IMG/VR virus record: IMGVR_UViG_3300024518_000012
DNA length: 40,523 bases
Strand: one strand, 5' to 3'
Origin: a virus
Shown: piece by piece, positions 1-40,523 of the stretch
How positions within the stretch are numbered: the first letter of the stretch is position 1
Layout: each line of letters starts with the position of its first letter
Position numbers and translations under genes: made by a program
Notes under the pieces: model-generated
Seen by the model: only the letters and a program-made list of their open reading frames with translations
What the model was told of the DNA's origin: nothing
The model's database searches: none

Positions 1-59
1 CAAGGCGGACACCAAGGCCGCCGAGGCCATGCTGGCCCTGACCAAGAGGGTCACGGACA
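1..59. repeat. Left copy of an exact 59-bp terminal direct repeat (identical to 40465..40523)
   Basis: caaggcggacaccaaggccgccgaggccatgctggccctgaccaagagggtcacggaca occurs verbatim at both ends of the window. Collapsing it gives a 40,464-bp circular or terminally redundant unit. Confidence 0.95.
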
Positions 60-478
60 TGGAGCAGACCCAGGCCACCCTCGTGACCGAGAATCATGGC
101 CTGAAGAACACCCTGGCCGAGAGGAAGGTCCTGGAGATCGCCTCCAAGGCCATCGCCGCCGGGAAGTCCCCGAAGTTCTTCGACGGCCACACCGAGAACC
201 CGGTCAAGTGGCTGGAGGACCGTTTCGGCGGATCCCTGGCCGCCCTGGAGGCCTCGGTGGACGTCCTCGAAGTCCGGAAGCTCACCGACCCGAAGGTGAA
301 GTCCGGGGGAGGCTCCACCCACGAGGATGGGGACATCATGGCCGCCACCCACAAGCTGGCCGCCGAGAAGGGAATCCCCTTCGTGGAGGCCATGAAGCTG
401 GCCCGGGCCGCCAACCCCGAGAAGTGGGCCGAGATCAGCCAGACCTACGCGGACAAGGCGAGTCCCAGCGGCAACTAG
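1..478 (+). CDS. 3' part of the head protease/scaffold gene (continues 39677..40523 across the circular junction)
   Basis: The frame of ORF 29..478 is open back to base 2. It is in phase with the frame leaving the window at 40523 once the 59-bp overlap is collapsed. The joined product is 421 aa. The C-terminal half is Ala/Lys/Glu-rich and helical, like a scaffold. Confidence 0.8.
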   Translation, partial: KADTKAAEAMLALTKRVTDMEQTQATLVTENHGLKNTLAERKVLEIASKAIAAGKSPKFFDGHTENPVKWLEDRFGGSLAALEASVDVLEVRKLTDPKVKSGGGSTHEDGDIMAATHKLAAEKGIPFVEAMKLARAANPEKWAEISQTYADKASPSGN

Positions 479-544
479 CCCCTGGGCCGAGTTTCGCGCT
501 ACATAAGACCTGGGCCGCCTGTGGGCCCATGAGAGGAGGACGCC

Positions 545-928
545 TTGACCGTCAGAAACGTGGACTTGACAGCCACCTGGGACGAGGGCGAGGACATGAC
601 CGGGGCCATCGGGCTCTGTGTCAACGTCACCGGGGAAAATGAGGTGAGCATTGCCGCCGCCGCCGTTCTCCCCATCGCCGGAATCGTCTACGTGCCCAGC
701 CGGGCCGTGGGCGGTGTCGTCACCGTCCAGCATGGTGGGACCGCCATGGCCATCGCCGGGGCGGCCATCACCGCGGGAGCTCTCCTGACCTCCGATGCCA
801 ACGGGAAGGTTATCGCCACCACCACCGCCACCAACGAGGTCGTTGGAATCGCTCGTGAGTCGGCCGCGGCCATCAACGAGCAGATCATGATTCTCATTCA
901 ACCCAGACGCCACGGTACGGCCGCGTAG
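545..928 (+). CDS. DUF2190-like small head protein (decoration or capsid-associated candidate)
   Basis: TTG start lies 4 nt after GAGGAGGA. The 127-aa Gly/Ala/Val-rich protein sits immediately upstream of the major capsid gene, the usual position of DUF2190 proteins. Confidence 0.55.
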   Translation: MTVRNVDLTATWDEGEDMTGAIGLCVNVTGENEVSIAAAAVLPIAGIVYVPSRAVGGVVTVQHGGTAMAIAGAAITAGALLTSDANGKVIATTTATNEVVGIARESAAAINEQIMILIQPRRHGTAA

Positions 929-949
929 GCCGGGAGGAAAGGAGAGAAA

Positions 950-1915
950 ATGCCACTGCCGAGTACAGTACATTTCGATCAACTCCTGACCGGGGTGATC
1001 GTGGGAGCGGAAAACACGGAACTGGTGGCCGGGGAGGTCCTGGAATCGGTCCCCTCCGCCAACCTCACCGGCAAGATCGCCAAGATGGGTGAGGACCATT
1101 TCCGGATCAACTTCGACGCCAGGCGGGCCAAGACCCCGGCTTTCGAGGTGGACTACGACGTCTCCAGCGTCTCCTTCGAGGCCCTGGAATATGCCGTGGA
1201 ATACCCCGTGGACGACCAGGACAAGGCCCAGTACGATGACCCCTTCGACGCCCTGGCGGACGGGGCCTTCGTGTGCGAGCACAAGATCATGACCCGTCTG
1301 GAGGACCTCGTGGCCACCCTCCTGACCACGGCGGCCAATTACTCCGCCGCGTCGAAGGACGCCACCTCCAGGGACTGGAACGTCCCGGCCACGGGTGTCC
1401 CGGTCTCGGACGTTTCCGTGGGGATCGAGGCCATCCAGGACAAGACGGCCCTTCCGGCCAGCATGATCCATGGGGTCTGTTCCCACAAGGTGTTCCGCTG
1501 GCTCCGCCTGAACGATGAGGTCAAGGAGTCCTATCTGGCAACGTCGCCGGGTGAGGGCAGCCTCGGAGTCATGAACAAGGAGAAGGTGGCCCTGGCCCTC
1601 GGGCTGGCCAGCCTCACGGTGGGATCGGCCATCAAGATCACCTCCAAGAAGGGCGTGACCGCTGTCAAGGCCCCGATCTGGGGAACGGACAAGTTCCTGA
1701 TCTATGGGAAGTCCGGAGGCCGGGTCAACCGCCTACGCCCGGAACTGGGCTTCATCATCCGGCCGACCATCGAGGGGTTCCCGAGCGGGATCAACGCCCT
1801 GGTGGATCGCTACCGGCGGGAGCGGATCAAGTCCGACGTGGTCAGAGCCACGGGGATGATCGACCAGGTCATCGCCAACGATCAGTTCGGTTTCCTCTAC
1901 GATGACATCCTGTAG
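950..1915 (+). CDS. Major capsid protein (HK97 fold, lambda gpE / Mu gpT-like)
   Basis: Strong RBS (GGAGGAAAGGAGAG) and a 321-aa product. It follows the protease/scaffold and DUF2190 genes and is followed by an 11-bp GC hairpin. Sequence character resembles the capsid-E family. Confidence 0.8.
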   Translation: MPLPSTVHFDQLLTGVIVGAENTELVAGEVLESVPSANLTGKIAKMGEDHFRINFDARRAKTPAFEVDYDVSSVSFEALEYAVEYPVDDQDKAQYDDPFDALADGAFVCEHKIMTRLEDLVATLLTTAANYSAASKDATSRDWNVPATGVPVSDVSVGIEAIQDKTALPASMIHGVCSHKVFRWLRLNDEVKESYLATSPGEGSLGVMNKEKVALALGLASLTVGSAIKITSKKGVTAVKAPIWGTDKFLIYGKSGGRVNRLRPELGFIIRPTIEGFPSGINALVDRYRRERIKSDVVRATGMIDQVIANDQFGFLYDDIL

Positions 1916-1934
1916 AGGGTAGGCCTTTTCATCT

Positions 1935-1969
1935 GGGGCCGGGGTGGCCCACCTGCCAACCCCGGCCCC
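1935..1969 (+). terminator. Stem-loop immediately downstream of the major capsid gene
   Basis: GGGGCCGGGGT (1935-1945) pairs perfectly with ACCCCGGCCCC (1959-1969) across a 13-nt loop. It is followed by ATCTTCAAAT. Confidence 0.5.
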
Positions 1970-1996
1970 ATCTTCAAATCCCATGGAGGGCCTACC

Positions 1997-2194
1997 ATGG
2001 CCAAGGCGATGGAAGCGAAACCGAAGGCAGCCGCCACACCCAGGAAAGCCCTGTGTGTCGTTGTGAAGCCCTTCCACCTCATGGACCCGCCCGAGGGTGT
2101 GGGGAAAAAGCCCTACAACCTCGGAGACAATGTCCGCCTCGGGAAGGCCTCCATGGCCTTCATGCTGGAGGCGGAACTGGTCGAGAGAGCGTGA
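1997..2194 (+). CDS. Hypothetical small head-module protein (65 aa)
   Basis: ATG lies 7 nt after GGAGGG. High third-position GC. Confidence 0.6.
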   Translation: MAKAMEAKPKAAATPRKALCVVVKPFHLMDPPEGVGKKPYNLGDNVRLGKASMAFMLEAELVERA

Positions 2195-2206
2195 ATCCAG
2201 CCATTG

Positions 2207-2253
2207 GGGCCGCCTGATCTGTCAGGGGTCGGGACCCCAACCAGCGGCGGCCC
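2207..2253 (+). terminator. Compound hairpin after the capsid gene pair
   Basis: Outer stem is GGGCCGCC (2207-2214) with GGCGGCCC (2246-2253). It encloses an inner GGGGTC/GACCCC element and is followed by TGTGGCTTCGTTG. Confidence 0.4.
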
Positions 2254-2328
2254 TGTGGCTTCGTTGAACCTGGGCCCAGGGCTGGGCCGTTACCCGGCGG
2301 CCCCGGCGGAAAGGGCGGTCCTGATCCG

Positions 2329-2841
2329 ATGCCATTCGATGCTGACGACGCCTACAACGAGATCGAGGATGTAGAGATCCGCCTCGGGATTGGCGCATTC
2401 TCCGCCACCACGTTCCCCACCGATCAGGCCGTTTTCGACTGGATGGCCCAGTTTGCGTCCAAGATCACCGTGGCGGTGGCCGAGGTCGGGCTGACCATCT
2501 CGCCGGACTCCGCCTCCGCGGACCACCTGGACCCCACCACCGACCTCGGGAAGCTCTGCCGGGCCGCCAACGAGCTCAACGCCGCCGGTCAGGTCCTCCT
2601 GGCTCTGGACGAGAGGGCCGAGGGTAAGGAGGTCTCGGGGACCCCGAAGCTCTACCTGGACATGGCCTCGGCCATGCTGGAGGGGTGTGTCTCCATCGCC
2701 GCCATCCAGGCCGGAGGCTCCGGGGATGTCCGGACCCACACCACCACCGGGGGGATCACCTCGACGTCCTACACCGAGGATCCCAACCTGGGCGAGGAGA
2801 GATCCAGGTCGGACGGATGGAGCCTGGACACCAAGAATTGA
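2329..2841 (+). CDS. Hypothetical structural protein (possible head-tail adaptor)
   Basis: 170-aa ORF with good codon bias. Function is assigned by position only, between the capsid and neck/tail genes. Confidence 0.55.
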   Translation: MPFDADDAYNEIEDVEIRLGIGAFSATTFPTDQAVFDWMAQFASKITVAVAEVGLTISPDSASADHLDPTTDLGKLCRAANELNAAGQVLLALDERAEGKEVSGTPKLYLDMASAMLEGCVSIAAIQAGGSGDVRTHTTTGGITSTSYTEDPNLGEERSRSDGWSLDTKN

Positions 2842-2855
2842 GGAGGACCAGCCTC

Positions 2856-3071
2856 GTGAAGATCAAGGCAAAACACACCTACCGGATCCGCAACTCCAGG
2901 GGCCTGGAGGACCTGGGGGATCAGTTGACCGGATGGGTTATCCTCCCCAACCAGGAACTGGAGGTGACCGAGGCACAGGCCTTGATCCTGTCCTCCAAGG
3001 GCCTCCGGTTCACCTCCGTGGCCACCGGGGAGTCCCCGGTCAAGCCCAGGCGGAGGGGGACGTCCAAGTGA
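2856..3071 (+). CDS. Hypothetical small structural protein (71 aa)
   Basis: GTG start lies 8 nt after AGGAGGA. The upstream part of track ORF 2685..3071 is Arg/Pro/Gly junk, so it was trimmed. Confidence 0.55.
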   Translation: MKIKAKHTYRIRNSRGLEDLGDQLTGWVILPNQELEVTEAQALILSSKGLRFTSVATGESPVKPRRRGTSK

Positions 3072-3568
3072 TCTCGGCCTCCGCCAAGGCCAACCCGAGA
3101 CTCCGGGACCTCCACCGCCTCATGACCCCATCCAAGGAGGCCGTGGCGGATGCCACCGAGGACGCCGATAAGGTGTTCCGCCGGATCGAGCGGACGCTAT
3201 TCTCCAGCCAGGGGAAGTCCGGGGGGAAGCCCTGGCCTGCCCTCTCGACCAGGTACGCAAAGTGGAAGGCCAGAAGGTTCCCTGGGCGGAAGATCCTCAC
3301 CTTGCGCGGAGACTTACGCCGGAGCTTGACCGATAAGGGCGGTGAACACCTGGCGCATTCCTTCCGCGGGCCCCGAGGCTGGGTCATCCGTCTGGGGACG
3401 TCCCACTGGAAGGCCCCACTTCACGCCATGGGGGCTGGCAACCTGCCCGTCCGTCGGCCCATCCAGTTGACAGGGGCTGACCGGGAGGCCCTGGCCGGGG
3501 CCGTGTCCCGGGCCTTCATCCCTCACGTCCAGAGGGCAGTCCGGGCCATGGCAGCGGGGGCCAGGTAG
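3068..3568 (+). CDS. Virion morphogenesis / tail completion protein (P2 gpS / Mu gpG-like)
   Basis: GTGA overlap with the preceding stop. The motif run W-x-ALS...KIL-x-L-x-G-x-L...LGT...LH-x-x-G-x-G-x-LP-x-R-x-P matches the virion-morphogenesis family pattern from memory. The start is trimmed from track ORF 2687..3568. Confidence 0.55.
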   Translation: MISASAKANPRLRDLHRLMTPSKEAVADATEDADKVFRRIERTLFSSQGKSGGKPWPALSTRYAKWKARRFPGRKILTLRGDLRRSLTDKGGEHLAHSFRGPRGWVIRLGTSHWKAPLHAMGAGNLPVRRPIQLTGADREALAGAVSRAFIPHVQRAVRAMAAGAR

Positions 3569-4189
3569 ATGGCGGTCACCCTCGGAGAGGCGGTCCGCCA
3601 GTATGCCCTGGAGTATTTCCAAGACTCGTACAATGCCGAGCTCCTGAAGATCGACAAGGAGCGGGATGACGGGATCGTCTTGGTCCCGGTGGAATCCTGG
3701 TTCAGTTTCGAGAGGGCCGAGAGGAAGATATCCAAGGCCACCATGGAGGTATTCACGCCTCCTGTCACGGACGCCGGGTCCTTCCCGATCTGGTTCAGGA
3801 ACGTGGGGGCCTACACCGCGGGGGTGAAGGACACCCTGGCTTTCGACCAGATCCTGGAGGTCATCGTATCCCACCGGCCAGTCCTGGACGGCCTGGACGC
3901 CGCGGTGGGCGGGAACGAGGCCAACACCAGGAACAGGTCGGACAGATACGCCGCGGCCGTCGCCAGGCTGGTCAGGAACGATCCCAGGCTGGGGTCAACA
4001 GATTCAGGGGCCAGGACGATTGTGGCCGTCCCGTTGGGTTACACTGTAGCCCACAGCGAGGGCCGGAACAGGTACGAGATGGTCCGGTTCCAGTTTCGGG
4101 TGAGTGTAGCTGAATCGGCCACCGGGGAGGACACCGTGGGAGGTGGTACAGTACCGGTGGCCCTACAGGATCAGGTGTTACCGGCCTAG
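3569..4189 (+). CDS. Hypothetical neck/tail protein (206 aa)
   Basis: ATG directly abuts the previous TAG stop. Good codon bias. It lies upstream of the tail tube gene. Confidence 0.6.
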   Translation: MAVTLGEAVRQYALEYFQDSYNAELLKIDKERDDGIVLVPVESWFSFERAERKISKATMEVFTPPVTDAGSFPIWFRNVGAYTAGVKDTLAFDQILEVIVSHRPVLDGLDAAVGGNEANTRNRSDRYAAAVARLVRNDPRLGSTDSGARTIVAVPLGYTVAHSEGRNRYEMVRFQFRVSVAESATGEDTVGGGTVPVALQDQVLPA

Positions 4190-4210
4190 GGCCGGAGGAG
4201 GACCGAGGCC

Positions 4211-5182
4211 ATGGCCATCATTCGAATCGGGAAATCCGTTGTGGGGATCAAGCCGGAGACCGTGGCCGATCACACCTACAACGAACCCGCCGCCGCCGAG
4301 GCCTTCCCGGCCTTCGATATCCAGTTCTCCCCGGACGGGGAGCTTTTCAAGAACCCCGAGGCCACGGGCCACTACGGGAAGCTGGCAGGGGTCCCGGGCG
4401 CGGGCCTGGGCCAGATCAGTTTCAAGGTAATCATGAGGGGGATGGGGAGCGTGGCGGACGTCCCGCCCCACTTCAACCAGGCCCTCATGGCCGCGGGCCT
4501 CTCGGAGACCATCACCGGGGCCACCAATGTGATCTACAAGCCCGCCTCCAGCTTCGACGGGAACGGGACCACGGGCAACCCGGCCATCTCCTACTCCGTT
4601 TGCGCCTGGCACGATGGCATCAAATACGCCATCAAGGGGGCCGCGGGGAACGTGGTATTCACCTGGACCATGGGCCAGGGCGTAGAGGCGGCCTTTACTT
4701 TCTCCGGGGCCTACGTGGACAACGAGGACGAGGCCGTCCCCACCCCGGTGACCGTGTCCAACGAGGTGGCCCCGACCTTCCTGGATGCCGGGTTCTCCGT
4801 CCTCGGGGATGAGGTCTGCATCGAGTCGTTCTCGGTGGATATGAACGGGGTCCTGGCCCGGATCGTGTGCGCCAACGATGCCAACGGGGTCAAGGGATAC
4901 GCCATCACCGACCGGACCATCCAGGGGACCATGAACCCCAACCAGGAACTGGTGGCGGACAAGGACTTCCTGGGAGAGTGGCGGGCCGGGACGGTCGGAG
5001 CCTTGCTCCACGCCGCCCTCGGGGCCGCCACGAATCAGATCACGTTCAACGCCCCGGTGGTCCAGTACGACACCCCGGGGGTCGGTGATCGAGAGGGTAT
5101 CCAGATCCTGGACATCCCCTTTTTCATCAACATCGCGGGGGCCGGGGCCGAGGGCTCCGACTTCTCGCTGACCTTCAGCTAG
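4211..5182 (+). CDS. Major tail (tube) protein
   Basis: RBS is GGAGGAGGA. The 323-aa beta-rich protein sits directly upstream of the G/GT chaperones and the tape measure, the canonical siphovirus order. Confidence 0.7.
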   Translation: MAIIRIGKSVVGIKPETVADHTYNEPAAAEAFPAFDIQFSPDGELFKNPEATGHYGKLAGVPGAGLGQISFKVIMRGMGSVADVPPHFNQALMAAGLSETITGATNVIYKPASSFDGNGTTGNPAISYSVCAWHDGIKYAIKGAAGNVVFTWTMGQGVEAAFTFSGAYVDNEDEAVPTPVTVSNEVAPTFLDAGFSVLGDEVCIESFSVDMNGVLARIVCANDANGVKGYAITDRTIQGTMNPNQELVADKDFLGEWRAGTVGALLHAALGAATNQITFNAPVVQYDTPGVGDREGIQILDIPFFINIAGAGAEGSDFSLTFS

Positions 5183-5264
5183 ACGCTACAGACGCAAGGT
5201 GGGCCGGGGTGGGGATAGTCTCCATCCTGGTCCCAAATACCACCCACCAGTAACGGAGGACCCT

Positions 5265-5615
5265 ATGTCCTACAGGTTCAACCTGGCGGTTCCGGACGAG
5301 GACCGCTGGCGATTCGAGACGTTCACAGACAAGGGGGGCTCCATGCAAGTGGAGCTTTTCTCGCCCAACTCGGACGAGTACCTCCAGTTCTCCAGCCAGT
5401 TCAAGCTCCACACCCATGAGGCGGACTGGGACGGAGCTCTCCGGTTCATGGCCGAGAAGTTCTTCCGGGACTTCGTGGGGGCCGAGGGCCCCGAGGGTCC
5501 CATCGAGAACACCCTGGAGAACCGTGTGGCCATCCTGAAGGCCAACCGGTCCCTGTTCGATCTGGTGTTCATGAAGATCCGAGAGGCCCCGGGTATCGAG
5601 AACGGAAAAAACTGA
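5265..5615 (+). CDS. Tail assembly chaperone (gpG-like, 116 aa)
   Basis: ATG lies 4 nt after ACGGAGGA. The acidic small protein ends ...ENGKN* within the slippery heptamer. It lies immediately upstream of the tape measure gene. Confidence 0.8.
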   Translation: MSYRFNLAVPDEDRWRFETFTDKGGSMQVELFSPNSDEYLQFSSQFKLHTHEADWDGALRFMAEKFFRDFVGAEGPEGPIENTLENRVAILKANRSLFDLVFMKIREAPGIENGKN

Positions 5616-6022
5616 GACAGCGGGACCGCCTCCTCCGCTGGGCGGTCCCGCTCCTGAAGGCCAAGCCGGGGGTGATCCCGGACGACCACTCCCGATGCCT
5701 CCGGGCCCGAGAGGTGGACCGATGCCTGAAATGCCAGGCGGACGGAAGGCTCCGGCCCACGGACCTGACCGTGGTCTGGTTCCTTCAGTATGTCCAGGAC
5801 CAGGCGGTGACGGTGGTACCCTTCGCCACCCAGGACAAGAAGATACACAAGGCCCCTCGGATGGAGGGGTGGCTGGCCTGGGCCGACGTCCTGGGGATCC
5901 CCCAGGGCCCACGGGAATGGCTTTTCACGATGACCAGGGCCCTGTGGCTGGCAGTGGAGGAGGGGACACAGATAGGCCATCTGTTAAGGCTCCCACCGGA
6001 CGATCCGAGATTTCAGGAGTAG
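5265..6022 (+). CDS. Tail assembly chaperone G-T fusion made by a -1 frameshift at 5606-5612 (about 252 aa)
   Basis: The -1 frame is open from 5612 to the stop at 6020-6022, 3 nt before the tape-measure ATG. Effective coordinates are join(5265..5612,5612..6022). Confidence 0.7.
5606..5652 (+). promoter_or_regulatory. Programmed -1 ribosomal frameshift signal (slippery heptamer plus stimulatory hairpin)
   Basis: A_AAA_AAC sits at 5606-5612 in the zero frame (AAA=K, AAC=N, then TGA). After a 6-nt spacer comes a perfect 12-bp stem, AGCGGGACCGCC (5619-5630) with GGCGGTCCCGCT (5641-5652), and a 10-nt loop. Confidence 0.8.
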
Positions 6023-6025
6023 GCC

Positions 6026-8380
6026 ATGGGTGAAGGTGGAAGGGTTCCGGGAGTCTTTTTCGACTTCACGGTGGACACGGATGGCCTGGACACCCTCCGC
6101 CAGTGGGAGAGCCAGTTCTCATCTGTGGGGTCTGCCGCCGAGGGGGCGGCCGGGGCCGTCACCACCTCATTTGATGGAGTAGGGGCGTCCGTCGAGGGGG
6201 CCGGGGACGCCGCCGAGGACGCCTCTAAGCAGATCGAGGACGCCTCGGACGCCACCAAGCAGGCCGGGGACTCCGCCGATGCCACCACGTCCAAAATGGA
6301 CGCCTTGGGGCAGGCCGGGGAGGAGCTCGGCGGGCCCTTCGGTCGGTTGGTCCGGACCTTCCAGAATGCCAAGAAGTCCCTGGCATCCGTCAAGGCCGCC
6401 TCCGCCTCCGCCGGGATCTCTCTCAAGACCCTGGCCGTCGTGGCCGTCGGGGCCGCCGCCGCCGTGGTCGGGATCGTGGTGGCCGTCAAGGCTGCCCGGG
6501 CTGCCATGGCGGGCCTGGCGAAGTTCACCGCGGATTCCACCATCAAGGCCGGGGCCTACCGGGCGGAGGTGGCCAACTTGGCCGCCACCCTCAAGGGCCT
6601 GGGGATCAACACCGACGAGACCAGAAACTCCATGCTGGACTACGCCGATGAGATCGCCATTGCAACGAACCTAACGAGGGAGCAGGCCAGGGCGGCCCAG
6701 GTCCTCGGGCTGAATATGGGGGCCTCCGCGGAACAGGTCAATGACCTGGCCCTGGCGGCGGCCAATATGGCGGCGGCCAACCCGCTTATCGAGTCCGCGG
6801 ACCAGGCTATCCGACAGATCGCCAAGACCCTCGGAGGTATGTCCGGAGAGATCGGGGAATTGATCCCCGAAGTGGTCGAACTGACGGCCGAGGAGCGGAA
6901 ACAGGGAATCGTAATTGACCTGATAAACGAGAAGTACGCCGGTTTGGCGGTGGCCCTCGGCCGGACACTCCCGGCCGCCATCCAGGAAACTCAGGATTCA
7001 TTCGACAGCCTCCAGGAGGCCATCGGCGGGCCGTTCTCCGAGGTCCTGGAGATCCTCCTAAACGAGGGAATCAACCCCCTGATTCGGGAGTTCACCACCG
7101 CCACCGAGGGGGCGGACCTGTTCCGTGTGGCCGTGTTCCGCCTCGGGATCGCCATGGCCAGGGAGGCCGAGAAGGCCGTGGCCCTTGGCCAGGGGATAGC
7201 CCTCCTGGGTGTCCTCATGAGGCAGGCCGGGGCCAACGAGACCCTGGCGGCCCTCAACTCTGTCCGGGATAGGCTCCAGGCGATCCAGATCGAGATGGCG
7301 GCCATAGCGGTCCTCGGGCCGGACTTCCTGGCCAGTAGCCTCGGGGAGGGTGATACCCCCGAGCCTCCGGCACCCACGGAGGCGGCCCCGGCCCTGGGCT
7401 TTGGCCTGGATGAGATCATCAAGGGCCCGGCCGAGCTTGCCAAGTTCTCCGAGGCCATAAGCCGGGCCGCGGCGGACGTCAAGGAGCTTGGTCTGGACCA
7501 GGCGGATGTCACCATTGTTGGAAAACAACTCATAGATACCATCACGGATCAGATCCGGGAATACCAGGACCTGGGATTCGAGACCTCTGCGGCGGACGAG
7601 GCCCTCCAGGCCTTCATGGAGACGCTACAGGTCTACGCCACGGACGTAGGCCTACTAGCCACCCAGGCCACCGCCAGCCATTTCCAGACCGTCATGGCCC
7701 TCAGGGAGGAACTGACCCTCCTCCAGGAGCAGGGCTTCGAGATCACGGATGTCATGCTGGACCAGGCAGACGCCATCGCAGAGACTGCATCCCAGATGGA
7801 GCTCTACGCCCAGGGTGCAGAACTGGCCGTGGGGGTCTCCCATGACCTGGCGGCGGCCTTTGTCCAGCAGGCCTTGGCCAGCGAGAAGTCCGGCAAGAAT
7901 GCGGTGAAGGCCGGGAAGCTCATAATCTCCGCGGTCCTCAAAACCGTGGCCCAGATCGCCACAATCAAGGCCACCGAGTCTATAGCCACCGGGCTCCTGG
8001 CCCTGGCCCAGAAGGACTATGCCGGGGCCGCCGCCGCCTTCGGGGCCGCGGTCCTGTGGGGCACGTTGGCCGGGGCCGCCTCTGGTGCAGCCGCCGCCGT
8101 GGCCTCCAGCGAGTCGGAGCCGGAACGTCCGGCGGTGGTCACCCAGCAAGAGCAGGCTGGACCCCGGCCGGTGTCCGGTAGCACAGGGGCCGGGTCGGCC
8201 ATCCCCGAGGGCTCGATCCTGGTTAACCAGACGGGACAGGAATTCCAACCGGCCGCCACCGCCTCGACCATCATTATCCAGGCCTTCGATGCCCAGAGCG
8301 TACTGGACAAGATCGAGACAGATTCAGACTTCAGAGAGGCCCTGGGGGTGGCCCAGGCTATCGAGTTCCAGGAGGCCTGA
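6026..8380 (+). CDS. Tail tape measure protein (784 aa)
   Basis: Long Ala/Glu/Leu-rich helical protein with hydrophobic segments (e.g. LAVVAVGAAAAVVGIVVAV). It lies directly after the G/GT chaperones. Confidence 0.9.
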   Translation: MGEGGRVPGVFFDFTVDTDGLDTLRQWESQFSSVGSAAEGAAGAVTTSFDGVGASVEGAGDAAEDASKQIEDASDATKQAGDSADATTSKMDALGQAGEELGGPFGRLVRTFQNAKKSLASVKAASASAGISLKTLAVVAVGAAAAVVGIVVAVKAARAAMAGLAKFTADSTIKAGAYRAEVANLAATLKGLGINTDETRNSMLDYADEIAIATNLTREQARAAQVLGLNMGASAEQVNDLALAAANMAAANPLIESADQAIRQIAKTLGGMSGEIGELIPEVVELTAEERKQGIVIDLINEKYAGLAVALGRTLPAAIQETQDSFDSLQEAIGGPFSEVLEILLNEGINPLIREFTTATEGADLFRVAVFRLGIAMAREAEKAVALGQGIALLGVLMRQAGANETLAALNSVRDRLQAIQIEMAAIAVLGPDFLASSLGEGDTPEPPAPTEAAPALGFGLDEIIKGPAELAKFSEAISRAAADVKELGLDQADVTIVGKQLIDTITDQIREYQDLGFETSAADEALQAFMETLQVYATDVGLLATQATASHFQTVMALREELTLLQEQGFEITDVMLDQADAIAETASQMELYAQGAELAVGVSHDLAAAFVQQALASEKSGKNAVKAGKLIISAVLKTVAQIATIKATESIATGLLALAQKDYAGAAAAFGAAVLWGTLAGAASGAAAAVASSESEPERPAVVTQQEQAGPRPVSGSTGAGSAIPEGSILVNQTGQEFQPAATASTIIIQAFDAQSVLDKIETDSDFREALGVAQAIEFQEA

Positions 8381-8382
8381 CC

Positions 8383-8754
8383 ATGGCTGGAGTTCTGACA
8401 CCGAGCCTTCGGACGCTGGGGTTCTCCCATGCCGTCCCCTTTCCACAGACCGAGTCCGACTTCCAGGTGGTCCGGGAGCGGTTCCCGACCGGGGAATCCC
8501 AGGCATGGATCAACGGGGCCGGGGTGGAGCTTCGAGCCTGGAGCCTCCCCTATGGCCTGACCAAGGCCAACTTCCTGACCCTCAAGGCCTTCTGGGATGC
8601 CAGACAGGGGGAGTACGAGGTCCATTACTGGGACGATCCCTTTAGCGGGGAGGATGACATCAAGGTGGCCTTTAGCCCTGGCCAACAGCCCAGATGGAAC
8701 CGGCGGTGGGTCAACTGGGGTGAGGTAACCCTGACAATTATCGAGGTGGCCTGA
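8383..8754 (+). CDS. Minor tail protein (lambda gpM-like by position, 123 aa)
   Basis: First gene after the tape measure. RBS is CAGGAGG. Size and position match gpM-type distal tail proteins. Confidence 0.5.
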   Translation: MAGVLTPSLRTLGFSHAVPFPQTESDFQVVRERFPTGESQAWINGAGVELRAWSLPYGLTKANFLTLKAFWDARQGEYEVHYWDDPFSGEDDIKVAFSPGQQPRWNRRWVNWGEVTLTIIEVA

Positions 8755-8757
8755 CCT

Positions 8758-11700
8758 ATGCCCAGAGAGACCCTCGACGCGGCCATTGTGACCGCCATTA
8801 GGGCGGCCCAGGCTGGTCAGTTCAACCAACTGGTTCGGATCAAGGATCCACTGGGAGGGACAACCGGGGAGCTTTCCGCCTCCGGAGTGGACAGCTACGC
8901 TCCCAGGACCCAGGGGGCGGACAAAGAGTGGGGCCTCGGGGCCTTCACCTGGGACGGTGGACCCATCGAGGCCAAGGTCCTGGAGAGGTCGGACGTCCGA
9001 TTCCGCGCCGACGGAGAGGGGGAGGTGACCCTGACCATCCTGGCGGCGGACTCCACCACCCCGAATCCTCAGTCCTTCATCGCCGCCGACGTGGTCCTCC
9101 TGGTGGTCCAGCCTGGCACGTCCAACGAGGGGGCGATATTCCGAGGCCGTGTCTCCCAGGCTGGCTCTGGGAAGGGAGACGTTGGGACCATCAAGCTCCG
9201 CTGTAGGGGATACCTCTCCTCGGCCTCGGACTCGATCCCCAAGTGGAACACCGGGGCCCTGTGTCAGTTGAAGTTCCGGGGGGCGAAGTGTGCCCACACC
9301 AGCATGGCCACGGCCTCGGCCAGTGGCCCAGGGAAGTCCCACACCGTGGACGACACCTCCAACATGGTGGCGGGCCGGTTCGTGATCGGTGACCCCAACG
9401 GGACGCCACACCCCGTGGAGATCGACACCGTAGACACGGGGACCACCTGGACCAGTGTGGAGGATACCGAGTTCCAGGCGGCCGATCCGGTGGCGTATGG
9501 GGACTGTGACCGGACGTTCCAAGACTGTGTCCTTAGGCTCCAGACCCACCGGTACAATGGCTTCCGCGGGGTCCTCCTGATCGTGGACTCCACGAGTCCG
9601 ATAGACTTCGGCCAACCGCCCCTGTCAGACAACCCCGTGACCTGGAACCCCGGGGAGGCCAAGCCGGACGTTCCCCTCCCGGTCAATTACCAGATCGAGC
9701 AATACACCGGGGCGATCAACCCATCCGCGGAACTATCCGTGGGTGAACAGGAGATTTTCGAGGAGAACCCGGTCCCCTACTGTTACGGCCGGGTGACCGT
9801 GCCCCTGGTCCCCGTGGAGCGCCACCTCCTCCTGGCCAACCCAGGTGTCCCCGACGAGGATCGGGAGTATGCCGTGGGGTTCTACGTGATCGGGGCGGGC
9901 CCCATCGAGGACATCCGGCGAGTATTCACTAAGGAGAGGATCGTCAAGAATGACGACGGATTCGGTGGTGAGTCGATCAACGGGGACGAGGCCTACTGGA
10001 GGGACGGGAGCCTAGGGGTGGACTCCGAATACGTCCTAGCCGACTGGCAGGCCGACCGCCTGGTGGCCGCCTCCGCCGCCAACGACCGGGCCATGAAGCT
10101 CACCATCCAGGAACGGGACTTCATGTCCAACACCGGGACCACCTACTCCGGGGCGGCCATGCTGAAGTTCCTGATCCCCATCGGGAACGGCCAGGGGACT
10201 GTCTCCGTGGAGGGGCCGGACGACCTCCCGGACCTGTTCGCGGACATCGAGGGCCGCCTGGTCCAGGCCTACACCTCCCTGGGGGCCACGGACGGGGCCG
10301 CCGCCTGGACCAATGGCCGGAACCCCGTCTGGGCCCTCCTGGACGCCCTCCTGGACACCGACCTGGCCGGGGTCCCCTCGGACCTCATCAAGTGGGCCGA
10401 CTGGAAAACCGCTGCCGACAAGTGTGCGGTCCTGATCCAGAATGACGGGATGAAGACAGCCATCCGGACCACGATGGGGACGCCTCTGGAGGTCATCCCG
10501 GTGGACGGCCTCGACGGGATAGCCCCCGGGGACACCCTCCACCTACCGGGCCCCACCACCAGGGTGGCCGAGTTCACCGACCTTACCGGGGCCCAGATAT
10601 TCCTGGACTCCGCCATTCAGTTGACAGCGGGGGACGTGGTCCAGGCGGAGAGGCCCAGGTATACATTCAACTATGTAATGCGGCGGCGGACCAAGCTCTC
10701 CTCGTTCATCAAGATTGCCCTCTCGTCCTGTAATGCCCACCTCTACATGGACGGGGAGGTCCTCGGGATCAGGGTCATGGATGGAATCTTCAACGGGGAC
10801 CCGGGGATCCTGTCCACGGACGCCGGAAGATTGATGCCCAGGTTCCTCCGGAACACCTTCAGGCTGGACCGGGGGGTGGCCTTCAGCCGCCAGCATAACG
10901 TGGTAGAGGCCCGCTACAACCGGGGCAATACCATGCTGAACAAGAAAGGCCAACTCACCGTCGTGGATGCCGATGCCGGGGGCCATGACATCCCGAAACG
11001 GACCAAGCTGGACTTTCCCGCGGTGAACACCTCGGAGCAGGCCCTTAGGTGTTGCCTCGGCAGGATGTCCCGGTTGATGCCACTGGAGAACGGAGAGGGC
11101 CAGAACGATAAGGGGGCCTCCCCGTTCCGCGGAAAGACCCTGATAAACGGCCTTGAACTGGCAATCGGGGACTATTTCGATGCCGTGGAGGACATCACCC
11201 TACCTGGCGGGCCCACCATCGCGGCCCCGAATGCCCTCCCCGACCTGGAGGCCTGGGTCAGGCCGGACTTCGGGATCACCGGGGACCCGGAGGTGACCGC
11301 CTGGGAGATGAAGGCCGGGGCCGCCGCGGCCTCGATCTACACCAGGGCCGGGACCGGGCCCCAGTTGAAAAAGAACATTGCCGCTATCGGGGGCCACGAT
11401 GCCGTGGAGCTCGATCTGGCTGGACGGACACTGACCACTGGGGACAGCCTGGAGATCGCTGGGGCCTGGACCATCGCGGCCGTCTACAGGACGGACGGGT
11501 CCACCTCCGCGTCCGTCTACCCTATCGGCGGGACAGGTGCCAGCAATTCCGTCGGAGTCCAGGCCCCGGGCCATGACGATCCCACCTCTGGCGGGGTCTA
11601 CTATGACGACGTCCCGGCCACCATCTCGAAGGACTTCAACAACGAGACCAGCGAGGTGACGGATTACCATATCGCCATCTGGCGGCGGGACGGGACCGGG

Positions 11701-13116
11701 GACCACTGGTATTTCCACGATGGCGTGGACCAGACCCTGGATGACCCGGTTCCTGGCCGGTACAACAACAACACCGACCCGATGAAGTTCAACGCCCTCC
11801 TACAACTGACAGGGGACTTCTCGGGGGCCGTCGGTGGCCGCCTGGTGGACGGGTGTGTCCACTCCGGGTTCCTGTCCGATGACGACCAGGACGCCCTCTA
11901 TAACTACTTCGCGGACCGCTACGGGTTCTCCCTCCTGGGTGGAGCGGGGGACAAGCTGGTCCGTGTCCGTGGCCGGGTGGACGGGATCAAGATCAAGCAG
12001 GACCTCTCGGTGGAGTTCTCCTGTAAAGGGGAGCGGGAGAGGATCCGCCTGGACGCCTTCGGGCCAGCCGTCCTGCCGTTCTCGGACAACCCCTACGGGT
12101 CGGCCAGCGCTGCCGTGAGGGCCCCGGGTGGGAATGCCTGGCCCCTGGCCTACCCCGGCCTGGTGATCTCGATAGTGGAGGTCGAGGGCTTCCGGGTGGA
12201 GTGCGCCATCGTCACCTCAGGATTCGATGCAAACAACACGGCCAGGGACGTCCTCCGTCGTGGGTTCTTCGAGCTTCACGCCTCCAATACCAGCGGATTC
12301 ACCCCCGAGGTAGGAAACTCCTCCGAAACCTTCGTGATGAACGTAGGGGCCTGGCATCGGTCCTTTATCTGGCAGGTTCCGGACAAATACCTGGAGGCCA
12401 CCATCTATGCCAAGCTGGTCCTCCGTGGGTTCTCGGACGCCCCGGTGACCTCCAACGAGCTCGAAATCCAGGCCACCAGGGCGATAGACCCGGACAACCG
12501 GAACCCGGACACGGTCCAGACAGAGGGCCTGATCTTCAGCGAGGTGACGGATGGGGACTTCCAGGGGGATCCGTTCTACTGGCAGGTGACCGGTGGGGCC
12601 TCTATGGGGTCCAACGTCATGACCCTGACCGCCGCCGGGGACACCTTCAAGCGTGGGTTCCCGTTCGTCCAGCAGAGATCCACCGGGGTGTGGCTCCCCA
12701 CCGGGGACCCCGTGGTGGTCCGTGTGGCCCTCCGTGGGGTCTCCGCGGTCCCGGCCGGGGAGATCCGGATCTACCTCAGGGACACGATCTCGACCACGGA
12801 GTGGACCCTGATCCAGGTCCAGGTGGCTGACATCCTGAACGGGACATTCAGACACTACACCCAGAAGTCCACGTTCGTGGATGACATCGGCGGGACCCTG
12901 GAGATCAAGGGAGAGTATCTGGCCGGCGGGGTGACGGACGTCGAGGTGGACAAGCTCATGGTCCACTTCGGAGCCCTTCACTCCGTGTTCCGCCTGACCC
13001 GGGAGGAGGCGGAGTCCGGCTACCGGCCAGACTGGACGACCGTTCCCCAGGCTGGCCACTTCGACCGGGCCCTCTGGACAACCGGACAATACAAGATAGC
13101 GGAGGTCCTACCGTGA
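8758..13116 (+). CDS. Tail tip / host-specificity protein: gpL-like (DUF2163/BR0599) N-terminus fused to a gpJ-like central fibre protein (1452 aa)
   Basis: Four-Cys motif C-QLKFRG-AK-C ... GD-C-DRTFQD-C-x11-NGFRG (nt about 9262-9570) mirrors lambda gpL C-TWTYRG-DE-C ... KDK-C-SKCLSG-C-KFRNNVGNFGGF. The downstream segment GRNPVWALLDALLD...ADWKTAADKC resembles the gpJ / Phage-tail_3 signature. A lectin/LamG-like region lies near nt 11400-11750. Confidence 0.75.
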   Translation: MPRETLDAAIVTAIRAAQAGQFNQLVRIKDPLGGTTGELSASGVDSYAPRTQGADKEWGLGAFTWDGGPIEAKVLERSDVRFRADGEGEVTLTILAADSTTPNPQSFIAADVVLLVVQPGTSNEGAIFRGRVSQAGSGKGDVGTIKLRCRGYLSSASDSIPKWNTGALCQLKFRGAKCAHTSMATASASGPGKSHTVDDTSNMVAGRFVIGDPNGTPHPVEIDTVDTGTTWTSVEDTEFQAADPVAYGDCDRTFQDCVLRLQTHRYNGFRGVLLIVDSTSPIDFGQPPLSDNPVTWNPGEAKPDVPLPVNYQIEQYTGAINPSAELSVGEQEIFEENPVPYCYGRVTVPLVPVERHLLLANPGVPDEDREYAVGFYVIGAGPIEDIRRVFTKERIVKNDDGFGGESINGDEAYWRDGSLGVDSEYVLADWQADRLVAASAANDRAMKLTIQERDFMSNTGTTYSGAAMLKFLIPIGNGQGTVSVEGPDDLPDLFADIEGRLVQAYTSLGATDGAAAWTNGRNPVWALLDALLDTDLAGVPSDLIKWADWKTAADKCAVLIQNDGMKTAIRTTMGTPLEVIPVDGLDGIAPGDTLHLPGPTTRVAEFTDLTGAQIFLDSAIQLTAGDVVQAERPRYTFNYVMRRRTKLSSFIKIALSSCNAHLYMDGEVLGIRVMDGIFNGDPGILSTDAGRLMPRFLRNTFRLDRGVAFSRQHNVVEARYNRGNTMLNKKGQLTVVDADAGGHDIPKRTKLDFPAVNTSEQALRCCLGRMSRLMPLENGEGQNDKGASPFRGKTLINGLELAIGDYFDAVEDITLPGGPTIAAPNALPDLEAWVRPDFGITGDPEVTAWEMKAGAAAASIYTRAGTGPQLKKNIAAIGGHDAVELDLAGRTLTTGDSLEIAGAWTIAAVYRTDGSTSASVYPIGGTGASNSVGVQAPGHDDPTSGGVYYDDVPATISKDFNNETSEVTDYHIAIWRRDGTGDHWYFHDGVDQTLDDPVPGRYNNNTDPMKFNALLQLTGDFSGAVGGRLVDGCVHSGFLSDDDQDALYNYFADRYGFSLLGGAGDKLVRVRGRVDGIKIKQDLSVEFSCKGERERIRLDAFGPAVLPFSDNPYGSASAAVRAPGGNAWPLAYPGLVISIVEVEGFRVECAIVTSGFDANNTARDVLRRGFFELHASNTSGFTPEVGNSSETFVMNVGAWHRSFIWQVPDKYLEATIYAKLVLRGFSDAPVTSNELEIQATRAIDPDNRNPDTVQTEGLIFSEVTDGDFQGDPFYWQVTGGASMGSNVMTLTAAGDTFKRGFPFVQQRSTGVWLPTGDPVVVRVALRGVSAVPAGEIRIYLRDTISTTEWTLIQVQVADILNGTFRHYTQKSTFVDDIGGTLEIKGEYLAGGVTDVEVDKLMVHFGALHSVFRLTREEAESGYRPDWTTVPQAGHFDRALWTTGQYKIAEVLP

Positions 13117-16100
13117 AACAGATACTGACCCTCCTGGCCCTGGTGTCCCTCCTGGGCCCAGCCATGGCCCAGCAACCCATCGAGTCGATAACCTTCGAGT
13201 TCCCCGTGGCCGGATTGACGACATGCGACCCCCACACCCAGCGGAACAAGCAGCATTTCACCGACCTCTGGCAGATCACCTGCGACCGGTCCACCAGCGT
13301 CTGGGCCGTTGTAGGTGACCGCCACGACCTCAGGGCCTACGGGGCGATCCCGGACGATGCCACCACGGACGCCGCCGCCATCCAACGGGCCTTTGTCGGG
13401 GCGGCCGGGGGCGGGACCATCGTGGCGGCCGGTGGGGAATACGAGCTTGACGCCACAGTCCAGGCCACCCTGGCCACGGCCGAGGACCTCCCCGGTGTCC
13501 GCCTGGAGTGTAGCGGGACCCTCGGGTCCACGTTCACCTGGACAGGGGCGGCAGACGGGATCATGTTCCAGCCCACCGTGGCCCTCGGGACCAAGTCCTA
13601 CAACCTCACCGTGGAGGGGTGCAAGTTCCAGACGGACGCCGCCACCCACGGGGTGACCGCCTGGGACCTCTCCTCGGTGGGGAATGCCAGGTTCGTCCGG
13701 AACACCTTCGAGGAGGTGGAGATCGGGCTCTATCTCCTGTCCTCCATCACCCAGGCGGTGACCGGGGCCTACCTCTCCGAGAATACCTTCCTGGGGGACG
13801 GGAACGATTGCGCCGCCGATGGCGGGGACAATGACGAATGCGACACCGGAATATACCTGGGCCGGTTCAACGACGGGGCGGACATCGTGGACACCCTGGC
13901 CGATGGCCTGGACATCGGGATACACAACTACCGGGCCAACAGGACCAGGATCATGGGAGGCACGGTCCAGAACAACGATGACGGGATTTTGGTGGACAAC
14001 GATGGGGTGGCGCTCACCGCGGTGGACGTCTCGATAGTCCGGGTCCACCAGAGCCTAAACACCAACGGAGTGCACATTGTGGACTCCCGGCGGACAGCGG
14101 TCATCGGCCCCGATATGGACGTCCTGGTGGACTGTGACGAGACAGTGTGTGTCCCGATCATCAACCCCGGAGGGGTCACCGGCTTGGCTGACCGGGTCCC
14201 CTACACCGACGGATTTGGGGACACCCTCACCGATTCCAGCCTTGGGTTCGATGACGCCGCGGACACCCTCCTGGCCGAGAAGATCCTCCTGGACAATGGT
14301 GGGTCAGTCCCCCAGATCCAGACCGGGGGCGGGAACTGGTCAAGCTCCACGATTAGCAGCAACCCCGGGGGGATCTCGACCCTGACCAACTTCGTGGCCG
14401 GGACGACAGACGGCCAGTCCGTCGGATTCAACCTGGGAGTTTCAGACACGGACGACCCGGCGGATCCTCTCTTCAACTTCCCGAGGGCCAAGTTCTTCCT
14501 GACGGACAACACCTCGTCCTCCGGGGTCTTTGGTCTCTGGGGAACTGGTGCGATCAATATCCCGGCTTTCGAGGTCGGAATCGGTTTGAATCGGTTCCTC
14601 AGGATCGAGCCCGGCGGGGAGGTAACTCTGGACGATTACCCGGACTGCGGGGTCATAAGTTCGGACGGGTCCGGGCAGTTATTGTGTGGGTCTCCACTCC
14701 TGAACGGGGCGGTCAACGAGACGGTGGACCTGGACGTGACCGTGGACACCGGGGACGTCCTGGCCACCATCGAGGCCGATCTCGGTGGGGACCTGACCTT
14801 CTATTTCGGGGGTGTGACCTACACCCTGGACTGTACCCCGGTAACCACGAATTGCCAGATCACCCTCACCGAGGGGACGGACACCAGCCCAACCCTCAAT
14901 TACCTATATGTGACCGAGGCCGCGGGGGTCCTGACCTTCACCAGTTCCACCTCGGACTGGCCCGCCACCTCCCACGCCCCGATTGCCACTGCCCTGATCC
15001 AGACGGACGCCTCGGTGACGGCCAACGGGGCCTATAAGGTCCACGCATGGACGGACCACGTCTCCACGTCCACGGAGAACGGCCACCTGTCCCACCTGAA
15101 TCGGAAGTTCAGGACACAACACGCCACCTGGGACAGCGGAACGGCGGCCAATACCCTCACGATCTCCAACCCGGACGCCTGGATCGACACGGACGCCGGG
15201 GAGGTCTACCAGCTACACCTCCACGACATGCCAGCCCTCGACATGGCGGTGGCCCCGTTCTTCGTTGTCAACGAGCCCGGGACGCCCTTCATGGAGGCGG
15301 ACAGCCTGGCGGACATCACCCAGGACGCCAGCAGTGTGACATGGGGAAACAACAAGTATGGAAATCTCGTGGTGGTCGGGGTGGTCTCGGAGGATGCCGG
15401 AGACTCCCAGGGCCTGATAAACCTCCCGACCTCCACCTATACCCTGGAGTCGGACGCCCTGATTGACGCCGAAGCCACCAGCGTCTACACCATCCCGGCG
15501 GACTTCGTGGGGACCGGGTTCCTCATCGCCAGGTATACGGTCAGGAAAACCGTTTCCGGCTGGACCCAGTCCGGGATAGATGACCTCCGCGGGGACACAC
15601 CCTCCACGGCCCCGGGGTCCGGCGGTGGGGGTGGCTGGATAGTCTCGGACGGGCCCAACTCCCAGACCATCTCCCCGGGTGAAATCCTGGACTTTGTAGG
15701 ACAGACGGATGTCATGGACACCCTGGTCTCGGTCCCGGGGAATACCAGGGTCCTGATTAGCCTGAAGGACACCGCGGTTACCCCGGCCGAATACGCCACC
15801 CCGATCTTGACGGTGGACCAGCAGGGGAGACTTACGGCCATCGAGGACGGTGGGTCCCAGTTCTCTCTCCGGTGGGAGTTCACAAGCGACGATTCGAGCA
15901 CGTGCACGGGGGTTACCGGGGTTCCTGGCCGGTTCGATTACAATAGCGCCACCGTGTCCTCGGTGACCCTGATCTGTTACAACCACGACATGGAGAACGG
16001 GGCCGACGTTGGGGGCGTCCTGGAGACCTTCGGGGACACAGACACCATAGTTCTCCAGCAGATTGACGACCCGACCAAGTGGGCCGTTTTCAAGATCACG

Positions 16101-17105
16101 GCGGATCCTATCCCGGCCTTCGGGGACGCCTGGCAGTTCACGGTCACACACGAGGACTCCTCGGGAACCTTCGACAACGGGGAGGTGGTGGGGTCCGCGT
16201 TCTTCTCGGGGAACAGTGTGGGGGGCGGAGGTGGCTCCCCAGCCCATCCTGGGTCCGACGGGGACATCCAGTGGTCCACCGGGGTGGGTGGGGCCACGGA
16301 CTCCGAGGCGGCCTTCAACTATGACGACACGGCGAACACGCTCCTCGTCGGTACGGTGACCGCCGAGGCCATCACCAATGAGGGCCCACTCTTGACCGTG
16401 GGCGATGGCGTGGACGAGGATCTAAAGATCAACTTCGACAGGCAGGCCTCCGGTGGTGACCCGTTCGTGGCGTGGAATGAGACGAACGACAATCTGGAGA
16501 TAGACGTGGGTTCGGCCGTCCAAGACAACTTTGTTTACAATCTCGACATACTCCTCCCCCACCATGGCGCGGTCCAGGTCTACTCCGGGGGGGCGAGGGG
16601 TGGAACGATCCGGCCCATGGTCCGGATGATCGCGGAGGGGGCCACGGAGGCCCTGGCAAATCCCCCATGGTTGGAATTCGACAACACCAACGGCACAGGG
16701 AATGAAGTCTGGAACATGCGGCCCGAGAACTCTGACCAGTTCGTCCTCTACGAGGGGACTGCCGGGGATGCCGTGGCCTTCGACACCGGGGAGGACGCTG
16801 CACTATTCGAGATGGCCATGGCCTCGAAGGCGGCCCAGGCCCTGTCCGAGCCTGACACCACCCCCAGCATCAAGGGCGGGAACGTGTTCACGGTCCCGGC
16901 GAGCTCCTCGGACTTCATCACCGACCTGGACGATTACGCCACCAGTGGGTCTCAGCCGGTGTGGCTGATCTTCCTGGGTGGCTCCGCCACGGTAGACTGT
17001 AACGGTCCGACCATCTATTGCAACGGTGGGGGGACCTACAGCCCAGCGGCGAATGATTCCATGCAATGCGTCGAGGCCTCGGATATCTGGTATTGTCACT
17101 ATTGA
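13113..17105 (+). CDS. 1330-aa beta-helix (pectate-lyase-3-like) tailspike/fibre-like protein with a Sec-type N-terminal signal peptide
   Basis: GTG start lies 7 nt after GGAGG, with a GTGA overlap. N-terminus is MKQILTLLALVSLLGPAMA|QQ. The segment HDLRAYGAIPDDATTDAAAIQRAF...GGTIVAAGGEYEL is typical of the start of a depolymerase beta-helix. Poly-Gly linkers and a ...ILTVDQQGRLTAI fibre-repeat-like motif are present. Confidence 0.7.
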   Translation: MKQILTLLALVSLLGPAMAQQPIESITFEFPVAGLTTCDPHTQRNKQHFTDLWQITCDRSTSVWAVVGDRHDLRAYGAIPDDATTDAAAIQRAFVGAAGGGTIVAAGGEYELDATVQATLATAEDLPGVRLECSGTLGSTFTWTGAADGIMFQPTVALGTKSYNLTVEGCKFQTDAATHGVTAWDLSSVGNARFVRNTFEEVEIGLYLLSSITQAVTGAYLSENTFLGDGNDCAADGGDNDECDTGIYLGRFNDGADIVDTLADGLDIGIHNYRANRTRIMGGTVQNNDDGILVDNDGVALTAVDVSIVRVHQSLNTNGVHIVDSRRTAVIGPDMDVLVDCDETVCVPIINPGGVTGLADRVPYTDGFGDTLTDSSLGFDDAADTLLAEKILLDNGGSVPQIQTGGGNWSSSTISSNPGGISTLTNFVAGTTDGQSVGFNLGVSDTDDPADPLFNFPRAKFFLTDNTSSSGVFGLWGTGAINIPAFEVGIGLNRFLRIEPGGEVTLDDYPDCGVISSDGSGQLLCGSPLLNGAVNETVDLDVTVDTGDVLATIEADLGGDLTFYFGGVTYTLDCTPVTTNCQITLTEGTDTSPTLNYLYVTEAAGVLTFTSSTSDWPATSHAPIATALIQTDASVTANGAYKVHAWTDHVSTSTENGHLSHLNRKFRTQHATWDSGTAANTLTISNPDAWIDTDAGEVYQLHLHDMPALDMAVAPFFVVNEPGTPFMEADSLADITQDASSVTWGNNKYGNLVVVGVVSEDAGDSQGLINLPTSTYTLESDALIDAEATSVYTIPADFVGTGFLIARYTVRKTVSGWTQSGIDDLRGDTPSTAPGSGGGGGWIVSDGPNSQTISPGEILDFVGQTDVMDTLVSVPGNTRVLISLKDTAVTPAEYATPILTVDQQGRLTAIEDGGSQFSLRWEFTSDDSSTCTGVTGVPGRFDYNSATVSSVTLICYNHDMENGADVGGVLETFGDTDTIVLQQIDDPTKWAVFKITADPIPAFGDAWQFTVTHEDSSGTFDNGEVVGSAFFSGNSVGGGGGSPAHPGSDGDIQWSTGVGGATDSEAAFNYDDTANTLLVGTVTAEAITNEGPLLTVGDGVDEDLKINFDRQASGGDPFVAWNETNDNLEIDVGSAVQDNFVYNLDILLPHHGAVQVYSGGARGGTIRPMVRMIAEGATEALANPPWLEFDNTNGTGNEVWNMRPENSDQFVLYEGTAGDAVAFDTGEDAALFEMAMASKAAQALSEPDTTPSIKGGNVFTVPASSSDFITDLDDYATSGSQPVWLIFLGGSATVDCNGPTIYCNGGGTYSPAANDSMQCVEASDIWYCHY

Positions 17106-17116
17106 GGGGGTGACCG

Positions 17117-17515
17117 GTGAGAGCTCTAGCCACTGCGATGGTCTGCTTGCTGGCTGTCACGTGTGTGATGGCCGAGCCCGCCAAAATCGTGATTGTCCAC
17201 CCGGACGTGGACAAGCACGATCCATTCGAGGATCCACCGGGCCACCTGAACCTCGGGACGGATCCCCTTACACAGGAGGCAATCGACGGACTCCTGGACG
17301 GAACCTTCTGGAAGGTACGATATCGTAGGTCAACCGCACCCTACCAGGATGCCTCTCTTAACCTGAAGGAATGCGGAACGGCCGTCTATAGGATCTGTTC
17401 GGACTTCGACCAGACGGAGACCCTTGGGTCGGTGGCCAGGTTCCGTGGATCTGGGTGTGAGGGGGTCTGCTCTCCGATCAAGTTCAAGGTCAGGGTCAAG
17501 GAGGCCACCCCGTGA
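17117..17515 (+). CDS. Secreted hypothetical protein (132 aa)
   Basis: GTG start follows GAGGGGGTGA. Signal peptide is MRALATAMVCLLAVTCVMA|EP. Confidence 0.6.
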   Translation: MRALATAMVCLLAVTCVMAEPAKIVIVHPDVDKHDPFEDPPGHLNLGTDPLTQEAIDGLLDGTFWKVRYRRSTAPYQDASLNLKECGTAVYRICSDFDQTETLGSVARFRGSGCEGVCSPIKFKVRVKEATP

Positions 17516-17829
17516 ACGACAGGAGAGACCAGAACCTATTTCTATTGGTCGGCCTGATCCTCCTGGTCCTCCTGGTCTCCTGCCAGGCCGAGGCCCCTGG
17601 TCCAGATGAGGCCCTCTGCCCCTGCCCCCACTTCCCGGAGATCATGGTCCCCTGTCATGAGGGGTTTGACGACTGCCCGGACGGGAGTGGCGGGGACCCC
17701 TGTACCTGCCCTGACGGGACGGTGATCGACTGCGATCTGTTCCATTGCCCCTGTCCCGTCTGCCCTACCTGCCCAGAGGGCCCCACATTCGAGCAGGGGC
17801 CCCAGGGGTCCCAGGAGAGTGACCAATGA
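17512..17829 (+). CDS. Cys/Pro-rich lipoprotein (o-spanin candidate, 105 aa)
   Basis: GTGA overlap and RBS AAGGAGG. The hydrophobic leader ends in the lipobox L-V-S-C. The mature part carries CPCP / CTCP / CPCPVCPTCP motifs. Confidence 0.6.
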   Translation: MNDRRDQNLFLLVGLILLVLLVSCQAEAPGPDEALCPCPHFPEIMVPCHEGFDDCPDGSGGDPCTCPDGTVIDCDLFHCPCPVCPTCPEGPTFEQGPQGSQESDQ

Positions 17830-18011
17830 AAAGATTCCTTAGAAAACGGCTGACCACCCTCGTCCTTACCGGGATCGCGGTCCCGTTCCTCCAGAAGTGG
17901 GGAGTCCCGGAGGACACGATCCAGTGGCTGATCGGGGCGGTGGGAGCTTGGATGATCTCCCAGGGCTGGTCCGACGGGAAGGCCATCGAGAACGGGAACA
18001 AAAAGGACTGA
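17826..18011 (+). CDS. Holin-like small membrane protein (61 aa)
   Basis: ATGA overlap. Two hydrophobic segments (LTTLVLTGIAVPFL, WLIGAVGAWMISQGW) and a charged C-terminal tail (NGNKKD). Confidence 0.5.
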   Translation: MKRFLRKRLTTLVLTGIAVPFLQKWGVPEDTIQWLIGAVGAWMISQGWSDGKAIENGNKKD

Positions 18012-18015
18012 AGCC

Positions 18016-18261
18016 ATGGCGAACCAGGGAGTAGACTCTGGGATCCTCCATAAGGCCTCTCTCCTGGCCGTGGGTGGCCTGGCTTGTTTCCTGGCCCTCC
18101 AGGTATGGCTCCAGCATGGAGAGATCGTAGCCCTCCACGAGAGGGTCCTGGTCCGGAAGGAAATCCAGGAGGAGATCCAGAAGGCCATCAAGGCCGAGGG
18201 GGAGTCCATCCGGGAACTGATCCGGACCATTCACTCCGGGGCCGCCCCGACAGGAGGCTGA
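18016..18261 (+). CDS. N-terminally anchored coiled-coil protein (i-spanin or antiholin candidate, 81 aa)
   Basis: One TM segment (ASLLAVGGLACFLALQVWL) followed by a charged helical region. Confidence 0.45.
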   Translation: MANQGVDSGILHKASLLAVGGLACFLALQVWLQHGEIVALHERVLVRKEIQEEIQKAIKAEGESIRELIRTIHSGAAPTGG

Positions 18262-18263
18262 CC

Positions 18264-18566
18264 ATGGAAAGACCGGCCCCTCCAGAAAACATCGTTGTAC
18301 TATGGCTGGCCATCGGGTTACTGGTGGCCTTCGGTGTTGTCACCGTGGCGGGAATCGTCCAGGCTGGTGTGGGTGGCGGGACATGCTCCTACAAGCTCCA
18401 TGTAGCCACGGCCTCCATGGCCCTGGCGGTCCATCGTATCGGGCCAGACAACCAGGACGAGGGGGCCAGGGACGCCGCCAGGGCCCTCCAGGTGGGTCTG
18501 GGGGAGTCCGGGCTGGAGTGTCGCTGGATCGAGGGGGCGGCCCCTCCTGAGTTCGCCTGCCGCTAG
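18264..18566 (+). CDS. Membrane-anchored hypothetical protein (100 aa)
   Basis: ATG lies 6 nt after CAGGAGG. TM segment is IVVLWLAIGLLVAFGVVTVAGIV. The start is trimmed from track ORF 18084..18566. Confidence 0.55.
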   Translation: MERPAPPENIVVLWLAIGLLVAFGVVTVAGIVQAGVGGGTCSYKLHVATASMALAVHRIGPDNQDEGARDAARALQVGLGESGLECRWIEGAAPPEFACR

Positions 18567-18793
18567 AGGACCGGGGCTCCGTCCGGCCGGACGTGTCGGA
18601 AGAAAACGACCGAATTGGTCCAGGTTCCGTCTGGCTTCCTGGCCATCCGGTGATGGTTCCCGAGGTCTCCCGACCTCCGCCGCCAGCCGTCCACCTCCAG
18701 GGCCGCCACAGCCTCCTCCATGGCCTCCTTGACGTCCTCCCGCCTGGTGTGCTCCGGAGGCCTACTGGCCCAGTCCGGCGGGAGAGAGACCAC
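18563..18793 (-). CDS. Hypothetical small protein, last gene of the leftward operon (76 aa, or 52 aa from ATG at 18721)
   Basis: Its stop shares the CTAG at 18563-18566 with the converging + gene. The alternative ATG at 18721 is preceded by AAGGAGGCC. Confidence 0.45.
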   Translation of the reverse strand: MVSLPPDWASRPPEHTRREDVKEAMEEAVAALEVDGWRRRSGDLGNHHRMARKPDGTWTNSVVFFRHVRPDGAPVL

Positions 18794-19085
18794 CTCCGTC
18801 TTGTTCTCGGCCGGCGGTGGTCCCGATGAGGTGCACCCCGTACCAGTCTGCCACGGCCTCCACGTCCAGGCCTCCCATCAACCTGGACATGGCGTCCGGG
18901 GAGATGTCCATCTCCAGGACGGTGGCCCGGCTGGTCCCGTCTGTGCCCCGGAGCTCCCACCTGTAGTCCGAGGTATGGCTGAGACGGATCCGACAGTGGC
19001 CCTCCTGGGCCTCGGACCACTCCGTGACCTTCCTGGTGTGATCGTAGTCTGGATCCTTGGGTCCCATTCGGCGTCGGCGGCCCAT
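18762..19085 (-). CDS. Hypothetical protein (107 aa)
   Basis: The ATG overlaps the upstream TGA by 1 nt (TGATG), indicating translational coupling. The start is trimmed from track ORF 18762..19112. Confidence 0.55.
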   Translation of the reverse strand: MGRRRRMGPKDPDYDHTRKVTEWSEAQEGHCRIRLSHTSDYRWELRGTDGTSRATVLEMDISPDAMSRLMGGLDVEAVADWYGVHLIGTTAGREQDGGGLSPAGLGQ

Positions 19086-19273
19086 CACTTGGCCACCTTT
19101 CGACGCCGCCACTTACGGACCAGGGCCCCGGGAAACATCTCGTGTAAGCCCCGGCGGTGTTTGCGGTCCACCTGGGCCAGGGTCATCCCCTCGGGGACGG
19201 TCCCCTGGATGGGCTGGAACCACTCCACCCCGTTCCGGGAGATCGTATACTTCAAGGTGTAGGTCTCTGTCAT
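19085..19273 (-). CDS. Hypothetical small basic-tailed protein (62 aa)
   Basis: Preceded by TAGGAGAAAGCC-ATG-ACA. The C-terminus is RKWRRRKVAK. Confidence 0.65.
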   Translation of the reverse strand: MTETYTLKYTISRNGVEWFQPIQGTVPEGMTLAQVDRKHRRGLHEMFPGALVRKWRRRKVAK

Positions 19274-19282
19274 GGCTTTCTC

Positions 19283-19534
19283 CTATCTGTAGGCCTGGAC
19301 GTGCTCCTCGTCCACGGCCATGGAACACTGAAGGCTCCCGTCCGCACGGGCCTCTCCGATCCTGGTCTCCTCGGGCCGGAGCCACAGGAAAACGGACTTG
19401 GGGGGCCAGTCCTCGAAGGCCACCCAAACGTGGTCCTGTGACAGGGCCGGGCCCTCATACTCCCCCGCCAGGATCCCCTGGGGGGTCCGGATCAGGACGG
19501 CCTCTCCTGGTTTGAATTGGGTTCTGGTGGTCAT
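19283..19534 (-). CDS. Hypothetical small protein (83 aa)
   Basis: The start is chosen at the conserved CAGAGAAAGCC-ATG-ACC context downstream of promoter PL2. Confidence 0.65.
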   Translation of the reverse strand: MTTRTQFKPGEAVLIRTPQGILAGEYEGPALSQDHVWVAFEDWPPKSVFLWLRPEETRIGEARADGSLQCSMAVDEEHVQAYR

Positions 19535-19569
19535 GGCTTTCTCTGCTTGTTCCCTGGTGTGATACCTAC

Positions 19570-19598
19570 AATATACACCCACGGCGGCCATCTGTCAA
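19570..19598 (-). promoter_or_regulatory. Leftward sigma70-type promoter PL2
   Basis: On the minus strand: TTGACA (19598-19593), 17-nt spacer, TATATT (19575-19570). It is preceded by CTGCAAT-N4-CC, as in PL1. Confidence 0.7.
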
Positions 19599-19612
19599 GG
19601 ATCCATTGCAGA

Positions 19613-19825
19613 TTAATCCGGCCTCCCCACGTCCCGGTGGTCCTCACAATAGGCCAACTGGTCGGCGGGCTCAGGGGCCTCGGCCTTCAGGGCCTCCAGT
19701 TGGGCCTCCAGGTCGTCCTGGTGCTCCCCGTGGAAGTCCGTCCCCCAGATCCCACTGTTCAGGGCGTCCTCGATCCGCTCCACCATGTCCTGGCGGCAGG
19801 CTTCACACTCGTAGGTCTTGGTCAT
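19613..19825 (-). CDS. Hypothetical small acidic CxxC protein (70 aa)
   Basis: The start context is GAGGAGAAAGCC-ATG-ACC. 19 of the 70 residues are Asp/Glu. The start is trimmed from track ORF 19613..19897. Confidence 0.65.
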   Translation of the reverse strand: MTKTYECEACRQDMVERIEDALNSGIWGTDFHGEHQDDLEAQLEALKAEAPEPADQLAYCEDHRDVGRPD

Positions 19826-19851
19826 GGCTTTCTCCTCTGTGTAGTATCGTA

Positions 19852-19881
19852 AAGATAGGTCCCACGGAGGAGGTCTGTCAA
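19852..19881 (-). promoter_or_regulatory. Leftward sigma70-type promoter PL1
   Basis: On the minus strand: TTGACA (19881-19876), then a 17/18-nt spacer to CTATCT/TATCTT (19858-19852). It is preceded by CTGCAATTAACCC. Confidence 0.6.
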
Positions 19882-19950
19882 GGGTTAATTGCAGCACCTA
19901 CCAAACAGGGCCACACACCTGGTATAGTTGAAACTCTCTGGGGGGCTACC

Positions 19951-20349
19951 ATGACCATCACAAAGGACCATGACCGGCTTAACGCCATCGTGAATGACGA
20001 GTTCCCCAAGGCCATCGAGGCTATGGTGGCGGCGGCCGAGACCCATCTCCGCAACGCCAATATAAAGAACAAGGCCGGAGCGGTCCTGGGCCTCCTATCT
20101 GAGGCCAGCCACCTGGGGCTCCATTTCAAGGCTGAGCACCTGTCCATCTCCCGGGTTCTCTCTTTCTACATGCTCCGATCCACGGCACCATTCTCCAGTC
20201 TCGTCACCGTGGAGATTATCCGGGGCTTCCATCTCCAGAACCCACCGCGGGGCCTTGGGCCCAGGCCGTACCCAACTGGTGGACGGGTAAACGTGCCTCG
20301 TGGGACCGCCGACTGGATGGATGCCCACGACCTGGGGCGAGTCGTGTGA
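19951..20349 (+). CDS. Hypothetical protein, first rightward gene (132 aa)
   Basis: ACC-ATG-ACC start lies 5 nt after GGGGGG. Codon bias is good. It is followed by an 11-bp hairpin. Confidence 0.6.
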   Translation: MTITKDHDRLNAIVNDEFPKAIEAMVAAAETHLRNANIKNKAGAVLGLLSEASHLGLHFKAEHLSISRVLSFYMLRSTAPFSSLVTVEIIRGFHLQNPPRGLGPRPYPTGGRVNVPRGTADWMDAHDLGRVV

Positions 20350-20382
20350 TCGCGGAGAGGGTGGAGAGTCCAGGTAAAGAAA

Positions 20383-20410
20383 CGGCCCCCTGGTTGACAC
20401 CAGGGGGCCG
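20383..20410 (+). terminator. Perfect 11-bp GC hairpin after gene 19951..20349
   Basis: CGGCCCCCTGG (20383-20393) pairs with CCAGGGGGCCG (20400-20410) across the loop TTGACA. There is no downstream T-tract on the + strand. An A-rich tract lies upstream, so on the minus strand the hairpin would be followed by a T-rich tract. Confidence 0.45.
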
Positions 20411-20693
20411 CCTCCTGTACCTTCCGAACTGCGATGAACGGACCGGACCGGGCCAGCGTACCATCCCCGGTCCTCTATTCGCAAGAGGAACACGGGTGTT
20501 TCAGTCTGGCCCCCACCCACCACTCTCCCAACAGGGAAACCCAGGGCCTTCGGGATGTCCTTCTGATCTGACCTTGACAGCGGTCAGGGCTGGGGGATGG
20601 ACTCCCCGGCCAGCCTCTCCCAAGTCGTAGCAGCTAACACCCCGGGAGGCAGGAAGGCAGACAGGGAGATCGGCCCCCTGGGTGAGTAGGACG

Positions 20694-20726
20694 CCCCCTC
20701 CTACGACAGGGGGAAGGTCTGTTTTC
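20694..20726 (+). terminator. Weak intrinsic-terminator-like hairpin upstream of PR1
   Basis: CCCCCT (20694-20699) pairs with AGGGGG (20708-20713), followed by AAGGTCTGTTTTC. Confidence 0.3.
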
Positions 20727-20777
20727 TGGTCGATTCCAGCCCGCCCCATCTTTCTCGGCCGAATCAGCAAAAAGGCC

Positions 20778-20806
20778 CTGCATCTCCTGTGGGGAGGGTC
20801 TATATT
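20778..20806 (+). promoter_or_regulatory. Early promoter PR1
   Basis: CTGCAT, 17-nt spacer, TATATT. An A-tract (GCAAAAAGG) lies upstream and GTGTCAGC downstream. Confidence 0.75.
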
Positions 20807-20843
20807 GGAGGTGTCAGCCAAAAAGAAACACAGGGAGAAAGCC

Positions 20844-22514
20844 ATGACCCAGATCACCGACAGCGACATGGACCACGCCGAAAGACTCGCCGAGGCATCA
20901 TTCTCAGAATGGGCCGAGGCCAACCCCCAACCCTGTGGGGACTGTGGCAAGTCCCACACCCCGGCCGAGCCCACCGCGGATAACGTCTACTTTTGCCGAG
21001 ACTGCGAAAATAAGGCAGACGCCGAGGATCTGGTCCTCCGTGGCTCCCCGATGGCCATGGTCACCGAGGACGGAGAGGCCCTGGACGAGATCACCCCCTC
21101 CGCCCAGGCTGGCCCCTTCGGAGATGACGAGGCCATGACGATCACCCCGGAGCAGGTCATGGCGGCCTCCCAGGAGGACAACCGTCCGGTGGTGGCAAAG
21201 ACCACCCGCCAGAAGGCCACCTACCTGGTCATCACCTGGGACCGGATCTCCAACGTGGCCATCCGGGCCAAGGTGGTGGACTCCAAGGGGATGAGACTGG
21301 CCGGTGAGTCCTTCGCCAGGACCCAGCGGTCCGGCGGGATGACCGTGATCGGTGGACGGAAAAAAGGGTTCTGGACCAGCCGTACCTCCAGCGGGACCGC
21401 GATTCACACCGTGTTCGCCATCCGGTTCATCGGGATCAACCAGAGCCAGGACGCCACCTCCGCCATGGAGCGGGCCCTGGCCGGTGGCTTCAGCCTGTCC
21501 CAGGTGGAGGCCATGTTCCTCTCCGAGAACCCCCAGCAGGCGGTGGATATGATCGAGGACCTGGACGACGAGCCCACCATGGCCGAGATGGCCGACCATG
21601 ACCTGGTGGAGGAGTCCACCGCCGACCTGACCGAGCGGGCCATCCGAGAGGCCGGGATGACCGAGGACCTCGGAGAGGCCGGACCCCCGGCGGACGTGGT
21701 CCCCTTCACCACGGCCCAGGCCGCCACCAAGGCCCCGGGAGCCCCGAGCGCCGAGGAGGCCGAGGAGGCCCTGAAGGCCAGGGACACCTTCAAGTTTCTC
21801 CGGACGATCCTCCCCCACACCTCCAGGGCCCTCCTGTACGGCCCCACGGCCACCGGAAAGACCCACCTGGCCATCGAGGTCGCGGAGTCCCTGGGGCTGG
21901 ACCTCTACATCGTGGCCATGACCGATCAGACCCCAATGGCCGAGCTCCGCGGTCACTACATCCCGACCGCCGGGGGAGCCTTTATCTTCCACGAGGGGGC
22001 AATACTCCGGGCCTTCCGGAGTGGCGGCCTCCTCCTGATTGACGAGATTGACGAGGCAGGGGCGGACGCCCTGGCCTTCATCTCCGCGGCCCTGAACGAC
22101 CCGAAGGTGGCCAAGATCACCCTCCCGACCGGGGATACGGTCCAGGCCCACCCGGACTTCCGCGTGATAGCGTGCATGAACGGCCAGCCAGGAGACCTCC
22201 ACCCGAGGCTGGCTAGCCGATTCCCGGCCACCCACCTCGTCCGAGAGCCTGACCCCCAGGCCTTCAAGGCCCTCCCCGAGGACCTCCGGACCGTGGCCAA
22301 GAAGCTCAGCAAGTCCACAGTCCCCCAGGACCAGCGGGTGGACCTCCGGTCCTGGTTCGAGTTCGCGGCCATGAGGGACAGCCTGGGCCACCAGGAACTG
22401 GCCGCCAGGGCGATCTTCGGGCCGGGGTGGTCGGACCTCGTGGCAGCCATCGCGGCGGCCAACGATGAGACGGCCCAGAGCAACACTGACAAGCAGGCCG
22501 CCGAGGGTGTGTGA
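20844..22514 (+). CDS. AAA+ ATPase (AAA_5 / MoxR / CobS-like) with a novel N-terminal half containing a zinc ribbon (556 aa)
   Basis: Walker A is LLYGPTATGKT and Walker B is LLLIDEIDE. Sensor-1-like VIACMN and RLASRF are present. The N-terminus carries CGDCGK...FCRDCENK. The start context is GGGAGAAAGCC-ATG-ACC, trimmed from track ORF 20682..22514. Confidence 0.8.
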   Translation: MTQITDSDMDHAERLAEASFSEWAEANPQPCGDCGKSHTPAEPTADNVYFCRDCENKADAEDLVLRGSPMAMVTEDGEALDEITPSAQAGPFGDDEAMTITPEQVMAASQEDNRPVVAKTTRQKATYLVITWDRISNVAIRAKVVDSKGMRLAGESFARTQRSGGMTVIGGRKKGFWTSRTSSGTAIHTVFAIRFIGINQSQDATSAMERALAGGFSLSQVEAMFLSENPQQAVDMIEDLDDEPTMAEMADHDLVEESTADLTERAIREAGMTEDLGEAGPPADVVPFTTAQAATKAPGAPSAEEAEEALKARDTFKFLRTILPHTSRALLYGPTATGKTHLAIEVAESLGLDLYIVAMTDQTPMAELRGHYIPTAGGAFIFHEGAILRAFRSGGLLLIDEIDEAGADALAFISAALNDPKVAKITLPTGDTVQAHPDFRVIACMNGQPGDLHPRLASRFPATHLVREPDPQAFKALPEDLRTVAKKLSKSTVPQDQRVDLRSWFEFAAMRDSLGHQELAARAIFGPGWSDLVAAIAAANDETAQSNTDKQAAEGV

Positions 22515-22560
22515 TCTCCTTCACACCCATGGCTGACACCTACACGGCGGCCAGTTGGAC

Positions 22561-22592
22561 GGAGGGGGCGGGGATGGCTTTCCGCCCCCTCC
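22561..22592 (+). terminator. Intrinsic terminator-like hairpin between the AAA+ and vWA genes
   Basis: GGAGGGGGCGG (22561-22571) pairs with CCGCCCCCTCC (22582-22592) across a 10-nt loop, followed by ACTTTGAT. Confidence 0.55.
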
Positions 22593-22621
22593 ACTTTGAT
22601 CGACGTCGAAGGAAAAAACTC

Positions 22622-22650
22622 TTGCATCGAGCATGTCCGGGATGTATATT
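22622..22650 (+). promoter_or_regulatory. Early promoter PR2
   Basis: TTGCAT, 17-nt spacer, TATATT. GGAAAAAACTC lies upstream and GTGTCAGC downstream. Confidence 0.8.
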
Positions 22651-22683
22651 CCGAGTGTCAGCAGATACCAAGGAGAAAGCCAA

Positions 22684-24687
22684 ATGAGAAAGCGCGGCCA
22701 GGTCAGAGACATCAAGGGTGAGGAGGTCCTCTACGAGAGAGGCCGGACCCGCTCCAAGCCCTTCGTCCAGGTCCTCGACGGCCGAGAGGCCACCGAGATC
22801 CTGGAAGGCCCGGAACAGCCCTACTCCACGGCCACCAGGGTGGTGGTGGACTTCTCGGACACCCCAGCCGGACGCCGCGGACGATCCCACGAATTCCACC
22901 ACCTGGCATACACCGATCACGACCAATGGGCCGTGGCCGTGGCCGCCGGGGTTCAGAACGATTGCCTCCAGAAGTGTGAGGACGTCCGGATCCAGACCCT
23001 GGCCAACCGGTCCGGGTTCAAGGGCTACGCCGAGGCCATCTACACCCCCGAGGAGTGGGCGGACCTGATCTCCAGGCGGATCACCCCCGACCGGATGGTA
23101 ATGTCCGCGGTAGCCCTCGGTGGGACGGCCGACCTGGTAGACGTCGAGGCGGCCATGGAGGCGGCCGGGATGGCTGACCACCTGAAGGCTGCCCGCCGAG
23201 CCCTGGCCCGGATCGACAGCCAGGCCACCGCCAACCTGACCACGGCCTACGCCGCCAAGGTGGCCGCCGACCTGGCCGCCGACCTGGCAGCCCTGGCCCC
23301 CAAGGTCCCGAGGATCGAGGAGGCCCTGGAGGCCGCCGGATTCGAGACCACCGAGGAGGAGTCCACGGACATCTCCATGGAGGCCACCAGCGACCTCCCG
23401 GAGGACGCCGACCTGGAGCCCACCGAGGAGCCCACCGAGGAGCCCACCGAGGAGCCCGAGGGCCGTCCGATGGTCCCGCCTCCGGCCGAGGAGCAGGACG
23501 ACCCCCAGGAGCCCACAGGCCAGCCCCAGATCGAGACGGACGAGAACCCGGACCAGGACGACCCGGACGGGTTCAGCGTGGCTGGAGACGCCTGGGGCCC
23601 GGATGAGGACCTCGGGGAGGCCACGGACGAACTGGACGAGGACGCCGACCTGGACCAGGACTCCCTGGCGATGGTCAGTGGTATGGGCTGGCAGCCCCAC
23701 GAGGTCCAGGCCTACCAGGTCCCCGAGGGCCTTCGGGGCCTGTTCGGATTCGAGCCCGAGGAGCTCGCCAGGGAGCGGGCCGCCGAGGCTGGGATCGACC
23801 GATTCGAGACCATGGCCACCGTCTCCAGCGAGGACGCCACAGAGGGGACCCTGGCCGCCTGGGACTGGGTCAATAAGACCGAGACCCCGGTGATACCCGA
23901 GCCAGGACAGGTGTGGTACCGCACCAACAGAGAGGCCATAGAGCGGGCCAGGGAGTCCTTCGAGGCCTTCAAGACCTCCAGGGCCCTGACCGAGATCCGG
24001 CGGACCAGAAAGCTCTCCATGGGCTGGGGCTATACCGTGATCCAGAGAGTCCCCCTCACCCGTAGCTGGCCGGGATCCTGGCGGCGGCCCAAGTTCAACC
24101 CCCAGGAGGTAGGGGCAATCCCTGGAGCGATCCACAGACTCCCCGTGGATCAGAAGATATTCACCGACACCAGGACCAAGTCGAAGGGCGGGACCCCGAC
24201 CATCCTGGTGGACGTCTCCGGGTCCATGTCCCTGAGTGTTGAACAGGTGTCAGCCATCTGTGAAGCACACCCCTACGCCACCGTGGCCACCTACTCCGGG
24301 GGCAATACCTCGGGTGCCATCGTGATAATTGCCAAGGGTGGCCGGGTGGCCGAGCAGTCCGCCATGGACCTGTCCCAGGGTGGGAATGGAATCGACGGTC
24401 CGGCCCTCCGGTGGCTGGGGTCCCAGCCTGGCCCCAGGATCTGGGTCTCGGATGGTCAGGTATTCGGCCGGATGTCTAGCGGCAGTCGGCGGGCTTACAA
24501 GCAGGTGGCCACCCTGAAGTCCCTGGCGGACTGTTGCGAGGCCACGATAGCCCAGGACAGCATCAAACACGTGGCCGAGCCCTGCCAGGTGACCACGTAT
24601 CTGGCGGCCTGCCAGAGGAAGGGGAAGACCTTCATCCGGGACTGGAAGCCAGCCGGTGGATTCTCGCCCAGTATCTCCAGGTGGTGA
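22684..24687 (+). CDS. vWA-domain protein (CobT / BchD-like partner of the AAA+ ATPase, 667 aa)
   Basis: The C-terminal domain has the MIDAS motif ILV-D-V-S-G-S-M (nt 24211-24228). A long acidic central linker includes the PTEE repeats. RBS is AAGGAGAAAGCC. Confidence 0.75.
   Translation: MRKRGQVRDIKGEEVLYERGRTRSKPFVQVLDGREATEILEGPEQPYSTATRVVVDFSDTPAGRRGRSHEFHHLAYTDHDQWAVAVAAGVQNDCLQKCEDVRIQTLANRSGFKGYAEAIYTPEEWADLISRRITPDRMVMSAVALGGTADLVDVEAAMEAAGMADHLKAARRALARIDSQATANLTTAYAAKVAADLAADLAALAPKVPRIEEALEAAGFETTEEESTDISMEATSDLPEDADLEPTEEPTEEPTEEPEGRPMVPPPAEEQDDPQEPTGQPQIETDENPDQDDPDGFSVAGDAWGPDEDLGEATDELDEDADLDQDSLAMVSGMGWQPHEVQAYQVPEGLRGLFGFEPEELARERAAEAGIDRFETMATVSSEDATEGTLAAWDWVNKTETPVIPEPGQVWYRTNREAIERARESFEAFKTSRALTEIRRTRKLSMGWGYTVIQRVPLTRSWPGSWRRPKFNPQEVGAIPGAIHRLPVDQKIFTDTRTKSKGGTPTILVDVSGSMSLSVEQVSAICEAHPYATVATYSGGNTSGAIVIIAKGGRVAEQSAMDLSQGGNGIDGPALRWLGSQPGPRIWVSDGQVFGRMSSGSRRAYKQVATLKSLADCCEATIAQDSIKHVAEPCQVTTYLAACQRKGKTFIRDWKPAGGFSPSISRW
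23416..23460 (+). repeat. 12-bp tandem repeat (GAGCCCACCGAG, 3 full copies plus 9 nt) encoding (EPTE)n
   Basis: Read directly from the sequence: 23416-23427, 23428-23439 and 23440-23451 are identical, with a partial copy at 23452-23460. Confidence 0.9.
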
Positions 24688-24830
24688 ATGATGACGAACC
24701 GTGACGACATGTTCCATGATCCGGAGCCCGAGGACCGGGACTAGTTCAAGCCCAACCCCCTGACCCCACGGCCCGAGGTCGAGGGGAGGCCGGTGAGGGT
24801 GGTAGCCCCCAAACATCCGAAAATAAACCC

Positions 24831-24859
24831 TTGCATCTGCCGCCACGGGAGTGTATATT
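24831..24859 (+). promoter_or_regulatory. Early promoter PR3
   Basis: TTGCAT, 17-nt spacer, TATATT. GAAAATAAACCC lies upstream and GTGTCAGC downstream. Confidence 0.8.
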
Positions 24860-24898
24860 CCCTGTGTCAGCAAAAAACAACAAGCAAGGAGAAAAGCC

Positions 24899-25129
24899 AT
24901 GACCCAGACCACGAAAACCACCACGTTCCTGGTAGACCCGGAAGCCCACGAGGCCAAGTTCGCCGCCGCCAGGAAGGCCGCCGCGGACGAGGAGGTCCGT
25001 GGGGCCCTCAATATCCTGGACGCCCTGATAGCCAACGAGGACGAGACCCACAAGGGCCTCCCCGGTTGCGTGGGTCGGCCCCTGTTCACCCTGGACGAGA
25101 TCCGGGCCAAGCTGGCCAGGCTCCTGTAG
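24899..25129 (+). CDS. Hypothetical small early protein (76 aa)
   Basis: The start context is GGAGAAAAGCC-ATG-ACC. It is the first gene of the PR3 unit and lies directly upstream of the HTH gene. Confidence 0.65.
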   Translation: MTQTTKTTTFLVDPEAHEAKFAAARKAAADEEVRGALNILDALIANEDETHKGLPGCVGRPLFTLDEIRAKLARLL

Positions 25130-25140
25130 AAAGGGAACCC

Positions 25141-25452
25141 ATGAAGGAAACGACCATAGAGACCCCGGACAGGGACCGAGCCTCGGGGATCAGAGGCCCA
25201 GGGAAACGGTCCCGGCCCGAGCCCCCAGGGGGCCAGGCCAGGATCTGGAGGCTCTGGAGGCGGCGGGAGGAGCTACGGGTCCGCCGCCAGGAACTGGCCG
25301 ACCGGGCCGGGATGCACCACTCCACCCTGTGGAGGATCGAAAAGGGCCTGACCTGGCCCACCCAGACGGTCCTCCTCCGGCTGGAGGAAAAGCTGGCCGA
25401 GATCGCCAACGAACTGAGGAAGGCCCTGACAACCGAGCCCACCGATGGGTGA
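25141..25452 (+). CDS. XRE-family helix-turn-helix transcriptional regulator (103 aa)
   Basis: RRQELADRAGMHHSTLWRIEKGLTWPTQTVLLRLEEKL matches the XRE/Cro-CI HTH pattern. The start is trimmed from track ORF 24793..25452. Confidence 0.75.
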   Translation: MKETTIETPDRDRASGIRGPGKRSRPEPPGGQARIWRLWRRREELRVRRQELADRAGMHHSTLWRIEKGLTWPTQTVLLRLEEKLAEIANELRKALTTEPTDG

Positions 25453-25492
25453 GGGAAAGCCCTCTGGATACGAGGGCCGACAGGAGAAAGCC

Positions 25493-26392
25493 ATGACAGA
25501 CCAGACCCCAGAGCTCCAGCCAGGCTCCCCACCCATGGCCGTGGCCATTCGGATGTCCTCCGAGTTCACCGACGTGGTTAAGGCCATTGGCCTGGTCCAG
25601 GCCAAGGCCAAGAGCCTGAAGGAATCCGGAAAGGACAAGTTCCTGGACAGGAAGTATCCGACCCTCCAGGACTACCAGAATGCCCTCCGGCCCCTGTGGG
25701 GGGAGGCTGGCCTGACCGTGATCCAGGCCTGTGACCTGGTCCCCGGGACGGTCCGATCCGTGGCCCGCCACGTCAAGGTCAAGAAGGGCCGGGACACCAC
25801 CTACCGGGAGGTGACCCAGATCGTGGCCACCTACTCCATGACCACCCTGGTGGTCCTCGGGGATCAGTGGGTGGTCACCGAGACCTCCGCCGACACCGAG
25901 GACAACACGGATGCCCAGGCGGTGGGATCCGTCCAGACCTACCTGGGCCGGTATGCCCACCGGAGCCTCTGGCAACTGACCGGGTCGGCCGATGACGACG
26001 ACGGTTATGGAGCGGGGCGGACCAGGACCGGAGAGGATCGTCCTCCGGCCTCCACAGGGCCCCGGCCGTCCACGGGACCCGGGCCCAGCAAGCCCAGGAG
26101 GGAGACCAGGCCTGTCAACGAGACGGACGACAAAGGCCAGGCCGACCAGGGCAATAAGGAACAGGCCGACCGCCAGAGGTTCCTTGGTCGCCGGGCCAAG
26201 CTATCCAAGGCGGTGATGAACTTCTGCGAAGGGGACAAGGCGGCGGCGTCCCAGGTCCTCCTGGACATCTCCTCGGATGAGAGCTTCGAGGGGTTCAAGA
26301 GTGTGGCCCAGATCCAGAAGGACTATCAGGTGGAGGCCATGGCCAAGAGGTTTGTGGAACTGACCGGGCAGTCCCTGAGGCTGGACCTGTGA
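25493..26392 (+). CDS. erf: ERF-family single-strand annealing protein (299 aa)
   Basis: YPTLQDYQNALRPLWGEAGLTVIQ ... AQAVGSVQTYLGRYAHRSLWQLTGSADDDDG matches the ERF core pattern from memory. The C-terminal tail is disordered. The start context is AGGAGAAAGCC-ATG-ACA. Confidence 0.7.
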   Translation: MTDQTPELQPGSPPMAVAIRMSSEFTDVVKAIGLVQAKAKSLKESGKDKFLDRKYPTLQDYQNALRPLWGEAGLTVIQACDLVPGTVRSVARHVKVKKGRDTTYREVTQIVATYSMTTLVVLGDQWVVTETSADTEDNTDAQAVGSVQTYLGRYAHRSLWQLTGSADDDDGYGAGRTRTGEDRPPASTGPRPSTGPGPSKPRRETRPVNETDDKGQADQGNKEQADRQRFLGRRAKLSKAVMNFCEGDKAAASQVLLDISSDESFEGFKSVAQIQKDYQVEAMAKRFVELTGQSLRLDL

Positions 26393-26406
26393 CCCCCGGG
26401 GTCCAG
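26381..26406 (+). terminator. Hairpin overlapping the erf stop codon
   Basis: CTGGACC (26381-26387) pairs with GGTCCAG (26400-26406), followed by TTGGTGGTGG. Confidence 0.3.
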
Positions 26407-26493
26407 TTGGTGGTGGCCTGGGTGGCCGTGGCCTGGCTCCAGACCCTGGCCCTGGGCTTCCTTCTGAGGTCCCCAAGAAAGAGAAAAAAGCCC

Positions 26494-26522
26494 TTGCACC
26501 AACGGCCGCCTGGACCTATATT
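26494..26522 (+). promoter_or_regulatory. Early promoter PR4
   Basis: TTGCAC, 17-nt spacer, TATATT, with GAGAAAAAAGCCC upstream. Confidence 0.75.
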
Positions 26523-26552
26523 TCCCGTGTAGGACAAACACAGGAGAAAGCC

Positions 26553-26786
26553 ATGACCCTGAACGAACAGATCCACAACGCCGAGGGAGATGTAGAGACG
26601 GCCGACCTTGACCTCCAGGACGCCCTGGCCGATTACCAGACAGCCGAGAGCTACGAGGACGAGGAGTCCGAGTCCCTGGCCGGTCACCGAAACCCGGCCG
26701 AGATCGCCGCCGAGAACATCCAGGACGCCGAGGGCCGCCTCCAGGCCGCCGAAGGCCACCTCCTGAACCTCCGGATGGAGGCCTAA
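26553..26786 (+). CDS. Highly acidic small early protein (77 aa)
   Basis: The start context is AGGAGAAAGCC-ATG-ACC. 20 of the 77 residues are Asp/Glu and there is no Lys. Confidence 0.7.
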   Translation: MTLNEQIHNAEGDVETADLDLQDALADYQTAESYEDEESESLAGHRNPAEIAAENIQDAEGRLQAAEGHLLNLRMEA

Positions 26787-26790
26787 GACC

Positions 26791-27162
26791 ATGACGGACT
26801 TCATCACCAGCGTTCCATTTATCACCGGGGCGGCCTTTGGTGTCGTCCTGGTCCTGATCCTCTCGGCCGTTATCGCCCGGCTGGAGAAGAGGACCACAAT
26901 CCACCACGTTGGAACCTGGGAGCCCATGACGGGGGCGTCCTACCCCGGGAAGAACCGGCCGGAGTCCATGGGTCACAACCTGACCACGGCCCAACTGGAG
27001 GACCTGGTGGACGACCTGGCCCGGATGGGTGGGGCGGACCGCCGGAGCCCTGACCGGACGGACCTGGACCATGTCTGGGACGATTGCTCACACTGCGGCC
27101 GGAGATTCTGCTCCACCTGTTCCGGCGGACTTCACGAGGACCTGTGTCCCGATTGCCAATGA
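26791..27162 (+). CDS. Membrane-anchored protein with a C-terminal zinc ribbon (123 aa)
   Basis: N-terminal TM segment is FITGAAFGVVLVLILSAVIA. The C-terminus is CSHCGRRFCSTCSGGLHEDLCPDC. Confidence 0.65.
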   Translation: MTDFITSVPFITGAAFGVVLVLILSAVIARLEKRTTIHHVGTWEPMTGASYPGKNRPESMGHNLTTAQLEDLVDDLARMGGADRRSPDRTDLDHVWDDCSHCGRRFCSTCSGGLHEDLCPDCQ

Positions 27163-27179
27163 TGAGGAGACCCCCAGCC

Positions 27180-27728
27180 ATGAGAACGAAGATATGCCAC
27201 CCAATCACCGGGGAGCCGCCACCCCGAGGATATGACAGCCTGAACCTGATCCGGATCGGAGGCTCCACCGGGAAGGTGGGGTCCTTCGGGATGACCCGGA
27301 ACAGTGGCCAGAAGGCCCACAAGGGGGTGGACTACCTGTGTATCCCGGGGCGTCCCGTGTTCTGTCCCATGGACGGGACGGTGGCCAGGGCCGGGTTTCA
27401 GGATCCGTCCGACCCGTGTCGGGGCCACGGCCTCCGGGTCTACATCAAACACGAGACCGAGGCCCACGGGCTCCTGGTCTCCTGTTTCTCCCACCTGTCC
27501 GCCCTGGAGATCCACCGGACCTTCGGGACTGAGCTCGTCCGTGGTCAGATCGTAGGCTGGACCGGACGGACCGGGAACGTCTCGGACAACGTCCCGAGTC
27601 ATCTACACTGGGAATTGTGGATGAGTCGGGAGGTCAACGGGACCCCGGTGGACCCCGAGAGGTTCATGGCCGAGGGGACCCTCCTGGGCATGGACGGTCG
27701 ATTCGTCATCCCGGACGAGGTGGCGTGA
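27180..27728 (+). CDS. Peptidase M23 (LytM-type) peptidoglycan endopeptidase, endolysin candidate (182 aa)
   Basis: Motifs HKGVDY ... PVFCPMDGTV ... GLRVYIKH ... FSHL ... GQIVGWTGRTG ... SHLHWEL. ATG lies 10 nt after GAGGAG. An alternative ATGA-coupled start is at 27159. Confidence 0.85.
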   Translation: MRTKICHPITGEPPPRGYDSLNLIRIGGSTGKVGSFGMTRNSGQKAHKGVDYLCIPGRPVFCPMDGTVARAGFQDPSDPCRGHGLRVYIKHETEAHGLLVSCFSHLSALEIHRTFGTELVRGQIVGWTGRTGNVSDNVPSHLHWELWMSREVNGTPVDPERFMAEGTLLGMDGRFVIPDEVA

Positions 27729-28063
27729 TGGAGGCCCTGGTCCTGGCTCTGCTCTCGTTGGCCCAGACCATGGCCAGCCAGGATGGCCAGTGGTGCTGGA
27801 AGGAGGCCGAGGGCCCTGTAACACAGTACCGGATCTATACCTCCACGGTCCCGGATCCCGTCTGTTGGGGAGATCCCTGGGCCATCGGGGCCGGTGTCTG
27901 TACCTGGGACGGGGTCTGTTGCGACCTGGGATTGATGCCACTCCCGGAGGGGGATCTGGTCTTTTTCATGGTGACGGGAGCCAACGAGACCACCGAAGGG
28001 CCGACAGGCCACGGCGATGTCTGCCCCCTCCCGGTCCCTCCGCCCAACTGGGATGTGGTGTGA
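27728..28063 (+). CDS. Secreted Cys-rich protein (111 aa)
   Basis: TGATG overlap. Signal peptide is MEALVLALLSLAQTMA|SQ. The mature part has 6 Cys. Confidence 0.6.
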   Translation: MEALVLALLSLAQTMASQDGQWCWKEAEGPVTQYRIYTSTVPDPVCWGDPWAIGAGVCTWDGVCCDLGLMPLPEGDLVFFMVTGANETTEGPTGHGDVCPLPVPPPNWDVV

Positions 28064-28449
28064 TGGCTCCTCATACTTGCTGGATAGGTAGAAGCTACAG
28101 GACCCAGGCTGGGGGTGTTAGATGCCGGGTCTGTGGGGACGTGATCGTCCCGGCCGAGGACCTGGGGAAGGGTAAGGCCGAAAAGGAGAAAGGGATGGCC
28201 CTGGGCCGGAAGGCCAAGGCGTTCCTCCTCCACCAGGCCAGGAAGTATGCCACCGAGATCGCCAGGAGTCGGGGAGAGGTGACCGCCGACGATGTCCGGG
28301 CCGCCATGGCAGACGAGGGCCTCCCTGGTCTGGGGATGGCCGCCGGTTCCATCTTCAGGGGTCCCGAGTGGGTCCCCACCGGGGAGATGAAAACCTCGGC
28401 TGTAGTAGCAAACCACGCCAGAGAAATCAAAGTCTGGAGGCTCAAATAA
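28063..28449 (+). CDS. Hypothetical protein with an N-terminal CxxC-type ribbon (128 aa)
   Basis: TGATG overlap. An alternative start is at 28195 (MALGRK). Confidence 0.5.
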   Translation: MAPHTCWIGRSYRTQAGGVRCRVCGDVIVPAEDLGKGKAEKEKGMALGRKAKAFLLHQARKYATEIARSRGEVTADDVRAAMADEGLPGLGMAAGSIFRGPEWVPTGEMKTSAVVANHAREIKVWRLK

Positions 28450-29165
28450 TGCCCCATCCAACGTACTACGTAGGGGACAAAAAGCCCTCCAACAGAGTCC
28501 CGAGCGTGACCACCGTACTCCGGAACTGGGGGGACAAGGGTGGCCTGATCTACTGGGCCCACCAGCAGGGGGCCGAGGGGATCAGCCTACAAGAGGCCAG
28601 GGTCAAGGCTTGCGATGCCGGGACGGTGGCCCACTCCATGATCGAGCAGGACCTGAGGGGCCGAGTCCCCCGGGCTGAGCTTCCCGAGGACTACCGGGGA
28701 GACCCCGATGGGGAGGAGACAAAGGTTATCGTGGCGGCGGCCGAGGCAGGGTTCCGCGGGTTCCAGACATGGAAGTCAGGGCTGAGCCTGAGCTACCTGG
28801 AGACCGAGTTGTCCCTGGTCCACCCGGAACACCGCTATGGCGGGACAATCGACTGTGTGGCCCTGGTGGAATACATGGGCAAGGAGGCCCTGGCCATCCC
28901 GGACTGGAAGTGTGCCAATGGGACCTACCCGGAGCATGTCTACCAGTTGGCGGCCTACCGGGATCTGTGGGAGTACCACCACCCGGACAAGCCGGTGGAA
29001 TACTGTTTCTCCTGCCGATTCGGGAAGCCCGGAGAGGGCCACAGTGGTGGGGACTTCCACCAGCATGGGTTCACCAGGGAGCAGATGGATATAGCCCTGG
29101 ACGCCTTCCTGGCCATCCTGAAGGCCTATAAACTGGAGGCCGCGGTCAAAAGGTGGGTTCGATGA
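28449..29165 (+). CDS. PD-(D/E)XK nuclease (RecB/Cas4-like exonuclease fold, 238 aa)
   Basis: TAATG overlap. Motifs GGTID (D), IPDWK (D-x-K) and YQLAAY (Q..Y). It lies in the same operon as the ERF annealing protein. Confidence 0.65.
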   Translation: MPHPTYYVGDKKPSNRVPSVTTVLRNWGDKGGLIYWAHQQGAEGISLQEARVKACDAGTVAHSMIEQDLRGRVPRAELPEDYRGDPDGEETKVIVAAAEAGFRGFQTWKSGLSLSYLETELSLVHPEHRYGGTIDCVALVEYMGKEALAIPDWKCANGTYPEHVYQLAAYRDLWEYHHPDKPVEYCFSCRFGKPGEGHSGGDFHQHGFTREQMDIALDAFLAILKAYKLEAAVKRWVR

Positions 29166-29911
29166 AAGCCTCCACCCTCTACAAGATCGAGAACGGCCTG
29201 GAGCGAATCGGGGACGGGTTCAGGGCCATGGCCAGGGCCATCCGGGAGGAGGCCAAGGGCCAGGAAGCCCTGGAGCAGGAGATCACCGCCAGCATGGCCA
29301 GGGGGTCCCGTGGATTTGGGCCGAGCCCCCTGGTCAAGGCCTGGTCCGACAGGAAGGCGGAGAGGGAGGCCGAGGAGGCTGGCCAACGGGTGGCGGAGAT
29401 CATGACCAAGGACCTGGCCGAGGCCTCCAAGGCCCAGAAGGTCACGGCTTGGACCAAGGCCTGGATCGAGAGGTTCCCCAGGTGGTGGGCCTTCTACCCC
29501 AGGAAAGAGAAGAAACGGCGGGCCGAGGCTTTCTGGGTCAAGCTGGGGACCAGGCTCCGCCGCCTGGGCCTGAACGAGCCCGAGGCCTTCGAGGCTGTCC
29601 TGTGGCTGACCTTGTCCAGGGCCGCGGAGTGGAAGGTGGACGGCCGGGAGCGGAAAACCATCCCCCATCCCTCCTCGTTCATCAACTCCGAGGCCTTCGA
29701 GGACTACACCGCGGTGGCCAGGGGGGACACCCGGGCCAGCCTCTCCGAGAGTGCCGAGCCTGGGGCCGATGTCAGGACGACTCCCCAGGAGGGTACAATC
29801 GAGCGGGACGAGGACGAGGCCACGGCGGCCATGGCCCTCGGGATGACCCCGGATGAGTTCTCGGAGTACCGGATCAAGGCCCTTGCCGACAGGGCCAGGA
29901 GGACACCATGA
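29162..29911 (+). CDS. Hypothetical early protein, possible replication-module protein (249 aa)
   Basis: ATGA overlap. The motif W-x-F-YPRK-x-KK-x-x-AE-x-x-W ... IPHPSSFIN-x-E-x-FED resembles a motif I recall from phage replication-region proteins. The family name is not certain. Confidence 0.4.
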   Translation: MKASTLYKIENGLERIGDGFRAMARAIREEAKGQEALEQEITASMARGSRGFGPSPLVKAWSDRKAEREAEEAGQRVAEIMTKDLAEASKAQKVTAWTKAWIERFPRWWAFYPRKEKKRRAEAFWVKLGTRLRRLGLNEPEAFEAVLWLTLSRAAEWKVDGRERKTIPHPSSFINSEAFEDYTAVARGDTRASLSESAEPGADVRTTPQEGTIERDEDEATAAMALGMTPDEFSEYRIKALADRARRTP

Positions 29912-30624
29912 CCCGACGGAACAAACAGAAAATGACCCTTTTTGCTGTCACCTGGGCCTGTCTCCTGGTCCTGGGCCTCATGGCCGTGGCCCTGGGGGCC
30001 GACGAGATCCAGCAGGAGGCCGACACCTTCGAGGCTTGTGTGATCCGGTACATGGCCAGGGTGTCCGATGGGCCGGACCCAGTGGGGACCAGGCAGGGGG
30101 CCGAGGAGGCATGTGGCCACCTCCGGGAGATCAAGGCCGACCCGGGCCCCGATCCTCTCGGGATCATAGTGGACGAGCCGGACCCGACCATCCGGAATAG
30201 CCGGGGGTTCCAGAGGGACATCCTGGGCCAGGGGTCGGGGGATGGCCATATCTGTGGCAACCGGGCCGACTGGGACGCCATCCCAGGGACCGAAGGGGCC
30301 TGTGATGTCATGCTGGACTGTGCCATGGGGGCGGCCCAGTTCTGCCAGATGTACCACGGATCCACCGTCACCCACCTGGTTTTCGTGGAGGGATCGAACC
30401 CCCAAGACCACGACCCCGAGGCCGGACCGTTCCTGGCCGGGATCTGTGATGTCCGATGCAAGGGCGGAGGGGGCGGGATGTTCCGGGCCTGCCACGGGGT
30501 CCCGGTACCGATCACTTGCGAGGACCAGGACCACCCACCGACCTGGGACGAGCCCTGTGGGAGATGCTACGACGGCCCACCGGTTGACCCCCGGGAATGC
30601 GAGCCGGATGGTCCGGGGGCCTGA
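29908..30624 (+). CDS. Secreted Cys-rich protein (238 aa)
   Basis: ATGA overlap. Signal peptide is MTRRNKQKMTLFAVTWACLLVLGLMAVALGA|DE. The mature part has about 14 Cys. Confidence 0.65.
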   Translation: MTRRNKQKMTLFAVTWACLLVLGLMAVALGADEIQQEADTFEACVIRYMARVSDGPDPVGTRQGAEEACGHLREIKADPGPDPLGIIVDEPDPTIRNSRGFQRDILGQGSGDGHICGNRADWDAIPGTEGACDVMLDCAMGAAQFCQMYHGSTVTHLVFVEGSNPQDHDPEAGPFLAGICDVRCKGGGGGMFRACHGVPVPITCEDQDHPPTWDEPCGRCYDGPPVDPRECEPDGPGA

Positions 30625-30626
30625 GA

Positions 30627-31274
30627 ATGAAGTCCGGAGGAGGAAGGGCCAGAGCCAGCGCCAAATTGGGCCGCGGCCTTGGGAGGCGGCCGGAGGATTA
30701 CCTCCCCATCCGGCCGCCAACCCAGAACGTGGATGCCCCCATGAGGGGGAGCCTGGACGAGAGGGTGGCCAAGGCCAAGGAGGCCCGGGCCACCCACACA
30801 AGCGACCCCGGCGGAGAGGTCAACTATGGTCACCTGGGGTTCAAGTCAAAGCCCCCCGAGATCGAGGCCACCACCACCACCACCTGGGCCAAGGCCTCCG
30901 TGGGCCTGGTCCGAAAGATCAGACTCTACGGGAAGGCTAGAGCCCTCCAGCATGAGATAGACCACCCCCAGATCCCGGAGGGCCACCCGGATCATGGAGA
31001 CTGGTGCCGGACCGTTGTGGCCATCGTGGGAGGCTATCCCCTCCCGAAGGTGGGAAATCGTGCGGACGTTCAATATCCGAGGCCTGCCCCTGCCGGACAG
31101 GAAGCTCAGCCCGAACAACAAGACAAAAATGGTCCACTGGGGAACGAGGGCCAAGCTGGTCCGGGATCACAGGGAGACCGTGGCCACCCTGACCATGGCC
31201 CAGCTACCGGTGGAGGCCAGGGCGGCCAAGATCGAGAGGGCCCTGGTCCAGATGATCGTCTACCACCCCAGTGA
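30627..31274 (+). CDS. Hypothetical protein whose last ~70 codons overlap rusA out of frame (215 aa as drawn)
   Basis: Third-position GC is high from 30627 to about 31055 and collapses afterwards. The stop is only reached at 31272-31274. Confidence 0.45.
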   Translation: MKSGGGRARASAKLGRGLGRRPEDYLPIRPPTQNVDAPMRGSLDERVAKAKEARATHTSDPGGEVNYGHLGFKSKPPEIEATTTTTWAKASVGLVRKIRLYGKARALQHEIDHPQIPEGHPDHGDWCRTVVAIVGGYPLPKVGNRADVQYPRPAPAGQEAQPEQQDKNGPLGNEGQAGPGSQGDRGHPDHGPATGGGQGGQDREGPGPDDRLPPQ

Positions 31275-31560
31275 GGGTTTTTCGATGGATCCGGATAACG
31301 CCCTGGCCTGGCAGAAGTCCACCCTTGACGGGATAGCGGATGCCGGGGTCCTGGGGGATGACCGGAACCTGTTCCACTTTCCGATCATCCAGCGGGTGGG
31401 GGAGCCCTGGCCGTCCAGCGGTCCATCCGCCGGATATGGCCCTGGCCTGGCTGGGGCCATCGAGACCCTGGACGTGGAGATCGTGGAGACCAGCCTCCAG
31501 GAGGTCAGGATGTCCGAGTGGATCATGGCCTGGGAGAGGGACGTGGGCTTCGACGTGTAG
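31060..31560 (+). CDS. rusA: RusA-family Holliday junction resolvase (166 aa)
   Basis: GTG lies 5 nt after AAGGTGGG. LPLPDRKLSPNNK resembles E. coli RusA LPWPPSNNRYY. MDPDNALAWQKSTLDGIADAGVLGDDRN matches the D-x-DN...K...D...DD catalytic motif. Confidence 0.75.
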   Translation: MRTFNIRGLPLPDRKLSPNNKTKMVHWGTRAKLVRDHRETVATLTMAQLPVEARAAKIERALVQMIVYHPSEGFSMDPDNALAWQKSTLDGIADAGVLGDDRNLFHFPIIQRVGEPWPSSGPSAGYGPGLAGAIETLDVEIVETSLQEVRMSEWIMAWERDVGFDV

Positions 31561-31645
31561 GTGGTCGCCCTGGACAGGCCGGAGAAAGCCACTAAACCAA
31601 CCCATCCAAGGCTCCCGCCAGGGAGTATACAGGAGAGAGCCAACC

Positions 31646-32566
31646 ATGACCCATGCACAGTCCAACCAGACCGAGGTGTTCAGGATGGAAGCCCAGGCCG
31701 AGGAGCCCCGCCTGGTCATCTACTGGGACGATCCGCGGGCCCCCTGTTCCACCTCGAAGTATCCACACCCGGCCCACACCTGGATCCTGTCCCCGGAGTG
31801 GAGGGCCAGCCAGGCCGTGGCCAGATTCCCGGACCACCACCACCTGGTGGCCCCCAAGTGGAGCACCGCCATAGGCCAGACCAATGTGGCGGACATCAAC
31901 CAGAGGGGGGCCGCCCTCCAGTGGCTCCAGGAGCTCCTGGCGGCCGGTGGGGTGGACCGCTACATCCTGGCCGACCCCGATCTGGTGTTCTACAACACCC
32001 AGTCCCTGGACGGGAAGCCCGGGAAGGTCGCCTCCATGGAGGAAATGGACCTTTTGCTGGCGGCCATCTGGGACGGCCTGGCCGATCACCCCATGGTGGG
32101 CCTACAACACCGCCAGACATTCGGGCCATACGGCCACGGGAAGGCCCGGGGATCCGCCCAGCTACTGGCCAGGGCCCAGCACGGGATCTATGGCCTGTCC
32201 TCCATGACCCTCTGGAACCTCGGGATCCGCTGGGATGTCCTCCCGGCCATGGAGGAGACCCACGTCCTCCTGGAGCTACTCCTGGCAGGTCACACAAATG
32301 TGATCCTGTCCGAGTGGGCCTACAAGCGATACGGGTCCGCTGGATTCTCACCGGCCCATCGTGATCCCGCCCTGGAGGGGATCGCGGCCCGCCAGTTGAA
32401 GGGGACCCACCCCAGATACGTCTCGGTTTCGAGACTCACCGGGGGGACGTCCTGGGCTGGTGGGTCCAGCCCCAGGCAGAGGGTCTCCGTGTCCTATGCC
32501 AAGGCCAGAGAGGATGGCATGAGGCTGGCCGAGGAGAGGCTGGCCAGGATGGGGGACGAGTCATGA
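31646..32566 (+). CDS. Hypothetical protein (306 aa)
   Basis: The start context is AGGAGAGAGCCAACC-ATG-ACC. Codon bias is good. It contains ILADPDLVFYN (a DxD-like segment). The start is trimmed from track ORF 31340..32566. Confidence 0.6.
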   Translation: MTHAQSNQTEVFRMEAQAEEPRLVIYWDDPRAPCSTSKYPHPAHTWILSPEWRASQAVARFPDHHHLVAPKWSTAIGQTNVADINQRGAALQWLQELLAAGGVDRYILADPDLVFYNTQSLDGKPGKVASMEEMDLLLAAIWDGLADHPMVGLQHRQTFGPYGHGKARGSAQLLARAQHGIYGLSSMTLWNLGIRWDVLPAMEETHVLLELLLAGHTNVILSEWAYKRYGSAGFSPAHRDPALEGIAARQLKGTHPRYVSVSRLTGGTSWAGGSSPRQRVSVSYAKAREDGMRLAEERLARMGDES

Positions 32567-32790
32567 AGGGCCAGGAGGCTCTAGTGGACGCCATCCGGGC
32601 CGCGGACAGGTTGAAGGCCTGGGCCATGATCCCAGGAGGAGGCCTTACAGCTGGGCCATTCTGCCGGGTGTGTAAGGACTGGATCTCCGGACACGTCCAC
32701 CCGAGAGGATCGGACTGTCCCGTCTACACCTTCGAGAGGGCCAGGGCCAAGGTGAAGCTCCAGAGGAAGGGGGCCAGCCGTGGGCGATAA
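32563..32790 (+). CDS. Small Cys-containing protein (75 aa)
   Basis: ATGA overlap. It contains CRVCKDW...DCP. Confidence 0.55.
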   Translation: MKGQEALVDAIRAADRLKAWAMIPGGGLTAGPFCRVCKDWISGHVHPRGSDCPVYTFERARAKVKLQRKGASRGR

Positions 32791-33664
32791 GACAGGCATC
32801 CAGTGGACGGACGCCACCTGGAACCCGGTCACCGGGTGTTCCAAGGTGTCGGCAGGGTGCAAACACTGCTATGCCGAGAGGGTGTTCCCGAGGGTGTACG
32901 GTCGGGACACCATCGTGAAGGAAGGCGGGAAGCTCCGGGCCCCCAGGAGATTCACGGACGTGGTGTGCCACGAGGACCGCCTGGGCCAGCCCATCCGATG
33001 GAGGAAGCCCCGGAGGGTGTTTGTCAACTCCATGTCCGACCTGTTCCACGAGGATGTCCCGGACTCGTTCATTCTCCAGGTGTTCTCTGTCATGGCCGGG
33101 GCCTCCCACCACCAGTTCCAGGTTCTGACCAAGAGGCCTGAAAGGGCCCTGGCCTGGTTCGAGAGGCTGGGCCAGGCCCTCCAGGAGACACTGGAGACCG
33201 AGGTGGCCCCTAAGAGGTGGCCCCTCCCCAACGTCTGGATGGGGGTCTCGGTCGAGGACCAGGCCACGGCGGACGAGCGGATCCCGCTCCTCCTGGAGAT
33301 CCCGTCGGCCCTGAGGTTCATCTCGGCCGAGCCGTTACTGGGGGAGGTGGATCTCCGGATGCTGACGCAAAACTCCAACTGCCCGGAGTGTGGCTTCGGG
33401 GTCTCGGTGGACGAGGACGGGTGCTGCTCGTCCTGTGGCCACGATTCCATGGTCTATATCGACTGGGTCATTGTCGGCGGAGAGTCCGGACCGAAGGCCA
33501 GGCCGATGGACCCGGAGTGGGCTGGGGCCATCGTGGACCAATGCAAGGAGGCCGGGGTCCCGGTGTTCGTCAAACAACTGGGGGGATGGCCTGACAAGAG
33601 AGGCAACCCCGAGGACTGGGCCCTGGATCTGAGGGTGAGGGAGTGGCCGATATATGAGAAATAA
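32780..33664 (+). CDS. DUF5131 / phage Gp37-Gp68 family protein (294 aa)
   Basis: The N-terminus GIQWTDATWNPVTGCSKVSAGCKHCYAE is the family signature, with a Cx6CxxC three-Cys motif. GTG start follows GGAAGGGGG. An inserted CPECG...CCSSCGH ribbon is present. Confidence 0.8.
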   Translation: MGDKTGIQWTDATWNPVTGCSKVSAGCKHCYAERVFPRVYGRDTIVKEGGKLRAPRRFTDVVCHEDRLGQPIRWRKPRRVFVNSMSDLFHEDVPDSFILQVFSVMAGASHHQFQVLTKRPERALAWFERLGQALQETLETEVAPKRWPLPNVWMGVSVEDQATADERIPLLLEIPSALRFISAEPLLGEVDLRMLTQNSNCPECGFGVSVDEDGCCSSCGHDSMVYIDWVIVGGESGPKARPMDPEWAGAIVDQCKEAGVPVFVKQLGGWPDKRGNPEDWALDLRVREWPIYEK

Positions 33665-33872
33665 ATGGTTTATCGCTGGAGTCCTGGCCGCCCTGGTGGC
33701 CTTCATGGTCGGGATCTGGCTGGGGAATTACGGGGATCCACCCCAGCCCCTGGGGTGTCGTGTCTGGTTCGATTCTGAGGGAGGGGCCCATGTCAACGTG
33801 GACAGGCAGCCAGAGTGCAACCAGGCCATGTTGAGATGGGCCAGGGGGATGGTAGAGAGGAACGAGCCATGA
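33654..33872 (+). CDS. Small membrane protein (72 aa)
   Basis: TM segment is WFIAGVLAALVAFMVGIWLG. It overlaps the previous gene by 11 nt. Confidence 0.55.
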   Translation: MRNKWFIAGVLAALVAFMVGIWLGNYGDPPQPLGCRVWFDSEGGAHVNVDRQPECNQAMLRWARGMVERNEP

Positions 33873-34300
33873 GCAAGCTCCGAAACGTCCTGAACAGGGA
33901 GGCCAGGTACAGGGCCAAGATCCGGAAGCTCCAGGCCACGCTCCAGCAGTATGGGGACGTGGCTGGGCTGAACCCGATCAAGTATCCACAGGGGAGGAGG
34001 CTCCCCGATCCTGACCTGGAGCAGGACCCGGCTTTCCTGGCCTTCGAGTTGGAGTGTCTGACCACCACCATCGAGGGTTTGCGGGAAACGGGTCTATTAG
34101 CGCAAAATCGGGGAGGGGGAGAGTCTAGCCCTATAATGGACTTCCTGTCCTGGTGGACCAGGTGGCGGCACCTCACCATCCGGAGCCTGCCGCCGAAGTA
34201 CGGCGATGAACTGGACGCCCTGGTCCGCCGGTTGAGGGAGGCCCATGGCCAAGAGAAAGCCGAGGAAGGACCAGCCCATTGGGGAACCCCCGACCCCTGA
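33869..34300 (+). CDS. Hypothetical protein (143 aa)
   Basis: ATGA overlap. The N-terminus is basic and coiled-coil-like. Confidence 0.55.
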   Translation: MSKLRNVLNREARYRAKIRKLQATLQQYGDVAGLNPIKYPQGRRLPDPDLEQDPAFLAFELECLTTTIEGLRETGLLAQNRGGGESSPIMDFLSWWTRWRHLTIRSLPPKYGDELDALVRRLREAHGQEKAEEGPAHWGTPDP

Positions 34301-34664
34301 GACCCAGGAGGACCAGGAGGCCAGCCGCCTGAAGTCTGACCTGGCCAGACAGGAGGCCTACGAGCAGACCGGGCCGGACGAGGAGCAGAGGGACCGCCTG
34401 GTGGCCCTGGCCCTGAGGGAGGCCAGTTTCCTCCATGGCCGCCAGAACGAGGCCGTCCACGAGGCCCTCCAGAAGGCCCACCGGATCGGCCAAGGCCTGG
34501 AGCATATCGACCAGTTCACCGGCCACCAGTTGAAGGCCCTGGGGATGGTGATGGACAGGGTGGGCGGATCGGTCAGGGTGGCCCCCGAGGCCTCAGGAGA
34601 TGACGGGACCGAGTTCCTTCTGGGCTATGAGGCCTGGAAGTCTACCAAGGAGGAAAGCCAGTAA
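34245..34664 (+). CDS. Hypothetical protein; small terminase candidate by position only (139 aa)
   Basis: Basic N-terminus MAKRKPRK. It lies two genes upstream of terL. Confidence 0.3.
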   Translation: MAKRKPRKDQPIGEPPTPETQEDQEASRLKSDLARQEAYEQTGPDEEQRDRLVALALREASFLHGRQNEAVHEALQKAHRIGQGLEHIDQFTGHQLKALGMVMDRVGGSVRVAPEASGDDGTEFLLGYEAWKSTKEESQ

Positions 34665-35053
34665 TGCTATGCCAGTATCGAGACATTCTGAACATGGCCG
34701 ACGAGTGCGGAAGGGGTGACGCCCTATGGTTTGACGAGAACGGTGTCCCCCGGTTCTGCGACTTCCACCCCACCCGCCTGGCGGACATCTACGCCAGGAC
34801 TGCGATCCTCTGCCGGGTGGCCTGCCAGTCCTGTGGGAAAACCTTCATGATGGCCCAGAGCAAGGGACAACTGGAGAGGGTCAACGGGGCCTGGATGGAG
34901 GCCAAGCCATTCCCCACCGACCCTGACCTGATCGCCTTCGGTGACCCTCCATGTTGGGGGTGTAGCGGAGCCACCATGTCCTCGGACACCGTGAAGATCG
35001 TCCAGCGGTGGGCCTACGGGAAGGGCTACAAGTGGGAGAGGGTGGGTCTGTGA
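34664..35053 (+). CDS. Cys-rich hypothetical protein (129 aa)
   Basis: TAATG overlap preceded by AAGGAGGAAAGCC. 9 Cys, including CQSCGK and CWGCSG. Confidence 0.55.
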   Translation: MLCQYRDILNMADECGRGDALWFDENGVPRFCDFHPTRLADIYARTAILCRVACQSCGKTFMMAQSKGQLERVNGAWMEAKPFPTDPDLIAFGDPPCWGCSGATMSSDTVKIVQRWAYGKGYKWERVGL

Positions 35054-36594
35054 TCTCCGAGGCCAACAGGTTGGCCGCCCTCCGGGACCCCGAGTACCAC
35101 CGCTACTTGATGTTTGAATCGGTGGATCGAGTGATCCGCCGCAACCGCCGCCCCAGGGACCAGGCCAAGGGGCCGCCCCCGTCCCATCGCCTCCACGGCC
35201 TCCTCCGCGGCCCCCAGCCGGAGATCATCACCAGGGCTGAGATGGCCATCCGGGAGGCCAAGGGGGAGGTGATCGTCATCCGGATGTCCAGGCAGACCGG
35301 GAAGAACGAGCTCGAAGCCATGATGGAGGTCCGGGCCCTCTCCATCTGGAGGGCGATCCCTGGGTCCTGTTGGGTCAGGACGGCCCCCACCTACCAGCCC
35401 CAGATCGTCAACTCCAAGCTACGCCTGGACAAACACATTCAGGCCGACCCGTTGATCGACAAGTTCAGGAGGCGGGAGGGCTACATCTACGAGGTGGGGG
35501 AATGCCAGGTCCATTTCCTGTCCGCCGGGCCCACGGCCAACGTGGTGGGAGGAACGGCCAATATCTGCCTCTCCGTGGATGAGGCCCACAAGATCGACGC
35601 TGACAAGTTCGATGAGGACATTGCCCCATTCACCGCCTCGACCAATGCGCCGATTCTTATGTGGGGGGTGGGGGCTTGCAAGCAGGACATGCTCTACCGG
35701 TACCGACAGGACGCCGAGGGGACGGACCGCCTCATGGAGTACCCGGCCGCCATCTGGTGCGAGCAGTCCGAGGCATACGCCGGGCACTACGAGGCCAGGA
35801 TACGGGTCCTCGGATCCGATCACCCGATCATCAAGACCCAGTATGACCTGATAGACATCGAGGCAATCGGGGGCTACCTGGCCCCAGGCCAGCGATCCTC
35901 CCTGTTCAGCGGGGACCACCAGCGGATGGAGGGCCCCCGGAACTGGTGCCACTATGCCCTCCTGGTGGACATCGGCGGAGAGGCCGAGACAGAGGTCAAG
36001 GATCCTCTGGACCTGGAGGACAAGGGCGGCCGGGACGCCACCGTGGCCCTGGTGATCGAGTGGGACCTCCGGGAGTCCGTGGTCTACCCCTTCCAGCCCT
36101 GCCGGATCGTCCAGTCCAGGTGGTGGGTCGGGGCCGAGCATGACGCCGCCGAGGGTGACCTGATCGAGATGGCCCAACACTGGGGCGTAGAGGCTGGGGT
36201 GATCGACGCCAGGGGAGTGGGGGAGGCCACCGCCATGGCCGTCCACCGCCGTGTCCCGTGTATCGAGGCATACAAGGCCAACGCGGCCAGCGTCTCGGAG
36301 GACTGCTACGACCTTTTGGCTCGTATATCCAAGGGGGCGGTGAGGTACTATAGGGCCGACCCGGCCGAGGACAAGGAGCGGAGGGAGATGGAGGCCCAGG
36401 CCATCCACACCCAGTACCAGATCGGCGGCCATGACCTCATGAGGCTGGCCAAGCCCACGGGGGACGGTGCCTCGGTGAAGTATATAGACGGGATCAAGGC
36501 CCTGACCTACCTCCACCGTGCGGTCCCCGCTGGGGCCCTCGAAGGCGGCGGGATCATGTCAGGCTCCAGCAGGGTGGAGCTACCGGAGACCTAA
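35050..36594 (+). CDS. terL: Terminase large subunit (514 aa)
   Basis: GTGA overlap. Walker A-like SRQTGKNE and Walker B-like ICLSVDEAH are followed by a C-terminal nuclease-like half (LLVDIGGE..., VIDARGVG). It lies directly upstream of the portal. Confidence 0.85.
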   Translation: MISEANRLAALRDPEYHRYLMFESVDRVIRRNRRPRDQAKGPPPSHRLHGLLRGPQPEIITRAEMAIREAKGEVIVIRMSRQTGKNELEAMMEVRALSIWRAIPGSCWVRTAPTYQPQIVNSKLRLDKHIQADPLIDKFRRREGYIYEVGECQVHFLSAGPTANVVGGTANICLSVDEAHKIDADKFDEDIAPFTASTNAPILMWGVGACKQDMLYRYRQDAEGTDRLMEYPAAIWCEQSEAYAGHYEARIRVLGSDHPIIKTQYDLIDIEAIGGYLAPGQRSSLFSGDHQRMEGPRNWCHYALLVDIGGEAETEVKDPLDLEDKGGRDATVALVIEWDLRESVVYPFQPCRIVQSRWWVGAEHDAAEGDLIEMAQHWGVEAGVIDARGVGEATAMAVHRRVPCIEAYKANAASVSEDCYDLLARISKGAVRYYRADPAEDKERREMEAQAIHTQYQIGGHDLMRLAKPTGDGASVKYIDGIKALTYLHRAVPAGALEGGGIMSGSSRVELPET

Positions 36595-36598
36595 ACCC

Positions 36599-39118
36599 AT
36601 GTCGGATTCCGTGATCCTCTACGACAGCCGGGGGCGCAAGCTGGCCCAGTCCACCACGACCAGAACCCCCAGCGCGGTGGTGGGGAGTGGCGCCCCGATC
36701 ATGGGAGGCCAATTCCACTTTGACGAGCCACACGACGTCTCGACCCCCCAGACCAAACACGAGACCTATCGGAGGATGGTCACCCGGGACTCCTACATCG
36801 CGGAGGTCATCCGGACCAATACCCTCCCCCTGTTCACCTGTAACTGGAACCTGAACCCCGGGGTCTCCCCGCCACAGGACGGATCAGATCCCAATCCCGA
36901 GCAGAAGGAATCGGCCCTCCAGGCGGAGATGATCGAGGCCAACCTCTACGGGGCCGAGGGTGACACCTACGGCCGGGAGTTCTGGTCCACCACCTCGTGG
37001 TCCCAGAGGCTCCGGGAGATCCTGAAGTTCCTGGACCACGGGTTCTCGATCTTCCACAAGTCCTGGAAGGTGGTGGATGGCAAGCGAGTATTCGACCGTC
37101 TCCTGTGGCTGGAGCCTGAGTCCATCTGGCGGTGGGACGTTGCATCGGACGACAGCCTGGCGGGGGTGGAGAGGACCTACCGACACGCCGACGGCCGCCT
37201 GTCCCACGACCAATACATCCCGGTGGATGAGCTCGCCCTCTATGTCTGGGACATCGTGGGGACCAGGCTGGAGTCCGTCCCGCTGATCCGCTCCATGTAT
37301 GGCCCATGGAAACGGAAGGAGTTCCTGGACAGGTGCCGGATGATCGCCGCCCAGCGTGGGTCCGTGGGCCTACCGTATGCCACCTGGGATCCCAAGGAGA
37401 CGGCCAGCGATGACGACAAGACAGCCATCGAGGGGTTCCTCCAGTCCAGCATGGGGAAGGGCCTGGAGCACGCCTACCTCGGGGCCCCGATCCCCAGCCT
37501 GGTCATGAAGTACCTACAACAGGACCCGGGCCAGTTTGATAAGTTCATGACCATGGTTCAGGCCGAAAACCTGTCCTTTGCCCACGGCGGAGGATCGAAG
37601 GCCGGGATGCTGGGAGAACTGGCCGGGGGCTCCAGGTCCGTGGGCCAGGTCCAGCAGGAGATGACCTTCGTCATGGTGGAGGCCATCGGCCAGGTGGTGG
37701 CCGAGCAGGAGCGGAGAGGGGTGGCCAACGTACAGGGCCTGATCGAAGACCTGGCGGACACCAACTTCGCCACCGTGACCAGGCTCCCGGTCCTCGAAGT
37801 CTGCGACGTGGACCCCTTCGAGAAACAGCGGGAACTGGGCCTCCTGTATGAGGGGATGAAGGCCGGGGCCGTCAAGAGGCGGCCCAAGATCGAAAAGCAT
37901 GTCCTATCCAGGGTCGGGATTGACATGGACCTGGACGAACTGGAGGAGACGTCCGCCGCCTTCCCTGGGGCCATGCCACCCCCGGGCCAGCCGGGTGGGC
38001 CACCGATGCCTCCCGGCGGAGGCCTTCCCGGTGTCAACACCCCACCCCCACAGGCACCTCCGGCGCCACCGACCGGGGACGACCCAGGGGCAGCCAGGCC
38101 CGCCGGTCCTCAGGCCGCCGCGGTGTCCAGGTCCCAGACCCTTCGGGCCTCCATCGGTGAGATGTTCCAGGTCCCACGGAAGTCCCCCGGGGAACCCACC
38201 AGGGAGCCATCCGAATTCGAGGCCGTGGCCATGTCGGTGGGCCAGGTGTCCACCGCCATGACCCAGGGTGAGGAGAGGCTGACCTCCGTCTACAGGGCCA
38301 GCAATGCGGCCTTTGTTGTGGACATCATGGACAGGGGCCGGGCCGGGAAGATCGACCAGGGGACCCTCTCGGGCTTCCGGAGGTCCAAGCCCAAGGGGCG
38401 GGCCAAGTTCGTGACCCGGTCCAAAGAGACCTGGCTCTCCATCTCTACCATCGGCCGGACCCACGCCAGGGACGAACTGACCAGACAGCAGACCGAGGCC
38501 GCCAGGATCGAGGAGAGCCAGGACACCACCCCGTCCCTATTCGAGGGCCTCCACCTGGCCGAGGGTGACGGCCTGGGGCCTGGTGTGGGGGACGTCCTAC
38601 CGGCCGGGTCCACTCCGACCCTGACCGGGGAGACCATCGACATAGTCCTCTCCGATCTCCTGGGAGAGGTCGGAAACGAGGCCTTGGTCTCCTCCGAGAT
38701 CACGGTGGACAATATCTGGACACGGCTGGTAACCAGCACGGTCAACGAACACGACAGACTCACCAGGGCGGGGGTCACCGGGGACAGCCTATGGGACAGC
38801 ATCGAGTCCCACCTCGGGAGCCTGTCCGAGGGGCCCATCGAGTCGGCCGGGAGCCAGGGGTCCAATGTGGCCTACAACGCGGGGAGGGACGTGGAGGCCA
38901 AGGTGGCCGCCTCCGAGGGTGAGTCGGAATGGCTCCTCCGGTCGGAGCTTCTGGACGTCAACACCTGTGGACCATGCCGCCAACTGGACGGGACCCTGGT
39001 CAAGATCGGATCCGCCGGGGCCGAGGCCCTCCTCCCGCCTGCCCAGTGCCTGGGTGGGGACAGGTGCCGGGGGGTGATCGTCCCGGTGGCCAACAGCCTG
39101 GTGGAGGCGGCGGAGTAG
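36599..39118 (+). CDS. Portal protein (Mu gp29 / DUF935-like) fused to a MuF / SPP1 gp7-like head morphogenesis domain (839 aa)
   Basis: It follows terL. The N-terminal ~460 aa are portal-like and are followed by a Pro-rich linker (PPPGQPGGPPMPPGGGLPGVNTPPPQAPPAPP). The C-terminal motif NVAYNAGR...NTCGPCRQLDGTLV...CLGGDRCRGVIVP matches the Mu F C..C..ldG ... CRC pattern. Confidence 0.75.
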   Translation: MSDSVILYDSRGRKLAQSTTTRTPSAVVGSGAPIMGGQFHFDEPHDVSTPQTKHETYRRMVTRDSYIAEVIRTNTLPLFTCNWNLNPGVSPPQDGSDPNPEQKESALQAEMIEANLYGAEGDTYGREFWSTTSWSQRLREILKFLDHGFSIFHKSWKVVDGKRVFDRLLWLEPESIWRWDVASDDSLAGVERTYRHADGRLSHDQYIPVDELALYVWDIVGTRLESVPLIRSMYGPWKRKEFLDRCRMIAAQRGSVGLPYATWDPKETASDDDKTAIEGFLQSSMGKGLEHAYLGAPIPSLVMKYLQQDPGQFDKFMTMVQAENLSFAHGGGSKAGMLGELAGGSRSVGQVQQEMTFVMVEAIGQVVAEQERRGVANVQGLIEDLADTNFATVTRLPVLEVCDVDPFEKQRELGLLYEGMKAGAVKRRPKIEKHVLSRVGIDMDLDELEETSAAFPGAMPPPGQPGGPPMPPGGGLPGVNTPPPQAPPAPPTGDDPGAARPAGPQAAAVSRSQTLRASIGEMFQVPRKSPGEPTREPSEFEAVAMSVGQVSTAMTQGEERLTSVYRASNAAFVVDIMDRGRAGKIDQGTLSGFRRSKPKGRAKFVTRSKETWLSISTIGRTHARDELTRQQTEAARIEESQDTTPSLFEGLHLAEGDGLGPGVGDVLPAGSTPTLTGETIDIVLSDLLGEVGNEALVSSEITVDNIWTRLVTSTVNEHDRLTRAGVTGDSLWDSIESHLGSLSEGPIESAGSQGSNVAYNAGRDVEAKVAASEGESEWLLRSELLDVNTCGPCRQLDGTLVKIGSAGAEALLPPAQCLGGDRCRGVIVPVANSLVEAAE

Positions 39119-39193
39119 GCCCCACGGTCAGGCCCCCGGTTGAATCAGCGGATACTACCAAGCAATTCATTTCAGCAGCCCGAAAGGTTCTAA

Positions 39194-39355
39194 ATGTTCA
39201 ACCATAAGCTATACATTGCCCTCCTTGCCACGGCCAAGTGGTCCTTCCTGGAGGCCCGGACGGACCAGTTCTACGAGTATTTCGCGGCCTGGTTCTGGAA
39301 CAGCCATCAGTGGGCAATCGACATGTCCCCGGTGATCTGGTGGTGCCTCCTATGA
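39194..39355 (+). CDS. Small Trp-rich hypothetical protein (53 aa; below the ORF-track cutoff)
   Basis: ATG follows GAAAGG. Third-position GC is high. ATGA overlap with the next gene. Confidence 0.45.
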   Translation: MFNHKLYIALLATAKWSFLEARTDQFYEYFAAWFWNSHQWAIDMSPVIWWCLL

Positions 39356-39597
39356 GTGAATGTCAGGACCCCAACTGTCCAGACTGCCAGGCCGGGGCCA
39401 AGAGGCTGGACGAGATCCTGGCCGCCGAGAAGGCCTGTGATGGGATGGACACGCCTCCACCGACCATCCAGGCCACCCCGCCCCTGGTCACCGCCATGGT
39501 CCGCCACCTGGTCAGGAACGTGGCCACCCGTCGCAAGTTCATTGTGGCCCAGAGGGTATCCGGGTCCACGGTGGAGAATGCTGCCCCTCTTTGGTGA
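39352..39597 (+). CDS. Hypothetical protein with an N-terminal CPDC motif (81 aa)
   Basis: Trimmed from track ORF 39238..39597 to the ATG coupled with the upstream stop. Confidence 0.5.
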   Translation: MSECQDPNCPDCQAGAKRLDEILAAEKACDGMDTPPPTIQATPPLVTAMVRHLVRNVATRRKFIVAQRVSGSTVENAAPLW

Positions 39598-39639
39598 TTG
39601 AATCTCGTCTATATGGGCTAGTGAAAGCCAGATAGGCTC

Positions 39640-39669
39640 TGGACCTGTCCCTGGCCCCTGGCCTATACT
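39640..39669 (+). promoter_or_regulatory. Candidate promoter giving a leaderless protease/scaffold mRNA
   Basis: TGGACC, 18-nt spacer, TATACT (39664-39669). The ATG at 39677 lies 7 nt after the -10 and has no Shine-Dalgarno sequence. Confidence 0.3.
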
Positions 39670-39676
39670 GTGGCCC

Positions 39677-40523
39677 ATGGACATCCAGAAGGCCAGAGAC
39701 AACTGGGGCAGCCTGTGGGCTGAAACTGGCATGTTTGCCACCTTCCGCCCCGTCAGGGTTGAGTCCCAACCTCAGGAACTGAGGATCATCGAGGAGAGGC
39801 CCGGCCGAGGCGGCCGAGTCCAGATACCCCTGTCCCGGGTGACCCTCGGGGTGATCGCCAACCGGACCGCCGGGGGTGGTGAGGGGACCTTTGATCTGGA
39901 CCGCGCCATGTTCCAGGACGTGGTGGACAATTTCGGGAAGACCCCCGGACCTGTCCCCGTCTACTTTGGCCACATTCCCGCCAAGGATAGGGTGGACACC
40001 CCGGCCGTGGGGTTCATCGAGTCGGTCCACCTGGAGGGGGACTTCCTGTGGGGGACCCTCGACCTGGGCCCCAGGGCCTGGTCGGCCGTGGTCTCGGAGA
40101 GGGGCTTCCGGTCATTCTCGGTGGAGATCGACTTCGATAAGCCTATCCCCACCGGAGAGATCCCCGGGTTCTCTCTCGACGCCGGGGCCATCACCAACAC
40201 CCCGGCCCTGGACGTCGAATTTATAGCTGCAAGTGTCCCAGAGGCCGGGAAACCTGCTAGGATCCAACTGTCCGCGGCCATTCATGCGCCGCATTCGGAA
40301 CCCTTGGAGGAGATCGACATGGACCTGGCGAAGATCAAGGCAGCCGTGGAGCAGAAGATCAGGGCCCTCTCGGCCTTCCAAAGCCCCAATGAGGAGCAGG
40401 TCAAGGAACTGGCCCTCCAGCGGGCCACCCTGGCGGCCCTGGCCCCTCCGGCCCCGGCCCCGGTCAAGGCGGACACCAAGGCCGCCGAGGCCATGCTGGC
40501 CCTGACCAAGAGGGTCACGGACA
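39677..40523 (+). CDS. 5' part of the head maturation protease / scaffold (Mu gpI-like); continues at 60..478 after collapsing the repeat
   Basis: The frame is open to the window edge. PVYFGHIP...AVGFIESVHLEGDFLWGTLDL...RGFRSFSVEI resembles the Mu-like prophage protein I family. The C-terminal part is a coiled coil. Confidence 0.7.
   Translation, partial: MDIQKARDNWGSLWAETGMFATFRPVRVESQPQELRIIEERPGRGGRVQIPLSRVTLGVIANRTAGGGEGTFDLDRAMFQDVVDNFGKTPGPVPVYFGHIPAKDRVDTPAVGFIESVHLEGDFLWGTLDLGPRAWSAVVSERGFRSFSVEIDFDKPIPTGEIPGFSLDAGAITNTPALDVEFIAASVPEAGKPARIQLSAAIHAPHSEPLEEIDMDLAKIKAAVEQKIRALSAFQSPNEEQVKELALQRATLAALAPPAPAPVKADTKAAEAMLALTKRVTD
40465..40523. repeat. Right copy of the exact 59-bp terminal direct repeat
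   Basis: Identical to 1..59. Confidence 0.95.

Follow-up and report, generated by a model that had tools for sequence, protein, structure and literature searches.

A fibre-type protein with a predicted Sec signal peptide at the end of a siphophage tail operon

A siphophage of about 40.5 kb carries, as the last large gene of its late tail operon, a gene for a fibre-type protein of 1330 aa that appears to be addressed out of the cytoplasm. The genome (IMGVR_UViG_3300024518_000012; the window, i.e. the whole stretch of 40,523 nucleotides analysed) is read as complete, specifies a Mu-like head and most probably belongs to a phage of a Gram-negative host. Residues 1–19 of the protein are best read as a genuine cleavable Sec signal, which would direct translocation and then be removed. 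On balance we consider it a little better than even that this is a fibre-like protein exported late through Sec, oxidised in the periplasm and released at lysis; its activity and its relation to the virion we infer from sequence. To our knowledge, folding and assembly of every virion part of tailed phages are assumed to be cytoplasmic, and a Sec signal on a fibre-type protein is in topological conflict with this.

The gene follows a J-like central tail-tip gene, upstream of which lie genes for a gpM-like 123-aa protein and a tape measure protein. No promoter or terminator was found between the J-like gene and the 1330-aa open reading frame (ORF), and no such site flanks the ORF. The features of this region are the following.
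8758..13116, plus strand: J-like central tail-tip protein, 1452 aa; weak phrog_31 match; coupled translationally to the 1330-aa gene.
13101..13105, plus strand: Shine-Dalgarno motif GGAGG, 7-nt spacer to the GTG; motif and spacing common in the genome.
13113..17105, plus strand: whole ORF, 1330 aa plus stop; GTG start, overlapping the J-like TGA as GTGA.
13113..13169, plus strand: signal peptide, residues 1–19, MKQILTLLALVSLLGPAMA; rule-based, predicted SPase I cut A19/Q20.
17117..17515, plus strand: 132-aa protein, predicted signal peptide MRALATAMVCLLAVTCVMA followed by EP, four Cys in the mature part; GAGGGGG 6 nt before GTG 17117.
17512..18566, plus strand: four small envelope-targeted ORFs, for proteins of 105, 61, 81 and 100 aa.

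A sequence-only reading had proposed the ORF at 13113–17105, its GTG start with GGAGG 7 nt 5', the GTGA coupling and a leader of high third-position GC (GC3), and each of these points was borne out. The same spacing of about 7 nt after GGAGG occurs before 8383, 8758, 17512, 18264, 29908, 4211 and 5265, and GTG 13113 is also the start picked by the JGI gene caller. The in-frame alternatives GTG 13143 and ATG 13164 have no GGAGG-type motif upstream. GC3 is 0.82 over the first 17 codons, against 0.35 in one of the two other frames, and 0.83 over the whole ORF. Were the start an annotation artefact, with the true one downstream or a frameshift fusing the frame to the J-like protein, there would be no signal to explain. 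GTG starts are indeed rarer and the ORF overlaps the upstream stop. This explanation is nonetheless very improbable: the Shine-Dalgarno motif is typical of the genome and suitably spaced, third-position GC is high from the first codon onwards, no slippery heptamer precedes the GTGA overlap, a chance ORF extension would give a complete signal peptide at a rate of about 1%, and the feature recurs in homologues.

The N-terminus, MKQILTLLALVSLLGPAMA followed by QQ, has all the features of a Sec/SPase I (type I) signal that were checked by rule, and the basic n-region, hydrophobic core and AxA cleavage site described earlier were all found by this check. K2 in the n-region is followed by a Leu-rich hydrophobic core (I4–L14, 11–12 residues, within the usual range of 7–15) with a Kyte-Doolittle mean of 2.80 over 10 residues. 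The c-region, G15-P16-A17-M18-A19 before Q20, has G/P at -5/-4, A at -3 and -1, and no Pro at +1. A deliberately strict rule set for signal peptides was applied to all 246 six-frame ORFs of the window with a length of 60 aa or more. It was passed by five, three of which are the adjacent real genes at 13113, 17117 and 17826. Three other kinds of N-terminal signal were considered and rejected: a lipoprotein (SPase II) signal, as there is no lipobox Cys and the first Cys is residue 38; a Tat signal, as the N-terminus has no twin arginine (RR); and a SAR domain, which would be a weakly hydrophobic stretch of about 18–20 residues rich in Gly/Ala/Ser and lacking a cleavage site, as the core is of 11–12 residues, rich in Leu rather than Gly/Ala, and an AxA site is present.

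Two further explanations bear on the fate of this N-terminus. In one, it stays uncleaved, as a membrane tether or as a buried structural helix of a fibre assembled in the cytoplasm. The tail-module position of the gene would suit this, as would the longer anchor-like cores of some neighbours elsewhere (e.g. the 590-aa protein at locus L008). The core at hand is, however, too short for a membrane anchor and cannot span the bilayer; it is followed by the helix breaker G-P and the A-x-A site, its Leu-rich rather than Gly/Ala-rich make-up is not SAR-like, and the paired cysteines described below indicate an oxidising compartment. An uncleaved N-terminus is therefore improbable, and of the three options first put forward, export (secreted or envelope-delivered) is favoured whereas the hydrophobic anchor is not. 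In the other, two isoforms coexist, the GTG 13113 product being exported and the ATG 13164 (M18) product, MAQQPIES..., remaining in the cytoplasm to be built into tails. Such a pair would reconcile export with the tail-module position, and the in-frame ATG does fall within the c-region and precedes the predicted cut by two residues, so that its product would nearly equal the cleaved form. Only a small probability is given to this arrangement: 13164 lacks a Shine-Dalgarno motif in a genome that uses strong ones, and an internal Met is not consistently present there in signal-bearing homologues.

Behind the signal, the protein can be divided as follows.
13170..13307, plus strand: mature N-terminal segment, residues 20–65, orphan sequence; Cys38-Cys57 pair.
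13308..14162, plus strand: possible short right-handed beta-helix with PbH1-like repeats, residues ~66–350; sub-threshold matches; cap motif LRAYGAIPDDATTDAAAIQRAF; three Cys pairs.
14163..14693, plus strand: beta-rich orphan region, residues 351–527; Cys512-Cys525 pair.
14694..15599, plus strand: conserved fibre domain, residues 528–829; motifs KVHAWTDH, NGHLSHLNRKFR, QLHLH and DLRG; Cys574-Cys581 pair.
15600..15635, plus strand: Gly/Ser linker 1, residues 830–841, sequence PSTAPGSGGGGG.
15636..16208, plus strand: middle region, residues 842–1032; fibre-repeat-like motif AVTPAEYATPILTVDQQGRLTAIEDG (888–913); Cys931-Cys955 pair.
16209..16262, plus strand: Gly-rich linker 2, residues 1033–1050; six-G run at 16220–16225.
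16263..17102, plus strand: C-terminal orphan domain, residues 1051–1330; ends in Cys pairs 1296-1303 and 1319-1328.
In P0087, 23 repeated stretches match residues 881–918. Several homologues reach past the fibre domain, to residue ~910–977. The profile search gave no family match for the C-terminal domain. Copies of the gene among assemblies are near-identical only, linker 2 being the sole polymorphic region.

The cysteines are arranged in a strikingly local manner. All 18 fall into nine sequential pairs, 5–37 residues apart (permutation test, p 1.5e-5 for summed gaps and 6.5e-5 for the largest gap). When sequential pairing was called in homologues at p<0.01, it was present in three of five testable signal-bearing proteins (4/6 with the 1330-aa protein included) and in 3/51 signal-less ones, one of those three having an N-terminal transmembrane domain (TMD). 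Homologues with and without a signal were alike in overall Cys density. Pairing of this kind in the 1330-aa protein is indicative of an oxidising compartment, where disulfides would presumably form.

The roughly 300-aa domain at residues 528–829 is, by sequence comparison, the sole firmly identified module. It recurs in 2064 representative clusters of metagenomic proteins at E<=1e-3 and in 1271 at E<=1e-30; the best matches cover the whole domain at 40–59% identity, with E down to 1e-117. No Pfam or PHROG family was found for it. An AlphaFold model built with a 29-sequence alignment (pLDDT 83.5, pTM 0.81) retrieved tail-fibre-like proteins from BFVD in Foldseek (E 1e-13 to 1e-8) and nothing significant from the PDB. 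The family sits in phage structural or tail-fibre modules, at loci L003, L004 and L006–L008 and at 11 IMG/VR loci. The earlier reading was silent on this domain, as on the Cys pattern and the exported neighbours.

Canonical signal peptides were found in ~11–12 of 156 full-length homologues (~8%), and at two of the 11 IMG/VR loci. Each of the four signal-bearing homologues whose loci were inspected is encoded within a phage structural module. They often adjoin further large signal-bearing proteins, and clusters of three or four such proteins are present at L003, L006 and L008. Predicted export signals on fibre-like proteins thus recur in unrelated phages, which suggests that some phages fold such proteins away from the cytoplasm, the site of virion assembly.

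The label 'beta-helix tailspike-like' had been attached to the protein as a whole, and for this the sequence gives weak support. Residues ~66–350 yield sub-threshold matches to NosD (E 6e-4; 16.7–19.7 bits against a cut-off of 23.6) and to the Pect-lyase_RHGA N-cap (E 2.1), and the polysaccharide lyase PDB 9ozd matches at the cap motif only (E 0.31). An NCBIfam search for a beta-helix family found nothing, no coil periodicity was detectable in the putative beta-helix region, and no homologues of it were found for an alignment; the single-sequence AlphaFold model (pLDDT 33.6) was unusable. A possible short beta-helix in this segment is what survives of the label. The remaining protein is not beta-helical, and its best-defined part is the fibre domain. 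The accompanying term 'depolymerase' is unsupported, because the beta-helix matches are below threshold and no catalytic family was matched. Tailspike depolymerases and secreted pectate-lyase-fold enzymes are alike in the possible N-terminal cap motif and PbH1-like repeats, and secreted pectate lyases also employ Sec signals and disulfides, as predicted here. Unlike in tailspike depolymerases, all the matches are below threshold and the putative helix makes up at most one fifth of the protein.

The genes downstream continue the theme. From the sequence, the 1330-aa gene and the next five are predicted to form a run of six consecutive envelope-targeted ORFs (13113–18566). The 132-aa gene stands where a Tfa-like fibre-assembly partner would be expected. 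The 105-aa protein is o-spanin-like, Pro/Cys-rich with the lipobox LLVSC followed by Q; the 61-aa protein has two TMDs and is holin-like; the 81-aa protein, with an N-terminal TMD and a coiled coil, is i-spanin-like; and the 100-aa protein has an N-terminal TMD. A lipobox-bearing Pro/Cys-rich protein together with a TMD/coiled-coil protein is typical of spanins. The four small ORFs gave no family matches. A candidate endolysin sits elsewhere, at 27084–27728. An export signal on a tail-module protein had been singled out as an oddity at the outset, and the start codon, the Cys pairs, the six-gene run and the signals of homologues have strengthened that view.

Four independent lines of evidence speak for export: the Cys pairing, the five envelope-targeted neighbours, the signals of homologues and the enrichment of Cys pairs in those homologues. 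The proposed course of events is as follows. (i) Translation would re-initiate at GTG 13113, coupled to the J-like stop, to yield a pre-protein with a 19-residue signal. (ii) Late in infection this protein would enter the periplasm, since its first residues read as a cleavable Sec/SPase I signal, and be cut at A19/Q20. (iii) Its 18 cysteines would be oxidised there to nine local disulfides, in a chain of modules comprising the possible short beta-helix, the shared fibre domain, the repeat-bearing middle, the two Gly linkers and the Cys-clamped C-terminal domain. (iv) The 132-aa neighbour, exported as well, would probably serve as its chaperone or partner. (v) Opening of the envelope by the holin/spanin-like genes would end the build-up of both proteins outside the cytoplasm. 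(vi) The freed 1330-aa protein may then bind or degrade its targets, at the cell surface or among extracellular glycans.

Whether the protein also belongs to the virion is weighed differently by different observations. Its gene lies where side tail fibres are encoded, and its translation is coupled to that of a structural gene; both facts speak for a virion part. A true side fibre might be folded and oxidised in the periplasm and dock onto finished tails only once the compartments become mixed through holin lesions or lysis. Its Stf-like place directly after the J-like gene, the small signal-bearing gene at the Tfa-like position, perhaps an aid to periplasmic folding, and the fibre modules themselves all fit. 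At L008 and L003, moreover, signal-bearing genes lie among core structural genes, and their interleaving at L008 counts against export and release. Homologues with a signal and those without have N-proximal modules in common, and cytoplasmic folding is evidently open to the family, given the signal-less members. We know of no tailed phage that docks periplasm-folded fibres, however, and none with such a fibre was found in the literature searched for one. Docking after lysis would have to beat dilution, residues 20–65 contain no recognisable docking domain, and the J-like protein, which already provides the central fibre, may suffice for adsorption. A docking side fibre is accordingly unlikely, though more probable than the other rival explanations. 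With export and release as the preferred reading, we lean modestly towards a protein that is free or only loosely virion-associated over an obligatory tail part.

If its Sec signal works, a fibre-type protein of this kind would break the picture of cytoplasmic assembly, the more so as such signals recur in unrelated uncultured phages. Phages might routinely export large glycan-targeting proteins before lysis, thereby removing or masking receptors or aiding release and spread; alternatively, some virions might be completed outside the cytoplasm. Under either consequence, localisation would have to be weighed when metagenomic 'tail fibres' are annotated, disulfide-rich fibres would find an explanation, and naturally secretable receptor-binding or depolymerase scaffolds would become available. 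A more general proposal, speculative and rather unlikely, is a recurrent, hitherto undescribed strategy of tailed phages in which whole sets of fibre and host-recognition proteins are Sec-exported, folded and disulfide-bonded in the periplasm and joined to particles of cytoplasmic origin only as the envelope opens. Virion maturation would then be finished during or after lysis, the 1330-aa protein and its 132-aa partner being one case and the signal-bearing clusters at L003, L006 and L008 further ones. The domain at 528–829, with more than 2000 clusters outside Pfam and PHROG, represents a large uncharacterised family that deserves definition.

Several known systems share parts of this arrangement. 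Lambda Stf and Tfa lack signal peptides and assemble in the cytoplasm. They are alike in gene order, a large modular fibre gene directly 3' of a J-type tip gene and then a small partner in a late operon; unlike them, the 1330-aa protein is signal-bearing, and neither it nor its 132-aa neighbour has Pfam or PHROG sequence/profile similarity to the Stf/Tfa families. Lambda Lom, T5 Llp and phi80/T1 Cor are signal-bearing envelope proteins encoded at or beside host-recognition genes, as here, and act on the host envelope or receptor. They differ in being small, often independently transcribed and without fibre modules, whereas the present gene is translationally coupled to its neighbour and lacks a separate promoter or terminator. 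A moron-type envelope gene (Lom, Bor, Cor, Llp) was rejected on the length of 1330 aa, the overlap with the upstream stop and the lack of flanking promoter- or terminator-like sites. Shiga toxin subunits are Sec-exported from lambdoid late operons. Secretory endolysins such as fOg44 Lys44 are late proteins with a cleavable Sec signal (PMC6116005, PMC8878798). Both are alike in late expression, a Sec signal, accumulation outside the cytoplasm and activation or release that depends on holin or lysis, but they are small enzymes or toxins rather than a 140-kDa fibre-type protein. The MAT fibres of Bdellovibrio bacteriovorus are Sec-exported phage-tail-fibre-like proteins, all with a signal peptide, that fold and function outside the cytoplasm of a Gram-negative cell (PMC10769870), and this counts in favour of the export reading. 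They are products of a cellular predator, shown on its own surface or vesicle, whereas the 1330-aa protein is encoded by a phage late gene.

Four independent lines of evidence favour use of the predicted Sec leader of the 1330-aa fibre-type protein encoded at 13113–17105 (+), and we infer export itself. The window is approximately a complete phage genome: at least six samples from JGI, ENA and Logan yielded this contig, about 40.5 kb long, in circularly permuted form. Its GC content is 65%, and the + strand holds nearly all genes. Searches of viral, metagenome and genome collections with the J-like protein, the MCP, the tail tube and the N-terminal region found no relatives of the phage.

Structural genes of the phage
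36518–39118: Mu-like portal, a Portal_Mu domain in an 866-aa protein
950–1915: head protein (MCP), phrog_1005, about 25% identity to BcepMu and phiE255 heads
4211–5182: tail tube, PF18906
6026–8380: tape measure protein
8383–8754: gpM-like 123-aa protein
8758–13116: J-like tip protein, 1452 aa
13113–17105, + strand: the fibre-type protein, directly after the J-like gene

A Mu-like head module is combined with a lambda-like siphovirus tail tip in the same phage. The position expected for the large terminase is occupied by a 528-aa ORF (35008–36594) that matched no Pfam or PHROG family. Another probably exported, Cys-rich protein, of 238 aa, is encoded at 29908–30624; its N-terminus contains a hydrophobic stretch (MTRRNKQKMTLFAVTWACLLVLGLMAVALGA...), and it has 14 cysteines.

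The reading frame and its GTG start are as the sequence-only reading had described them. The GTG and the TGA stop of the J-like gene share bases (GTGA); a GGAGG precedes the start by 7 nt, a spacing typical for this genome, and GC3 is already high (0.82) in the first codons. The same arrangement of GGAGG plus about 7 nt precedes 8383, 8758, 17512, 18264, 29908, 4211 and 5265, and the JGI gene caller places the start at the same GTG. No comparable motif stands upstream of the in-frame alternatives GTG 13143 and ATG 13164. A second initiation at M18 is less likely, as a Shine–Dalgarno (SD) sequence is absent there. With no slippery site present and a strong SD in place, a frameshift fusion to the J-like gene was discarded. 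Neither promoter-like nor terminator-like sites were found between the gene and its neighbours; together with the overlap with a structural gene, this marks it as a late gene, translationally coupled.

The description of the product as a beta-helix tailspike survives for at best one fifth of the protein, and there only through sub-threshold matches. These cover residues approximately 66–350, where a cap-like motif, LRAYGAIPDDATTDAAAIQRAF, is followed by PbH1-like repeats. All matches in the region stay below threshold: NosD reaches 16.7–19.7 bits where the cut-off is 23.6, Pect-lyase_RHGA gives E 2.1, and the polysaccharide lyase PDB 9ozd gives E 0.31. Hydrophobicity autocorrelation detected no beta-helix coil periodicity, and a single-sequence AlphaFold model of residues 1–527 (pLDDT 33.6) was unusable and discarded. 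A word-indexed protein search retrieved no homologues of residues 1–527, and with the whole protein it returned the self-match only. NCBIfam held nothing relevant, a PDB sequence search gave nothing above threshold, and blastn and tblastn found no match to the whole protein in cultured phages. The protein is very acidic (pI approximately 4.05); Lys and Arg make up 3.7% of it, compared with 5–14% in the other proteins checked, apart from a 105-aa lipobox neighbour at 1.9%.

Residues 528–829 (14694–15599) form a central domain belonging to a very large uncharacterized family. In an exhaustive HMMER search, 2064 clusters among 1.8 billion representatives matched at E ≤ 1e-3, 1271 of them at E ≤ 1e-30; nearly all of the best 150 of the 2064 match residues approximately 528–840, at 40–59% identity. 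Pfam and PHROG contain no family for the domain, tblastn against 50,697 cultured-phage records gave no match, and a PDB profile search with the first homologue alignment (A1) found no relative. Homologues do occur in phage structural modules and on IMG/VR viral contigs; the locus scan used a second alignment, A2, as A1 was too diverse. Given a 29-sequence alignment, AlphaFold predicts with confidence a mixed, beta-rich fold (pLDDT 83.5, pTM 0.81). Foldseek found nothing significant for it in the PDB, the best matches being a phi812 baseplate protein (2.7e-3) and the cyanophage A-1(L) tail fibre. In BFVD the model has numerous counterparts (E 1e-13 to 1e-8) among large, tail-fibre-like proteins from uncultured Caudovirales; Peptidase S74 or Mtd N-terminal domains are present in some of them. 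In many homologues among the matches listed the domain starts approximately 20–200 residues from the N-terminus; here it is instead preceded by the signal peptide and an orphan 500-residue region. Gly linkers, a fibre-repeat-like motif (888–913) and an orphan C-terminal domain follow. The homology and model matches, together with these downstream modules, identify a modular fibre-type protein. Some relatives (P0002, P0006) contain two copies of the central domain. Its conserved polar residues (D590, N596, D648, H649, H658, H661, R667, Q700, H702, N720, D738, N770, D785, R807, D824 and R826, with an HxH in QLHLH) suggest, from conservation, a possible metal or ligand site or catalytic centre.

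Variants of the protein among assemblies are near-identical. The only polymorphic spot is the second Gly linker (16209–16262; G run 16220–16225), with G1038R, W1054Y and S1055A. In one assembly a separate 295-aa ORF is called, starting at a GTG of this linker, which points to an insertion or deletion close to the G run, by assembly error or slippage.

Sequence rules bear out the proposed Sec-type N-terminus: MKQILTLLALVSLLGPAMA, with the predicted cleavage before QQPIES. The leader has one Lys in its n-region, a Leu-rich core of 11–12 residues, a Gly-Pro break, and Ala at −3 and −1. Lipoprotein and Tat signals are ruled out by the missing lipobox and twin-arginine, and a SAR domain by the composition of the core. 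A core of this length would not span a membrane, which makes retention of the N-terminus as an uncleaved anchor less likely. The rule set is strict, recognizing only four of seven classic E. coli and Erwinia leaders. The six frames of the window contain 246 ORFs of 60 aa or more; only five pass, and three of these five are the fibre-type gene and real genes at 17117 and 17826.

The 18 cysteines of the protein fall into nine sequential pairs (38–57, 133–170, 233–243, 341–346, 512–525, 574–581, 931–955, 1296–1303 and 1319–1328; p = 1.5e-5, permutation test on summed within-pair gaps). The pattern is the predicted signature of local disulfides formed in an oxidizing compartment. Downstream, five genes (17117–18566) close the late operon, and all are envelope-targeted by sequence.

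Small genes downstream of the fibre-type gene
17117–17515: 132-aa protein, own signal peptide MRALATAMVCLLAVTCVMA with cleavage before EP
within 17117–18566: 105-aa protein, lipobox, Pro/Cys-rich, o-spanin-like
within 17117–18566: 61-aa protein, two TMDs, holin-like
within 17117–18566: 81-aa protein, N-terminal TMD and coiled coil, i-spanin-like
within 17117–18566: 100-aa protein, TMD

None of the five has a family match; by appearance they comprise putative holin and spanin genes and a putative exported protein that partners the fibre. The 132-aa protein is encoded where fibre-assembly partners normally lie. These envelope-targeted neighbours also argue for a Gram-negative host. The sole endolysin candidate, a 214-aa metallopeptidase-like protein within 26791–27728 (PHROG endolysin/peptidase families, E approximately 1e-10), sits 9 kb from the spanin-like genes; its surroundings are early or replication genes, and a gene for a 123-aa TMD protein comes before it.

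Canonical signal peptides recur in 11–12 of 156 full-length homologues (for example MKKIFILVFLLMFPISVSA before Q and MKKILTVILLLALSFNTSQA before A) and at two of 11 IMG/VR loci; one homologue begins with a lipobox. This recurrence and the genome-typical SD make an annotation artefact the less likely account of the N-terminus. The four signal-bearing loci inspected all belong to structural modules, and the phages concerned are unrelated: an SU10-like and a P22-like phage, a siphovirus, and a phage with an HK97-type capsid. Large neighbours are frequently signal-bearing too, for example 915-aa Laminin_G_3 and 475-aa proteins at locus L006, 590-aa and 418-aa proteins at L008, and 158-aa and 338-aa proteins at L003. 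Three or four consecutive fibre-region proteins (130–915 aa) carry canonical Sec-type signals at L003 (6878–11083), L006 (9061–16639) and L008 (2081–9661), which come from unrelated uncultured phages. Sequential Cys pairing (p < 0.01) is found in three of five testable signal-bearing homologues (four of six with the protein itself), compared with three of 51 signal-less ones; one of these three has an N-terminal TMD.

Other observations temper export. N-proximal modules are common to signal-bearing and signal-less relatives: P0129 has ...GGGGDMSTAVYDPAGGAAQ after its leader and P0148 begins MSNSF...GGGSGDMTKAVYDPANKAAQ with no leader, while residues 27–210 of P0146 match 36–218 of P0126. The leader has therefore appeared on, or disappeared from, fibres that are homologous in other respects. 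Between signal-bearing and signal-less relatives there is no difference in overall Cys density; only the pairing pattern sets them apart. Enrichment of signal-bearing large ORFs among neighbours at the loci (4/25 versus 2/49) is small and only suggestive.

In the best-supported reading, the pre-protein would be made late in infection, exported by Sec and cut between A19 and Q20. It would be oxidized in the periplasm alongside its small exported partner, the 132-aa protein, and released once the envelope is opened, to act on surface or extracellular glycans. That it is instead a virion fibre, docking on tails after the compartments mix, is rather unlikely: docking is favoured by the Stf-like location of its gene and by L008, where signal-bearing genes alternate with core structural ones, but the J-like protein already supplies a central fibre. 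For this last reason we lean towards an exported protein that is free or loosely virion-associated.

The layout resembles lambda Stf/Tfa, but there is no sequence similarity, and here signals are present on both the fibre-type protein and the 132-aa protein. In the literature searched, no tail-module fibre protein of any tailed phage was described as having a signal peptide, which is not proof of novelty; on signal peptides of tail fibres or phage depolymerases, only secretory endolysins turned up. Shiga toxin subunits are Sec-exported phage late proteins, and Lom, Llp and Cor are small envelope-targeted genes beside tail genes. Secretory endolysins are likewise Sec-exported late proteins (PMC6116005, PMC8878798). 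The MAT fibres of Bdellovibrio, which are cellular, are like phage tail fibres and every one has a signal peptide (PMC10769870). By analogy, such late proteins, Lom/Llp/Cor-type genes and MAT fibres would be the closest functional precedents.

Follow-up and report, generated by a model that had tools for sequence, protein, structure and literature searches.

A divergent viral CobS/CobT-like gene pair that may form a self-contained AAA+/vWA machine

In IMG/VR virus record IMGVR_UViG_3300024518_000012, analysed over its full 40,523 nt (the window), we identified two neighbouring genes that we interpret as a self-contained MoxR-class machine with two components, AAA+ and vWA, and as a divergent viral CobS/CobT-like module, with a probability of roughly 55 %. 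The most likely activity of the pair is ATP-driven remodelling or proteolysis, early in infection, of a target encoded outside the cassette. Both ORFs of the original prediction (genes A and B; Table 1) were confirmed together with their motifs GPTATGKT, LLLIDEIDE, IACMN and DVSGSM, as was their share of the genome, given as about 9 % (3675/40523 bases, 9.1 %). We file the pair as a divergent variant of a viral module (MoxR plus metallopeptidase-vWA) already described in group 2.2 jumbo phages (Iyer et al., 2021, Viruses 13:63; PMC7824862) and, as cobST clusters, in haloarchaeal tailed viruses (Liu et al., 2021; PMC8651126).

Table 1. Location of the gene pair, its domains and upstream elements, and other genes of the window
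Feature	Position	Strand	Basis or remark
Gene A promoter-like element and leader	20778-20843	+	Sequence reading, exact motif match, alignment with other early-gene upstream regions
Gene A (ATPase, 556 aa)	20844-22514	+	ORF, codon-position GC, Pfam AAA_5, PHROG, PDB sequence matches
Gene A N-terminal extension, aa 1-305	20844-21758	+	Composition, CxxC positions
Gene A AAA_5 core, aa 330-460	21831-22223	+	Pfam, family alignment
Gene B promoter-like element and leader	22622-22683	+	Motif match, alignment of upstream regions
Gene B (vWA partner, 667 aa)	22684-24687	+	ORF, family search, structure model
Gene B conserved N-domain, aa ~35-205	22786-23298	+	Alignments, domain model, Foldseek, site counts
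Gene B acidic, proline-rich, predicted-disordered linker	23299-23751	+	Model pLDDT, composition, family alignment
Gene B vWA domain	24022-24633	+	Foldseek, hhalign, MIDAS conservation
Erf	25493-26392		Downstream of gene pair
Exonuclease	28368-29165		Downstream of gene pair
Replication-initiation/primosomal-like protein	29153-29911		Downstream of gene pair; phrog_9474, E 4.6e-9
RusA	30994-31560		Downstream of gene pair
Putative terminase ORF	35008-36594		Assigned by position and size only; without Pfam match

Gene A consists of an orphan N-terminal extension, an AAA_5 module and a C-terminal helical lid. The AAA_5 core carries Walker A (GPTATGKT), Walker B (LLLIDEIDE), the sensor-1 asparagine (IACMN) and an arginine finger (RLASRF), and scored 62.5 bits with Pfam AAA_5 (E 5.6e-17; cut-off 22); in the family alignment the Walker A G/G/K, Walker B E, sensor-1 N and finger R were all invariant. 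PDB sequence matches were to the AAA domains of midasin (1.6e-45, summed), NorQ (3.5e-14) and CbbQ (3.5e-9), the last two being the closest solved single-domain ATPases, whilst PHROG matches were to ATPase and to PHROG 249 'porphyrin biosynthesis' (CobS-like; E 3.4e-25 for the latter). Genuine CobS was 25 % identical over 128 aa (E 2e-5), and Pfam Mg_chelatase reached 15 bits, under its threshold of 20.3. Gene A is a MoxR-class AAA_5 ATPase of the NorQ/CbbQ/midasin type with its catalytic motifs intact.

The extension is made up of an acidic head, a basic beta-rich segment (aa ~115-225) and an acidic linker (aa ~226-300), and both the acidic stretches and the zinc ribbon noted earlier were found, the latter as CxxC-16-CxxC within the acidic head (aa 31-54, nt 20934-21005; pairs at aa 31 and 51). 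No Pfam or PHROG match was obtained for it, BLAST and phmmer detected a homologue of its ~320 aa in 0 of 104 other related or comparison loci, and the N-terminal half could not be aligned even with the closest relatives (P0002-P0006), in a family whose ATPases are usually minimal (230-260 aa). This half is a lineage-specific orphan, to all appearances acquired in this phage. With no homologue in those loci, it cannot be what sets the client for the family as a whole, as had been suggested, and is a local add-on at most.

Gene B encodes, in order, an HExxH N-domain, an acidic proline-rich linker, a helical neck and a vWA/MIDAS domain. No Pfam, NCBIfam or PADLOC model recognised it; the vWA call is drawn from the predicted fold, from hhalign with the CobT vWA and from invariant MIDAS residues. 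In Foldseek searches of the PDB the best match was NorD (9qhe_G; E 4.8e-3, probability 0.82), followed by TFIIH p44/Ssl1 and the Rpn10 vWA, and hhalign with the vWA of genuine CobT gave a probability of 85 % (E 5.8e-6) with IDGxAL and SDG aligned. All six MIDAS positions, D510-x-S512-x-S514 (nt 24211-24225, within DVSGSM at aa 510-515), N568/D571 (GNGIDGPAL) and D590 (WVSDG), were invariant in 80/80 relatives. The C-terminal domain is thus a CobT-related vWA fold with a complete MIDAS, nearest to NorD in fold and to the CobT vWA in sequence, and with Pfam AAA_5 on gene A this bears out the predicted MoxR-class and CobT-like identities. The linker, correctly read at the outset as acidic, holds LEPTEEPTEEPTEEPEG / (EPTE)n and has a pI of 4.05, with pLDDT below 50 over aa 223-356 of the gene B model. 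It is an expansion relative to the usual 400-500-aa family members, which mostly show gaps there in the alignment, and this comparison suggests that gene B gained a BchD/CobT-like acidic proline-rich linker in this phage.

The N-domain of gene B, first thought unplaced and novel, proved to be conserved in a family that numbers at least 2,860 cluster representatives. It contains R67-x-H69-E70-x-x-H73 (nt 22882-22902), with E99-D100-x-R102 on the next long helix, and the motif R-x-HExxH...E-[DE]-x-R is near-invariant across the partner family: H69, E70 and H73 are invariant in family alignment A8, and among viral loci the counts were H 63/68, E 61/68, H 64/68, E 65/69 and R 69/69. Isolated Brevibacterium and Gordonia phages likewise have the motif in their CobT-like proteins (NYHELCH...LEDQRIE). 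The domain model (pLDDT 85.6, pTM 0.80) matched phage CobT/VWFA proteins in BFVD (Foldseek probability 0.95-1.0, best E 5.6e-4) and, weakly, 'Metallopeptidase domain' and 'Lethal factor' entries (E 0.7-1.4). It had no significant match to a solved zincin or other fold in the PDB (best E 2.2), and Pfam peptidase models matched 0/56 family members; the peptidase reading therefore draws on the short motif and the weak BFVD matches. Of the two N-terminal halves, then, sequence searches left that of gene A without a homologue, and a structure search placed that of gene B among phage CobT/VWFA folds. A cobaltochelatase match had been named as what would undo the claim of novelty: the phage 'CobT-like' match does weaken it, whereas similarity to the N-domains of genuine CobT was not significant (hhalign E 0.03, probability 1.6 %). 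At the place aligned with HExxH, genuine CobT reads HDxxxH, so the domain evidently can work without a canonical zincin site. Furthermore, at least one HExxH residue is lost in ~12 % of relatives (8/68 aligned), some of which have a different N-terminus, and catalysis is therefore not universally required; these degenerate variants keep an intact MIDAS.

The two-gene cassette is very common among uncultured phages. When the neighbourhoods of phage homologues were surveyed, as had been proposed, the ATPase gene lay directly upstream of the partner gene and on the same strand in 72/72 viral contigs with upstream DNA, and the adjacency recurred in seven other contigs; it is obligatory. Among the window proteins only those of genes A and B had homologues in the 80 viral loci. 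As nothing but the pair is common to the window and its other-lineage relatives, the client is probably either a protein of the host or a phage or host complex that is widely conserved. Downstream of the cassette, ~60/80 viral loci carry an unrelated SSAP (phrog_3290) and exonuclease (phrog_284), whilst PDDEXK and AAA_24 genes follow it in L006 and L013. In L008-L011 terminase or structural genes closely follow the cassette, and in actinophages and haloviruses the pair sits in replication or nucleotide-metabolism modules. Related AAA_5 genes lie between helicase and primase in Alteromonas phages and near DnaB, ThyX and MazG in phage Cantare.

In agreement with the original reading, the window yielded no polymerase, helicase or primase. 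The pair is followed, however, by Erf, an exonuclease, a replication-initiator-like protein and RusA, so that DNA-metabolism genes are not wholly missing and the pair does not take the place of a replication module. Nor is gene A strictly the first early gene, as a 132-aa gene on the same strand (19951-20349) and then a 494-nt non-coding stretch precede it. The claim of separate promoters held, in the form of promoter-like elements, for both genes. That of gene A comprises CTGCAT (20778-20783), a 17-nt spacer, TATATT (20801-20806) and GTGTCAGC (20811-20818), and its ATG start is preceded by GGGAGAAAGCC (ribosome-binding region); that of gene B, near-identical, comprises TTGCAT (22622-22627), a 17-nt spacer, TATATT (22645-22650), GTGTCAGC (22655-22662) and GGAGAAAGCC. 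Exact copies of TATATT-N4-GTGTCAGC lie 5' of 20844, 22684 and 24899, each with (C/T)TGCAT 17 nt upstream and GGAGAAAGCC after, and at ≤ 3 mismatches there were six matches against 0.54 expected. Erf-region genes share this promoter/leader type, and two distant relatives (L001 and L004) have the same element 5' of their ATPase genes. The gene pair is presumably expressed early.

If the pair works as NorQ/NorD, CbbQ/CbbO and CobS/CobT do, the ATPase would form a hexamer that docks on the vWA domain of the partner, ATP hydrolysis would pull or twist the partner's linker and the MIDAS site would hold an acidic residue of the client; the HExxH domain would bind metal, and the client would most likely be cleaved, or else metallated or remodelled. 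The pair heads the early region and accompanies non-orthologous SSAP and exonuclease modules in unrelated lineages, which favours a role in host takeover, or one linked to DNA metabolism, over cobalamin synthesis or tail assembly, although the recombination-module neighbourhood may reflect only shared early expression.

For the jumbo-phage pair, Iyer et al. (2021; PMC7824862) proposed a role in virion assembly, with the precedent of MoxR p618 and vWA p892 of the archaeal Acidianus two-tailed virus (PMC7159879), and a chaperone plus processing protease of this kind would suit the cassettes of L008-L011. We consider it unlikely here, as the pair is separated by ~10 kb from the putative terminase ORF downstream, with the tail genes beyond a divergent promoter region, and shares its promoter type with Erf-region genes, whilst exonuclease and SSAP follow the cassette in most relatives and actinophages and haloviruses house it with replication or nucleotide metabolism.

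Alternatively, HExxH could mark a metal-stabilised adaptor, with the ATPase remodelling or loading host or phage DNA-metabolism proteins without proteolysis. Such a role would fit the recurrent SSAP and exonuclease neighbours of different families, the Alteromonas and Cantare gene contexts, the persistence of degenerate HExxH variants with intact MIDAS and the zinc ribbon and basic segment of the ATPase extension. We nevertheless judge it improbable: DNA-binding, helicase, primase or loader domains were detected in neither protein, H, E and H are near-invariant in ~90 % of members, which would favour a working metal site, and gene neighbourhood may only mirror expression timing. This account is close to the idea of the original prediction.

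Least weight falls on auxiliary metabolic genes whose CobS/CobT would join host CobN as a cobaltochelatase and boost cobalamin during infection, as proposed for viral cobST clusters (Liu et al., 2021; PMC8651126), since, for all the PHROG 249 match, the specifically CobT-like vWA, the N-domain fold shared with phage proteins annotated CobT and a linker resembling CobT's acidic middle region, similarity to genuine CobS is weak and to the genuine CobT N-domain not significant, neither protein is matched by Pfam CobT or NCBIfam cobaltochelatase models, canonical HExxH is kept in the phage family and absent from genuine CobT, the window has no CobN (its largest ORFs lack Pfam matches), and the cassette accompanies early recombination genes across unrelated lineages.

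The preferred reading, a two-component AAA+/vWA machine, finds parallels in several known systems. CobS/CobT has the same gene order, CobT likewise has an acidic middle region between its N-domain and its vWA domain, and D-x-SGSM, IDGxAL and SDG are common to CobT and gene B. In BchI/BchD, an AAA+ motor works with a partner whose acidic proline-rich linker precedes an integrin-I/vWA domain with MIDAS, a likeness to the window pair, but the BchD N-domain is AAA-like. NorQ/NorD, according to a cryo-EM study (PMC13036017), is likewise encoded by two genes, with a linker before the vWA domain that is remodelled by the ATPase; unlike gene B, however, NorD and CbbO lack an HExxH N-domain and have known clients (cNOR and Rubisco), often encoded in the vicinity, whereas the window cassette encodes no client. 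Among viral pairs (the jumbo-phage pair, the 'CobS'/'CobT-like' Cantare gp55/gp56, Schomber gp70/gp71 and GMA6 orf61/orf62, and haloarchaeal cobST), sequence similarity to the window family is below the reach of tblastn, which with three family members gave no match among 50,697 phage records, and Pfam VWA_2 weakly matched the Cantare protein (24.0 bits, under the 27-bit cut-off) but not the gene B family. These pairs nonetheless share with the window an AAA_5-type ATPase followed by its partner, a partner in which a variable linker joins the N-terminal HExxH...ED-x-R domain to the vWA/MIDAS domain at the C-terminus, and a location in early, replication or accessory regions.

Gene A (556 aa) and gene B (667 aa), adjacent on the plus strand of the early region, are securely a MoxR-class ATPase and a CobT-like vWA partner, and the pair is a divergent variant of an already known viral module. 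In gene A, the AAA_5 domain of the original prediction was recovered with Pfam (aa 330-460; 62.5 bits against a cut-off of 22, E 5.6e-17), together with the motifs GPTATGKT, LLLIDEIDE, (I)ACMN and RLASRF. PHROG matches were to 'ATPase' and 'porphyrin biosynthesis' (the CobS-like family), and the closest solved relatives by sequence were midasin AAA domains, NorQ (3.5e-14) and CbbQ (3.5e-9); PADLOC matches to IetA and RtcR were set aside, as they were weak and confined to the P-loop region. When relatives, phage CobS-like proteins and genuine CobS were aligned, the G, G and K of Walker A, the Walker B glutamate, the sensor-1 N and the finger R were all invariant. Most family ATPases in this alignment have N-E (LVxNEI...) in place of the canonical Walker B D-E, which is kept in the window protein (aa 396-404), its closest relative (P0002), genuine CobS and an Alteromonas phage ATPase.

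A word-indexed search returned only six relatives of gene A, on whose contigs the ATPase gene was always followed by a large gene B homologue, sometimes with a small ORF between them. The N-terminal ~320 aa of gene A aligned with none of the six, and neither a BLAST/phmmer match nor a split or free-standing homologue of this extension was found in 104 other loci (near-identical copies L023 and L024 left out), the window likewise holding no such separate homologue. As family ATPases are typically 230-260 aa, these comparisons indicate that the extension is a lineage-specific orphan. It falls into three segments, namely an acidic head with the zinc ribbon that had been noted earlier (CxxC at aa 31 and 51), a basic beta-rich segment and an acidic linker.

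Gene B carries the DVSGSM motif and the (EPTE)n linker, as first described. No curated model in Pfam, NCBIfam or PADLOC recognised any part of it, whether as the whole protein or as separated domains, and 56 members of its family gave no Pfam match to any family, VWA and peptidase models included. Pfam DUF2201/DUF2201_N (a putative metallopeptidase with a VWA-like domain) had been expected but did not match. The full-length model of gene B was confident at aa 40-205 and 450-650 (pLDDT ~85-93 across aa 500-600) and disordered at aa 223-356; its top Foldseek matches in the PDB were vWA domains throughout (E 5e-3 to 0.1, probability up to 0.85), the best being NorD of the NorQD complex (E 4.8e-3, probability 0.82) and the vWA domains of TFIIH p44/Ssl1 and Rpn10. 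The MIDAS is complete in its DxSxS ... (T/N/D) ... D pattern (D510, S512, S514, N568, D571 and D590), and all six positions were invariant in 80/80 viral relatives among the matches listed. Besides the orphan extension of gene A, a trait particular to this phage is the long acidic proline-rich linker of gene B, which makes it look nearer to CobT or BchD than do its 400-500-aa relatives.

In order to compare the family with bona fide CobT, a CobT N-terminal sequence was used purely as bait against a plasmid collection, where it matched annotated cobT genes, each beside cobS. An alignment of five genuine CobT proteins was then set against the family in hhalign. For the vWA domains the probability was 85% (E 5.8e-6), IDGxAL and SDG falling into line, again identifying the vWA fold; this was the one significant alignment, similarity between the N-domains not being significant (E 0.03, probability 1.6%). 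At the aligned place genuine CobT has HDxxxH...P...E-x-A-R-x-E, where the family has HExxH, and CobT models of Pfam and NCBIfam gave no match to gene B. Gene A shows only a weak likeness to genuine CobS (25% over 128 aa) and is closer to gp55 of Brevibacterium phage Cantare (27% over 184 aa, E 3e-15). In Cantare, gp55 (AAA_5, annotated 'porphyrin biosynthesis') is followed by gp56 (581 aa), which has an N-terminal NYHELCH...LEDQRIE and a sub-threshold C-terminal VWA_2 match; Gordonia phages encode homologues of gp56 under the names 'CobT-like cobalamin biosynthesis protein' or 'von Willebrand factor protein', in every case behind an AAA ATPase gene. The window pair has the arrangement of an AAA_5 gene followed by a gene for an HExxH N-domain and a vWA C-domain, with the same motif and gene order as in the isolated phages Cantare, Schomber and GMA6. 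The genes beside AAA_5 in phages PT11-V19 (Alteromonas) and Ab15 (Acinetobacter) fall outside this partner family, and the neighbour in Listeria phage LP-010 is a DUF7192 protein. In Bacillus phage 0305phi8-36, deletion of MoxR-like and vWA-like genes plus others was viable with worse growth (PMC3357382), and we found no experimental study of any viral member in the literature.

The two N-terminal halves had originally been left unplaced, which holds for the extension of gene A but not for the N-domain of gene B, where the searches revealed a conserved domain. Family members share an N-terminal block, R-x-H-E-x-x-H-x-x-x-[TS]-P followed ~26 residues on by Q-x-x-E-[DE]-x-R, and a C-terminal block of TVLID-x-SGSM, GGN-x-IDGPALRWL and PRIWVSDG. 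The N-domain model obtained with 43 aligned sequences (pLDDT 85.6, pTM 0.80) places H69-E70-x-x-H73 on helix 61-76 and E99/D100 on helix 92-109, which is the zincin arrangement of a helical HExxH with a third-ligand Glu on the following helix. The motif is near-invariant in the family: among the matches listed, HExxH was conserved at H 63/68, E 61/68 and H 64/68, and the downstream motif at E 65/69 and R 69/69. Eight of the loci listed, ~12% of partners, have a degenerate HExxH (e.g. RHQLGR, MLQLGH, RTELAH) with a perfect MIDAS (L031, L033, L042, L043, L055, L056, L065 and L086), and about seven partners among the matches listed have a different, unrelated N-terminus (L078, L085, L087, L096, L101, L103 and L106). 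L006, a locus in the window's own clade, has HEMAR.

Against the PDB, Foldseek gave no significant match for the N-domain model (best E 2.2) and no support for a zincin fold, and a profile search of PDB sequences gave ADAMTS-1 alone (E 2). In a viral predicted-structure library (BFVD), it matched the N-terminal parts of phage proteins named 'Cobalt chelatase CobT subunit', 'VWFA domain containing protein' and 'CobT VWA domain containing protein' (best E 5.6e-4; nine at probability 0.95-1.0; query TM-score 0.47-0.56), with a VWFA protein of halovirus HCTV-2 lower in the list (probability 0.35) and weak matches to 'Metallopeptidase domain' (E 1.4) and 'Lethal factor' (E 0.7) entries. The partner N-domain is, then, a conserved domain with a zincin-like metal-binding signature that is common to phage CobT-like proteins; as the motif is present and the fold and model searches gave no support, its membership of a peptidase family is not established.

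With the acidic linker of gene B cut out, a four-sequence profile led to 25 proteins. When 1.84 billion cluster representatives were then searched exhaustively with an HMM, 2,860 matched at E ≤ 1e-3, of which 1,525 reached E ≤ 1e-30; the matches were mostly 400-500 aa long and aligned end to end. The family comprises at least 2,860 clusters at 50% identity. In tblastn searches of 50,697 phage records, gene B and two typical members gave no match. A pattern scan of IMG/VR confirmed at least 80 loci, and the gene-neighbourhood survey found an ORF matching the family-ATPase HMM directly upstream and on the same strand in 72/72 loci with upstream DNA among the matches listed, with the same coupling in 7 other contigs. 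Homologues of window proteins in the loci listed were limited to the two cassette proteins, so what is conserved is the cassette itself, with no third component accompanying it from one lineage to another.

We favour the reading that the pair is a predicted ATP-driven remodelling machine with HExxH activity, in which the vWA/MIDAS domain would hold the client or the motor, the HExxH domain would provide a metal-dependent, probably proteolytic, activity, and the machine would act early on a target encoded outside the cassette. NorQD is the best mechanistic template; its cryo-EM study describes a finger of the vWA domain entering the ATPase pore and a ring that twists and stretches the NorD linker (PMC13036017). 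In its fullest form, to which we give a probability of roughly 0.3, this proposal holds that viral 'cobST' genes, this pair included, would not be cobalamin genes but a very widespread ATP-driven two-component zinc metalloprotease, with the AAA_5 ring as motor in trans and the HExxH-vWA protein as adaptor and blade. Phages would deploy it as infection begins, cutting or taking apart a conserved target in the host, such as a protein of replication, recombination or defence; here the orphan extension of the ATPase, with its zinc ribbon, would add lineage-specific targeting or regulatory input.

Three other readings rank below this one. A non-proteolytic remodeller of replication would suit the surroundings of the pair. 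In the dominant IMG/VR lineage, genes for an exonuclease (phrog_284) and a single-strand annealing protein (phrog_3290) come after it. In the window its place is ahead of an HTH protein, Erf, an M23 peptidase, another kind of exonuclease (phrog_298), a replication-initiation-like protein and RusA, and in L006 and L013 PDDEXK and AAA_24 genes come next; as the recombination genes are non-orthologous between lineages, the association with recombination genes recurs independently. Haloviruses have AAA and vWA pairs in a replication or accessory region (PMC7911831). Nevertheless, the association may reflect shared early timing alone, and the near-invariant HExxH speaks for a working metal site. 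An assembly chaperone would accord with the virion-assembly role proposed for the MoxR and metallopeptidase-vWA genes described in phages (Iyer et al., PMC7824862); against it, the pair has the promoter and leader type of the Erf-region genes. The weakest is a chelatase, for which viral CobST has been proposed to hijack host CobN (Liu et al., PMC8651126), since the partner aligns with genuine CobT by its vWA part alone and the window has no CobN-like ORF (its two ORFs of >1300 aa, without Pfam match, lie within the tail block).

The observations of the original prediction were in sum borne out, and its interpretation was supported in part. The family is of more interest than the window's own pair: it is abundant, it escapes standard annotation, and its label as a vitamin-B12 gene pair is probably wrong; in viral metagenomics, ATPase and vWA pairs labelled 'CobS/CobT' are routinely counted as vitamin B12 auxiliary metabolic genes. 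Our work delimits a large, Pfam-invisible branch of this module, whose genes are adjacent, whose MIDAS is invariant, which has a canonical HExxH in ~90% of members (genuine CobT having none) and which recurs beside early recombination genes. Should the protease or remodeller reading be true, the B12 annotation of these viral genes would be wrong and a common phage device for host takeover or DNA metabolism would still be uncharacterised. The compact cassette (minimally a 230-aa ATPase and a 400-aa partner) suits biochemical and structural work.

Each gene does have a promoter-like element of its own: TATATT-N4-GTGTCAGC recurs without change ahead of 20844, 22684 and 24899, each copy with (C/T)TGCAT 17 nt before and GGAGAAAGCC after, and similar copies are found before 26553 and before the two divergent minus-strand genes. 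The conserved layout is an A-rich tract, (C/T)TGCAT or TTGACA, 17-18 nt, TAT(A/C)TT, N4, GTGTCAGC and then GGAGAAAGCC-ATGAC, and at least six early genes, counting the two strands together, have it upstream; many early proteins start with M-T because the leader runs into GGAGAAAGCC-ATGAC. A strict sigma-70 consensus scan picked up the two related minus-strand elements and missed the three on the plus strand, as (C/T)TGCAT fits TTGACA at only 2-3/6 positions. The promoter and leader element also precedes the ATPase gene of the distant relatives L001 and L004.

Features of the window, with strand and remarks as found
Feature	Position (nt)	Strand	Remark
Structural genes	29 to 18261	+	codon-position GC map
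Tail tube	4211-5182	+	
ORF preceding 8758-13116			784 aa; no Pfam match
Very large tail-region ORF	8758-13116		1452 aa; no Pfam match
Very large tail-region ORF	13113-17105		1330 aa; no Pfam match
Block of small genes	18563-19825	-	
Promoter/leader cassettes	19538-19598, 19826-19881	-	
Long early region	starts 19951	+	
Gene upstream of gap	19951-20349		132 aa
Gap upstream of gene A	20350-20843		494 nt, non-coding
Hairpin in gap	20383-20410		12 bp, perfect
Promoter/leader cassettes	20778-20843, 22622-22683, 24831-24898, 26494-26552	+	
Gene A	20844-22514	+	ATPase
Gene B	22684-24687	+	vWA partner
M23 peptidase gene	27084-27728		Pfam E 1.8e-13
DUF5131 protein	32780-33664		phage Gp37/Gp68 family; E 1.6e-86
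Putative terminase ORF	35008-36594		no Pfam match
Mu-type portal	36518-39118		

The window is an essentially complete phage genome with a clean gene map by codon-position GC, and near-identical contigs of 40,590 and 40,593 bp with different start points occur in two other metagenome assemblies; megablast against isolated phages gave no DNA-level relatives. Because of the gap upstream of gene A, the window was scanned for tRNAs and Rfam families, with no match. Besides its hairpin, the gap has further GC-rich inverted repeats, all repeats but the hairpin being short and chance-like, and it could be a terminator, a regulatory region or an origin; relatives have a gap of ~300 nt at the equivalent place upstream of the ATPase gene. 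In L012, the cassette is flanked by a second vWA protein (VWA_3, recognisable by Pfam), a SNIPE/T5orf172 nuclease and a RuvB-like AAA protein (1480-2697, 7270-8226). L004 and L005 (GCA_036447315.1 and GCA_044232495.1) carry a cassette relative on 6.7-6.8-kb contigs binned as 'Dehalococcoidia bacterium' MAGs, which is the sole clue to a host of this phage group, though it may come from faulty binning. The M23 gene sits within the early recombination region, with Erf on one side and the exonuclease on the other, remote from both the structural genes and anything recognisable as a lysis cassette. Outside the pair, the window shares just three proteins with L001, namely the DUF5131 protein, Erf and the exonuclease.
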